DNA of 53,219 bases from Bacteroidales bacterium (GCA_046482735.1 JAWOEL010000112.1:1-53219); one strand, 5' to 3'; shown: positions 1 to 53,219, counted from the first letter of the stretch. The notes: a model not told the origin generated them from the sequence alone. A program made the numbers and translations.

Positions 1-291
1 CTCTTCCGTCGTACTACTTGTAATAAATTGAGCGGATTTTATAATCATATATACCGTGAATTTTATAAATAAAATTTCTTCAAATATATACGTTTACTCG
101 CAAAAATACTATCTTTCGGAGACAAAAATATCTCAAATCCCGGAGAGATGTTATGATTATAGCACCATGTGGTTCGATGTTATTTTTAACGTCACGGGGG
201 TGATATGATTTAGCACTATGATTTCATATTTTTTATGTAAACATAATTATCATACTCCGCAATTTAAACAACACATGAAAAAAAGTGCAGA

Positions 292-328
292 TACACAAAA
301 ACCTGTCAGCGTCCGTAGGTTCTGACAG
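292..328 (-). terminator. Possible rho-independent terminator downstream of the 470..1024 gene
   Basis: 7-bp stem CTGTCAG (303-309) / CTGACAG (322-328) with a 12-nt loop. On the minus strand it is followed by GGTTTTTGTG. The stem is weak and lies about 140 nt from the stop codon. Confidence 0.3.
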
Positions 329-469
329 CGTTTGTGGATATTAAATATCAGATATTAGTTCAGCTGAGAATCTCCCACCGCACCTTGCGTTTTGCCTTCT
401 ATGCATTATGCATTGCTGCATAAACTACGCTCCAATTTAACTTCGTTGAGCTACACTTTGTTTCTTACA

Positions 470-1024
470 TTAATACCGATATCCAACATTTAGAATAAAT
501 CTGGGATAGAATGAATATATATTATCATGACCGGTCACATCATGTTCCCGGTAATATCTATATACTCCTACGCCATAGGAAAGACCAAGACCGATATCCC
601 AAAATACTTTTTCATTTTTAAAATAACGTCTTTTCCCTATTGATAAACCTATATGGTAATTATCCAATTTGGAAGTACCGCTTTGAGAATTTTGATAATA
701 ATACATCCACAAGATATTTGGATTAATCCAGTATAATCGCAGCTTATTTCTTTGTGCGGGTATATACCATTTTGCCCCCATACAAACTGATGTAATATTC
801 CAACCACTATCTCCCGTGAGCGACACATAGCTTCCTGTAGCATCAAGACTCAATTTTTCCCGCACAAAACGTTCCTGCGAAAAGCTAATTCCACGTAACG
901 TTGGCATGGGGATATAATAAATCATTCCACGAGATGCATTTTTTCGATAATTGGTATCAACTGTCTCTTGTGCACAAACGGTATATGCGATTATGCTGAA
1001 TAATATAACAAATAAATATTTCAT
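470..1024 (-). CDS. Putative secreted outer-membrane beta-barrel protein, family not recognised
   Basis: ORF track 470..1057. The internal ATG at 1024 gives MKYLFVILFSIIAYTVCAQE, a typical signal peptide. The sequence is Y/G/W-rich and ends in ...NVGYRY, as in OMPs. Confidence 0.6.
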   Translation of the reverse strand: MKYLFVILFSIIAYTVCAQETVDTNYRKNASRGMIYYIPMPTLRGISFSQERFVREKLSLDATGSYVSLTGDSGWNITSVCMGAKWYIPAQRNKLRLYWINPNILWMYYYQNSQSGTSKLDNYHIGLSIGKRRYFKNEKVFWDIGLGLSYGVGVYRYYREHDVTGHDNIYSFYPRFILNVGYRY

Positions 1025-1120
1025 AGTATTATTAACCTCGATAATTAGTTCCATCATCTAAAACAATATTGTAGAAATATATTCCGGGTTCAAAATTCCG
1101 TATATCAATAAACAGTTTAA

Positions 1121-2212
1121 CTATTTTCCCATCAACCGAACATACAAGTCATAATATTCCTGCACAGTAGTATCAGCATTCAGGTTTTGTTCGATGTGGC
1201 GAGGTGCATTGTGTGCCAATTGTTCACACAAATCCCTTTCCGTATACAGCCGAGTCATTGCATCAGCTAAAGCCTTAAAACTTTTGCGTTTCACCACCAA
1301 ACCCGATTTTTCGTGTTCTACCAATTCCACATTTCCGGGAATATCGGTAATAATAGGTGGTATTCCCAAAGACATTGCCTCAATTACCGATTTAGTTATC
1401 GATTCACCTTTTATAGAAGACAAGACAAACACATCCGATGCCTTTACAATTTCAAGAGCATTTGTGCGATGTCCGAGCAAATGAATCTTTTCGGCGTTTT
1501 TTCCCCGGCGTATAATCTGCTTATTTTGCGGCGTATCCATTCCTTCACCAATAATTATGAGATAACAATTCATATCCGGCGACAAGGCATGAATCGCCTG
1601 CAAAAGATACGGAATACCCTTCATCGTCCGATTATTTGCGGTATTCACAAATACAAAAGAATCAGCAGAGATGCCTAATTCAGCACGAATATCATAGGGT
1701 TTCACATCCGCATACCATTGGAGACGATGTCCTTTATTAATTGCAACCGTTTTGTGTGCGTGTTTCGGCAATTGCTTATCAAGATAATTTTTCACCCCAA
1801 TCGAGTTGCAAATAATAGCATCAACCCGCGGGTGAAGATGTTTGAGATACGAAGCCGGATTTAATTTATTCAGATTTCCCGTATACCCTCGATACAACAC
1901 AACCTTAACAGGCAGACCTTTCGCAGCAGGAATTCCGGCACGTATACCATTATTATTAAATAATTGCAAAATATCTATATCATGTTTTATAATATAATTT
2001 CGTATCACTGCAATCTCCTCCTTATCAGCCTTTTTTACCGGATGCGTAAGACTAACATGAATACCCGCCTCACGAAAAAGTCGAGTGTACTCACTTTCTT
2101 GCTTGGTCATTACATGAATTTCCACACCCCGCTTTGCAAGTGCAAGAAAAATTTCAGCCTCTGGACGCACTGTATGATAATTCGAATAGTTACTTATAAC
2201 TAATATTTTCAT
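1121..2212 (-). CDS. Glycosyltransferase, GT-B fold, family 4 (group 1)
   Basis: 363 aa. The C-terminal half carries the GT4-type region ...FVLSSIKGESITKSVIEAMSLGIPPIITDIPGNVELVEHEKSGLVV. Confidence 0.8.
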   Translation of the reverse strand: MKILVISNYSNYHTVRPEAEIFLALAKRGVEIHVMTKQESEYTRLFREAGIHVSLTHPVKKADKEEIAVIRNYIIKHDIDILQLFNNNGIRAGIPAAKGLPVKVVLYRGYTGNLNKLNPASYLKHLHPRVDAIICNSIGVKNYLDKQLPKHAHKTVAINKGHRLQWYADVKPYDIRAELGISADSFVFVNTANNRTMKGIPYLLQAIHALSPDMNCYLIIIGEGMDTPQNKQIIRRGKNAEKIHLLGHRTNALEIVKASDVFVLSSIKGESITKSVIEAMSLGIPPIITDIPGNVELVEHEKSGLVVKRKSFKALADAMTRLYTERDLCEQLAHNAPRHIEQNLNADTTVQEYYDLYVRLMGK

Positions 2213-2335
2213 ATATTTAATTTATTTTCATAGGTTACAACGTGTCCGAAAATCTTTTCGGGAAACCTGTTTAATCTATATTAATAAAGACAAAGGTAGG
2301 AATTTCAAAGAAAAAACATACGTAGTATATAATAT

Positions 2336-2375
2336 AAAACAAAAAAGAAACAGTCACATCGTAGAAATGTGACTG
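2336..2375 (-). terminator. Orphan rho-independent terminator-like hairpin on the minus strand
   Basis: Perfect 9-bp stem CAGTCACAT (2351-2359) / ATGTGACTG (2367-2375) with a 7-nt loop. On the minus strand it is followed by TTTCTTTTTTGTTTT. No annotated minus-strand gene ends upstream of it. Confidence 0.45.
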
Positions 2376-2677
2376 TGTTCCCATGTTGCGACATTTTTAA
2401 GGAGCAAAAAGAGAAAGAGAGTAGAATAAAAATATAATCAGTTTATGTATTGTAACTTCTTTAAGTCAGCACAAATATATTTACGAAACGGTCATTTAAA
2501 AAACGGAAAAGAGAATTGAACAGCGTCTAATTTTGCAAAAATTGATTATACTAAACATAAAGCACAAATATTTCACTGTTTTTTGCATTTTTTAATAATT
2601 TTTTTTGTGAAAATTGAAATTTAAGGATTAAATTGCAAAAGTTTAGAAAAGAAAATACCGAAAAACACAACACAAAA

Positions 2678-3670
2678 ATGAAACACACAAATAACGATAA
2701 ATACATACAAGCACTTTTATTTGAAAAAGTACAAAACTGTCTTTTAGGACATCAATCATTAGTAAACGAAGTATCTGACATTCTGAACATAAGTACAGAC
2801 AGCACATACAGAAGAATTCGCGGAACAACCTCTCTCACTGCCGAAGAAATAGTTACTTTATGTACACATTTTACTATTTCGTTTGATTCATTATTTGGCA
2901 AAACCCCCAACACCGTTTCATTTACTTATAACCCCTTACAAAATGAAGAATCATTATACCACCATTTATTATTTATAAAAAAACAACTCGCACTCTTTCA
3001 GTCAACACCAGATATTGAATTTATATATGGGGCTATAGATATACCTATTTATCACCATTTCGGATTTAGAGGTGTAATGGCTTTCAAAATTTTTTACTGG
3101 CTCAAAGGAATTATCAATCTTAAAGAATACGCCCATCAAAAATTTTCGCGCGATATATTAGATGATGAAACATTTAATGAAGTAAAAGAAGTTGTTGACA
3201 TGTACAAAAACTTTAAGTCAACCGAAATATGGACACACACAACAGTTAATAGTCTTATAAAACAAATAAGTTATTACTGGGAATCCGGATGGTTCGAAAC
3301 AAAAGAAGACGCTCTCTGGGTTTGCGACGAAACTGAAAAAGAAATATTAAATGTAGAAAAAATAGCTGCTACCGGCTCGAAAAACGGTACAGAACAAAAC
3401 TTTAAGTTATATTTCAGCGAACTGGAAATAACTAATAACACTGTGTTGGCAATTTCCAAAAATTATCGCCGAATTTATATTAGTCACAACACAATAAATA
3501 TAATAGTAACCTCACACGAAACATTTTGCAACGAAACAGTATGCTGGCTCAATAATCTTATTCAAAAATCCACACTCATTTCCGGCACATCAGAAAAAAT
3601 TAGATACCAATTTTTCAAACACGCAATTGATGAAATTGCACAACTACGATCATACATAAAAAACAGCTAA
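2678..3670 (+). CDS. Helix-turn-helix DNA-binding protein with an uncharacterised ~270-aa C-terminal domain
   Basis: The track ORF starts at TTG 2633; the first ATG is at 2678 (MKHTNNDKY...). The N-terminus ...LVNEVSDILNISTDSTYRRIRGTTSLTAEEIVTLCTHF looks like an HTH. I do not recognise the remainder. Confidence 0.5.
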   Translation: MKHTNNDKYIQALLFEKVQNCLLGHQSLVNEVSDILNISTDSTYRRIRGTTSLTAEEIVTLCTHFTISFDSLFGKTPNTVSFTYNPLQNEESLYHHLLFIKKQLALFQSTPDIEFIYGAIDIPIYHHFGFRGVMAFKIFYWLKGIINLKEYAHQKFSRDILDDETFNEVKEVVDMYKNFKSTEIWTHTTVNSLIKQISYYWESGWFETKEDALWVCDETEKEILNVEKIAATGSKNGTEQNFKLYFSELEITNNTVLAISKNYRRIYISHNTINIIVTSHETFCNETVCWLNNLIQKSTLISGTSEKIRYQFFKHAIDEIAQLRSYIKNS

Positions 3671-3671
3671 T

Positions 3672-4343
3672 ATGCCTCATCAAAGAATTGTTCAGAAAAC
3701 TGAAGATGGTTGGCCAACATTTTTTATTCCCGAAATAGACGAAACATATCATTCTTGCTATGGTGCACGAACTGAAAGCAGACATATTTATATAGAACAA
3801 GGTCTCGCCCAATCGTCCCAAACAGCTCCTGTTGTTTTGGACGTAGGATTCGGCACCGGACTTAATGCGTTTGAAACATATCTCTACGCAGAACAAAACA
3901 AGACTAACGTATATCTATATGCTATAGAAAAACATATTCTTTCCTCTGCTGAAATAGACTCTCTCAATATTCAGAATATTCTAAATGCGAAAGATTTTTC
4001 TATATTCAAACAACTTCACGACTGCTCGTGGAACAAAACTCACACAATATCACCATACTTGAGCATACATAAAATTCAAGGAGACATACAAAACAGCACA
4101 CACATTCCCTCCCATATAGATGTTGTATATTTTGATGCTTTTGCTCCTTCAAAAGAAAAAGAATTATGGAACGAATCAGTTTTTAAAACACTCCATGCTC
4201 ACATGTCATTACACGGAATTTTAACTACATATTGCGTAAAAGGAGATGTAAAACGAAGCCTAAAAAATTGTGGATTCTCTATCTCAAAAATCCCCGGTCC
4301 ACCGAACGGTAAAAGAGAAAATTTACGTGCAGTAAAAATATAA
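3672..4343 (+). CDS. mnmD: MnmC-methyltransferase-domain protein (MnmD-like tRNA mnm5s2U34 methyltransferase)
   Basis: SAM-binding motif VLDVGFGTGLNAF and the family-typical DVVYFDAFAPSKEKELW ... GILTTYCVKGDVKRSLKNCGF. The start lies 1 nt after the upstream stop codon. Confidence 0.65.
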   Translation: MPHQRIVQKTEDGWPTFFIPEIDETYHSCYGARTESRHIYIEQGLAQSSQTAPVVLDVGFGTGLNAFETYLYAEQNKTNVYLYAIEKHILSSAEIDSLNIQNILNAKDFSIFKQLHDCSWNKTHTISPYLSIHKIQGDIQNSTHIPSHIDVVYFDAFAPSKEKELWNESVFKTLHAHMSLHGILTTYCVKGDVKRSLKNCGFSISKIPGPPNGKRENLRAVKI

Positions 4344-4413
4344 AAAAAACATTTCTGCATGTTCTCTCAAAAAAAATTATGTATTTTGCATCATGAAATA
4401 AATACGTATTGAT

Positions 4414-5004
4414 ATGAATACACAAAAAGAGCACAATCAAAACCCCACAACTTGGGTTGATCTATACGGGGACTACTTATATAATTATGCCATTTCACGT
4501 GTGTACAATCAGGAAATGGCAGAAGATTTGGTACAAGAAACATTCCTTTCTGCGGTAAAAGCTATAGAACGATTTGAAGGCAGAAGCACGGTAAAAACAT
4601 GGCTAACTTCTATATTAAAACGAAAAATTATAGACCATTACCGCAAAAATTCGCGAAACAAAGAAGATGCAACTTTAGATAACGACCAGTTTTTTCAAAC
4701 AGAAGGCATTCTCAAAGGTCACTGGGAAGACTCTGAATTACCAACTAAATGGGATACTTCGTCAGAATTAAGTGAAAGTAGCGAATTTCATAAAGTTCTT
4801 AAAGAATGCTTAGCTCATTTACCTACCAAAATGGCAGCAACTTTTACCATGAAAGAAGTAGAAGAATATTCCACAGAAGAAACCTGTAAGGAGCTCGATA
4901 TATCGCCGTCAAATTTGTGGGTAATGATTCACCGAGCAAAATTAAAATTACGAAAATGCATCGAAAAAAAATGGTTTTTGCCTGACAATAAAATGTACAA
5001 ATAA
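4414..5004 (+). CDS. ECF-type RNA polymerase sigma-70 family factor
   Basis: Region 2 (DLVQETFLSAVKAIERFEGRSTVKTWLTSILKRKIIDHYRK) and region 4 HTH (YSTEETCKELDISPSNLWVMIHRAKLKLRKCIE). Confidence 0.85.
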   Translation: MNTQKEHNQNPTTWVDLYGDYLYNYAISRVYNQEMAEDLVQETFLSAVKAIERFEGRSTVKTWLTSILKRKIIDHYRKNSRNKEDATLDNDQFFQTEGILKGHWEDSELPTKWDTSSELSESSEFHKVLKECLAHLPTKMAATFTMKEVEEYSTEETCKELDISPSNLWVMIHRAKLKLRKCIEKKWFLPDNKMYK

Positions 5005-5012
5005 TTCTTACT

Positions 5013-5303
5013 ATGAACTTTTTTCAAAAAACATACATTAAACTAATAAAATGCTTCATAATTCCATGTGAAAGAGCTAGTTTATTAATGACTAAAAGTG
5101 AATTTGAGAAACTCACTTTTAAAGAATTATTGTCGATGAAATTGCATTTAATGAAATGCAAATATTGTCGTTGGTTACTGGAAGAGCAATCATTACTTTC
5201 CAAAACCATATATTCCCACAAAGCAAACATAGAAAATCACAAGTTTTACACCCACCTTTCTGAAGAACAAATTGAATCTATTAAGAAAAAAATTTCTAAA
5301 TAA
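5013..5303 (+). CDS. Putative zf-HC2-type anti-sigma factor, apparently soluble
   Basis: Starts 9 nt after the sigma gene. HLMKCKYC fits the H-x3-C-x2-C anti-sigma zinc motif. I see no hydrophobic span long enough for a TM helix. Confidence 0.5.
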   Translation: MNFFQKTYIKLIKCFIIPCERASLLMTKSEFEKLTFKELLSMKLHLMKCKYCRWLLEEQSLLSKTIYSHKANIENHKFYTHLSEEQIESIKKKISK

Positions 5304-5379
5304 TATCATCATGCAACTTTTTTTACTTTAGTACAGTCATATTATTGTACCTATTAAATAGATAAACAAACAGATTGTT

Positions 5380-5913
5380 ATGCCCGAAGAACAAAAATGG
5401 GAAACTTTTTTTGAATCAATTTATACACAATATTATACAGATTTATGTGTATTTGCACAATCATTTGTATATGATAGAGATGAATCTGAAGAAATTGTTC
5501 AAAGCATAATTTTAAAACTATGGGAACATAAAGAAAATGCTGCTGAAATAAAATCTCTCAAATCATATTTATACCGCTCTGTTCGAAACACCTGCCTGAA
5601 CTACATAAAACACGAAAAAATAAAACATCAATATCAAGACACTTCTTGGATAAAGCTTAAAGAAATTGAATCTAACTTTATTGATCCGTATCAAAAAACG
5701 GAACTTGAAGAACACATTACCAATGCTATCAGCTCGCTCCCTGAAAGATGCCGTGAGGTTTTTGAAATGAGTAGATTTGACGGACTTAAAAACAAAGAAA
5801 TTTCTAACCAACTCGACATAAGCGTTAAAGCTGTCGAGGCCAATATAACCAGAGCTTTATCTTCGTTACGAAAAAAATGTAAAGAATTTATTAATTCTGA
5901 ACACACTATTTAA
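5380..5913 (+). CDS. ECF sigma factor, Bacteroidota FecI-like type
   Basis: Region 2 (EIVQSIILKLWEH...SYLYRSVRNTCLNYIKH) and region 4 (LPERCREVFEMSRFDGLKNKEISNQLDISVKAVEANITRAL). It is followed by a FecR gene. Confidence 0.85.
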   Translation: MPEEQKWETFFESIYTQYYTDLCVFAQSFVYDRDESEEIVQSIILKLWEHKENAAEIKSLKSYLYRSVRNTCLNYIKHEKIKHQYQDTSWIKLKEIESNFIDPYQKTELEEHITNAISSLPERCREVFEMSRFDGLKNKEISNQLDISVKAVEANITRALSSLRKKCKEFINSEHTI

Positions 5914-5995
5914 ATGTATAACACATTCTTTTTTTCAGTATATAGGGTAGAGTATCAATATATTGTCATAAATTTGATAAATGAAGAAATAAGTT

Positions 5996-6961
5996 ATGAA
6001 TACTGAACAATTAATAATAAAATACTTAACCAGAGAAAGCACTGCCGAGGAAAATGATGCATTGCTGCAATGGGTACATAGTAGTGCAGCAAACAAAAAA
6101 GAATTTGTTGACACCTGTAAAGTTTGGTATGCTTCCGGAAAGAAACAAGAGGCTGAAAAAATAAACAAAACACATGCGTTTGCTCAATTTAAAAAACGTG
6201 CACACAAAAAAATCACTCAAAAAACAATACAAACTCCATTATGGAAATATACTGCTGCTGCAGCTGCTATTATTATTGTGGCGGTAAGTACTTTTTTTAT
6301 AGTAAACCAACAACAAAAACCAACAACAAAAACAATTGCTAATACAGAAAAAACGGAAAAAAAAGTAACTCTTCCGGATGGTTCTATAATATGCTTACAC
6401 GAAAATGCTACAATAACATTTCCTGCCGAATTCGACAACACAAAGCGTTCTGTATCAATAAACGGCACAGCATATTGTTCTGTTTCGAAAAAAGAAAAAA
6501 AACCTTTTATACTAAAGGGGCACTTAGTATCTGTTAGAGTTCTGGGAACTAAATTTTACATTAATTCATCAACAACACAGGCATCTGTAATTGTCGAATC
6601 GGGCTCGGTACAAGTTACAGACGCACACAATACTGGTGAATCTGTTTTCCTAAAAAAAGGGGAACGTGCTGATATAAATAAACATACAGAGCTTATCAAA
6701 ACAACCAATGCTGATCCGAATTATCTATCATGGAAAACAGGAACGCTTATTTTCAAAAAAACTCCGCTACACAAAGTATTTTCTGATATTGAACGTCATT
6801 ACAACTGCTCAATAATTGTTACCGATGAAACAATATACTCTGAAATACTAACAAGTACATTTGATGATCTTTCTTTACAGGAAGTGTGTACTATGATAAC
6901 ATCTGTATTCCCTTCTATTTCGTATATAAAAGAAGGAAATACCATTACTTTTTATAAATAA
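5996..6961 (+). CDS. FecR-family transmembrane anti-sigma factor
   Basis: N-terminal cytoplasmic segment (LIIKYLTRESTAEENDALLQWV), a single TM (WKYTAAAAAIIIVAVSTFFIV) and a periplasmic FecR-type domain (LPDGSIICLHENATITF ... GTAYCSV ... PFILKG ... VRVLGTKFYI). Confidence 0.85.
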   Translation: MNTEQLIIKYLTRESTAEENDALLQWVHSSAANKKEFVDTCKVWYASGKKQEAEKINKTHAFAQFKKRAHKKITQKTIQTPLWKYTAAAAAIIIVAVSTFFIVNQQQKPTTKTIANTEKTEKKVTLPDGSIICLHENATITFPAEFDNTKRSVSINGTAYCSVSKKEKKPFILKGHLVSVRVLGTKFYINSSTTQASVIVESGSVQVTDAHNTGESVFLKKGERADINKHTELIKTTNADPNYLSWKTGTLIFKKTPLHKVFSDIERHYNCSIIVTDETIYSEILTSTFDDLSLQEVCTMITSVFPSISYIKEGNTITFYK

Positions 6962-6985
6962 TTCTATAATTTACACAAAAAAAGG

Positions 6986-7016
6986 GCATAGTCTATATTC
7001 AGATTATGCTTTTTTT
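6986..7016 (+). terminator. Rho-independent terminator after the FecR gene
   Basis: Stem GCATAGTC (6986-6993) / GATTATGC (7002-7009), 8 bp with one G-U pair, an 8-nt loop, then TTTTTTT (7010-7016). Confidence 0.6.
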
Positions 7017-7049
7017 GTACATTGTCATTTATTACAAAATATGATATAA

Positions 7050-8375
7050 ATGAGATTTTGGGGTATACTAATAAGTATAAAACTACTGTTGATTGCTGGT
7101 AATACATGTATTGCTCAAAACTCATTATTGTCTGTTCCTATATCATACAAAGCACACGAACAAAGTATTGGAAAAATACTAAAAGATTTAGAGAAAAAAA
7201 CACCTGCTCGCTTTACATACAACAGTTCTCTCATAAACACAGAGCAACACGTGTCAATAGATGTTACTAACGAAACTCTGGGAAAAACATTAAATCTATT
7301 ATTTGATAACAAATTCGCATTTCAGCAAATTAATTCTCAAATTATAATTACGCCAAAAAAAAATGCTCCCACACAAAATAATGTGCAAAAAAAACCACCA
7401 CCACAAACACGAACACAAACACGAACACAAACACCTCTACAAGATACAATTTTCGTATACGATACCATTCAACACATACAATACGACACTCTACGATACG
7501 AGATTTATGATACAACATACATAATAGACAGCAGCAAATATTATCGTTCCCAAAAACTACGTACCCGCAACAAATCATCAGTCTTAAATTTTTCAGCTTT
7601 GAGTGGAAATTATTACTCTATTCCTATATTTTGGAACACTGGCACCAATAGTTATTCTCAAGAAATTCAAAAAGCAGAAACAACCGGACAAACAAAACAT
7701 CACAGTATTCTTATACAGTATCTGAATCGCAAATCATCGTATGGAATAGGAATCGAATACATGAATTACACATATACCGCAAACTTTACAACAGAAAACA
7801 CTCATAACGAAACCACATACTTTTCGGATACATTATGGTACTGGCAATATGAGCTTCTCTTTTCATATTACAAATATGTACCGGGACAGGATTCTGTTTT
7901 TATTCCGGTATATGACTCAACGTATACATATTCAATAACAAAAAAACCAAAGAAAACAGAATCCTCCACACAATATAACACACTAAATTCTTATACATAT
8001 ATTGGCATTCCATTTTCGTATGCATACCGACATTTTTTTACTGAAAATATTGAATTACAAACATCTGTTTCTTTTACACCTCTTTTTTTAATTACCAGCA
8101 AAGGCTCTCTTCCCGGAACAAACAATACAACAACAGATCTACACAACTCAAACATTCTAAAAAAAATAAACTATTCATTAACTCTATCCGGCAATTTTCT
8201 TTACTACATTAATAAGTACTATTCCATACACATAAAACCAACGTGCAGATACATACCAACACTCATGAAAAAAGACCTCGCAAATTTTCAAAAATCAACT
8301 ATACATTTTGGTATAGAATGGGGAGCTTCATACACTATACCATATAGTATTCCGAAACGTTTACAGATATTTTAA
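7050..8375 (+). CDS. STN-domain protein fused to a small predicted outer-membrane beta-barrel; not a TonB-dependent transporter
   Basis: Signal peptide MRFWGILISIKLLLIAGNTCIAQ. STN-like segment ISYKAHEQSIGKILKDLEKKTPARFTYNSSL...VSIDVTNETLGKTLNLLFDNKFAFQQINSQIIITP. Low-complexity linker KKPPPQTRTQTRTQTP. About 300 aa of Y/T/S-rich alternating sequence ending ...RLQIF. No plug or TonB-box-like sequence, and at 441 aa it is far too short for a SusC/TBDT. Confidence 0.6.
   Translation: MRFWGILISIKLLLIAGNTCIAQNSLLSVPISYKAHEQSIGKILKDLEKKTPARFTYNSSLINTEQHVSIDVTNETLGKTLNLLFDNKFAFQQINSQIIITPKKNAPTQNNVQKKPPPQTRTQTRTQTPLQDTIFVYDTIQHIQYDTLRYEIYDTTYIIDSSKYYRSQKLRTRNKSSVLNFSALSGNYYSIPIFWNTGTNSYSQEIQKAETTGQTKHHSILIQYLNRKSSYGIGIEYMNYTYTANFTTENTHNETTYFSDTLWYWQYELLFSYYKYVPGQDSVFIPVYDSTYTYSITKKPKKTESSTQYNTLNSYTYIGIPFSYAYRHFFTENIELQTSVSFTPLFLITSKGSLPGTNNTTTDLHNSNILKKINYSLTLSGNFLYYINKYYSIHIKPTCRYIPTLMKKDLANFQKSTIHFGIEWGASYTIPYSIPKRLQIF
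7402..7434 (+). repeat. 12-bp tandem repeat CACAAACACGAA x2.75 inside the STN-protein linker
   Basis: Direct reading gives 7402-7413 and 7414-7425 as identical units, with 7426-7434 a partial third unit. It encodes QTRTQTRTQT. Confidence 0.9.
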
Positions 8376-8379
8376 AACA

Positions 8380-10899
8380 ATGCAAAAGATTCACATATAT
8401 TATCTGTTTATAATGTGCTGTATTTCAGCTCATAGTCTGGCTCAAGGAAATATATTTTCAGGAGGGTATTACTACTCTGCTTATATCTGCGAAGACAACA
8501 ATCTATACACATGGGGAAGCAATTACTACCAACAAATGTGCAGAGACCAAACAACATGCTCATATTCGAAACCATGCGTAGCAGACAATATTGAAAACAT
8601 CATACTCATTGATGCCGGATATGGAACACATTCGCTCGCACTCACATCACATAAACGAGTTATTTCCTGGGGACAAAACACCTACGGAGAGTTAGGTGCC
8701 GGCTTATTTTGCAATTCGGGTACACCCCAACTATGTGAACGAGTTACTCCCGACACTGTTGTTGGCGGAGAAACAGGAACCACATATGTAACTCAGGTCA
8801 AAAAAATAACCTGCGGACAATATCAATCATATGCTCTACTTGAATCAGGAAAAGTTGTTGCATGGGGAAATAATACCTACGGACAACTTGGTATCGGAAC
8901 AAATATCAATAAATCAGAACCGGTGTACGTTACATTAAAAGATGGAACTCATTTAGATAATATTAGTATGATTGCTGCAGGACTTAATCATATATATGCT
9001 CTTACAAAAACAGGAAATGTATATGCATGGGGAAACAACAACAATTACCAGTTAGCCTGTGGCAAACAAAACTCGCAAGCACATCCACAACTAGTAATTG
9101 ACAAAAACGAAACACCTGTGTCCAACATTACAAAAATATCGGCAGGAGCATCATTTGGATTGCTACTTCGCTCCGATGGCTTTGTTTACGGACTTGGTGC
9201 TTTCAAAGGAAGCCACAGAAATACTGAAAACGACAATATTTATTTACTTAAAAATCATGCAACACTTATATCCGGGGGAGAAACATCTACATATTTTTTA
9301 GAAAATTGTATTGATATTTCTGCTGGATATTCTCATTCTCTTGCAATTATCGAAGAATATGGAGAACAATTAGTACTATCATGGGGCGACAATAAATTTC
9401 CTTCACTAACATCAAACAGAGGTGGTCAACTGGGTATTGGCAATCCTGATATCTCACAAAGCCTCACCCCCAAATATGTATCCGAATCATATACAAATTT
9501 AATTAAAAACCCTACATACATAGATGCCGGAAGTGGTGTTTCATATATTAAAGGAAATACCAGCCCCGAAGAAAAATCATATTTTTACGTAGCAGGAACT
9601 AATGCACAAAACAAACTCGGAACAAACGATGTGTTTGACCAATATTACGCAACCAACATTCACGAATCTTTGTGTTCATCTATGTGTCCGAATATATCTT
9701 TAGGTAATGATACTGACTTTTGTTCTCCATTCGAAGAAATACTTCATTCCGGCTTATCGAAAAAAAATTATGCTTTTAATTGGTACAAAAATGATACACT
9801 TATACAAAACCAAGAAAACGATTCGCTTACAATACATTCTCCAGGCACATATTCTGTCTATATAAGCGATAAAAACGAAATATGTGCAGATCAAAAAAGC
9901 TCCGTTACTATTGGTACAAAAGACAAAAACATTCACATAATTCACAATTCTTTTTGTAATAAAAAACTTCATTTTAAAGTTATCGGTGATGGATATTTCA
10001 GGTGGTTTAACACAAGAAATGGATACTCTATTGGTACGGGAAATACTATTGAAGTATCAAAATATTTTACCGAAGAAATTAGTACTGACAGTATTTACCG
10101 AGTATGGTTACAACATGATGATTGTCAAAAAATACCAATTGAAATAACAAAAAATTGTAACTGTACAGACTCCCCTCCTTTAGCACAAGACACATCGGCC
10201 TGCCTAAACAGAGATTTTTTCGTACGTGCCACCGGAGACAGTGTAATTTGGTATGATAATCGCGACACCTACAGCCCACTGGCAATTGGAAATATATATG
10301 CCCCCACTCACTTGCAAGAAGGCACACATACACTCTACGCAACATCTATCACAAACCGATGCGAAAGCTCTGCAGATTCTATGGTAATAGACGTATCAAA
10401 CTGCACATCGTGGGCAGAGATAAGCGGCACTGTTGCAACACAGGCAAGCATTGTTCCTTATAGTTTAGTATATCTCTATTCTGAATCACACAACACATTT
10501 GTTGATTCGTGCGTAAGCAACCAGCACGGAAAATTCACCCTGTTTATCGACCAGCCAGATTCTATAGCAATACTTGCAACATCTCCCATTTCTCACTATG
10601 CAAATACCTGGATGGGAAACAAAACAGACCAGAATTTTGCACATAATATTTATGCAGACAGTTATATTGGCGGCATAGAAATTATCTTACAAAACAGAGC
10701 TCAAGCAAACTACGCTCAAACAAGCAATCCTAAAAAAATTAAAAGAGTGGAAGTTATTTCTATTCGAGGAATTATTACATACACAGGACTCACAATAGCT
10801 GAATGTATTCAAAAAAACCCACAGAAATTACAATACATTCGCATTATTTACAATGATAACACATATGAATTTCGAACTCTCATCCCTAACCCCAACTAA
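8380..10899 (+). CDS. Secreted RCC1-repeat beta-propeller protein with Ig-like repeats and a CarboxypepD_reg-like domain
   Basis: Signal peptide MQKIHIYYLFIMCCISAHSLAQG. Recurring RCC1 blade motifs (YTWGSNYYQQ, ISWGQNTYGELG, VAWGNNTYGQLG, YAWGNNNNYQLA, LSWGDNKF...GGQLGIG). Cys-bounded Ig-like modules (...GTYSVYISDKNEICADQKSSVTIG; ...GTHTLYATSITNRCESSADSMVIDVSNC). Then ISGTVATQASIVPYSLVYLY...NQHGKFTLFI. Confidence 0.75.
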   Translation: MQKIHIYYLFIMCCISAHSLAQGNIFSGGYYYSAYICEDNNLYTWGSNYYQQMCRDQTTCSYSKPCVADNIENIILIDAGYGTHSLALTSHKRVISWGQNTYGELGAGLFCNSGTPQLCERVTPDTVVGGETGTTYVTQVKKITCGQYQSYALLESGKVVAWGNNTYGQLGIGTNINKSEPVYVTLKDGTHLDNISMIAAGLNHIYALTKTGNVYAWGNNNNYQLACGKQNSQAHPQLVIDKNETPVSNITKISAGASFGLLLRSDGFVYGLGAFKGSHRNTENDNIYLLKNHATLISGGETSTYFLENCIDISAGYSHSLAIIEEYGEQLVLSWGDNKFPSLTSNRGGQLGIGNPDISQSLTPKYVSESYTNLIKNPTYIDAGSGVSYIKGNTSPEEKSYFYVAGTNAQNKLGTNDVFDQYYATNIHESLCSSMCPNISLGNDTDFCSPFEEILHSGLSKKNYAFNWYKNDTLIQNQENDSLTIHSPGTYSVYISDKNEICADQKSSVTIGTKDKNIHIIHNSFCNKKLHFKVIGDGYFRWFNTRNGYSIGTGNTIEVSKYFTEEISTDSIYRVWLQHDDCQKIPIEITKNCNCTDSPPLAQDTSACLNRDFFVRATGDSVIWYDNRDTYSPLAIGNIYAPTHLQEGTHTLYATSITNRCESSADSMVIDVSNCTSWAEISGTVATQASIVPYSLVYLYSESHNTFVDSCVSNQHGKFTLFIDQPDSIAILATSPISHYANTWMGNKTDQNFAHNIYADSYIGGIEIILQNRAQANYAQTSNPKKIKRVEVISIRGIITYTGLTIAECIQKNPQKLQYIRIIYNDNTYEFRTLIPNPN

Positions 10900-11885
10900 T
10901 TTTCTTGCTCAAAACGCGATGATATTTTATATACAAACAACAATACACTTCCCACAAACACAGGCACAGCCATATTAATTAGCCATAAATATAATGTAAC
11001 CTGAAAAACACTCATAGGCACAGCACCAAACAAACCAAACATATATACCGCCACAGAGCCACGCACCCCCAATTCTCCTAAAATAGAACTCGGCACAAAA
11101 GACGCACATACATACGTTATCGTTATGCCAACAACACATTGTATAAAACTCATTTCAGGAACAAACAATGCAAGAAGCAATATGTATTGAAACCCAAACA
11201 CAACATACCGGCTTATACCTAAACCAAAAGCTGCAGAAAGTGTTCGAAAAGAATAAACAGAAAGTGTTCGAATTATTTTTTTATAGAGCCGTATACCCGT
11301 AATTTTCAACAATAATCGATTCCAGACACCTCGTTTAAATAAAACTATTGCCAGAAAAACACCGCAAAACAACAGACAAACACCCGCTATCACATAAGCA
11401 TAAAACTGATCTGTGTGCACAAAAAACAGACTAAACAAACCTAGACCAATAATGCCAAACAATACTGTTACACACAACTGAACAAGCCCCCCGACACTGG
11501 TAGCCACAATAGCCTTTTTTCTACCATATTTCAAGACCACAGCCCTCCCACCAATATCACCTATTCGACTAGGAGTAATAAACCCTATAGCTAATCCCAT
11601 CAACGTACCTTTAAGAGCCCGCAAAAAAGAAATTTTCTGAAACACAGACACCAACACACGCCACTTATAAGCCTCAAGTCCCCAGTTTACAAAAAGCAAC
11701 ACAAAAAGCAACACAAAATATATAATCTCATCCCCTGCAATCGGCTGAAATTCTATTCCCTCCGTTGATGAAACTATAGTAATATATAAATACCACCAAG
11801 CACCTGCGGTAATAAGCAGTTTTAAAACAAACCAAAGAAATTTTGCATACGGTTTATTGTGCAGATGTTGGATATAATTTTTCAT
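10896..11885 (-). CDS. Multi-pass membrane protein, flippase-like / lysylphosphatidylglycerol-synthase TM-region family (UPF0104-like)
   Basis: About 8 hydrophobic spans. The start is placed at MKNYIQHL (11885), which still overlaps the uvrA 3' end by 32 nt. The family call is tentative. Confidence 0.5.
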   Translation of the reverse strand: MKNYIQHLHNKPYAKFLWFVLKLLITAGAWWYLYITIVSSTEGIEFQPIAGDEIIYFVLLFVLLFVNWGLEAYKWRVLVSVFQKISFLRALKGTLMGLAIGFITPSRIGDIGGRAVVLKYGRKKAIVATSVGGLVQLCVTVLFGIIGLGLFSLFFVHTDQFYAYVIAGVCLLFCGVFLAIVLFKRGVWNRLLLKITGIRLYKKIIRTLSVYSFRTLSAAFGLGISRYVVFGFQYILLLALFVPEMSFIQCVVGITITYVCASFVPSSILGELGVRGSVAVYMFGLFGAVPMSVFQVTLYLWLINMAVPVFVGSVLLFVYKISSRFEQEN

Positions 11886-14664
11886 ATAAAAATTTTCCGG
11901 TATATGAATTTTTATTCTGCACCACATCTTCGGGGGTGCCCTGAGTTACAATTTCGCCCCCCAAATCACCACCTTCGGGACCAATATCAATTATCCAATC
12001 TGCACATTTTATTATATCCAAATTATGTTCTATCACAAGCACTGTATGTCCATTTTTCAAGAGTAACCCAAAAGCATCGAGCAAAACCTGTATATCATGA
12101 AAATGAAGCCCCGTAGTCGGTTCATCGAAAATAAATAAACAAGGCTTTTCTCTGGACTCTTTACCAATAAACGAAGCTAATTTTATTCGCTGAGACTCAC
12201 CACCACTAAGCGTACTCGAAGACTGTCCTAACTTTACATAGCCCAAACCAACTTGTTGTAAGGGAGTTAATTTATCAATAATTTTTTTCACAACAAGCGT
12301 TTTCGTATCCTCAGCAAAAAAATCAATAGCCTGATTAACCGTTAAATCTAAAATATCCGATATAGATTTATTACGATAGGTAACTTCAAGCACATTATCC
12401 TTAAACCGTTTACCGCCACACACCTCACAAGTCAATTCCACATCAGCCATAAACTGCATTTCCACTTTGATAGTACCTTCTCCCATACATTCCTCACATC
12501 GACCACCATCAGTATTAAACGAAAAATGAGCAGGTCTGAATCCTTGAAGCTTTGCTAATTTTTGATCGGCAAATAATTTTCTAATATCCTCATATGCTTT
12601 AGAATACGTAACCGGATTGGAACGCGAAGAACGACCTATAGGATTTTGATCGACAAATTCTACAGAAAAAACCTCATTAGTTACCCCGGAAATTGAATCA
12701 AATTCACCCATAGATACCCCGTACTTTCCTAAAGATTTTTGCACAGCTGGGTACAACACTTTATGAATCAAAGATGATTTTCCGGATCCACTTACCCCGG
12801 TAATAGTCGTAAATACTCCTAAAGGAATATCAACAGAAATATTTTTTAAATTATTTTCTCGCACCCCTTTTAAGGATATATATTTGTTAAAATCACGGCG
12901 ATTAGCAGGAACCTCAATATTTCGTTTCCCGGTTAAATAATCGAGCGTGTACGAATTTGTAGCAGAAAAAATATCATCAAAAGCCCCCTGAAACACCAAT
13001 TCACCTCCATTAGCTCCAGCATCGGGACCAATATCCACGAGATAATCAGATGCCCTCATTATTTCCTCATCGTGTTCTACAACCAACACAGTATTCCCGA
13101 TTTTTTGTAATTTTTTCAGCACATCAATAAGCAAATGATTATCGCGTGAATGCAAACCTATTGACGGTTCATCAAGAATATACAACGAACCAACCAAACT
13201 ACTTCCTAATGAAGTAGCTAAATTAATACGTTGAGATTCGCCACCCGAAAGCGTATTAGACAATCTGTTTAATGTTAAATACCCTAAACCTACATTACAT
13301 AAAAAATACAAACGCGATTTAATTTCAATTAAAATTCTACGAGCAATTTTTTCATCATGTTCCGATAACGTCAGTGATTCAAAAAAAGGCAACAAATCAG
13401 AAACCGACACATCAACCAACTCCGGTAATGATTTCCTCTCAATCTTAACATACTCTGCCTCCGGTTTCAGACGTTTACCTTTACACGTAGGACATACAGT
13501 TTTTCCTCGGTATCGAGAAAGCATTACCCGATACTGAATTTTATATAAATTTTGCTCAAGCATAGCAAAAAAACTATGAATCCCCTCAAAATAAGAATTT
13601 CCATTCCATACAATATCTTTTTCTTCTTCCGACAATAAATAATACGGACGATGAATCGGGAAATTAAATTTATGAGCATTTTTTATTAACGCATCTTTCC
13701 ATGTCGACATTTTTTCACCATTCCAGCAAGCTATAGCATTCTCATATATAGATAAATTTTTATTCGGAATCACTAAATTCGGATCTATCCCCATAACTTT
13801 ACCAAACCCCTCACATGTAGGACAAGCACCAATAGGACTATTAAAACTAAACATATGAACAGACGGTGGTTCAAATTCAAGTCCATCCTCTTCCAACTTA
13901 TTAGAATAGCGATATGGCTGAAACGATTTATCGTCCTGCTCTGTCCAGACAACACAGGCTCCATCACCTTCATAAAAAGCTGTTTGAACAGAATCGACCA
14001 ATCTGCTATATTGAGACTCATCTATTGTCAAACGATCTATAAGCAAAAACAAATCATCGCAATAATTATTTGAATTATATTGCACTATAGCATCCTGTAT
14101 ACGCAACACTTTACCACCACACAATATACGGTTGAAACCTTGTTGCATGAAAAGCTCCAGTTTTTTCACATATTCTTTTCGCGACAATGATACCGGAGCA
14201 GTTATATAACATCTGTGTGAAGTATGCAACAAAACATCATCAACAATATCAGTTACAGAATATTGTTTCACCACCTTACCAGAAACCGGAGAAATAATGT
14301 TCCCCACACGAGCATATAATAATTTAAGATAATCATAAATTTCAGTAGAAGTACCAACGGTAGAACGAGGATTTACCGTATTTACTTTTTGCTCAATAGC
14401 TATAGCAGGGGGAATGCCAATAATTTTATCCACTTCGGGTTTTTGAATTTTCCCCAAAAACTGACGTGCATATGAAGAAAGACTTTCTACATAGCGACGT
14501 TGCCCCTCCGCATATAAGGTATCGAAAGCAAATGAGGATTTGCCCGATCCGGACAATCCGGTAACAACCACAAATGAATTACGAGGTATTGTAACATCAA
14601 TGTTTTTTAAATTGTGCACCCGTGCCCCATACACCTCTATATTTTTCTTTATTCCCTTCGTCAT
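11854..14664 (-). CDS. uvrA: Excinuclease ABC subunit A
   Basis: 936 aa. Two ABC modules (Walker A GLSGSGKSS and GVSGSGKSS; LSGGESQR twice) and zinc-finger Cys pairs (CPTCEGFG, CPTCKGKR, CEECMGEG...CEVCGGKR). Confidence 0.97.
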   Translation of the reverse strand: MTKGIKKNIEVYGARVHNLKNIDVTIPRNSFVVVTGLSGSGKSSFAFDTLYAEGQRRYVESLSSYARQFLGKIQKPEVDKIIGIPPAIAIEQKVNTVNPRSTVGTSTEIYDYLKLLYARVGNIISPVSGKVVKQYSVTDIVDDVLLHTSHRCYITAPVSLSRKEYVKKLELFMQQGFNRILCGGKVLRIQDAIVQYNSNNYCDDLFLLIDRLTIDESQYSRLVDSVQTAFYEGDGACVVWTEQDDKSFQPYRYSNKLEEDGLEFEPPSVHMFSFNSPIGACPTCEGFGKVMGIDPNLVIPNKNLSIYENAIACWNGEKMSTWKDALIKNAHKFNFPIHRPYYLLSEEEKDIVWNGNSYFEGIHSFFAMLEQNLYKIQYRVMLSRYRGKTVCPTCKGKRLKPEAEYVKIERKSLPELVDVSVSDLLPFFESLTLSEHDEKIARRILIEIKSRLYFLCNVGLGYLTLNRLSNTLSGGESQRINLATSLGSSLVGSLYILDEPSIGLHSRDNHLLIDVLKKLQKIGNTVLVVEHDEEIMRASDYLVDIGPDAGANGGELVFQGAFDDIFSATNSYTLDYLTGKRNIEVPANRRDFNKYISLKGVRENNLKNISVDIPLGVFTTITGVSGSGKSSLIHKVLYPAVQKSLGKYGVSMGEFDSISGVTNEVFSVEFVDQNPIGRSSRSNPVTYSKAYEDIRKLFADQKLAKLQGFRPAHFSFNTDGGRCEECMGEGTIKVEMQFMADVELTCEVCGGKRFKDNVLEVTYRNKSISDILDLTVNQAIDFFAEDTKTLVVKKIIDKLTPLQQVGLGYVKLGQSSSTLSGGESQRIKLASFIGKESREKPCLFIFDEPTTGLHFHDIQVLLDAFGLLLKNGHTVLVIEHNLDIIKCADWIIDIGPEGGDLGGEIVTQGTPEDVVQNKNSYTGKFLYEKLYPTSAQ

Positions 14665-14850
14665 ACATTCTCATTTTAATAGAAGCCTCAAAATACAGAA
14701 AAATACTAATTTTTTACTCGTTTTTATTGATTTTTTATTAAAAATAATATATATTGCACTTAATTAATTGAATATAATACACACTCAAAAAAAATTGCCT
14801 ATAGAAAACATTTACTTTTCAATAACATACAAATAAAAAATAAAGTTAAT

Positions 14851-15435
14851 ATGGAAAGTTATGTTTCAGACCATGAACTTGTAAAAGAGTTTATACATGG
14901 TAACCCAAAGGCAATGGACACAATTCTATTTCGTCATAAAGACAAGGTATACAATTACATAAAGCAACTTGTTCATGACGAAACAGTAGCCGAAGATTTA
15001 TTTCAAGACACATTTATTAAAGTAATTAAATCGCTTCGAAATGGTAATTACAAAGACGAAGGGCGTCTTATTTCATGGATTATGCGTATAGCTCATAATC
15101 TTGCCATAGATTACCACCGAAAAGGCAAAAAATACAAAGAAGTATCAAACATTCAAGGGGAACAAGATTTATTCAATGATTCCCGCCTTAGTGAAAAAAA
15201 TATTGAAGAACTACTTTCAAAAAAACAAGTAATGGGAGATATCAAAAAACTAATAAAGATACTTCCGTATGAACAACGCTCAATTATTATAATGCGACTA
15301 TATTTAAACATGAGTTTCAAAGAAATAGCAGATCATACACAAGTAAGCATTAATACAGCTTTAGGTCGCATGCGCTATGCTCTTATCAACTTACGAAAAA
15401 CCATAGAAGAGCAAAATGTAACCTTAACGTATTAA
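14851..15435 (+). CDS. RNA polymerase sigma-70 family factor (ECF/SigW-like)
   Basis: Region 2 (AEDLFQDTFIKVIKSL...WIMRIAHNLAIDYHRK) and region 4 (LPYEQRSIIIMRLYLNMSFKEIADHTQVSINTALGRMRYALINLRK). Confidence 0.85.
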   Translation: MESYVSDHELVKEFIHGNPKAMDTILFRHKDKVYNYIKQLVHDETVAEDLFQDTFIKVIKSLRNGNYKDEGRLISWIMRIAHNLAIDYHRKGKKYKEVSNIQGEQDLFNDSRLSEKNIEELLSKKQVMGDIKKLIKILPYEQRSIIIMRLYLNMSFKEIADHTQVSINTALGRMRYALINLRKTIEEQNVTLTY

Positions 15436-15459
15436 TTAAATTTACGAAAAAAAACAAAA

Positions 15460-15492
15460 AAGGCGTACCACAACATGATACGCCTTTTTTTA
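15460..15492. terminator. Bidirectional rho-independent terminator between the sigma gene and rplI
   Basis: Stem GGCGTA (15462-15467) / TACGCC (15479-15484), flanked by an A-run on the left and a T-run on the right. Confidence 0.6.
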
Positions 15493-15516
15493 TGTATATA
15501 ATAATGTTACTTATTA

Positions 15517-15963
15517 TTATTCAGCCACAACTTCAAACGGTACATTAACACTAATCCCTTTGTAAAGAACAACTTTTGCTGTATAGTTACCAAGTTCTTT
15601 TATTGCATTCTCTTTTAAAGCTATTTTTCGTCTATCAACCTCATAGCCTTCTTTAGCAATAGCCTCTGCAATTTGAATAGTATTAACAGAACCAAATATT
15701 TTGCCAGAAGCACTCGCTTTGGCACCTACTGTAAGAGATAACTTTTCAAGATTTTCAGCTAAAGCTATAGCATCTTGTTTTAATTTCTCTTCTTTATGCA
15801 TACGCTGTCTCATAACTTCCGCATGCTGTTTTTTTGCTGATGCACTTGCAAGAATACCATATCCGTATGGTATTAAATAATTACGACCATACCCTGGTTT
15901 TACTGTAACTATCTCATTAGCAAGTCCTAATTTCGGTATATCTTTTTTTAATATAATTTCCAT
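15517..15963 (-). CDS. rplI: 50S ribosomal protein L9
   Basis: MEIILKKDIPKLGLANEIVTVKPGYGRNYLIPYGYG... is the canonical L9 N-terminus. It is the last gene of the rpsF-rpsR-rplI operon. Confidence 0.95.
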   Translation of the reverse strand: MEIILKKDIPKLGLANEIVTVKPGYGRNYLIPYGYGILASASAKKQHAEVMRQRMHKEEKLKQDAIALAENLEKLSLTVGAKASASGKIFGSVNTIQIAEAIAKEGYEVDRRKIALKENAIKELGNYTAKVVLYKGISVNVPFEVVAE

Positions 15964-15970
15964 AATAATC

Positions 15971-16240
15971 TTATTTTAACAAGTCTGTTACATATGGTAA
16001 TAAAGCAAGATGACGAGCACGTTTAATAGCTACAGCCACTTTCTTTTGAAACTTAATTGATGTTCCGGTAATTCTCCGAGGTAAAATTTTCCCTTGTTCG
16101 TTCAGGAATTTTTTTAAAAATACCGGGTCTTTATAATCTACATATTTTATACCACTTCGTCTAAAACGACAATATTTTTTCTTTTTCACCTCAACTGATG
16201 GAGGAGTTAAATATCTGATTTCTGATTGATTCTGAGCCAT
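15971..16240 (-). CDS. rpsR: 30S ribosomal protein S18
   Basis: 89 aa, with ...[18 protein letters not shown]...[31 protein letters not shown]. Confidence 0.95.
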
Positions 16241-16242
16241 AA

Positions 16243-16593
16243 TTATTCTGTTTTAGCAGGTTCGTTTACTTTATTTCTTTTCTTTTCCGAATATGCTATC
16301 GCATGTTTGTCAAGTTTCACGACCAAATTTCGAATTATTCGCTCATCTCGTTTGTACTGAACAGTTAGTTTATCAATAAAACTACTGTCTGCTTTAAACT
16401 CATAAAGGAAATAAAATCCGGTGTGTTTTTTTTGAATCGGGTATGCTAATTTTTTCAAACCCCATGATTCTTTATTTACAATCTCACCTCCATTTTCCTT
16501 TATAAGCTGATCATATTTCTCTACCGATTCCTTTACCTGAGAATCAGATAAAACGGGAGTTAAAATGAAAACGGTTTCATACTGATTTATCAT
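16243..16593 (-). CDS. rpsF: 30S ribosomal protein S6
   Basis: [20 protein letters not shown]... is a typical S6 N-terminus. The longer track ORF (to 16641) would contain the promoter boxes, so the start at 16593 is preferred. Confidence 0.9.
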
Positions 16594-16638
16594 ACAGCTT
16601 ACAATTTTTAATGAATTATTTATAATTAATTTGAGCCG

Positions 16639-16669
16639 CAAAAATACACTTTTTATTTATACACTCAAA
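16639..16669 (-). promoter_or_regulatory. Bacteroidota-type promoter for rpsF-rpsR-rplI
   Basis: On the minus strand, TTTG (16666-16669), a 19-nt spacer, then TATTTTTG (16639-16646). This matches the published -33 TTTG / -7 TAnnTTTG consensus. Confidence 0.55.
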
Positions 16670-17198
16670 TTTTTTTACTTCTTTTCTCTTCATTACTTTG
16701 CTTAGCTCTCTTATTATAACCGTTTTAATCACATATTTTTTTATCATATACAATTTTATGGACATACTATATATAACTATAATTAATTGCGATCTACTAT
16801 TCTAAACATCTGTGTAATACTTATACTGCAAATAAATACAAAAAACGAAGCTGTATGTGTTTGTGTTTTTACGTAACTCTGTCATACATTCAACAAACCA
16901 AAAACATTCATAACAAAAAGATATAAATTTATCAAATTAGTAATATGTTCAATTACACACACAAATAAAAAGGTATAGTCTAAAAAAAACACACCACTTT
17001 ATTTTACAATACAAAAAATTGATTTTCAACAATATAATAACACACACTGTTTTGTGTCACAAAAAAACATGTTAATATTGTATTATGATTTTATCATTTT
17101 TAAGAAGAATATATTGTATTTTGATAGTGAATGATATATTTTTGCTAAAAAATTGAAATCAATCTTTGATTTTTATATTAAAATAATACATTAATACT

Positions 17199-20100
17199 AT
17201 GGAAGAATTTCAAAAAAAATCTTTGTATGACCAGAGTTACGAACATGATGCATGTGGAATAGGTTTTTTAGCAAATCTAAAAGGTAAGAAATCATACAAG
17301 ATTATAGATGATGCACTTAAAATGCTCGAAAACATGGAGCATCGTGGTGCCGTAGGATTTGAAGAAAACACAGGTGATGGTGCCGGCATATTAATACAAA
17401 TACCTCACGATTTTTTTACAGAAGAATGTGATAAAATCGGACTAACCCTTCCTGAATACGGAAAGTATGGTGTAGGTATGATATATTTTCCCGCAGAAGT
17501 TAAAATGCGTGAAGCCTGTCGAAAAATATTTAACGATACTCTCGAACACCTTGGCTTAGAATTGTTGGGTTACAGAAATGTGCCGGTAAACAGAAAAGGT
17601 ATTGGGAAAACAGCTTTATCTACAGAGCCCAAAATAGAGCAAGCTTTTATCATAGCAAAAGACTCATCAATAACCGGTGAAGATTTAGAAAGAAAATTAT
17701 TTGTACTGCGAAATTGGTCATTTAACTTATTCAAAAAAACATTTCCACGACACGCAGAAGATTTTTACATACCAACATTATCCTATAAAACTATAGCATA
17801 CAAAGGGCAATTAACGACCTATCAAGTACGGTCATACTATCTGGATTTACAAAACCCCAAAATGATTTCGGGACTGGCAATGGTTCACTCCCGGTTTTCT
17901 ACCAACACATTCCCTAAATGGAAACTGGCACAACCATTTCGTTATATTGCCCATAATGGTGAAATAAATACTATTAAAGGTAATGTAAATACTGTAGTTT
18001 CTAACGAAACTCTGTTTGAATCGTCATTATTTTCGAAAAAAGATATAGAAAAATTACGTCCTATCTGTGATCATGAAAATTCTGACTCTGCCAACTTAGA
18101 CAACATGATAGAAATGCTTGTTTTAAGTGGGCGGGAATTACCACATGTAATGATGATGCTTATGCCGGAAGCATGGCAAAATGATACAGAAATGCAAGAC
18201 CCCAAAAAAGCATTTTACGAATATCATGCTAATATCGTAGAACCATGGGACGGTCCTGCTTCTGTAAGTTTTACAGATGGGCACATTATTGGTGCCACAC
18301 TAGACCGTAACGGACTCAGACCTTCGCGGTATTCTTTATTAGAAGATGGTACCCTTATTATGGCATCAGAAACTGGTGCATTAAAAATAGACCAAAGCAA
18401 GGTGGTTCAAAAAGGACGTTTAGAACCGGGTAAAATGTTTATCGCAGATTTAAATGAGGGAAGAATTATCAGCGACGAGGAAATCAAACAACGTATTTGC
18501 TCTGAACAGCCATACAGAACATGGATTGAGCAAAACAAGGTGCATATCAATGATATTCCGGAACCTAAAAAACCTACGTATACTTATAATGCAGACACTC
18601 TTACGCAACGACAAATTGCATATGGATATACTCAGGAAACCGTGAAATCTATAATTGCCGAAATGGTCAACAAAAGTGCTGACCCTATAGGTTCTATGGG
18701 TAATGATGCTCCTTTAGCTGTACTTTCCAGACAAGCACGTCACATATCAAACTATTTCAAACAGCAATTTGCTCAGGTTTCGAACCCTCCTATTGATCCC
18801 ATACGGGAAAAAATCATCATGTCATTAAAGACATCGGTTAGTAGATCATTTAATATGCTTTCTATCACATCATTACATGCAAAGCACATTGCATTTGACC
18901 AACCGGTATTGACCAACGAACAAATCGATGCAATCAGATATATTACTCATCCTGACTTTCGGGTTACTCAACTTGATGCTACATTCAAAGCAATTAATGA
19001 ACCCAATAGCCTGGAAGATTCATTAAAGCGTATGTGTGCTGATGCTGATAGTGCAATTATAGACAAAACAACAAATATTCTTATTATTTCTGATCGAAAT
19101 ACCAGCAAAGATCGGGCTGCAATTCCAACGCTGCTTGCAATTGGTGCCCTGCACAATCATTTGGTAAACAATGGATTGCGTGCACGTGTGGGCATTATTA
19201 TTGAAGCTGGTGATGTTGTTGAGACGCATCACTACGCAACTATTATAGGATACGGTGCAAATGCTGTTAACCCATACATGGCATTTGAAACAATTACCTC
19301 TTTACAACGAGGTAAATATATAAAAAACAAAACTACTGAAGAGGCTAACGAAGCATACATAAACGCTATCGGAGCTGGTTTGCTCAAAATATTCTCTAAA
19401 ATGGGAATTTCAACACTTCAGTCATACCGAGGTGCACAAATATTTGAATGTTACGGTTTAGGTGAAAATATTATTAATCTTTGTTTTAAAGGTACTGTAT
19501 CGAAAATTGGTGGTATGGACTTTAAAGATATTGCCAAAGAAACATTGGTAAAACACTTTGCAGCCTACCCCGAAAAACCTATTGTAAACCAACGTCTCGA
19601 AGAGGGAGGAATTCATCAATGGAAACATCGTGGTGAAAAACACTTGTTTAATCCTCAAACTATTAGCCTCCTGCAACAAGCTGTTCGTACAGATGATTAC
19701 GAACTATACAAACAATACGCACAATTAATCAACGAACAACATGATCAACAATTTACTTTGCGTAGTTTACTCGATTTTAAAGGAAACAGAAAAGCTATTT
19801 CGATTGACGAAGTAGAACCTGCTGAAAACATCTACAAACGTTTTGCCACAGGTGCTATGTCGTTTGGTTCTATATCGTACGAAGCTCACTCTACCCTCGC
19901 AATCGCAATGAACAAATTAGGCGGAAAATCAAATTCCGGTGAAGGTGGTGAAGATGAAATACGCTTTGTGCAAAAAGAAAACGGCGACTGGGAACGTTCT
20001 GCAATTAAACAGGTTGCTTCCGGTAGATTTGGAGTAACATCTCATTATCTTGCAAATTGTAATGAGATTCAAATAAAAATGGCACAAGGTGCAAAACCCG

Positions 20101-21725
20101 GCGAAGGTGGTCAATTGCCAGGACACAAGGTTGATGAATGGATTGGTAGAGTGCGTCATTCCACTCCTGGTGTAGGATTAATTTCTCCACCACCACATCA
20201 CGATATTTATTCGATTGAAGATTTGGCACAGTTAATTTTTGATTTGAAAAATGCTAATCCGGATGCACATATAAATGTAAAATTAGTTTCGAAAGCCGGT
20301 GTCGGCACAATTGCTGCCGGTGTTGCAAAAGCATTTGCAGACAAAGTTCTTATTTCAGGTCACGACGGGGGCACAGGTGCTTCTCCGGTTTCATCTATCC
20401 ATCATTGCGGATCTCCTTGGGAAATGGGACTTGCAGAAACTCACCAAACACTTGTTATAAATAAACTCCGCGATCGGATAATTGTACAATCTGACGGTCA
20501 AATGAAATCGGGTCGTGATTTAGCTATTGCGACATTACTGGGAGCTGAGGAATGGGGAGTTGCTACTGCTGCTCTTGTTGCCGAGGGATGTATTATGATG
20601 CGCAAATGCCATTTAAACACATGCCCCGTTGGAGTTGCAACTCAAAACAAAGACTTACGCAAAGTCTTTAAAGGTAAACCTGAACATGTTATGAATTTAT
20701 TTAAATTTATGACGCAGGAATTACGTGAGATTATGGCTGCAAACGGATTTAAATCTATCAATGAAATGGTGGGCCAGTCTAATATTCTTCGCCAACGCGA
20801 TGATTTGGCATACTGGAAAGTTCAAAAATTAAATTTAGATCCTATTATTTATCAAGTACCCTCTGATCCTGATATTAAAACATACCATTCAAAAGATCAA
20901 AAACATGCCATTCATTCCATATTGGATAGAAAACTAATTGAAAAAGCATTACCTGCAATTAAAAACGGCTCTAAAGTTACTGAAGAATTTGACATTATCA
21001 ACACAGACCGAGCTGTGGGCACAATGCTTTCTCATGAAATTTCAAAAAAATATGGCAACAACGGATTGCCTGAAAATACAATCAATTACACATTTACCGG
21101 ATCCGCTGGTCAATCTTTTGCAGCATTTGGACAAAGTGGTTTAACCTTTAGAGTTTTTGGTGATGCTAATGATTACTTTGGTAAGGGATTGTCTGGAGCT
21201 AAACTAATTATCAGACCAAATCAAAAATCCAACTTTGCTCCCGAAAAAAATGTACTTATTGGTAATGTAGCTTTTTACGGTGCTACAAGTGGTGAGGCAT
21301 ATATTCGCGGAGTAGCGGGCGAACGATTTTGTATTCGAAATTCCGGTGTGCAAACAGTTGTTGAGGGAATTGGTAATCACGGATGCGAATATATGACCGG
21401 AGGAACTGTTGTTGTGCTTGGAAAATTTGGTATGAATTTCGCTGCCGGAATGAGTGGTGGTATTGCTTATATTTACGATCCTGAACATATATTTGATTTG
21501 TATTGTAATAAAGCATCGGTTGATTTAGAAAAAGTTCCGTTTGAAGATGTGAATTTGCTCAAAACACTCATCACGAATCATCAAAAATATACTGATAGCA
21601 CAGTAGCCTCTCAGGTTTTAGAAAATTGGGATGATGCTCTGGAAAGTTTTGTAAAAGTATATCCACGCGATTTCAAACGAGTAATTGAAGAACGCAAAAA
21701 AATGGAAGCTGCTGCTGCTGAATAA
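17199..21725 (+). CDS. gltB: Glutamate synthase large subunit
   Basis: 1508 aa. N-terminal amidotransferase start ...YEHDACGIGFLA, a central FMN-binding region and a C-terminal GXGXG-type domain. Confidence 0.97.
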   Translation: MEEFQKKSLYDQSYEHDACGIGFLANLKGKKSYKIIDDALKMLENMEHRGAVGFEENTGDGAGILIQIPHDFFTEECDKIGLTLPEYGKYGVGMIYFPAEVKMREACRKIFNDTLEHLGLELLGYRNVPVNRKGIGKTALSTEPKIEQAFIIAKDSSITGEDLERKLFVLRNWSFNLFKKTFPRHAEDFYIPTLSYKTIAYKGQLTTYQVRSYYLDLQNPKMISGLAMVHSRFSTNTFPKWKLAQPFRYIAHNGEINTIKGNVNTVVSNETLFESSLFSKKDIEKLRPICDHENSDSANLDNMIEMLVLSGRELPHVMMMLMPEAWQNDTEMQDPKKAFYEYHANIVEPWDGPASVSFTDGHIIGATLDRNGLRPSRYSLLEDGTLIMASETGALKIDQSKVVQKGRLEPGKMFIADLNEGRIISDEEIKQRICSEQPYRTWIEQNKVHINDIPEPKKPTYTYNADTLTQRQIAYGYTQETVKSIIAEMVNKSADPIGSMGNDAPLAVLSRQARHISNYFKQQFAQVSNPPIDPIREKIIMSLKTSVSRSFNMLSITSLHAKHIAFDQPVLTNEQIDAIRYITHPDFRVTQLDATFKAINEPNSLEDSLKRMCADADSAIIDKTTNILIISDRNTSKDRAAIPTLLAIGALHNHLVNNGLRARVGIIIEAGDVVETHHYATIIGYGANAVNPYMAFETITSLQRGKYIKNKTTEEANEAYINAIGAGLLKIFSKMGISTLQSYRGAQIFECYGLGENIINLCFKGTVSKIGGMDFKDIAKETLVKHFAAYPEKPIVNQRLEEGGIHQWKHRGEKHLFNPQTISLLQQAVRTDDYELYKQYAQLINEQHDQQFTLRSLLDFKGNRKAISIDEVEPAENIYKRFATGAMSFGSISYEAHSTLAIAMNKLGGKSNSGEGGEDEIRFVQKENGDWERSAIKQVASGRFGVTSHYLANCNEIQIKMAQGAKPGEGGQLPGHKVDEWIGRVRHSTPGVGLISPPPHHDIYSIEDLAQLIFDLKNANPDAHINVKLVSKAGVGTIAAGVAKAFADKVLISGHDGGTGASPVSSIHHCGSPWEMGLAETHQTLVINKLRDRIIVQSDGQMKSGRDLAIATLLGAEEWGVATAALVAEGCIMMRKCHLNTCPVGVATQNKDLRKVFKGKPEHVMNLFKFMTQELREIMAANGFKSINEMVGQSNILRQRDDLAYWKVQKLNLDPIIYQVPSDPDIKTYHSKDQKHAIHSILDRKLIEKALPAIKNGSKVTEEFDIINTDRAVGTMLSHEISKKYGNNGLPENTINYTFTGSAGQSFAAFGQSGLTFRVFGDANDYFGKGLSGAKLIIRPNQKSNFAPEKNVLIGNVAFYGATSGEAYIRGVAGERFCIRNSGVQTVVEGIGNHGCEYMTGGTVVVLGKFGMNFAAGMSGGIAYIYDPEHIFDLYCNKASVDLEKVPFEDVNLLKTLITNHQKYTDSTVASQVLENWDDALESFVKVYPRDFKRVIEERKKMEAAAAE

Positions 21726-21752
21726 TAATTAACGATAAAAAACATTACTGCT

Positions 21753-23231
21753 ATGGGGAAACCTTCAGGATTTTTAGAATATAACAGAGAGGTTGCTGAA
21801 ACAAAACCTCCTAAAGAACGAATAAAAGATTATGCTGAATTTTATCTGAATTTCAGCGCCCGTAAAACCGAAATTCAATCTGCACGTTGCATGGAATGTG
21901 GTATACCATTTTGCCACGATGGATGCCCATTGGGAAATATTATACCCGAATTTAATGATGCGGTGTATCGTCAGAACTGGTTTCAGGCATATGAAATATT
22001 ATGCTCAACAAACAATTTTCCGGAGTTTACCGGTAGAATTTGTCCTGCTCCGTGTGAAACATCATGTGTGCTGGGGATTAACAAACCAGCTGTTACAATT
22101 GAATTGATTGAAAAACAAATCATAGAAAATGCCTTTAAGCATGAATGGGTGAAACCATCTCCACCGGCATTTCGCACAAACAAAAATGTTGCTGTTGTGG
22201 GTTCTGGACCTGCGGGGCTCGCCGCTGCTGCTCAAATAAATAAAGCAGGACATTCGGTAACTGTATTTGAACGTGATGACAAAATTGGTGGTCTTCTTCG
22301 CTATGGTATTCCCGATTTTAAATTAGATAAATCTATTATCGACAGACGAATCAAACTCATGGAAGAAGAAGGTATTGTGTTTAAACCAAATACAAACGTG
22401 GGGATTGATATAAGTGCTGAAGAACTCACAAAAGAATTTGATTCTGTTGTATTATGCGGTGGTTCTACTATACCACGGGACTTACCAATTCCGGGACGCG
22501 AACACAAACAGGTGCATTTTGCAATGGAATTCTTAAAAGATAACAATAAACGTGTTCAAGGCAGCACAGAAGCCCAAGATGATCGAATTAATGTAAAAGA
22601 TGCTCATGTTGTGGTTATTGGGGGTGGTGATACCGGATCTGATTGCGTTGGAACATCAAACAGACAGGGGGCTAAATCTATTACTCAAATAGAGTTAATG
22701 CCAAAACCAAAAACGGAACGTGGTGTTGAAGACCCTTGGCCACACTGGCCACATGTTTTGCGAACAACTTCGTCGCACCAAGAAGGATGTGAGCGACTAT
22801 GGTCTATACTTACCAAAGAATTTATTGCTGATAAAAACGGCGATCTACAAGCTCTCAAAATAGCTGATATTGAATGGGAAAAACCAAAAAAAGGAGAACG
22901 TCCTAATTTTAAGGAAATTCCAAATACAGAACGAGAAATTCCATGTAATTATGCATTTCTTGCAATGGGATTTGTTCACCCACAACACGAAGGTCTACTC
23001 GACAATTTAGGAACCAGCTATGATAACCGAGGAAATGTTGATGCCGAATATGGAACATACAACACAAATATAAAAGGAGTATTTTCTGCCGGCGATATGC
23101 GTCGCGGACAATCTCTTGTTGTGTGGGCAATTCATGAGGGACGGGAATGTGCTCGTGCAGTTGATGAATATCTTACCGGTATTCCTTCAAACTTAGAAGC
23201 AAAAGACAAATCCCGTTATGCTTTAGATTAA
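21753..23231 (+). CDS. gltD: Glutamate synthase small subunit (NADPH)
   Basis: Fe-S Cys cluster CMECGIPFCHDGCPLGN...CPAPCETSC and dinucleotide fold VAVVGSGPAGLAAA. Confidence 0.95.
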   Translation: MGKPSGFLEYNREVAETKPPKERIKDYAEFYLNFSARKTEIQSARCMECGIPFCHDGCPLGNIIPEFNDAVYRQNWFQAYEILCSTNNFPEFTGRICPAPCETSCVLGINKPAVTIELIEKQIIENAFKHEWVKPSPPAFRTNKNVAVVGSGPAGLAAAAQINKAGHSVTVFERDDKIGGLLRYGIPDFKLDKSIIDRRIKLMEEEGIVFKPNTNVGIDISAEELTKEFDSVVLCGGSTIPRDLPIPGREHKQVHFAMEFLKDNNKRVQGSTEAQDDRINVKDAHVVVIGGGDTGSDCVGTSNRQGAKSITQIELMPKPKTERGVEDPWPHWPHVLRTTSSHQEGCERLWSILTKEFIADKNGDLQALKIADIEWEKPKKGERPNFKEIPNTEREIPCNYAFLAMGFVHPQHEGLLDNLGTSYDNRGNVDAEYGTYNTNIKGVFSAGDMRRGQSLVVWAIHEGRECARAVDEYLTGIPSNLEAKDKSRYALD

Positions 23232-23258
23232 TATACCTGTTGTTCTTATTTTCAATAA

Positions 23259-23295
23259 AAAAGGGATGCAGACAGTGTTTGCATCCCTTTTTTAA
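23259..23295 (+). terminator. Rho-independent terminator after gltD
   Basis: Stem GGGATGCA (23263-23270) / TGCATCCC (23280-23287), followed by TTTTTT. Confidence 0.75.
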
Positions 23296-23645
23296 TTAAT
23301 TCCCGAAATTATGTAATACTCTAAAAAATAACGCACAAGTTTTTCGCTTTACACATATAACCACATACATACCATCAATAATATCATTTTCAATTCTTAA
23401 AAAAAGTACAATTATGTCGTGTTTAGACTTAATTATCATACAATTATGTATATGTTCTTTTTTATAAAAAAACCATAACATACTGAAAAAGAAAAGCACA
23501 GTATCATACTTCAGAAAATGGCATAATGAATGTGTAGATGATAATAAATTCAGAACAACTGACCTAAGAAAAACAGTATTTTATATAATGATATGATAAA
23601 TAAGAAGTTGATAAATTTTACTATTTTTTGTATACGGATTTTAAA

Positions 23646-24565
23646 ATGATACCAATTATGCCACAGACACGACTTCCATTTTTCCCAGAAGATATAGAAT
23701 TAATCAATAATTATATTGGAGTTCAAAAGAAAGCAGGGATCGTTTATTACTTCAATGGAGCTATGGCCATTTTTCAACATCCCGAAGATGATTATTCAAG
23801 TTTTCGATTGTTTACGAGTCAATTAGTGGTAAATGGAAATGTAACCCAAATGGATATAGTCAGGGCATTTAATGTCAGCACAATAAGCGTGAAGCGTTGG
23901 GTGAAAAAATACCGTAAAAATGGAGCAGAAGCTTTTTTTATTACAGAAACAACACCAACCTCGAGTACTGCCCCCGGAGTTATCTAAAAAATACACTATT
24001 ATTTAGAACTAAATAATAGCGTAGAGCAGATATGTAATTTACTTGACTTAAAGGTTGATACGGTCAAACGAGCTATAAAAGATGGCCGGATATTAATTCC
24101 TGAAAAAGAACACAATCATACAGCAGGTATAACAAAAAGCGAACGAAACATTATTGACAATGACCAAGCAATGGGCAAAGCCTGTTGCAATACAATAGAA
24201 AGGGTATTGTCGCTAAAAACCGGGGCAAGTTGTCCAATAACATTCAAATACCAAACAGACTTGCAATATGCAGGAGTTTTGATTTCTATACCGGCACTAA
24301 TAACACAAGGTTTACTTAGGTACGAAAATGAATTTGCACTTGAAAGAGTATATTACCCAACAAGCAGTATTTTTCTATCTTTGGCTATATTGTCATTATT
24401 ACGGATTAAGACATTATCTGGGACAGGCATTTTACCAGCAGGAGAACTTGGCAAAACAATCGGGCTTGACAGGATTCCCGAAGGAAAAACATTAAGGATA
24501 CGTATAGCTGAGTTTTGCAAAAAAACAGATATTGATAGATGGCGATTTGAACTAAGCCGGGACTG
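23646..24565 (+). pseudogene. Transposase-like gene with N-terminal HTH, family not identified; interrupted and 3'-truncated
   Basis: Track ORFs 23628..23987 and 24171..24587 share one frame, separated by TAA at 23985. Around 23940-23990 the homologue-like reading (PRVLPPELSKKYTII) sits in another frame, which implies compensating frameshifts. The sequence resembles transposase-associated proteins (LPFFPEDIELIN...SFRLFTSQLVVNG...ISVKRWVKKYRKNG; ...GLDRIPEGKTLRIRI). It ends abruptly where the modA fragment begins. Confidence 0.5.
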
Positions 24566-24814
24566 GTCTGCCTGGGCTCCTTTTTGAATTTGTCGTGCCA
24601 AAATCCCACTTGAGGCAGCGTTTATAACAACATCAACATCTTCTTTTTTTTCAAATTCATTAGCTAAATCACGCATGGCATCCTGCATACTAGCAGCAGA
24701 AAAAACCCGAATTTTCGTTCTCTCTATATCCGATTCGGAACTTACACATGAAATAAACAACACCGAAACGAGAAGCAAAAAACTATACCGTACTTTTAAT
24801 TGTATGAACCGCAT
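24566..24814 (-). pseudogene. modA: Molybdate ABC transporter substrate-binding protein, N-terminal ~83-codon fragment
   Basis: Lipoprotein signal (LLLVSVLFISCVSS), then IRVFSAASMQDAMRDLANEFEKKEDVDVVINAASSGILARQIQKGAQAD, the typical ModA N-terminus. After QAD the 153-aa track ORF is antisense of the transposase-like fragment. Confidence 0.6.
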
Positions 24815-24930
24815 TTTTGTATACTCTTTGTTAATAAAAATTAGCTATACAAAAATAAACTGTAAACAAATAGTATACATTCCGTAATACTACTGATTCT
24901 TTTTTACGCGATACGCTTATGCTTTAAAGC

Positions 24931-24970
24931 AAAAAAAGACTGTTTCAACATATATGAAACAGTCTTTTTA
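24931..24970 (-). terminator. Rho-independent terminator after mutB, bidirectional in form
   Basis: 11-bp stem AGACTGTTTCA (24937-24947) / TGAAACAGTCT (24955-24965), flanked by an A-run and a T-run. Confidence 0.75.
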
Positions 24971-24991
24971 ATATAAATATATGTATATCAA

Positions 24992-27136
24992 CTAATCATC
25001 AAGCAATATTTCAAGCAACTGAATTGCCGCTTTTGGAATAGACGTACCCGGTCCAAAAATTGCCACTGCACCTGATTCATATAAGAAATCATAATCTTGC
25101 GACGGAATCACGCCACCACAAATTACCATGATATCCTCACGACCCAGTTTTTGTAACTCTTCAATAACCTGCGGCACAAGATATTTGTGACCAGCCGCAA
25201 GAGATGAAACACCCAAAATATGCACATCATTTTCCACTGCTTGCTTCGCCGCCTCTTCCGGAGTTTGGAACAATGGCCCCACATCAACATCAAAACCGAT
25301 ATCGGCATAACCTGTTGACACTACTTTGGCACCACGGTCGTGACCGTCTTGTCCCATTTTTGCAACCATAATACGAGGTTGACGTCCTTCTTTTTCTGAA
25401 AATTGCTTACACAATTCTACTGCTTTTTGAAAATTACTGTCGTTTTTTGCTTCTGCTGCGTACACACCTGAAATACTTCTAATTACTGCTTTATATCTGC
25501 CTGCTACTTTTTCACAAGCGTCTGAAATCTCACCAAGAGTTGCATTTTTACGAGCAGCATCAACTGCTAGTTCAAGCAAGTTACCCTCACCTGTTTCTGC
25601 ACTTTTAGTGATTGCCGATAGAGCTGCCTGACATTCTTCCTCATTTCGTTCAGCACGCAATTCCTGCAAACGTTTAATTTGCGAATCACGCACCGCTGAA
25701 TTATCAATGTCAAGAATTTCAATAGGATCTTCTTTATCCAATCTATATTTATTTGTACCAATAATAGCATCGAGACCAGCATCAATACGTGCTTGTTTGC
25801 GAGCTGCAGCCTCTTCAATACGCATTTTCGGCACACCGGTTTCAATAGCTTTTGCCATTCCACCAAGTTTTTCCACCTCATCAAGGTGTTCCATAGCTTT
25901 CTTCACTAAATCTTTCGTTAACGATTCTACATAATAAGAACCAGCCCACGGATCGATAGCACGACAAATTTCTGTTTCCTGTTGAATATAAATTTGCGTA
26001 TTACGTGCTATACGAGCAGAAAAATCAGTTGGTAAAGCTATTGCCTCATCCAATGCATTGGTGTGGAGCGACTGTGTATGCCCCAACGCTGCAGCCATAG
26101 CCTCCACACATGTTCTACCCACATTATTAAACGGATCCTGCTCTGTTAAAGACCATCCGGAAGTTTGTGAGTGAGTACGCAATGTTAGAGATTTTGGATT
26201 TTTCGGATTAAATTGTTTTACAATTTTTGCCCATAACATACGTGCTGCACGCATTTTGGCAATTTCCATAAAATGATTTGTTCCAATAGCCCAAAAGAAT
26301 GACAAACGAGGAGCAAACGAATCAACATCCATACCAGCATTAATTCCGGTACGTAAATAATCCAGCCCATCTGCCAAGGTATATGCCATTTCAATATCAT
26401 TGGTTGCTCCAGCTTCTTGCATATGATATCCTGAAATTGAAATAGAATTAAATTTCGGCATATATTTCGACGTATATTCAAAAATATCCGCAATAATTCG
26501 CATAGAAAACTGAGGCGGATAAATGTACGTGTTTCGTACCATAAATTCCTTCAAAATATCATTTTGTATAGTACCAGACAATTCTTCTAATTTGGCACCT
26601 TGTTCGAGTCCTGCTACAATATAAAATGCCATAATCGGAAGCACAGCCCCGTTCATAGTCATAGAAACAGACATTTTATTAAGAGGTATCTGATCGAACA
26701 AAACCCGCATATCTTTAATAGAATCTATTGCCACACCGGCCTTACCTACATCACCTTCTACACGAGGATGATCTGAATCATATCCACGATGTGTTGCAAG
26801 GTCAAATGCAACGGACAAGCCTTTTTGCCCCGATGCTATATTACGTCTATAAAATGCATTAGACTCCTCTGCTGTAGAAAATCCGGCATATTGTCGGATT
26901 GTCCAGGGTCGAAACGGATACATTGCTGTATACGGACCACGTAAATACGGAGGAAAACCCGAAGTAAAATGTATATGCTCAGCATCTTTAATATCATTTT
27001 TGGTATATGCTGATTTTATTGGAATTTTTTCCGGTGTTTCCCATGTATTTGGAATAATATTTTTCTTTTCCCACTCTTCGACTGAAGGTTGAGATTTTGA
27101 TTTTTTTATATCTATTGATTTAAAATCCGGTTTCAT
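24992..27136 (-). CDS. mutB: Methylmalonyl-CoA mutase large (catalytic, B12-binding) subunit
   Basis: 714 aa. Mutase core ([28 protein letters not shown]) and a C-terminal B12 domain with the DxHxxG motif ([11 protein letters not shown]). Confidence 0.95.
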
Positions 27137-27147
27137 GTTATCTGATT

Positions 27148-29088
27148 TTATTTAATTCCCACTAAAGCCTGATACATTTGTAATGTTTCAAGCACATTTG
27201 ATTTTACACTGATAAAATGCTTAATTCCCTCAGCTTCTAAGTCTTTTTTAGAAGCAGGATCACCGGCTACAACCACAATTTTATCTTGCAACTGTTTACA
27301 TACCGGCACTGCATATTGCAGATATTCATCATCTGAGCTACACACAACAATAATATCAGCTTGTGCTTTTTTAGCTGCTTCTACCCCCTCTTCTACCGAA
27401 GAAAACGGTTTATTATCCATTACCTCAAAACCGGCACAGGCAAAGAAGTTACATGCAAACTGAGCACGCGCAGTTCGAAACACCGGATGCCCTATTGGAA
27501 TCATAAACACTTTGGGTCGTGTATTATTTTTTGCATAGGTATCGGTCTTATATCGCAACAATTCAAACAATTGTGCTCCTCTATACAACTCTATAGGTTG
27601 TGCAATAGCATTAGGCGATTCAAATGATTGCGGTTTAAACAATGATTCATCCAGAAAATTTTCTGCACGCTCCGTGAAATTTGGAAATTGATTTACTCCC
27701 AAAATATTTTCACGTCTGGTTGCTATTTTTTTATTGTGTATTTCTGCGGTTTTTCGTATTTCATCTTGAATAAAACCAGCTTTGAAAGCATCTATAAAAC
27801 CACCTTTGTCTTGAATAGTTAAAAATATGTCCCATGATTTTTCAATAATTTTATCGGTCAGTTCTTCGATATAATATGAACCTGCCGAGGGATCTACCAC
27901 TTCATGGAAATGACACTCTTCTTTAATAATATTTTGCTGATTGCGTGCTATCCGTTCACTAAACTCAGATGATTCTTCAAAAATATAATTGAATGGTAAA
28001 ATTGTCAGAGAATCAACCCCACCAATAGTTGCACTCATAGCTTCTGTCTGAGTGCGAAGCATATTTACGTATGGGTCATAAATTGTTTTGTTCCATGTAG
28101 AAGTTATTGCATGTATGTTAATTTTTCCGGCACACGTACATACCTTGCTTCCACCGCACGAACAGGCAGAATCTGAATTATCACAACAATCATCATCACA
28201 GTTACATGTTGGTTTATATGCTGAAACAATTTTTGCCCATAAAAATTTTGCTGCACGGAATTTTGCAATTTCCATAAAATAATTTGACGACACCGCAAAA
28301 TTAAATTTTATACGTGGTGCAAATATTCCAGCATCTATCCCTTTTTCTGTAGCTGCTGTCAAATAATCTGCACCAATAGCCAAACCATATGCCAGTTCTT
28401 GTGTAATTGAAGCTCCTGCATTGGCTATATAATCGGCATGCACTTCGCAGGTTTTAAAACATGGTATTTCTTTGGCTACATTTAGTAAATCTATCGTAAA
28501 GGTCTCGCATTTCTCTTGCGAATCAAAACAAAATGCTCCGGTAAGAACTAAATTTCCTATATAATCTGAATTGACAGAACCTGTTATTTGATTCAAATCA
28601 TATTTTTCTTCCTTTAGGTATTCCACAAAATGAGTCAGGAAGTTTGTTTTTCCTTTTGCTATTACAAAACATACCTCAATAGCCGTTAACTGAATATTGT
28701 GCAACAATTTCGCTATATCAGATTTCTCCCAACTTGTGGCATCTTGTATATTAAAACCTAAAGAAGTAACTCCTCGTTGCAAGATGTTTAAAGCCTTTGC
28801 ATGTGCTTGCGATATATCTTGTACCGATATATCCTGACGTATATTCCACTCGTTATCGGTTTTGGTCCCACGTATATACGGAAACTCTCCCGGCAACACT
28901 TCTAAATATTTAAGAGACGACAAGTCTTCTTGTCTGTAAATCGGTTCTACTTTGAATCCATCAATCGGACGCCATACTAATTTTTTTTCATAGTCAGCTC
29001 CTTTAATGTCTTTAATGGTTTTTTCTTTCCATTCTTCAGCAGAAACCGGTGCAAATTCTTCAAATAATTTACCCGAACTGTTTGACAT
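27148..29088 (-). CDS. mutA: Methylmalonyl-CoA mutase small subunit
   Basis: 646 aa and paralogous to mutB ([18 protein letters not shown]...[17 protein letters not shown]), but without DxHxxG. It lies immediately upstream of mutB and contains a Cys-rich insert (see findings). Confidence 0.9.
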
Positions 29089-29590
29089 ACTATTTTTTTA
29101 TTTTAGTTTATATTTAATTTTACTACGTGTCAAATTTAGACATTTTTTATAAACTAAGGCACACGAAATCACATAATTTTATGCAAAAATTCACTCATCT
29201 TTTTTGGCTTTTTCAATACAAAAATTGAATCTATACAATAATTACATGTACTGTACATGACTAAAACATCTCACAATTATTCCTTTTGACACACGGGCAG
29301 ATATACGTAAAAACACATGTGCTGAACGCATGAAAAGTATCTGTAAATCAAAAAAATAGCCTGTAGCAATATGTGAGAAAAGTAACAAAAAATATCGGTT
29401 ACCATACACACCACACGCGAAAAAATTCGCCCCCTTGTAAAATTAAGATGTGTACTGTACCCCGAAAATTTCATCATTCATACCATTTATTTGCATGTCA
29501 TGCTGTGTACAACACAGGTAAAAAACACAGATTAATCAACAGTACGAAATGTAACAGCTGGTAATACATAAAAAAACCTTGTGTACTATC

Positions 29591-30343
29591 CTATACCTTG
29601 CTATGCACCAATTCAACTTCCTTGAAAAAATACGTACGTTTTTGATTGTGTTCATCTTGAATATGCAATACCCCATTTTGTTCTATATCAATAATTTTTC
29701 CAAGAAACACACCATCTTTATCTTTATAAGTAGAAAAGGTATTGAATAAATATATGTGCTGTAAATATGTGGCATGAACCCCTAGTGGGTCAGTTTTGGT
29801 ATGACTGTATACAACATAAAACTCTTCAAGAACTTCATATAATAATTCTTTTACAGACACCGTATGTGCAATGCATTGCTTTACAGAAACAGGATTGGGG
29901 ATACTTTCAGAAAAAGTAGTTTGATTACAATTCAGTCCAACACCTATTACCGAACCTGCAATTGTATACCCGGACAATATATGTTCAAGTAATATACCAG
30001 CTATTTTTTTATCACCAACATAAATATCATTAGGCCATTTTATAAAGACCTCAGCACAATAATGTGCCACAACATTACGTATAGCAAGTGATATACACTC
30101 AGAAATAACAAATTGTTTGTTTGCAGAAATATGGTCAGGATATACAATAATAGAAAAAGTCAGATTTTCTCCCGGATTGCTTTCCCACACAGCATTTTTT
30201 TGCCCCTTTCCATGTGTTTGATTTTCACTAACTATAACTGTATATTCAGGAGTTTTTTTGTGTTGCATTAATGCATATGCACACGTATTTGTTGAAGAAA
30301 GTTCGTTATAATAATATATGTTTTTGTATATTTCCATCGTCAA
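29591..30343 (-). CDS. birA: Biotin-[acetyl-CoA-carboxylase] ligase, no N-terminal HTH domain
   Basis: NELSSTNTCAY..., a GKGQKNAVWES loop (variant of GRGRxGRxW) and KWPNDIYVGDKKIAGILLE. Confidence 0.85.
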   Translation of the reverse strand: MTMEIYKNIYYYNELSSTNTCAYALMQHKKTPEYTVIVSENQTHGKGQKNAVWESNPGENLTFSIIVYPDHISANKQFVISECISLAIRNVVAHYCAEVFIKWPNDIYVGDKKIAGILLEHILSGYTIAGSVIGVGLNCNQTTFSESIPNPVSVKQCIAHTVSVKELLYEVLEEFYVVYSHTKTDPLGVHATYLQHIYLFNTFSTYKDKDGVFLGKIIDIEQNGVLHIQDEHNQKRTYFFKEVELVHSKV

Positions 30344-30362
30344 AAATTAAAAAAACAAAATT

Positions 30363-31406
30363 ATGAGATTTTTTATTACATTACTTTTTTATGTAGGAAT
30401 AAGTACATTTTTATTTTCACAAAACTGCACAATTACCGGAAAAATAAACAATTATACCGGAAATGATTCTATACAAATTACCACATTTGGCTCACAAAAA
30501 CCTATAGAAGAAAAGGTTGCAGTATCAAAAAAAGGAAAATTCTCGTACACTTACCCTACTCAAGGTGCAGATTTCAACAAAATTTATTTCAACCCAAAAG
30601 ATTTTATTCTGGTTGTTCTAAATCCTAACGAAAGTATACATATAGAAGCAGATTTCAACAATCTATCGCACACATACACTGTAGAAGGTGCAAAAGACGC
30701 AGAACTTATTCAAGCAAACAATCAAGCTTTGTTGGAATACATGAATGAGATGAACGAATTGCAAAAATTATTTAAAGAAAAAGTTGATTCAATTGAAAAA
30801 GATAAAGAAACATTTATTGTACAAACAATTACTGAAAATGCAGGTTCATTATCAGCTCTTGCTTTAATAGACCTGGTTGACAAGAAAAAATACCCGGAAC
30901 TGTATTCTTTAGTAGACAGCACATTATACAGCAAATATCCAGACAACAGTGTAGTTGCTAATTTCCACAATAAGCACAGTGGCGAAGAACATTTACCAAA
31001 AGGGTCTGTTGTGCCAAATATTGAATTACAAGACGAAAACGGACACACTGTTTCACTGGAATCATACCGGGGACAAACAGTTTTACTTGTATTTTGGGCA
31101 ACCTGGTGTCGCCCCTGCCGTGCAGAAATTCCTCATATTAAAAAAGCATATGAAGAATACAACGAAGACGGTTTTACCGCTTTTTCGGTATCGACAGACA
31201 AAGACAAGCAAAAATGGCAGGATTTTGTAGAAACACAACCGGTACCATGGACAACAACTCATGATAGTGAAGGGAAATACAGCAAAGTATTTCGTGTTCG
31301 GGGTATTCCTTTTACTATACTCATAGATACTGAAGGACGCATAATTGCAAAAAATGTTCGCGGCAAAGCATTAGAACAATATTTATCTCAAATTTATGAC
31401 AACTAA
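30363..31406 (+). CDS. TlpA/ResA-like thiol-disulfide oxidoreductase with an N-terminal extension
   Basis: Signal peptide, and a C-terminal thioredoxin fold with the WATWCRPC active site. Confidence 0.85.
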   Translation: MRFFITLLFYVGISTFLFSQNCTITGKINNYTGNDSIQITTFGSQKPIEEKVAVSKKGKFSYTYPTQGADFNKIYFNPKDFILVVLNPNESIHIEADFNNLSHTYTVEGAKDAELIQANNQALLEYMNEMNELQKLFKEKVDSIEKDKETFIVQTITENAGSLSALALIDLVDKKKYPELYSLVDSTLYSKYPDNSVVANFHNKHSGEEHLPKGSVVPNIELQDENGHTVSLESYRGQTVLLVFWATWCRPCRAEIPHIKKAYEEYNEDGFTAFSVSTDKDKQKWQDFVETQPVPWTTTHDSEGKYSKVFRVRGIPFTILIDTEGRIIAKNVRGKALEQYLSQIYDN

Positions 31407-31464
31407 TTGATAAGATATAATAGTTTTGCAAAAAAATGTAAAACTATTATATCTTATTATTTGT

Positions 31465-32076
31465 ATGCTATCATCAATTATTGAATTCATGGTTATGTTA
31501 AATCCATTTGCGCTGTTCCTTTATTTAGAACCGATACGAAAAGATTTAGACCATAAAAAATTTATTGGCGTTATATTTAAGGCATCACTAATATCTTTTA
31601 CTGTTTGCCTCCTGTTTTTCTTTTTAGGAGAATTTATTTTTGATTCGATTTTTCAAATTGATTTTGAATCATTTCGCATTTTTGGTGGGGTCATAATTTT
31701 TTCATATGCCTATTTTTTCATAGTTCGGGGTCAAAAAGCATTAATTATGATTAAAGAAAATCTTGATGATTTGGCATCAGAAATAGCTTTACCTTTTATG
31801 GTAGGTGCCGGAACCATTTCGTTAAGTATACTTGTTTCATACAACCATCCTACCTGGAAAGGACTCTCTATTATGATTATTGTATTTATAATTAATTTCT
31901 TTACAATATTCATGTTAAAAAAAATCAGAGACAACCTGGAAGGTAAAAAATGGCGAACGGCATACGATAAAAACATGGAGGTTCTGCTTAGATTAAACGG
32001 ATTTTTTATAGGTGCTATAGGTATAAATATGGTGCTTACTGGCATAAAAAACATGTTTGGTATTGGTATAATTTGA
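31465..32076 (+). CDS. MarC-family (UPF0056) integral membrane protein
   Basis: The track ORF begins at TTG 31426; the first ATG is at 31465. Six hydrophobic spans and an N-terminal ...NPFALFLYLEP motif typical of MarC. Confidence 0.65.
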   Translation: MLSSIIEFMVMLNPFALFLYLEPIRKDLDHKKFIGVIFKASLISFTVCLLFFFLGEFIFDSIFQIDFESFRIFGGVIIFSYAYFFIVRGQKALIMIKENLDDLASEIALPFMVGAGTISLSILVSYNHPTWKGLSIMIIVFIINFFTIFMLKKIRDNLEGKKWRTAYDKNMEVLLRLNGFFIGAIGINMVLTGIKNMFGIGII

Positions 32077-32141
32077 TAGTTTAAAAAAAAGTTTTAGTTT
32101 TGCACGAACTATTATAATTTTCATCAATATTTTTTAGAAAA

Positions 32142-32762
32142 ATGATTAAGCCGAAAATCTTACTTGTACTCTTGTTAGCCATTCCTACGTGCATTTTTGC
32201 ACAAAATGGTTTCAGTTTAAAACTCAATTATGTAAAACCCAGTGGAGAAGCTTTTGCTACAAAATACGAACCTGCTGTTGGATTCCAGTTTCATTGGAAT
32301 TTTTCGTATATGGAAGACCAACTGCAAGCAGCTTTTTTTACCGGTTATTATAAATTAAAACCATATAACGAAATTATTGTACAAGTTAATGAGGATAATA
32401 ATCTTATTACAGAAAATTATGGTGAATACAGAGCTATTCCATTTGGTTTAGTTACCGATTTTAAACTTTTCAGTGTACTTGATGATAAATTATCTCCGAT
32501 TTTAGGAGCTGACTACTTTTTCGAGCGAATAAAACATAGTAAACATACAATTACAACTGAAGAGGATCTTGATTCAGAAAAGTTCTGGGTACGGGGTATA
32601 ACATTCAAAGCTGAAGTAATGTACGAAATAAACAAAAAAATGACAGCATCAATAGGACTGGGATATAGTTTCAAGTCATCTTCAGCATATTATATACCTG
32701 ATATTTTAAATAGACATAAAATCTGGGATTCTTATATTAAGTATAAATATTATATAAACTAA
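32142..32762 (+). CDS. Small outer-membrane beta-barrel protein, family not recognised
   Basis: Signal peptide MIKPKILLVLLLAIPTCIFAQ, with an alternating aromatic pattern. Confidence 0.55.
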   Translation: MIKPKILLVLLLAIPTCIFAQNGFSLKLNYVKPSGEAFATKYEPAVGFQFHWNFSYMEDQLQAAFFTGYYKLKPYNEIIVQVNEDNNLITENYGEYRAIPFGLVTDFKLFSVLDDKLSPILGADYFFERIKHSKHTITTEEDLDSEKFWVRGITFKAEVMYEINKKMTASIGLGYSFKSSSAYYIPDILNRHKIWDSYIKYKYYIN

Positions 32763-32774
32763 CACCTACTCTCA

Positions 32775-33710
32775 ATGAAAAGAATAATTATTTTACTCCT
32801 GCTAGCCGGCACTGTAGCTTTACAATCGTGCGAAAAGGATTTGTTTACCTCATACAAAAAACAAGTTTCAACATCAAACAGTGACGAAAAAAACATTTCA
32901 ATACAATTTGATAATGAAAATTATGAGGTGATTCTCAATGGTTCTATACCGGAAAGTTTCATTACCGGAAACGAAACAATTATATTATATTACAGCAAAT
33001 TGAAAAAACAAGCAGAAAATTTAAATTTCGAATATGATAAGTACATTATTCCACCAAACTCATACGACACTTCATTTGCAATACCGTTCAATACAATTAC
33101 TAATGAATTAAACATGAATTCTTATGATTTAAATGATTCGCTCTACTTTAGATTAGCAATTAAAGATGCATCATCAAATGCATATTTAAGTAATATAGTA
33201 ACATATACCGATGACTTGGAAAGAACTGTTCCCTCTGTAACTGTACCTTGCGAAAGTAATCTAACAAATCAGGAATTTGATCTTATTACTAACATCCCCA
33301 ATCATTCATTAGAATTAGAAGATGCAACAAGATTAACTGATAGCAGTTTTAAAATGGAACTCAGACTGAATGATGACTATTCCTTTTCCCATTACGATAA
33401 CGAAACAGAAGAAATATATGTACGCTTTAAAGGTAAACCGATAAACGGTGAATATACTACAGTAAGTTCTGAAACAGAGTTAACTGCTCAAAAAGTATTT
33501 ATATATACTAGATATTATAATACTAATACTAATACATATTCAAGAGAAAATTATGCTAAACCCGGGTATACCATTTATGTAAACAATGGACAAACAACTG
33601 ACTACTACGGCAATACAAAAAACACAACAACAATTAGTATTTGCGAATTAGAAATGACAAAATGTTTTGATATTGTTAACTTACAAATAAAAGGAACTTT
33701 TACTGAATAA
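32775..33710 (+). CDS. Lipoprotein of unknown function
   Basis: Lipobox LLLAGTVALQSC. I recognise no domain. Confidence 0.6.
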   Translation: MKRIIILLLLAGTVALQSCEKDLFTSYKKQVSTSNSDEKNISIQFDNENYEVILNGSIPESFITGNETIILYYSKLKKQAENLNFEYDKYIIPPNSYDTSFAIPFNTITNELNMNSYDLNDSLYFRLAIKDASSNAYLSNIVTYTDDLERTVPSVTVPCESNLTNQEFDLITNIPNHSLELEDATRLTDSSFKMELRLNDDYSFSHYDNETEEIYVRFKGKPINGEYTTVSSETELTAQKVFIYTRYYNTNTNTYSRENYAKPGYTIYVNNGQTTDYYGNTKNTTTISICELEMTKCFDIVNLQIKGTFTE

Positions 33711-33730
33711 ATCTCTAACACAATACTACA

Positions 33731-35326
33731 ATGAAAAAAATTTTATTTGCACTCACGACATTAATTATTTTTTCCGGTTGTGCTACAATGCTGTTACCCA
33801 GACATCAACCAATCACACTCAAAACCAAGAACAAAGATGCAGAAGTTTATATAAATAACGAAAAAGTTGGTGAAGGCTCACAAATCTCAAAACGAATCCG
33901 AAAAAAAGGCACAAGCCAAATCGTGGTAAAAACACCAGAATATAAAGATTCATATCATTGTTTGGTGGCACATAAAAGACCGGCAGCATATTGGCCTCTT
34001 CACATAATATCAACTATTTCAATTTATGGTATATTTGAAAAATATGCTCATAATTGTTTTAAATATCCTGACATTACTATCTGTGAGCCAAAAACAAAAA
34101 TCCCGCACCGAACTGAGGATTTAAAATATGTAAACTTAAATGCCATAAAGTTAGATATTGAAAATGCTGATCGCCAAATTTTGGCTATCACCATGTCATA
34201 TAAAGATTATTTAAGCAATAAATTTCATGTTTTGGAACAAAAAGAAAAAAACAAAATTGCGAAAAAAGAATTAAGGAAAAAAGACGAAAAAGAAGACGAA
34301 AAGGTATTACTTGAATCCAAAGATGAAATCAATAGCATAAAATTTGATGACACTAAGTTTTCAAACGATATAAAAGATGCTCTTATTAAATCGGGATTTA
34401 CCGATACTATCAATGAAATTTTCTTTGACAATAACAATACACTCCACATTGAAGCTCTCATTAGCAATATTACATTATTCAAAATTAAAAGTGCATCAAC
34501 TAACGATTTTCACAAAATAAAACTTGGTATAAAATGGTTTATGAAAAATAATTTTGGAGAAACCATTGATTCAGTTTCTCACAATTCGTATTCAGGTGAT
34601 TTTGTGAAATTTGATGTTGAAGATATGACACGCGATGCTATTGAAAAATCATATTTATCCTTATTTGAAAAAGAATCATTCAAAAAAGAATTACAATATA
34701 TAAAAACACTCGATGCTCCTGAAAAAACTACAAAAATAGATGTGAGCTGGAAACACTATATAAAAGATGCCAGCGAAGCTAACCAAGCTACCGTTATTAT
34801 TAAAAAAGGTGAAGGTCATGGTTCCGGCTTTGCTATATCACCTGATGGATACATCATAACAAACTACCACGTGGTTGCTTCGGAATATATTGACAAAAAA
34901 GACTCTCTTACTATTGTATTACACAACGGTCTGGAATATCCGGCACATATAGTAACAAAAAACAAATATCGGGATTTAGTACTTCTGAAAATTGATGCCC
35001 AAATTGATAAAACATTTAAACTTCCGACTCAGAAAAATTATAAAAATCTAGAAGAGGTTTATGCAATTGGCACACCGCAATCTGTTGAATTAGGACAATC
35101 TGTTTCGACCGGTATTATTTCTTCTGAACGAAATGTAAACAAAAATACATACATACAGTTAAACATGTCGCTTAACAGTGGTAACAGCGGCGGCCCTCTT
35201 CTTAATAAGAGTGGTGATCTTAACGGTGTTATTGTTGCAAAATTATTCGGTTTTGGTGTTGAAGGAATTAGTTTTGCAATACCAGCATATAAAATAACAG
35301 AATACCTAAACATTACGCCTATATAG
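33731..35326 (+). CDS. Lipoprotein with an N-terminal PEGA-like domain and a C-terminal trypsin-like (S1) serine protease domain
   Basis: Lipobox IIFSGC. PEGA-like ITLKTKNKDAEVYINNEKVGEG...IVVKTPEYKD. Catalytic-triad contexts ITNYHVV (His), RDLVLLKI (Asp) and GNSGGPLL (Ser). Confidence 0.8.
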   Translation: MKKILFALTTLIIFSGCATMLLPRHQPITLKTKNKDAEVYINNEKVGEGSQISKRIRKKGTSQIVVKTPEYKDSYHCLVAHKRPAAYWPLHIISTISIYGIFEKYAHNCFKYPDITICEPKTKIPHRTEDLKYVNLNAIKLDIENADRQILAITMSYKDYLSNKFHVLEQKEKNKIAKKELRKKDEKEDEKVLLESKDEINSIKFDDTKFSNDIKDALIKSGFTDTINEIFFDNNNTLHIEALISNITLFKIKSASTNDFHKIKLGIKWFMKNNFGETIDSVSHNSYSGDFVKFDVEDMTRDAIEKSYLSLFEKESFKKELQYIKTLDAPEKTTKIDVSWKHYIKDASEANQATVIIKKGEGHGSGFAISPDGYIITNYHVVASEYIDKKDSLTIVLHNGLEYPAHIVTKNKYRDLVLLKIDAQIDKTFKLPTQKNYKNLEEVYAIGTPQSVELGQSVSTGIISSERNVNKNTYIQLNMSLNSGNSGGPLLNKSGDLNGVIVAKLFGFGVEGISFAIPAYKITEYLNITPI

Positions 35327-35353
35327 TATGTAAATTTTATATACTATTTTTTT

Positions 35354-35391
35354 AAGAGCTTAGGTTTATTATTACAAAAATCTAAGCTCTT
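35354..35391 (+). terminator. Terminator-like hairpin after the protease gene
   Basis: 10-bp stem AAGAGCTTAG (35354-35363) / CTAAGCTCTT (35382-35391) with an 18-nt loop, followed by ATTATTT. The loop is long for a classical terminator. Confidence 0.45.
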
Positions 35392-35666
35392 ATTATTTAA
35401 ACACATTATAACTATACGTAGGTGTGTAAATATAAAAACAGGGTTTATCGTACACAATCTTACCGGTTATATGATTACGTTAAAAAAACACAGCAACAAA
35501 ATGATTGTACCCGAACATCCACAAGAAACAACACGAGAACAACTCATACGATTAACCGAGTTTGTGTCTGTCTGTGTACGTTTTGTAAAAAGGGGACATT
35601 AGTACCATTTCCATGAACGACCTCGCATGCGAAGTCCTAACAATAAATCTAAGCCATTGAAAACCC

Positions 35667-35729
35667 ATAGATTTAATTCAACCGGGAATTCGCATCGGGG
35701 GTTGTGTGGTGGTTGAATTTCTGGTTATT
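35667..35729. repeat. Repeat family A, copy 1, on the 3' flank of the Fic cassette
   Basis: ATAGATTTAATTCAACCGGGAATTCGCATCGGGGGTTGTGTGGTGGTTGAATTTCTGGTTATT. About 54 of 63 columns match copy 2 in my hand alignment. It contains the 8-bp inverted repeat ATTCAACC (35676-35683) / GGTTGAAT (35711-35718). Confidence 0.85.
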
Positions 35730-35797
35730 GTGCCACGTTTTTTAATTTTCTTCACGTATCAATTAGGACTAAAATCAATTTTGTCAGCGTTTTTATA

Positions 35798-36350
35798 TCA
35801 CTGTTTATAGTCCCTTGCATATACTTGGTCATAAACATTTTTATTGTCGGGTGGGTTTAGATTTAATGTTAATCCTTTTTCCGATGCTACTAATCTTAAA
35901 AATTCTCTTTGTGATCGCCCGTTTCCTTCTCTGAATGGATGCAGGTAATTCACATTATCCAAAATTTCAGCTAATTTCTTTGCTATCTGCAGCTTGTTCC
36001 TTTTTGATATGCTTCTATAATCCGAAATTAATGTATCAATAAAACGAAAAGCATTGTCAAAATGTGTGGTTGGAAAAAATTGTTTACCAGCTTTACTTAT
36101 CTCAACCTTTCGTCTTTTCCCAGCCCAAGTAAACATCTTGAAACAAGTGTCTATGAATACTCAAAAGGCTATCTACTCCTTTTATTTTAATAGGTTTTTC
36201 GTAAAGTTCTTGAATACGTTTTGCAACAACTGCACTTTCAAAAAAGAGTAAATCATCCGAGTCCGTAATATTTGCTAAATTTCTTAGAATTCCAGTTTTT
36301 GGGTCGGTATAGATGTAATCGAGGTCAATATATTTGTATGAATCAGGCAT
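35798..36350 (-). pseudogene. Fic-domain toxin (AMPylase type), disrupted by a frameshift
   Basis: Track ORFs 36102..36350 (...LLSIHRHLFQDVYLGWEK) and 35798..36136 (..WAGKRRKVEISKAG...HPFREGNGRSQREF) join into one Fic protein if 1 nt near 36128 is removed (DVY|WAGK). The canonical HxFx(D/E)GNGRxxR motif is present. Total length is 553 nt, which is 3n+1. Confidence 0.8.
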
Positions 36351-36564
36351 ACGATTTGTCCTTAGCGAATTTTATTAACTCGGGCAATGTGATTTTTCCA
36401 ATCATATAATCTCTAATTATCTCAATACTTTTGGGAGTTGGTTTAAACCCTTCAAACATATTACTCCCAATTGCATTTGCAGTACTTTCCAAAGTTTTTA
36501 AATTAGAAAATTTCACCCCCATAATAGTCAGGTTTTTACGGTCTATATTTATCGTATTAAACAT
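36343..36564 (-). CDS. VbhA/FicA-like antitoxin
   Basis: 73 aa, overlapping the Fic start by 8 nt. It carries the inhibitory (S/T)xxxE(G/N) motif as SNMFEG (36448-36465), followed by ...IIRDYMIGKITLPELI as in VbhA. Confidence 0.75.
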   Translation of the reverse strand: MFNTINIDRKNLTIMGVKFSNLKTLESTANAIGSNMFEGFKPTPKSIEIIRDYMIGKITLPELIKFAKDKSYA

Positions 36565-36590
36565 ATTCTATCTTTTTCAATTAATCATCA

Positions 36591-36598
36591 CAAATTTA
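36591..36598 (-). promoter_or_regulatory. -7 box TAAATTTG upstream of the Fic antitoxin gene
   Basis: The minus strand reads TAAATTTGTGAT, which matches TAnnTTTG, 27 nt before the ATG. No clear -33 TTTG. The same 12-mer precedes the second cassette. Confidence 0.4.
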
Positions 36599-36682
36599 AT
36601 CATTTTCAGCCAATTTTTCCTTGTATGCGACAGTTTCCTCAAATGGTGGCATAACGTCAGTCTCCCAAAATAATCGGAACAA

Positions 36683-36765
36683 GCTGTCTCAAAACCTCCC
36701 ATCATTTCCTCTATTTTCAATAAAAGTACATTTTTTTTTTGGACACCGAGAAAAAATCGCAAAAC
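36683..36765 (-). mobile_element. Repeat family B, copy 1: solo end fragment of the IS1182-like remnant
   Basis: GCTGTCTCAAAACCTCCC...TATTTTCAATAAAAGTACATTTTTTTTTTGGACACCGAGAAAAAATCGCAAAAC aligns along its whole length with 37734-37816. It lacks the transposase N-terminal piece and the second inverted repeat. Confidence 0.65.
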
Positions 36766-36815
36766 TTTTAATCTGCGTGTGTTTTCTGAAACTAACCTCT
36801 ACCTTTTTTAAATTT

Positions 36816-36876
36816 ATAGATTTAGTTCAACCGGGAATTTGCATTGGGGGGTGTGTGGGGGGGATTTCTGGTTATT
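36816..36876. repeat. Repeat family A, copy 2, on the 3' flank of the zeta-like cassette
   Basis: ATAGATTTAGTTCAACCGGGAATTTGCATTGGGGGGTGTGTGGGGGGGATTTCTGGTTATT. It ends 12 nt before the zeta-like stop codon. It keeps GTTCAAC (36825-36831), but the partner arm is replaced by a G-run with a 2-nt gap. Confidence 0.85.
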
Positions 36877-36888
36877 TGGCAATAGTGC

Positions 36889-37494
36889 TTACATTTCTTG
36901 TATTAAATTATATATTTTAGGCAATCTATGTTTAAAATATTTTGGAATATTCTCTGTCATTAAAATAATCTCCTTATTTTCAATTTGTAAGATATTCGTA
37001 TATACTTCATTTGAAGCAGAATTATCTACAAAAAGAACATTGTCAAAAAAATTAAAATGAATATTCACATTTTTATATCCGGCTTTCCATTTAATATCAA
37101 TTGTGTCCTCATCCACAAAATGTCCTTTAAATTCAGTCCGAACTTGAACTCTATGTTTGGCAATGTCTTGATTATCTATACAAAAAAATATTAAATTCAA
37201 ACGATATCCATATTTTTTAAATTTTACAGCCCAATAAATTGGATGTTGATCGAAGTTAGTTTCGTAACAAAAATCTAATTTTGCAGCAAGTACTTTTTCT
37301 ATTGTTTACTTAAATGTTTCAGTGGTTTGATTTCTTGCTATTACGTCTCGCAATTCACTATCAGGAAGACTATTGTAATTCTCAAGATATAGCCTATCAT
37401 AGTCAAATAAACTTAGCCCTTATGGGAGAAAGGATGATGCAAATGTTGATTTTCCAGCACCATTACATCCTGCTATAACAATTAAATCAGGCAT
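36889..37494 (-). pseudogene. Zeta-toxin / COG4185-like P-loop kinase with two in-frame TAA codons
   Basis: My translation from ATG 37494 stays in a single frame of 202 codons: MPDLIVIAGCNGAGKSTFASSFLP*GLSLFDYD...ETFK*TIEKVLAAKLDFCYETNFDQ...YGYRLNLIFFCIDNQDIAKHRVQVRTEFKGHFVDEDTI...FVDNS. Stops lie at 37420-37422 and 37306-37308. Walker A GCNGAGKST. The track shows only the last 103 aa. Confidence 0.75.
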
Positions 37495-37654
37495 TGGGAT
37501 TTAGAGTGTTATTAAGTTCTTTACTTAATTTTCCCTCTTTTTTTCTAATCTGAAATAGCTCTTCTCTAGGAATCACTTGACTATACAAAATATTCCTAGC
37601 TTTACTCATTTGTTGAGTAACTTTTATTCCAGTTATTAGTTTTTCTTTACACAT
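37487..37654 (-). CDS. Small ORF (55 aa, or 40 aa from the second ATG at 37609): candidate antitoxin of the zeta-like kinase
   Basis: Not in the ORF track because it is under 61 aa. MCKEKLITGIKVTQQMSKARNILYSQVIPREELFQIRKKEGKLSKELNNTLNPNA. Its TGA overlaps the kinase start (ATGCCTGA), a typical TA coupling. The -7-like box lies only 5 nt upstream of the first ATG, so the second ATG may be the real start. Confidence 0.45.
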   Translation of the reverse strand: MCKEKLITGIKVTQQMSKARNILYSQVIPREELFQIRKKEGKLSKELNNTLNPNA

Positions 37655-37658
37655 ATCA

Positions 37659-37666
37659 CAAATTTA
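37659..37666 (-). promoter_or_regulatory. -7 box TAAATTTG upstream of the second cassette
   Basis: The minus strand reads TAAATTTGTGAT, the same 12-mer as at 36587-36598. Confidence 0.35.
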
Positions 37667-37727
37667 TAACTTTTTTTGATTTTTAGAATAATTCATTAGT
37701 TTTTTCTCTTCCCAGCATTATTGCTAA

Positions 37728-38016
37728 CCGCAGTCTGTCTCAAAACCTCCCGCCATTTTTTATATTTTCAATAAAAGTACGTTTTTTTTCGGAATACGGA
37801 GAAAAAAAAGCAACACAAAAGCATCTATCAATCGAACATCATTCTCCGGCGAAACAACATCATCAAGGCAGCTTGCAAACAGTGTGGTTTGTTTCCGGTT
37901 TTGTCCCTGAATATACGTACATATAATTCGGTCTATTTTGTATTGTTTGATGCTTAAAAATACAAAAAAATCTGAATATTTGGGTATAAAATAGAGGTTT
38001 TTAGACAGCCTGACGG
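37728..38016 (-). mobile_element. Internally deleted IS1182/IS5-like element (MITE-like remnant) with both inverted repeats
   Basis: The inverted repeats CTGTCTCAAAACCTC (37735-37749) and GAGGTTTTTAGACAG (37994-38008) match 14/15 as reverse complements, with an extended match CCG.CAG.CTGTCT. Between them the minus strand encodes YIQGQNRKQTTLFASCLDDVVSPENDVRLIDAFV (37814-37915), the conserved N-terminus of IS1182-family (DUF772) transposases. It has no in-frame ATG and stops at 37760. Confidence 0.7.
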
Positions 38017-38151
38017 CGTTTTATTGTATGGTGTCGTGCGGAGTTACGTATCAATTTATCAGTTTACACCGACTTTTTTTTACGAGCCACAAACGCTCGC
38101 ACACCTCTAAAACCCGCATGCACTATACCATGTGTTGTGTGCTTGACATTG

Positions 38152-39657
38152 TTAGTCATTCAGTTTTTTATTTAACAATCCTAAAATTTCATCATCTATT
38201 TCTCTTCCATATCGGTAATTCGTAATTGTATCTTCTTCGACAATAATTTCTGCACCCTTTTCGATTAATAATTTAACCATATCTTTATCATTTCGTTCAA
38301 TCGCAGCAATTAAAGGTGTTTGCCAAAATGAATATTTATTTGCATCATTTATGTCTGTTCGCTCATCTCCATAATAATTTCGCTTGATTGCAAAATTTAC
38401 TTTGGCTCCATTTTCTAACAATTGTTCGATTATCGAAATATTCCCTTTTTCAACTGCAATAAGTAATGGATAACCAATCTCGTAATATGATGGTTGTTCA
38501 AGTATTTCACCATTATATTCATCGTAAAAAATATTGATATCAGCACCATTTCTAATATATAAATCTACTAATGCTGTATCTTCTTCGTTAATGGCTGTAT
38601 ATAATGGAGAAATAACCTGTCCAGAATTACCTTCTCCTGCCCAAAAATATACATAGTTTGTATGTGCACCATTTTGTATTAGAATCTTTGCAACATCAAA
38701 ACTTCTTGCATGACATAAAGTTTTACTTAAAATCTCTTTGTTATCTGTTAGGGTGATTAACTTATTTAAAATTAGGGTATCATTATCTATAATCGAATGC
38801 TCTAATGGTGTTGATTTCCATTTATAATTTTTTGAGTCGGGATATGGAAAGTTATTTTTTATTAGAAAATTTAAAGTCGTTGTATCTTGGAATTGAAGTT
38901 TATGATAGTATGAATTTCCTGATGTTAATTCTTCCCACCCCCACCATAAACAAATGGATACGTCTTTATTTGCTCCGTTTTCAAGAAGTAATGTAGCCAA
39001 ATCCCAGTTTTTATTCATTATTACAGGCTCAAGAGGTTGAAGGTTACCTTCTTCTAAATATACTTTTGCTCCATTTTTAATCAAATATTCAACCAAATGT
39101 GTATTTTGATTTTTTGCAGCTATGAAAATTGCAGATTTTTCACACAGACAACCACAGCCTCCACCTTGTTCGAAATTTTCGTAGTATTTCTCAGTCCAAT
39201 TTATATCTAATCCTTGGTCAAGCATTATCTCAATACTGTCAATATTTCCTGTTTCACAGTAATTAAGATATTTTTTAATCAGGGAATTAATATCAAGAGC
39301 TCCAAGTTCAATTAATTTCTTTACTATCAAGGGTTTTATTGAATCATCCTTTCTTCGATTAGCTATAAGTAATGGATAGACACCTTCCTTGTCAATATAA
39401 TTTACATTTGCTCCATTATTTATTAATTCAATAATTTTTAAAGTGTCGTTGCCTTTCTGTATTTCATCAAACAAAGCTATGTGAACATCTTGTTCCTTAT
39501 TGTGTTCTGAAATTCCTTTTTCCAAAGGTTCATTTTCTATTATCTCAAATTTATTCTGATTTAATTCAGCCTTTGTCTTTTTATTCCCTGAAGAATTATT
39601 TGAGCACTGAATAAAAACCAATGATATTAAAATCGCTATTACTACTTTTATCTTCAT
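38152..39657 (-). CDS. Ankyrin-repeat lipoprotein
   Basis: Start at MKIKVVIAILISLVFIQCSNN (39657, lipobox); an alternative ATG lies at 39672. At least 7 ankyrin-type repeats (NGANVNYIDKEGVYPLLIA, NGAKVY, NGANKD, NGAHTNY, NGADINI, NGAKVNF, KGAEII). Confidence 0.8.
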   Translation of the reverse strand: MKIKVVIAILISLVFIQCSNNSSGNKKTKAELNQNKFEIIENEPLEKGISEHNKEQDVHIALFDEIQKGNDTLKIIELINNGANVNYIDKEGVYPLLIANRRKDDSIKPLIVKKLIELGALDINSLIKKYLNYCETGNIDSIEIMLDQGLDINWTEKYYENFEQGGGCGCLCEKSAIFIAAKNQNTHLVEYLIKNGAKVYLEEGNLQPLEPVIMNKNWDLATLLLENGANKDVSICLWWGWEELTSGNSYYHKLQFQDTTTLNFLIKNNFPYPDSKNYKWKSTPLEHSIIDNDTLILNKLITLTDNKEILSKTLCHARSFDVAKILIQNGAHTNYVYFWAGEGNSGQVISPLYTAINEEDTALVDLYIRNGADINIFYDEYNGEILEQPSYYEIGYPLLIAVEKGNISIIEQLLENGAKVNFAIKRNYYGDERTDINDANKYSFWQTPLIAAIERNDKDMVKLLIEKGAEIIVEEDTITNYRYGREIDDEILGLLNKKLND

Positions 39658-39815
39658 TCTATGTATTTTCATTGCACGATATCGTCTCCTTGCCTTGCAC
39701 ACAACTTCATTTATATGTATATGTATTATAAAATCACACATATACGCCATAAAAATGATTGCTCTGTATGATTATGTACTGTTTTATTTTTTGATTCAAA
39801 TATAGTTTTTTTATA

Positions 39816-39990
39816 CACATCATCAAAGGGTGATGTAATCTTTTGGATGCTCTTGTTGCTCACATGTGCGTAACTTTCTGCGGTCTTGAATATCGTGGAG
39901 GTGTGACATTCTTTCTTTTAAGACTCTCTAAAAATTTATGCGTACAATTGAAATTCCACAACTTTTTGACTTGTCCTCCACCTGCTATCC
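39816..39990 (-). pseudogene. Remnant of the C-terminal catalytic region of a tyrosine recombinase/integrase
   Basis: The minus strand at 39816-39896 reads TIFKTAESYAHVSNKSIQKITSPFDDV (compare ..TTxIYTHVSxxxLxKIxSPxDxL, with the catalytic Tyr). Shifted frames upstream give ..FNCTHKFLESL.. and ..HLHDIQD.., resembling HxLRH..LLE.G and DLRxIQ. Only about 60 codons remain, in multiple frames. Confidence 0.4.
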
Positions 39991-39995
39991 ACCAT

Positions 39996-40036
39996 AAAAA
40001 AAACCAAAAAAAAAGCCCCTGAAAAAATCAGAGGCT
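39996..40036 (-). terminator. Rho-independent terminator of tRNA-Phe
   Basis: Stem 40014-40022 / 40028-40036 (9 bp, one mismatch) with a 5-nt loop. On the minus strand it is followed by TTTTTTTTGGTTTTTTTT. Confidence 0.7.
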
Positions 40037-40038
40037 TG

Positions 40039-40111
40039 TGGTAACGGGCGGGATCGAACCGCCGACACCAGGATTTTCAGTCCTGTGCTCTACCGACTGA
40101 GCTACATTACC
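40039..40111 (-). tRNA. tRNA-Phe (anticodon GAA)
   Basis: Hand-folded cloverleaf: GGTAATG TA GCTC AGTCGGTA GAGC A CAGGA CTGAAAA TCCTG GTGTC GGCGG TTCGATC CCGCC CGTTACC A. 73 nt with a 7-bp acceptor stem including one G-U pair. CCA is not encoded. Confidence 0.95.
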
Positions 40112-40127
40112 GTTTCGAAATGCAGTG

Positions 40128-40157
40128 CAAAAATAGAATTTTTATAATTCATACAAA
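40128..40157 (-). promoter_or_regulatory. Bacteroidota-type promoter for tRNA-Phe
   Basis: On the minus strand, TTTG (40154-40157), an 18-nt spacer, then TATTTTTG (40128-40135), 16 nt before the tRNA 5' end. Confidence 0.5.
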
Positions 40158-40224
40158 AATATATGACACTTTTTTTACATATTTTTTATATAAATCGTAT
40201 AAAACACTGTTTTTCACCATTCAA

Positions 40225-40590
40225 TTAATACGCATGTGTTGATAATAATACCAAAGTGCATGCTCGTTCGTACTCTATATTTTCAGAATCCAGCATTTTT
40301 TCAAATTCCGGATTTTCTGTTCCGGGGTTAAATATTACTCTGCGTGGTGCTAATGAAATAATATAATCATAATATCCTACTTGATTTTTTGCTGACACAT
40401 ACAGTGTAACAGTATCAACATCGGGTAAGGGTTTGAGTTCGGTACTTATTTCTTTTTCAAATACAACTCCACCCCTATTGCCGAGTAAATATATGTCATG
40501 ATTATTCTCTAATAGCTTTTGTGCTGCTTTGTATGAATATCGTTCGGGCTTTACACTAGCTCCAATAATAAGTGTTTTATTTTTTCTCAT
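40225..40590 (-). CDS. CoA-binding domain protein (YccU/YneT-like)
   Basis: Start at MRKNKTLIIGASVKPERYSYKAAQKLLENNHDIYLLG (40590). The longer track ORF adds an implausible N-terminal extension. Confidence 0.65.
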   Translation of the reverse strand: MRKNKTLIIGASVKPERYSYKAAQKLLENNHDIYLLGNRGGVVFEKEISTELKPLPDVDTVTLYVSAKNQVGYYDYIISLAPRRVIFNPGTENPEFEKMLDSENIEYERACTLVLLSTHAY

Positions 40591-40944
40591 ACTATTATTT
40601 TTTTTTACATATGTCGTTATAGAAAATATAAAATTACAAATAAATATGTACATTAACACGTATCTTGCATTCACAATATGTTCACATTGCAAAATAAATG
40701 ATTAAAATTATCTTATGTATTTTATGCAGAACGCACCTGTACGCACCATTCTAACGAGACATAAAACGCTCACTACCAAACACAATACACACAAAAAAGG
40801 ACAATTTATACAGAGAAAACGGGCAGATATATTACAAAAAAACACCAATATAAACTACAACCCAAAAAACCTATACAATACTCATATCAGTAAAAAACCT
40901 TCTTTTGTATACCACTTGATTATGATAAAACAATGTATAAGTTT

Positions 40945-40976
40945 TTTGAAAAAGCCCCGTAGTTTCATTATATTTG
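40945..40976 (+). promoter_or_regulatory. Bacteroidota-type promoter for lepA
   Basis: TTTG (40945-40948), a 20-nt spacer, then TATATTTG (40969-40976), 55 nt before ATG 41032. Confidence 0.45.
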
Positions 40977-41031
40977 CCCCGAATTGCAGGCCTTTCTATA
41001 CTCACAATCTGCGATTGACAAACTGTTAAAA

Positions 41032-42825
41032 ATGAAACATATACGAAACTTTTGTATTATAGCTCATATTGATCACGGAAAAAGTACATTAGCCGACCGA
41101 TTGTTGGAAGTGACTAAAACAGTTACTGAACGCGAAGCTCAAGAACAGGTGCTTGACAATATGGATTTGGAACGGGAACGAGGTATTACGATTAAAAGCC
41201 ACGCTATTCAAATGAATTATGATTATAATTCTACTTTATATACACTTAACTTAATCGACACTCCGGGACACGTGGATTTTTCGTATGAAGTATCGCGTTC
41301 TATTGCATCGTGCGAAGGAGCTCTGCTTATAGTTGATGCCACACAAGGTATTCAGGCACAAACAATATCTAACTTATATTTAGCTATTGAGCACGATTTA
41401 GAAATTATTCCTATTCTCAACAAAATGGATTTGCCAAGTGCAATGCCGGAAGAGGTAAAAGATCAAATTGTAGAACTAATTGGCTGCGAGAGAGATGAGA
41501 TTCTTGAAGCAAGTGGCAAAACCGGACAAGGAATTGCAACCATTCTCTCAACAATAATTGAAAAGGTGCCACCACCAAAAGGCAATCCGGACTGGCCTCT
41601 TCAGGCACTTATTTTCGATTCGGTATTCAATCCATTCCGGGGAATTATTGCCTATTATAAAATTCTGAACGGAAGTATACAAAAAGGTGATAAAGTAAAA
41701 TTCATAAACACAAAACATGAATACGTAGCAGACGAAATAGGCACTCTGCGTCTGACAATGGAACCCAAAAATGAAGTAAAAACAGGCGATGTCGGATATA
41801 TTATTTCGGGTATAAAAACTTCAAAAGAGGTAAAAGTAGGTGATACAATTACCCACGTACATCGCCCCTGCGAAAACGTCATTGAGGGTTTCGAGGATGT
41901 AAAACCAATGGTTTTTGCAGGTATTTATCCTATCGAAACCGAAGATTACGAAGATTTGCGTTCGGCTATGGAAAAGCTCCAACTCAATGATGCTTCATTA
42001 ACATACGAGCCTGAATCTTCTGCCGCACTGGGATTTGGTTTTAGATGTGGTTTTTTGGGACTACTGCATATGGAGATTATTCAGGAACGTCTCGACCGCG
42101 AATTCGACATGAATGTGATAACAACCACACCAAACGTGTCGTACCTGTGCTATACAAAAAAAGACGAAAAAATAATTATAAATAACCCCACGGATCTACC
42201 TGACCCTACAAGAATTCAATATATTGAAGAACCATACATTCATGCAGAAATCATTACGCATGCCGACTATATTGGTGGTATAATGACCTTATGCATTGAA
42301 AAACGAGGTATTTTAAAAAATCAGGTGTACATGACGGGCAACCGTGTAAATGTTACTTTTGATATGCCGTTGGGAGAAATTGTATTTGATTTTTACGATA
42401 AATTAAAATCTATTTCCAAAGGATATGCATCTTTCGATTATCATATAAAAGATATGCGTGAATCGAAACTTGCAAAACTAGACATCCTACTTAACGGTGA
42501 ACAAGTAGACGCTCTTTCTGCACTTATTCACCAAAGCAATGCTCACAGTTTCGGAAAACGTATTTGCGAAAAATTAAAGGAATTAATTCCGCGTCAGCAA
42601 TTTGATGTTGCTATTCAAGCTGCTATGGGAACCAAAATTGTGGCACGCGAAACAGTAAAAGCTGTACGAAAAGATGTGACTGCAAAATGTTATGGTGGTG
42701 ACATTTCACGAAAACGTAAACTTTTAGAAAAACAAAAGAAAGGTAAAAAACGCATGAAACAAGTGGGGAATGTTGAAGTTCCACAAAAAGCGTTTTTAGC
42801 TGTTCTTAAATTAAATGATAATTAA
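41032..42825 (+). CDS. lepA: Elongation factor 4
   Basis: [25 protein letters not shown]..., [13 protein letters not shown], and the C-terminal LepA-specific region. The start is at ATG 41032, not the track's 40984. Confidence 0.97.
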
Positions 42826-42837
42826 TTTTGTATACAT

Positions 42838-44373
42838 ATGACACAATCAAATGTTCGGGTTCGGTTTGCCCCAAGTCCAACAGGACCACTTCATATAGGC
42901 GGCGTTCGAACCGCATTGTTTAACTATTTATTTGCACGCAAACATAACGGTACGTTTATTCTTCGTATAGAAGATACGGACCAAACACGTTTTGTGTCGC
43001 AAGCAGAATCGTACATTATTGAAAGTCTCAAATGGTGCGGTATAACAATTGACGAAGGTATTGGTGCATCACCCGAAGGTGACATGGGGCCATACCGACA
43101 AAGTGAACGAAAAAACCTCTACCGGAATTTTGCATTTGATTTAATTGCAAACGGACATGCGTATTATGCATTTGACACCCCTGAAGAATTACAGGAACTA
43201 CGAACAAAGGGTGATGCCGCAAAAACTCCCTTTGTGTATAATGCAGAAACTCGATCATCTTTGTGCAATTCTCTCACTCTTACAAAAGAAGAAACTGCAC
43301 AAAAAATAGCAGAAAACGTACCATATGTTATCCGATTTAAAATACCGGAAAACGAAACAGTTGCCATACCGGATATAGTTCGGGGTACGGTTTCGTTCCA
43401 CACAAAAGAGCTAGATGATAAAATTCTCTACAAATCAGACGGACTTCCAACGTATCATCTCGCAAATGTGGTTGATGATTACACTATGGGCATAACTCAT
43501 GTCATACGCGGTGAGGAATGGCTTTCGAGTTTACCGCTGCATGCCTTACTATACCGAGCTTTTGGCTGGGAAAAAGATATGCCGGAATTTGCTCATTTAC
43601 CGCTCATTCTTAAACCACAGGGACAAGGAAAATTAAGCAAACGCGATGGCGACAAGATGGGATTTCCGGTATTTCCTTTGGAATGGACAGACAGTTCGGG
43701 AGAAAAATCAGCAGGATATCGTGAAAACGGGTATTTGCCGGAGGCATTTATAAATATGCTTTCTCTTTTGGGCTGGAATCCGGGTACCGAACAGGAATTG
43801 TTTACTATGGAAGACCTGATTGACGCATTTAGTTTGGAACGTGTCGGCAAATCAGGTTCAAAATTTGACCCAGATAAAACAAAATGGTTTAATCATCTTT
43901 GGTTACAAAAACAACCGGTGTCGGAAATAAGCAAGCAATGCCTGGACATAGTAACCGAAAAAGGATATACCGCAAAACCGGAAGACATAGAAAACATATG
44001 TCGCATGGTGCAAGAACGCATGACCTTTGTGCAAGATTTTTGGGATCATGCATTTTATTTTTTCGAAGCTCCGCACGAATATAATGCAAAAGTGGTAAAA
44101 AAACGCTGGAAAAATAATGCTCCACAAGCTATTGAAGCAATTAAAAATATTCTCTCAGAAATACCCGATTTTTCTGCAGAACACACAGAAAAAGCAGTGA
44201 AAGAATATATTTCGTCGGAGGAATTAAATATGGGACAAATTATGAACTGTTTACGTCTGAGTATTGTCGGAAACAGTGTTGGTGTCGATTTGTTCGAAAT
44301 TATGGCATTTATCGGCAAAGAAGAAAGTGTGCAGCGAATTTCAAAAGCTCTCGAAGTATTACCTTCTGCATAA
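42838..44373 (+). CDS. gltX: Glutamate-tRNA ligase
   Basis: Class I HIGH motif (PSPTGPLHIGGVRTA) and KMSKS equivalent (GKLSKRDG). Confidence 0.97.
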   Translation: MTQSNVRVRFAPSPTGPLHIGGVRTALFNYLFARKHNGTFILRIEDTDQTRFVSQAESYIIESLKWCGITIDEGIGASPEGDMGPYRQSERKNLYRNFAFDLIANGHAYYAFDTPEELQELRTKGDAAKTPFVYNAETRSSLCNSLTLTKEETAQKIAENVPYVIRFKIPENETVAIPDIVRGTVSFHTKELDDKILYKSDGLPTYHLANVVDDYTMGITHVIRGEEWLSSLPLHALLYRAFGWEKDMPEFAHLPLILKPQGQGKLSKRDGDKMGFPVFPLEWTDSSGEKSAGYRENGYLPEAFINMLSLLGWNPGTEQELFTMEDLIDAFSLERVGKSGSKFDPDKTKWFNHLWLQKQPVSEISKQCLDIVTEKGYTAKPEDIENICRMVQERMTFVQDFWDHAFYFFEAPHEYNAKVVKKRWKNNAPQAIEAIKNILSEIPDFSAEHTEKAVKEYISSEELNMGQIMNCLRLSIVGNSVGVDLFEIMAFIGKEESVQRISKALEVLPSA

Positions 44374-44379
44374 CATACC

Positions 44380-45369
44380 ATGAAATTCCGAACAGAAATA
44401 GCAATTCCGGAGAGTTCGTGGAAAATTGACCATTCCACAAAAGGAATTGCCATTGGTTCGTGCTTTACCGATTATATCGGAAATATGCTGCACACTGCAA
44501 AATTTCCGATTTCGGTTAATCCTTTTGGAACGGTATACAACCCCGCCTCTATAGCCAATTCATTTGAATTACTATATGGCAGCACACAGATTGACAAATC
44601 CGATGTAATATTGAATGCGGGTTTATGGACATCTTTTTATTTACACAGTTCTTTTTCTGCCGAATCACCCGAAAAAGTACTTGCAAACAGCGCATCACGC
44701 ATAGCAGAAACTCAAAAACTACAACCGATAGACTATGCACTTATAACACTCGGCACCGCTTGGGTATATGTGTATAAAAAAAGCGGAAAAATTGTGTCGA
44801 ATTGCCATAAATTTCCCGCCGGAGAATTTACCCGGAAACGGTTATCTGTAGCGGAAACAGAAACATCGCTCACAGAAATTATCCGAACTATCCGAACGGA
44901 ATCTCCCGAGTGCAGAATTATCTTTACCATCAGTCCAATCCGACACTGGAAAGACGGTGCTCACGAAAATCAAGTAAGTAAATCGACCTTATTTCTTGCC
45001 ATAGACACAATACTTTCAGAAGAAAAAAACATTCATTATTTTCCGGCATACGAAATTCTCATGGACGAACTCCGCGATTACCGATTCTACGCAGAAGACA
45101 TGTTACATCCGAATGCTACCGCCGTTCAATATATTCAGGAACAATTTTGTAAAACATATTTTTCGCACAAAACACGTATAATACAAGGAAAAATAGAAGC
45201 TATTCTCCGAGCAATGCAACACCGTCCATTTCATACAAAGAGCACCGAATACAAAAAATTTATTGAGACATCAATACACAAAATCGAAGAAATACAAAAA
45301 CAAAACCCCACCATAGATGTATCCAAAGAACTCAGATATTTTTCGGATACAAAGGATTCTTTTGAATAA
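44380..45369 (+). CDS. GSCFA-domain protein
   Basis: The family-defining GSCF motif (KGIAIGSCFTDYIG) near the N-terminus, in a protein of about 330 aa. Confidence 0.7.
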   Translation: MKFRTEIAIPESSWKIDHSTKGIAIGSCFTDYIGNMLHTAKFPISVNPFGTVYNPASIANSFELLYGSTQIDKSDVILNAGLWTSFYLHSSFSAESPEKVLANSASRIAETQKLQPIDYALITLGTAWVYVYKKSGKIVSNCHKFPAGEFTRKRLSVAETETSLTEIIRTIRTESPECRIIFTISPIRHWKDGAHENQVSKSTLFLAIDTILSEEKNIHYFPAYEILMDELRDYRFYAEDMLHPNATAVQYIQEQFCKTYFSHKTRIIQGKIEAILRAMQHRPFHTKSTEYKKFIETSIHKIEEIQKQNPTIDVSKELRYFSDTKDSFE

Positions 45370-45490
45370 CATTTTTTTTGAAAACCTTGTTTTCCACCAA
45401 CCACAGCGTGGTTGTATGTCTATAGAACACAACGAACATAAGTGATTATTGTTCACGACTCCGGAGGATGTCGTATATTAAACTCCTCAA

Positions 45491-46048
45491 TTATTTTTTC
45501 ACCCGAGACGGATTTTTTTGAATAAAATCTTTCCAGGAATGAGCTCCCCCTCCCACTTGTGAAAATATCGGATTAGAAATCTGATAATAATGGCAAACCG
45601 CAACAGCAAGAGCATCAGTAGCGTCAAGAAATTCAGGTTTTTCATCAGTATTCAACAATTTTGCAAGCATACTTGCTACTTGTTCTTTTGAGGCTGTTCC
45701 GGTTCCGGTAAGTGCAACCTTTATTTTCCGCGGAGCATATTCGGTAATCGGAATTTCATGCGTTAATCCGGCAGCCATAGCAACACCCTGAGCACGTCCA
45801 AGCTTGAGCATAGACTGCACATTTTTTCCGTAAAAAGGAGCTTCTAGAGCCATCTCATCCGGACAAAACTCTTCAATGAGTCCGTGCAGGCGGGAATATA
45901 TTTTTTGTAGTTTAAGATAATGATCTTTAAATTTTGTGAGATTAATAACCCCCAAAGTAATTAACGACATGTGTTTTCCACTGACTTTAATAAGTCCGTA
46001 TCCCATAACCGTCGTTCCCGGGTCTATTCCTAAAATAATTTTTTCCAC
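45491..46048 (-). CDS. ruvC: Holliday junction resolvase RuvC
   Basis: MEKIILGIDPGTTVMGYGLI... and ...DATDALAVAVCHY. Confidence 0.95.
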   Translation of the reverse strand: MEKIILGIDPGTTVMGYGLIKVSGKHMSLITLGVINLTKFKDHYLKLQKIYSRLHGLIEEFCPDEMALEAPFYGKNVQSMLKLGRAQGVAMAAGLTHEIPITEYAPRKIKVALTGTGTASKEQVASMLAKLLNTDEKPEFLDATDALAVAVCHYYQISNPIFSQVGGGAHSWKDFIQKNPSRVKK

Positions 46049-46247
46049 ACAAATAATTTTATATGCTCAAAAGTACGAGTATTTAAAAAGAAAACCCAAT
46101 TCTACGTACCAAAGTTTATGTAACATTTTTTGTAAACATATTCATCCTCCACTTTAAGATAAAAAGCCAATGTATTTTTTTATGCTTTCTGGTATAGAAT
46201 GAGGATATACATTTTCTTTTTTGTAATTTTGTTGCAAATACAATAAT

Positions 46248-47507
46248 ATGATAGGTGTTATAGGAATAAATCATACAACTGCACCCACACACATTCGTGA
46301 ACAATTTGCTATAGCAGATTCTGTTATACATGATTTTGCTATATATCTTGAGAAACAAGCACAATTTTCATCGATTGTTGTACTTTCTACCTGCAACAGA
46401 ACAGAAATATACTTTTCACAGCATATTCACAACTCGAAATATGCAATTATACTGGTATACAATAGCCTTATGGCATACAAAACAATTGATTTTGATGCAG
46501 AAACCTATTTTTATACCTACACACAAGACAAAGCTGTTGAACATTTGTTTTCGGTAACCTCCGGCATTGACTCCATGCTTATTGGCGAAGATCAAATAAT
46601 AGGTCAGGTAAAACATGCCTACGAAATATGTGCCTCATACGCCCTTCCCGACGCAGTTCTTCAACGCTTATTCCAAAAATCTCTTGAAGCAGGCAAACGG
46701 GTACGTACCGAAACAAATATAAAAATGGGCTGTACTTCTCTCAGCTATATATCGGTTGAAAAATGTCAATCTGTATTTAGCACTATCTCCGATAAATCTG
46801 TTTTGGTTATAGGAACAGGCGAAACCAGCAAACTCACACTACAGGCTCTCTATAAAAAAGGTGTTCGTTCTTTTTACATTTCAAACAGAACAAAAGAACA
46901 TGCAGAACCAATAATTGCAACATATAATGCTCACTTTGTTCCCCTTACAAACATTTCATCTACTATAGCAGACGTTGATATTGTAATTGCAGCCACCTCA
47001 TCACCATCATTCATCGTTTCATATGAAATGATTCACAACTTACACACAAAACATCAAAGAATTCCACTATTAATAGACTTGTCTGTTCCCCGAAATATAG
47101 ACCCTGCAATTAACAACATACCCGAAACAACTGTCATATCGGTAGATGATTTACAAGAAATAATACATGCAAACAAACACAAACGAGAAGAATGCATAGA
47201 TGCAGGATATGAAATTATTGAAGAATTGGTTGTCGATTTTATGAGTTGGTTTTCATTCAGAGCACTACAACCCGCAATTCGAGCAATTAATTTTCATTTA
47301 GAAAAAATATATGCAACAGAATACATCGCATCTGAACACAGCAACCCGCAAGAAATTGATGCATTTTCAAAAAAATTAATAAAAAAATACAAGAAAGAAT
47401 TAATTACAAACTTAAAGCATATAACAGACAACGGAAGAAAAGAACTGTATTTGCAAGTAATTAATGATTTATTTAAACCTCAAAAATCAAAAATCAAAAA
47501 AAATTGA
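46248..47507 (+). CDS. hemA: Glutamyl-tRNA reductase
   Basis: IGINHTTAP..REQF, catalytic-Cys context VLSTCNRTEIY, and NAD fold VLVIGTGETSKL. Confidence 0.9.
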   Translation: MIGVIGINHTTAPTHIREQFAIADSVIHDFAIYLEKQAQFSSIVVLSTCNRTEIYFSQHIHNSKYAIILVYNSLMAYKTIDFDAETYFYTYTQDKAVEHLFSVTSGIDSMLIGEDQIIGQVKHAYEICASYALPDAVLQRLFQKSLEAGKRVRTETNIKMGCTSLSYISVEKCQSVFSTISDKSVLVIGTGETSKLTLQALYKKGVRSFYISNRTKEHAEPIIATYNAHFVPLTNISSTIADVDIVIAATSSPSFIVSYEMIHNLHTKHQRIPLLIDLSVPRNIDPAINNIPETTVISVDDLQEIIHANKHKREECIDAGYEIIEELVVDFMSWFSFRALQPAIRAINFHLEKIYATEYIASEHSNPQEIDAFSKKLIKKYKKELITNLKHITDNGRKELYLQVINDLFKPQKSKIKKN

Positions 47508-48418
47508 ATATAACTATAGGAACCCGAGGGAGTAAACTTGCGTTATGGCAATCATACGCAGTAAAAAATCTCATAGAAGAGACACACCCTGATATATCTG
47601 TAAACATAAAAACCATACAAACAAAAGGTGATAAAATACTTGATGTTGCATTATCAAAGATTGGGGACAAAAATCTGTTTACTAAAGAAATAGAAAATCA
47701 ACTACATGATGTATCGATAGATATTGCGGTTCATAGTTTAAAAGATTTACCAACAGAATTACCCGAAGGACTCACAATAGGAGCTGTGCTGCCACGAGCA
47801 GAAAAAAGAGATGTGCTGCTGTCGGCTCACAACAAAACATTATCTGATTTAACTCCCAACGACACCATAGCAACCTCCTCATTACGACGCCGAGCAGCTT
47901 TACTTGCCTGGAACCCGGATTTACATATAATAGATATACGAGGAAATATAGACACCCGTATACAAAAAATGGAAAACGGATATTGCGACGCTATCATAAT
48001 GGCAGCAGCCGGTGTGCAAAGACTTTCTTTGGACCATAAAATTACAGAGTTTATTAGTGAAAATATTATTACTCCGGCTGTTAGTCAGGGAATAATTGCT
48101 ATTGAATGCCGAAAAAATGATACAAACATTTCGGACATATTACACCATATAAACGACGAAAACACTGCTATCTCTGCTTCAGCAGAGCGTGCTTTTCTCC
48201 ACGCTATGCATGGTGGATGCCAATTACCACTGGGTTGTGTGAGTTCTATTTCACACAATACAATATATATGAATGGATTTATTGCAACAGTTGACGGAAA
48301 AAAATGCATTAAACACTCACTATCAGGACCAGTACATGCTGCACAAACAATTGGCAAACAATTGGCTGACCAATTTTACTCATCCGGTGCACAAGAAATA
48401 TTGAACACTATTCTATGA
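47504..48418 (+). CDS. hemC: Hydroxymethylbilane synthase (porphobilinogen deaminase)
   Basis: ITIGTRGSKLALWQ..., HSLKDLPT. Apparent TTG start overlapping the hemA stop, with no in-frame ATG nearby. Confidence 0.92.
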   Translation: MNITIGTRGSKLALWQSYAVKNLIEETHPDISVNIKTIQTKGDKILDVALSKIGDKNLFTKEIENQLHDVSIDIAVHSLKDLPTELPEGLTIGAVLPRAEKRDVLLSAHNKTLSDLTPNDTIATSSLRRRAALLAWNPDLHIIDIRGNIDTRIQKMENGYCDAIIMAAAGVQRLSLDHKITEFISENIITPAVSQGIIAIECRKNDTNISDILHHINDENTAISASAERAFLHAMHGGCQLPLGCVSSISHNTIYMNGFIATVDGKKCIKHSLSGPVHAAQTIGKQLADQFYSSGAQEILNTIL

Positions 48419-49167
48419 CACAAACAATTATTACAACAGGTAGTATAGATAGTTCTCTTTCACTGGCAAGCGAACTGGCAAAAAAAGGGAAACAAGTATA
48501 TTCTCTTCCTATGATTAAAATTTCTCCTGTAGCAGACAAACACGACATTCAGCACACCTGTAATACAATCGAAACCTACGATTGGATAATTTTTACAAGT
48601 AAACACGGCGTTTCATATTTTTTTGATGAATTATATACATATACACACAGTTATAAAATCCCGAAACACATACACATAGCTTGCATTGGAAATAAAACAG
48701 CTATACAATTAGATGCATACTCTCATTCAGCCGATTATATTTCGCAATCAAATAATGGATTAGATTTTGCCCGGGAAATACAAACACGTATTAGTAAACA
48801 TTCTCCCAATCATGTGTCTCTACTATTTCCAACAGGTAATTTAACAGACAACAAAATAGCACAACACATACCGGCACATGCTTCTATAAAACAACTAATT
48901 GTATATAATACTATTCGTCCCCAAACGTATAACAAGAAAATAGTATCGTTGATAGCAGATAATGCTTATGATTACATTATTTTCACGAGTTCATCCGGTG
49001 TACAACATTTTGTTGAACTATGTGCTGAATCAATAAAAATAGCCGGCATCAAAGCTCTCAGCATAGGTCCATCAACCACAAAAACACTCAAAGAGGCAGG
49101 AGTACAATCAATTACACAAGCACAAGAATACACAATTGAGGGAATTGTAAAACAAATTGCACCATAA
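48415..49167 (+). CDS. hemD: Uroporphyrinogen-III synthase
   Basis: 250 aa. Its ATG overlaps the hemC stop (ATGA). HemD-like duplicated ...IIFTS.. motifs (WIIFTSKHGV, YIIFTSSSGV). Operon context hemA-hemC-hemD. Confidence 0.75.
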   Translation: MTQTIITTGSIDSSLSLASELAKKGKQVYSLPMIKISPVADKHDIQHTCNTIETYDWIIFTSKHGVSYFFDELYTYTHSYKIPKHIHIACIGNKTAIQLDAYSHSADYISQSNNGLDFAREIQTRISKHSPNHVSLLFPTGNLTDNKIAQHIPAHASIKQLIVYNTIRPQTYNKKIVSLIADNAYDYIIFTSSSGVQHFVELCAESIKIAGIKALSIGPSTTKTLKEAGVQSITQAQEYTIEGIVKQIAP

Positions 49168-49168
49168 A

Positions 49169-50641
49169 CTATTTTTTCCAAAATGCCGGAGAAAACAAAA
49201 TAAGCACCGTAAACAATTCCAAACGTCCACAAAGCATCATAAAAGATAAAAACCATTTAGCCGGAGCAGACAAAAATGCGTAATTATCCATCGGACCAAC
49301 GTGCCCAATTCCCGGCCCCACATTACCAAGTGTAGCCACTACAGAACCAAGAGCAGTATCCAGATTATATCCCAAACCAGACATAATGACAACTCCGGAG
49401 ACATATACTAAAATATAAATTACAATATATGCCAGAATATTTGTAATAATTTTTTGTGACACAGTTTGTTTATTAAGCCGCAAAGGAATAATTGCATTAG
49501 GATGAATCAACCGTTTGAATTCGAAGTAACTATGTTTTGCCAACAATACAATACGCACAACCTTAATTCCCCCACTTGTAGACCCGGCACTTGCTCCAAA
49601 AAACATAAGCAAAAATACAAACATAGTAGCCAAAGGTGGCCAACTAAGATAATCGGCAGACACATAGCCGGTAGTAGTACCTATAGAAACCACCTGAAAT
49701 AATGAATCTCTAAAAATACGTTCGACCGATGCAAGAGTAAACTCCGACACAGACGACACACTATAAGCCAGAACAGTTATCGTAATAACAACCGTAAAAA
49801 AAACTATAATACCAATATACTTTCGAAACTCTTCATTAGACCACACATTATTAAACTTCGCATGAATAGCATAATAAGAAAGCGTAAAATTGACCCCAGC
49901 CAAAAACATAAAAAATGTAATAACATACTGGATATAGGGCGATTGCTGAACGATACTTGCATTATATGTAGAAAAACCACCCGACGACATTGTTGTAAAA
50001 GCATGATTGACCGAATCGAATAAAGACATGCCACCATACAATAATAAAAGCACCTGCAAAACCGTAAAAAATAAATAAATTAAATATAAACGCTGTGCAG
50101 TATCTTTTACTTTCGGATGAATTTTATCTTTTGTAGGCCCGGGCACCTCAGCAGTATAAAGCTGCATACCACCAATTCCCAAAATAGGAAGAATTGCAAG
50201 CGACAACACAATAATACCCATACCACCAAGCCACTGAGTCATACTTCTCCACAACAACAAACCTTTAGGCACAGACTCTATATCGTTCAAAATAGAAGCA
50301 CCGGTAGTTGTGAGCCCCGAAATGGTTTCAAAAAAAGCATTCGTAAAATTAGGTATATCACCAGATAAAATAAAAGGTAAACTACCAAACAACGAAAACA
50401 CAACCCAAACAGAACTTACTATAATATACCCTTCACGTTTACCAATATCTTTATCTGCTTTTTTAAATACATACGTCAAAAACAAACCTACCATACCAGT
50501 AATAACAGATGAAACAAGAAGAGGATATATACTTTCTGCATACAATACAGACACAAACAAACACAATAATAGTGCTCCAGCCTCTATAAGTAAGAAATTA
50601 CCAATAATAAATGAAATTGCTTTAATATTTAACTGTTTCAT
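49169..50641 (-). CDS. trkH: Trk-type potassium uptake protein, membrane subunit
   Basis: 490 aa polytopic protein. Repeated selectivity-filter-like segments (ISGLTTTGAS, TMSSGGFST, GTTTGYVS, SAGSTSGGIK). Confidence 0.9.
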   Translation of the reverse strand: MKQLNIKAISFIIGNFLLIEAGALLLCLFVSVLYAESIYPLLVSSVITGMVGLFLTYVFKKADKDIGKREGYIIVSSVWVVFSLFGSLPFILSGDIPNFTNAFFETISGLTTTGASILNDIESVPKGLLLWRSMTQWLGGMGIIVLSLAILPILGIGGMQLYTAEVPGPTKDKIHPKVKDTAQRLYLIYLFFTVLQVLLLLYGGMSLFDSVNHAFTTMSSGGFSTYNASIVQQSPYIQYVITFFMFLAGVNFTLSYYAIHAKFNNVWSNEEFRKYIGIIVFFTVVITITVLAYSVSSVSEFTLASVERIFRDSLFQVVSIGTTTGYVSADYLSWPPLATMFVFLLMFFGASAGSTSGGIKVVRIVLLAKHSYFEFKRLIHPNAIIPLRLNKQTVSQKIITNILAYIVIYILVYVSGVVIMSGLGYNLDTALGSVVATLGNVGPGIGHVGPMDNYAFLSAPAKWFLSFMMLCGRLELFTVLILFSPAFWKK

Positions 50642-50696
50642 GCACTAAGAACTATACAACTCTCACAATATGTGATATTATCAACTGTGTAAAAAT

Positions 50697-52064
50697 TTAC
50701 TTTTGTTTTTTATTTTTTTCAAATAATTTCTGCACGTCTGCCATAGCAGTTGGTTTGGTAAAAACCAATACTTTATCGTGCGGCTGTATTTGTGTTTTAC
50801 CAGAAGCAATAAAAGCACGTTTACCACGCACCACTCCACCAATTACTGCTTCATCGGGAAAATCAATATCCATAAGAGGTGCAGAACAAATTTTCATACT
50901 CTCATGCACATTTATTTCGAGAATTTGAGCTTCAGACTGCGTTAAATGACGAGTAGAAGAAATCTCTGTTTTTTCGCCCAGCGTATATTTATGAATAGTA
51001 TTAGCTGCAATTGTTTTTTTGTTTATTATAGTATCTATACCTATATCTATTGCCAATGACACATAATCCATATTCTCAACCTCAGCAATAGTTCGTTTTA
51101 CCCCTATTCTTTTGGCTAAATAACAAGATAAAATATTTGTTTCAGAATTTCCTGTTGTTGCTATAAATACATCAGTTGAGCGAACTCCCTCTTCTACCAA
51201 CAAATCTGTACTCCGTCCGTCACCATTAATAATTAATGTATTATCTAAACTATTGGCCAGTTTATGAGATTTTTTAGTATCAATTTCAATCAATTTAACA
51301 TCAAATTGATTTTGTAATTTTTTTGCTGTAGCCTGACCAGTTCTACTACCACCTAAAATAATAACTTTACGTATTGCCAACTTTTTCTTACCGAACTTTT
51401 CCAACATTGGGTTTACCCCTTTCCTATTGCTTACAATGTACACAAGATCATCCGGTTTACATATATCGTCACCTTTCGGTATAAGTGTGGAAAAATTTCT
51501 TTTAATGGCAATTACTCTATAATTATCAAAATCTTCACTTCGTCCATTTACTTCTTCCAAATATTTCCCAACCACATCATTGGTTTCCTCTATTTTTATT
51601 ACAAATAAAGACAATAAACCATCAGCAAAATCAAAAAATTCACGTGTAGCTGATTGCTGTATAAACTTTGCTATTTCCTGAGCAGCTAAAGATTGTGGAT
51701 AAATAACAGAATCTATACCAATATTTTCGAACAATTGCTTATTTTTTCTCTCCAACAATTCCGGACTTCTTACCCGAGCAATTGTTTGAGGTGCCCCCAA
51801 TTGTTTAGCTATAACAGCAGAAGAAATATTCATTTCTGGAAAATGCGTTACCGCTATATACAAATCACATTCAGACACTTTTGCCTGACTCAGTACAGAA
51901 ATTGACAGAGCTGACCCCTCAATAGTTAAAATATCCAAATGAAGGGACAACAAATGAAGTTCTGTAGAAGAAACATCTATTACCGTGATATTATGATTAT
52001 CATAGGCTAAAATTTTTGCAAGATGTTTGCCAACCTCTCCTGCTCCTGAAATTACAATATTCAT
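50697..52064 (-). CDS. trkA: Trk system NAD-binding subunit
   Basis: Two RCK/TrkA-N modules (MNIVISGAGEVGKHLA; VIILGGSRTGQATA). It is adjacent to trkH. Confidence 0.9.
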   Translation of the reverse strand: MNIVISGAGEVGKHLAKILAYDNHNITVIDVSSTELHLLSLHLDILTIEGSALSISVLSQAKVSECDLYIAVTHFPEMNISSAVIAKQLGAPQTIARVRSPELLERKNKQLFENIGIDSVIYPQSLAAQEIAKFIQQSATREFFDFADGLLSLFVIKIEETNDVVGKYLEEVNGRSEDFDNYRVIAIKRNFSTLIPKGDDICKPDDLVYIVSNRKGVNPMLEKFGKKKLAIRKVIILGGSRTGQATAKKLQNQFDVKLIEIDTKKSHKLANSLDNTLIINGDGRSTDLLVEEGVRSTDVFIATTGNSETNILSCYLAKRIGVKRTIAEVENMDYVSLAIDIGIDTIINKKTIAANTIHKYTLGEKTEISSTRHLTQSEAQILEINVHESMKICSAPLMDIDFPDEAVIGGVVRGKRAFIASGKTQIQPHDKVLVFTKPTAMADVQKLFEKNKKQK

Positions 52065-52327
52065 GTATATATATTTAAACTAAGTAATATAACTGTAAAA
52101 TAAGTCTTATTCACATTGGTATACATCACATCAAAAATAATCTGTTCGCTGTGTTAAATTTTTGTGCAATTAATAGTATTCTTCTGATTTTTGCAAATTT
52201 AACAAAAAAATGTTACACATAATTTTATTCTATTCCACAAAAACACAGTACACAGTCTATCAATATAATATCATACATTATCAGGAATTCGATAGATTAT
52301 GCACATCATATTAATACCATACAATAC

Positions 52328-52786
52328 TTATGCATCACACACATCCGCATATACTGCCAACAACTTTTTCTCTTCATGTTCCCAATTCAATACAGACGCA
52401 GCCTGTTTAGCATGTGCTTCATATCTATTATATTTTTCTGTATCAGAAAGCATACCCATCATCTGTTGAGCTAGGTTATACGGATTTCTCTGCTGAACAA
52501 TCTCTCCACACATATACTGAGTTACAATATTTTTCATTTCAGGCAAATCCGACACAAGAATAGGAACATGTGATTGTATATAATCAAATATTTTATTTGG
52601 TAATGCATAATAATAATTGAGCCCGATATGTTCTTCCAAAGAAACCCCCAATACTGCTCCACAAGTATATGAAAACAACTGCGAATAGGGAATTTGCCCC
52701 ATGCATATAACAGTATCAGTCAAATCTGCCTCAGCAATTTGTTTTTGAATCTGCGTCATCAAATTTCCACTCCCGATTATTACTAC
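52328..52786 (-). pseudogene. Glycosyltransferase (GT4-like) C-terminal fragment, 5'-truncated at a compositional break
   Basis: VVIIGSGNLMTQIQ...NYYYALPNKIFDYIQSHVPILVSDLPEMKNIV...CGEIV is the C-terminal half of a GT-B enzyme. The first ~35 codons of the 187-aa track ORF are antisense of the GC-rich fragment. Confidence 0.6.
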
Positions 52787-52860
52787 CGCCCCGGCGACCG
52801 CTCCCGCCGGGAGGATGATCGCTATCTCTTCCTGGAGGCCCTGCTCTCTGCCCGGGAGCG

Positions 52861-53219
52861 ATGATAGACGAGATACAGAAGGTCCCGGCACTGTTGAACG
52901 AGGTCCACTGGTTATATGAAAATAAAGGAATTCATTTCGCTCTTTGCGGTTCCAGCGCCAGGAAAGTTACTTCCGAAGGAGTAAATCTGCTCGGGGGACG
53001 GGGAATCAGGTATGAAATGTACGGATTAAGCGCCTCAGAACTGGATGACGATTTCGACCTTATCCGAATGTTGAACAACGGATACCTGCCCCCGCACTAT
53101 ATTTCAAACAAACCGGAACGGATGCTCAACGCATATATCTCTACATACCTCAAGGAAGAAATTGCCGCCGAAGGACTTGTCCGGAGGCTCCCCGCTTATT
53201 CCGATTTCCTTAGCATCGC
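52861..53219 (+). pseudogene. AAA ATPase (AAA_14/DUF4143 family) fragment without the Walker A region; runs off the window end
   Basis: My translation: MIDEIQKVPALLNEVHWLYENKGIHFALCGSSARKVTSEGVNLLGGRGIRYEMYGLSASELDDDFDLIRMLNNGYLPPHYISNKPERMLNAYISTYLKEEIAAEGLVRRLPAYSDFLSI. There is a stop 45 nt upstream in-frame. A different frame at 52813-52860 reads DDRYLFLEALLSARER, possibly the displaced N-terminus. Confidence 0.6.

Follow-up and report, generated by a model that had tools for sequence, protein, structure and literature searches.

Features of the tRNA-Phe locus

Between a protease operon and a tRNA-Phe gene in the window (the whole 53,219-nt stretch of DNA analyzed here, a contig from an uncultured member of Bacteroidota) lies a 4.6-kb segment whose features are all on the minus strand. 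The tRNA-Phe(GAA) gene, on the same strand (40038..40111; ARAGORN; Rfam, 72.5 bits), is followed by a terminator hairpin at 40037-40013, found in a terminator scan, and belongs to the flank, not demonstrably to the element. At the opposite end, an array tail with no ORF (35392..35655, delimited by sequence and contig pieces) adjoins the protease-operon terminator (~35345-35391). Its part from 35483 to 35635 is common to relatives in contig pieces, and ATAACCGGTAAGATT, at ~35470, is a possible degenerate attC start. All the components listed by a first-pass annotation are in place, and its description of the segment as accessory and decaying is borne out, with strain variation at the first-cassette position. 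Close relatives of the window strain are represented by short Logan contigs only, and these keep the linkage between tRNA-Phe and an integrase remnant. The share of window words in any sequencing run was at most 0.13, and no run contains the window strain. The closest protease homolog (75% at the amino acid level) has CheB/CheR genes downstream, unlike the window, and a search of genome contigs returned nothing but a match of 32% identity.

Integrase remnant and attI-like spacer

The segment begins, as the first-pass annotation had it, with the C-terminal remnant of a tyrosine recombinase (39816..39927), in the same orientation as the cassette genes and with its stop codon lost. The solid part is its last 24 codons, KTAESYAHVSNKSIQKITSPFDDV (39887-39816), which share 16 of 24 residues (E 2e-5, tblastn in the window) with the C-terminus of a Chryseobacterium integrase, a 347-aa "site-specific tyrosine recombinase/integron integrase". 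Annotated integrases hold 11 of the 14 matches to the remnant (tblastn, 7.3 Gb of plasmids). A frameshifted extension can be followed by frameshift-tolerant alignment only to about 39927, and upstream of 39888 the similarity is no better than that of shuffles, 231/500 and 32/500 of which reach its score; of the ~60 codons first proposed, about 24 to 37 are supported. The best relatives are NF040815, TIGR02249 and XerC/D, and the C-terminus of the integrase at the head of the L024 array, ..YTHVSNLNLSKITSP.., also matches (tblastn E 0.002). The window gene's own N-terminus is missing, and the remnant is too short for classification beyond the C-terminal motif, which nevertheless points to a simple Xer/IntI-like recombinase and not to an island or phage integrase. 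With the integrase cut to about 24-37 codons, the array is no longer serviceable in cis. In relatives the stump has a further deletion of ~61-69 nt at 39883-39951.

The integrase end is separated from the first cassette by an attI-like spacer of ~110 nt (39706..39815), with the putative crossover at G39705|T39704. Within the window clade, 39718-39807 is common to contigs of runs X1, X2/X5 and X4, after which the sequences split: four continuations follow AATGRRG|TT (the window and those of X1, X2/X5 and X4). The relatives, which carry at least three other first sequences, come from wastewater populations. A 7108-nt contig of run X1 has the attI segment 39718-39791 alone in common with the window, and its integrase side differs.

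Three cassette-like units

The first unit (38011..39705) carries an ankyrin-repeat lipoprotein ORF at 38152-39669 (Pfam Ank, 4.9e-26), which is intact, in agreement with the first-pass annotation. Directly 3' of it is a 131-nt attC (38011-38141); sites of this kind are imperfect palindromes with R''(..AAC) and R'(GTT..) ends and a conserved paired stem. The window site is matched over its full length by CM R1 (32.7 bits, E 6.7e-6), a covariance model derived from the 17 attC sites in an unrelated Bacteroidota genome, with 27 pairs, 14 of them showing compensatory changes. This is the single significant match in the window, so that the model recognizes one of the three junctions of the array. 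The cassette opens with 9 nt, GTTGTGTGC, that are reverse-complementary to the attC start, R'' GCACACAAC (38142-38134), at 9/9 positions. The R' box, CGCCG|TCAGG with the G at 38014, is degenerate (mutated, GTC). By these sequence features the ankyrin gene is a true cassette.

The second unit (36816..37728) starts at G37728|TTAGCAATAATGC and encodes an intact 55-aa ORF (37487-37654, from translation), a putative antitoxin for which the profile search gave no family match, followed by a zeta-toxin pseudogene (36889-37494). The latter scores 32.1 bits against Zeta_toxin PF06414 (cut-off, 22.3) and has the P-loop GCNGAGKST, but its frame is broken by the two nonsense codons noted earlier, in-frame TAA at 37422-37420 and 37308-37306. 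Relatives read GAA and TTA at these positions, and the zeta unit is also found alone, at ~95% identity, in Logan contigs. The unit closes with junction repeat D4b (36888-36816), the 5' end of which, GCACTATTGC-CAAA-TAAC, complements the cassette start: GCAcTATTGC-(CAAA)-TAAC against GTTAGCAATAaTGC.

The third unit (35656..36655) starts at G36655|TTATGCCAC and ends in junction repeat D4a (35736-35656), with the same kind of complementarity between the D4a 5' end, GTGGCA-(CAA)-TAAC, and GTTATGCCAC. It encodes an intact VbhA/FicA antitoxin (36343-36564; profile search) that overlaps the start of a Fic pseudogene (35752-36350). The antitoxin match to VbhA PF18495 is marginal, at 24.7 bits against the Pfam cut-off of 25.9. 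The toxin scores 55.8 bits against PF02661, carries the HxFx(D/E)GNGRxxR motif (HPFREGNGRSQR, with HPFREGNGR retained), and matches VbhT NF045983 at 4.5e-26, under that model's equivalog cut-off. It was known to be broken, but by one frameshift; comparison with an intact copy, 95.4% identical, shows two, a 2-nt loss at ~36130 and a 1-nt gain at 35824. Once the frameshifts are mended, the protein shares 87-93% identity with over 120 clusters of intact Fic proteins of 199 aa. Against foreign Fic cassettes, the homology has sharp limits at exactly 36656 and 35736. The same cassette is flanked by attC sites in many metagenomes (CM-positive ones in L007-L015), and one population has it in first position behind an intact integrase.

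An IS1182-type element and the composite junctions

An IS1182-family element (37731..38012), identified by inverted repeats, translation and tblastn, has the R' box of the ankyrin attC as its insertion site. Its terminal inverted repeats, each of 19 nt (38012-37994, left, and 37749-37731, right), agree at 17 of 19 positions in an inverted-repeat scan and enclose 33 codons of a transposase N-terminus (37912-37814). In tblastn, 34 aa of this region match annotated IS1182 transposases from 201 plasmid records with 59% identity (best E 2e-6). The family assignment rests on this N-terminal region and the terminal repeats; the DDE domain is absent and the interior deleted, making the element MITE-like, and the first-pass annotation had recognized it as internally deleted. 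At its right end is D1b (37816-37735), fused to the IS1182-like fragment at 37816. Junction repeat D1a (36657..36790) shares 83% identity with D1b across 82 nt, starts with a terminator-like hairpin (36777-36758), and ends in an IS-type inverted repeat, GAGGTTTTGAGACAG (36698-36684). In L019/L020, D1a is found at 94% identity upstream of the same Fic cassette. D1a is either what remains of an IS1182 right end or the 3' portion of an extended attC.

The D4-D1 junctions include an IS1182-type end, have no CM R1 match and fold no better than shuffled sequence (z of +0.2 to +1.5). D4 is collinear in alignment with the right arm of genuine attC sites, and in run X1 its core outnumbers single cassettes about 35-40-fold. 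The IS1182-type ends precede the G|TT of the following cassettes by 6 nt and 29 nt. With two cases, a claim that IS1182 targets attC would be premature, and an attC preference is not known to have been reported for this family.

Intact platforms elsewhere

All three units of the window obey one start rule: G|TT, then bases that recur reverse-complemented just 3' of the unit's own ORF. The rule, R'' being complementary to the first bases of its own cassette, also holds elsewhere: along the L015 array and behind an active attI, where five first cassettes (5/5) agree at 10/10 nt each. L010 and L024-L028 have one integrase and its 190 nt of attI in common and then part, behind ..CACGTAG|TT, into six different sequences; integrase, attI and cassettes are on one strand, as in the window. 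An attI-like site near the integrase, with a fixed G|TT insertion point, is therefore seen both in the window clade and in L024-type platforms. The latter, from another Bacteroidota population, have no tRNA gene in at least 5.6 kb of flank upstream of the integrase.

The L024 integrase (L024:5636-7084) reaches 176 bits against TIGR02249, in two stretches, compared with a cut-off of 265. Aligned with VchIntIA (2a3v), it covers residues 8-207 and 244-316, and the insertion at ~208-243 has no counterpart; the matching part of the window gene is deleted. An integron in the strict sense, as Messier & Roy (2001) are summarized in PMC9668308, has an IntI-clade integrase with an additional domain around patch III. 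Since the intact related integrase lacks the IntI-specific insertion, the term does not apply here in that sense.

A probable degenerate integron-like platform

We consider it probable, at roughly 80%, that the segment beside tRNA-Phe is a degenerate chromosomal integron-like platform, consisting of an integrase stump, an attI-like site and three captured cassettes. On the minus strand, the 3' stump of an Xer/IntI-like integrase would be followed by the attI-like site and then by the ankyrin, antitoxin-zeta and VbhA-Fic cassettes, each closing with a putative attC-type recombination site (one CM-supported, two of the D4 type). In an intact platform, the integrase would join the folded attC of a circular cassette to attI at G|TT, presumably by single-strand attC recombination. 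It would follow from insertion at this point that newcomers land directly 3' of the integrase and older cassettes shift down the array. The IS1182-type element appears to have hit the attC R' box and later to have lost its own interior. The decay of the window copy is probably lineage-specific, as suggested by the sense codons in relatives where the window zeta has stops, by the intact Fic gene in L019 and by the stump that is 61-69 nt shorter in relatives.

The first-pass annotation had proposed a classical genomic island that entered the tRNA-Phe 3' end by site-specific integration, using its own integrase, and then decayed. In favor of this, the remnant shares its strand with the tRNA and lies downstream of it by about 50-150 nt, the linkage is kept in relatives and the whole content is accessory or broken. 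However, the 22-nt tRNA 3' end has no second copy anywhere in the window at up to 3 mismatches, confirming the earlier failure to find a distal repeat; within the region nothing better than chance 7-9-mers turns up. Examined as a tRNA-targeted island, the segment yields neither a distal tRNA repeat nor an arm-binding integrase. The remnant resembles simple Xer/IntI-like recombinases instead of island-type integrases, the interior is built cassette by cassette with attC logic, relatives vary from one point 110 nt past the integrase end and not at island borders, and L024-type platforms do without a nearby tRNA. Nothing indicates that tRNA-Phe was an integration target, and we regard this origin as very unlikely. 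Slightly less probable still is an intergenic junkyard, produced by IS/MITE activity and illegitimate recombination, in which D1 and D4 would be MITE fragments and the toxin-antitoxin modules would have arrived as selfish elements, without the help of any integrase. The IS1182-like terminal repeat of D1 and its fusion to an IS fragment, the abundance of the D4 core and the unconvincing fold of the D4-D1 junction all fit this account, but MITEs leave unexplained why each unit start is complementary, in a cassette-specific manner, to the sequence 5' of its D4. The CM-positive attC behind the ankyrin gene, the integrase stump with a variable first position, and the collinearity of D4 with the right arm of genuine attC sites are likewise unaccounted for.

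A stronger competitor, though still an unlikely one, is that the array remains functional, with an intact integrase acting on it in trans from another part of the genome, outside the single 53-kb contig of the window; in that case the local stump would not matter. It would explain why the first cassette differs among close relatives that all keep the stump, shorter in some, and why the 7108-nt contig of run X1 has only attI in common with the window. Yet the ankyrin attC is mutated at R' and interrupted by the IS remnant, and the variation among relatives could predate the loss of the integrase.

Comparison with known systems

The degenerate platform most resembles sedentary chromosomal integrons and CALINs, the latter being attC clusters with no integrase of the integron type (Cury et al. 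2016, PMC4889954; Neron et al. 2022, PMC9024848). Like these, the window has a unidirectional array of mostly small ORFs, imperfect-palindrome sites of the form AAC...GTT, an R'' complementary to the start of its own cassette, insertion at G|TT behind attI, toxin-antitoxin cassettes and a lost or pseudogenized integrase, as proposed for CALINs. One CM-supported attC and two D4-type sites, with no functional integrase, correspond to the two or more attC sites of a CALIN or degraded integron. Unlike chromosomal integrons, the intact related platform has an integrase without the IntI-specific insertion, and the attC sites are 131-134 nt long and of a Bacteroidota-specific family, with two junctions that are ~235-nt D4-D1 composites.

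The arrangement of integrase 3' end, attI and cassettes on one strand, in the window as in L010 and L024-L028, is also that of integrons of the Treponema denticola type. In these "inverted" integrons the integrase is transcribed towards the cassettes; their integrases are canonical IntI with the additional domain, unlike that of the related platform. With tRNA-linked islands (P4-type or CTnDOT-type integrases) the window shares accessory DNA and an integrase at the 3' side of a tRNA, and differs in having no tRNA-derived repeat, no arm-binding integrase class and a cassette array as its interior. Mobile elements that target attC include the IS1111-attC group and group IIC-attC introns, which, like the window element, sit in or at the R' end of attC; the family in the window is a different one, IS1182.

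For the host phylum, the IntegronFinder 2.0 paper (PMC9024848) lists, besides In0 elements, no more than one complete integron, that of Salinibacter ruber. The window array points to a little-described cassette system in Bacteroidota. We suggest tentatively, at somewhat less than even odds, that integron-like capture platforms are widespread in this phylum, with an Xer-like recombinase that lacks the IntI domain and has a ~200-aa N-terminal extension, an integrase facing attI, and attC sites that measure 131-134 nt, with one lineage reaching ~235 nt. The window would be a decayed member beside tRNA-Phe, with IS1182-type insertions at attC R' boxes. If so, such platforms would go unseen by IntI-based integron detection.

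The toxin-antitoxin cassettes have their own counterparts. The Fic cassette shares with VbhA/VbhT and FicA/FicT the HPFREGNGR motif and a VbhA-like antitoxin overlapping the toxin start, and the zeta cassette shares with epsilon/zeta a Zeta_toxin P-loop kinase fold behind a small ORF. Unlike in those modules, both toxins of the window are inactivated, and the 55-aa ORF is without a family match. Both antitoxins (that of the zeta cassette being putative), in turn, are intact, and they may serve an anti-addiction role.

An attC family shared with other arrays

We read the region (35392-40038, minus strand) as a decayed integron-like platform, with a probability of about 0.8, and one of its elements belongs to an attC family that recurs elsewhere. 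In locus L015, on a 3.97-Mb genome contig, VbhA-Fic lies within at least 15 co-oriented small ORFs with repeats of 132-134 nt between them. A repeat ends in CCGTT(A/G)xxxxxx and the next one starts with the reverse complement, xxxxxx(C/T)AAC; this relation is the diagnostic link between the first bases of a cassette and the R'' box (an outer box) of its own attC, the site ending each cassette. Seventeen sites of this array could be aligned; their consensus stem has 27 pairs, and compensatory changes occur in 14 of them. R1, the covariance model (CM) built from these sites, also matches on either side of the Fic cassette in seven more metagenome loci. In the window, R1 has exactly one significant match (38011-38141, minus strand, full length, 32.7 bits, E = 6.7e-6), directly 3' of the stop codon of the ankyrin gene. 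A third copy of the D4 repeat had been considered at this place and was dropped for its weak alignment; the sequence there is the L015-type attC. No integrase was found within the 20.6 kb of L015 that were examined, and transposase genes (IS1595-, IS110- and IS3-type) interrupt its attC array at 6763-7703, 16377-17732 and 18876-20128.

The ankyrin-repeat lipoprotein gene itself (38152-39669) is intact, as the first-pass annotation had described it, and its signal peptide ends in Cys. The listed 532-aa ORF starts at 39750 and would span the attI/cassette junction; the true start is probably 39669 or 39654. On its other side, a 282-nt IS remnant (38012-37731) sits exactly at the R' box of the ankyrin attC (..CGCCG/TCAGG-CTGTCT.., with the slash marking the junction here and below). 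Its earlier assignment as IS1182-like holds: annotated transposases of the IS1182 family in 201 plasmid records resemble its 33 N-terminal codons (best E = 2e-6), and its terminal inverted repeats are 19 nt long (17/19).

Array heads and the attI site

Locus L010 starts with the C-terminus of an integrase (..KIYTHVSNLNLSKITSPGDLINI, then the stop codon), and 190 nt later, at ..CACGTAG/TTGTGCCCC, its Fic cassette begins. When metagenomes were scanned with the 3' end of this integrase gene, five further contigs came up, from other samples (L024-L028). All of these array-head contigs have a 190-nt spacer and an integrase of 482-487 aa in common, and six different sequences stand directly after CACGTAG/TT, so that six first cassettes occur in this one population. 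In five of five tested cases, reverse-complementing the first 10 nt of the insert gives exactly the opening of the CM-positive attC that comes next downstream, and first cassettes range from 216 to 4409 nt. By these sequence relations, the site behaves as an active attI, the insertion site behind the integrase. In L025 (1588-5959, minus strand), the first cassette at this site is 4.4 kb long; its products, a GNAT-domain protein of 356 aa and a protein of 1088 aa (sacsin-like P-loop, weak PD-(D/E)XK match), give it the look of a cassette-borne defence system. In L007, another locus with a Fic cassette, genes for a DNA methylase (with an N-terminal Arm-DNA-bind_5 match) and a MvaI/BcnI-type endonuclease (4832-8214) lie just upstream of CM-positive attC sites and may be a restriction-modification cassette at the array head.

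The window has the same layout. Its integrase stump ends at 39816 and is followed by a 110-nt spacer and by AATGAAG/TTGTGTGC at 39705; the cassette start, GTTGTGTGC, is the reverse complement of GCACACAAC (38142-38134), the opening of the ankyrin attC. Contigs of four wastewater metagenome runs share 39718-39807 with the window and then diverge (AATGGG/TTGGTAGC.. in run X1, AATGGGG/TGGTAAAC.. in X2 and X5, AATGAG/TTAGCAGC.. in X4), so the first-cassette position is variable in the window's own clade, where at least four first cassettes occur. A 7108-nt Logan contig from X1 is alike only over the attI segment 39718-39791 (93% identity), continues for ~6 kb on the integrase side at less than 80% likeness to the window, and may be an intact-integrase version of the platform. 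In some relatives from X1, X3, X5 and X6, the attI region runs at 39765 straight into mid-D4 sequence (the counterpart of window ~36851), which leaves them with no ankyrin cassette, IS remnant or zeta cassette; this fusion appears to be a deletion variant.

Junctions of the zeta and Fic cassettes

The zeta unit starts at G37728/TTAGCAATAATGC, with GCACTATTGC-CAAA-TAAC after the zeta stop codon, and the Fic unit starts at G36655/TTATGCCAC, with GTGGCA-CAA-TAAC after the Fic stop codon. These start and end complements differ between the units, and the complementarity is thus cassette-specific, while a bulge of 3-4 nt, CAA(A), is conserved in both. Homology to foreign Fic cassettes with other junctions (L016-L018) extends exactly from 36656 to 35736. 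Logan contigs from wastewater carry the Fic unit (35661-36840) and the zeta unit (36816-37728) independently of each other, each as a module of its own, at ~95% identity.

Two repeat families flank these toxin-antitoxin (TA) modules, namely D1 (36684-36765 and 37735-37816, 83% identical) and D4 (35667-35712 and 36816-36861, 89% identical). Read depth of the junction repeats is several-fold above that of the modules; in X1 it rises to 710x over the D4 core, whose flanks are many and varied, and is 17-20x over single cassettes. Collinear alignment of the D4 body with the L015-type attC covers the right arm of that site, beginning at the invariant GAAATCC and ending at CCG(G)TT. In relatives, D1 always comes after D4, with 13-30 variable nt between them, and ends 6-29 nt before the next G/TTA. 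We read D4-spacer-D1 (~235 nt) as the putative attC of the window lineage, one that an R1 search does not recognise and that, as a full junction, folds worse than shuffles (z about +1.5). D4 by itself was rejected as a canonical short attC hairpin, with folds not better than shuffles (z of +0.24, +0.82, -0.33 and -0.56) and no R1 match. A scan of JGI metagenomes for the D4 motif gave 0 matches.

The last 19 nt of D1 are the inverted repeat of the left end of the IS1182 fragment, and D1 looks like an IS1182 right end because its second copy, D1b, is fused to the transposase fragment. It is possible that an IS end was absorbed early into the attC of this lineage, and it is also possible that IS1182 elements inserted repeatedly beside R' boxes. 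A terminator-like hairpin with a T-run (36758-36777; CGCAGATTAAAAGTTTTGCG ATTTTTT) opens the other copy, D1a, between the zeta and Fic cassettes.

The integrase stump and its class

A remnant of ~60 codons of a tyrosine recombinase C-terminus had been proposed beside the tRNA-Phe terminator. Its last 24 codons (39887-39816) are integrase-like, with 16 of 24 residues identical to the C-terminal end of an integrase from a Chryseobacterium plasmid (E = 2e-5 for the window), and 11 of the 14 matches in a plasmid-wide tblastn with the stump fall inside annotated integrases. However, the proposed length did not stand: a frameshift-tolerant alignment extends to 39927, but the part upstream of 39888 is no better than shuffled DNA, and the ~60-codon pseudogene was dropped. 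A protein search with the 55-aa frameshift-mended remnant gave zero candidates. The stump is even shorter in X1, X3, X4 and X6, which have 8 nt in place of 39883-39951.

For both the Chryseobacterium relative and the array-head integrase, the best profile is NF040815 ('site-specific tyrosine recombinase/integron integrase'), at 221 and 205 bits against a cut-off of 220. Both also match XerC/XerD and TIGR02249 (integron integrase) below cut-off, the latter in two separate parts. The solved structures most alike are archaeal XerA-type proteins and VchIntIA, of which residues 8-207 and 244-316 align and the IntI-specific insertion has no counterpart. The usual definition of IntI requires this additional domain (PMC9668308, PMC8138268). 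Because it lacks a counterpart in intact relatives, from which the class is read (the region is deleted in the window gene), the integrase of this platform type is apparently not a canonical IntI by that definition. On the Chryseobacterium oryzae plasmid with the integrase homologue (L006, 7030-8972), an IS91-family transposase gene overlaps a second, shorter tyrosine recombinase gene.

Platform, island or IS debris

The flanking genes agree with the first-pass annotation, and all six components that it listed are present. On one side, the trypsin-like protease gene ends at 35326 and is followed by a long hairpin; on the other lie tRNA-Phe (40038-40111, minus strand), its terminator (40037-40013) and, beyond, the gene for a CoA-binding protein and lepA. 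That annotation saw in this layout a genomic island inserted beside tRNA-Phe, and the linkage of the tRNA to the integrase stump is common to close relatives and therefore old. However, the junction seen today is accounted for just as well by a deletion with one end at the tRNA terminator and the other inside the integrase gene. A copy of the tRNA-Phe 3' end was searched for and is absent anywhere in the window, and the examined DNA of L024-type platforms has no tRNA gene nearby, both of which speak against tRNA-Phe as the integration target; we consider a tRNA-targeted island very unlikely. GC content shows no contrast between region and flanks, and the tRNA is the sole Rfam match in the window. 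The host is an uncultured Bacteroidota with ~31% GC. The nearest homologue of the protease (75% identical, from a 'Bacteroidales bacterium' MAG) has different downstream genes, which makes synteny at that homologue uninformative, and a search of genome contigs with the protease gave a single match, from Fimbriiglobus (32% identical). Look-ups for exact copies of the protease, LepA and the CoA-binding protein of the window gave no record.

An IS/MITE junkyard could draw on the IS1182 fragment and the IS-like end of D1, but it would have to accommodate the full-length attC and the cassette-specific complements as well, and we rate it as very improbable. As a decayed platform, the region is in function a degraded chromosomal integron, in IntegronFinder terms a CALIN (attC cluster without an integron integrase), with the integrase oriented towards the cassettes. 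That its array is still serviced in trans is doubtful. The ankyrin lipoprotein, the two TA remnants and the IS fragment should be annotated as cassettes and debris of a dead platform, not as cargo of a tRNA-integrating island.

Relation to known integrons

Integrons, the best-known bacterial gene-capture devices, owe their definition to a special extra domain in the integrase. The platforms described here differ from known integrons in the integrase class of the intact relatives, in the family and length of their attC sites, and in host phylum. Integrons are reported to be near-absent from complete genomes of Bacteroidetes, for which the IntegronFinder 2.0 paper gives only In0 elements and one complete integron, in Salinibacter ruber (PMC9024848); Bacteroidota are among the phyla with detected integrons in other work (PMC9668308). 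Our literature search found no description of these Bacteroidota arrays, which is not proof that none exists. From the window, arrays with this type of attC were reached in several metagenome populations of Bacteroidota. The copy in the window is decayed and non-autonomous, and the related loci (L010, L015, L024-L028) are more interesting. If confirmed, they would broaden integron-like systems in taxonomic range as well as in protein definition and would offer a natural test of whether attC recombination really needs the IntI insertion.

Decay of the toxin genes

The two nonsense codons reported for the zeta kinase cassette are in-frame TAA codons in the zeta-toxin frame (36889-37494; PF06414, 32.1 bits), and relatives have GAA (Glu) and TTA (Leu) in their place. 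The Fic gene (PF02661, 55.8 bits) retains HPFREGNGR, and its frame is broken as described; comparison with the intact copy in locus L019 (95.4% identical) gives a loss of 2 nt at ~36130 and an additional G at 35824, and therefore two frameshifts instead of one. Both the VbhA-type antitoxin (36343-36564) and the 55-aa ORF before zeta (37487-37654) are intact. Loss of the toxins first, with the antitoxins retained, would fit two intact antitoxins beside two dead toxins. Read-level comparison was possible only with relatives at 85-97% identity, the window strain being in no run, and the window-specific stops and frameshifts may be assembly errors. Along its entire length, the mended Fic protein shares 87-93% identity with more than 120 clusters of intact proteins of 199 aa found in Bacteroidota metagenomes; the majority are on 1-3-kb contigs, which is what assembly of repeat-flanked cassettes yields.

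Both toxin genes start with ATGCCTGA(T) (MPD...) in the same overlap with the antitoxin stop codon (37487-37497 and 36343-36353), although they belong to unrelated TA families. The opening 273 nt of the zeta cassette, window 37727-37456, recur in three loci of other genomes (L021, at 4282-4554, L022 and L023) with 97.8% identity and an identical 55-aa ORF; there the toxin ends after ~14 codons. In L021, this fragment adjoins ExbD/MotA/LemA/M48 genes, outside any array.
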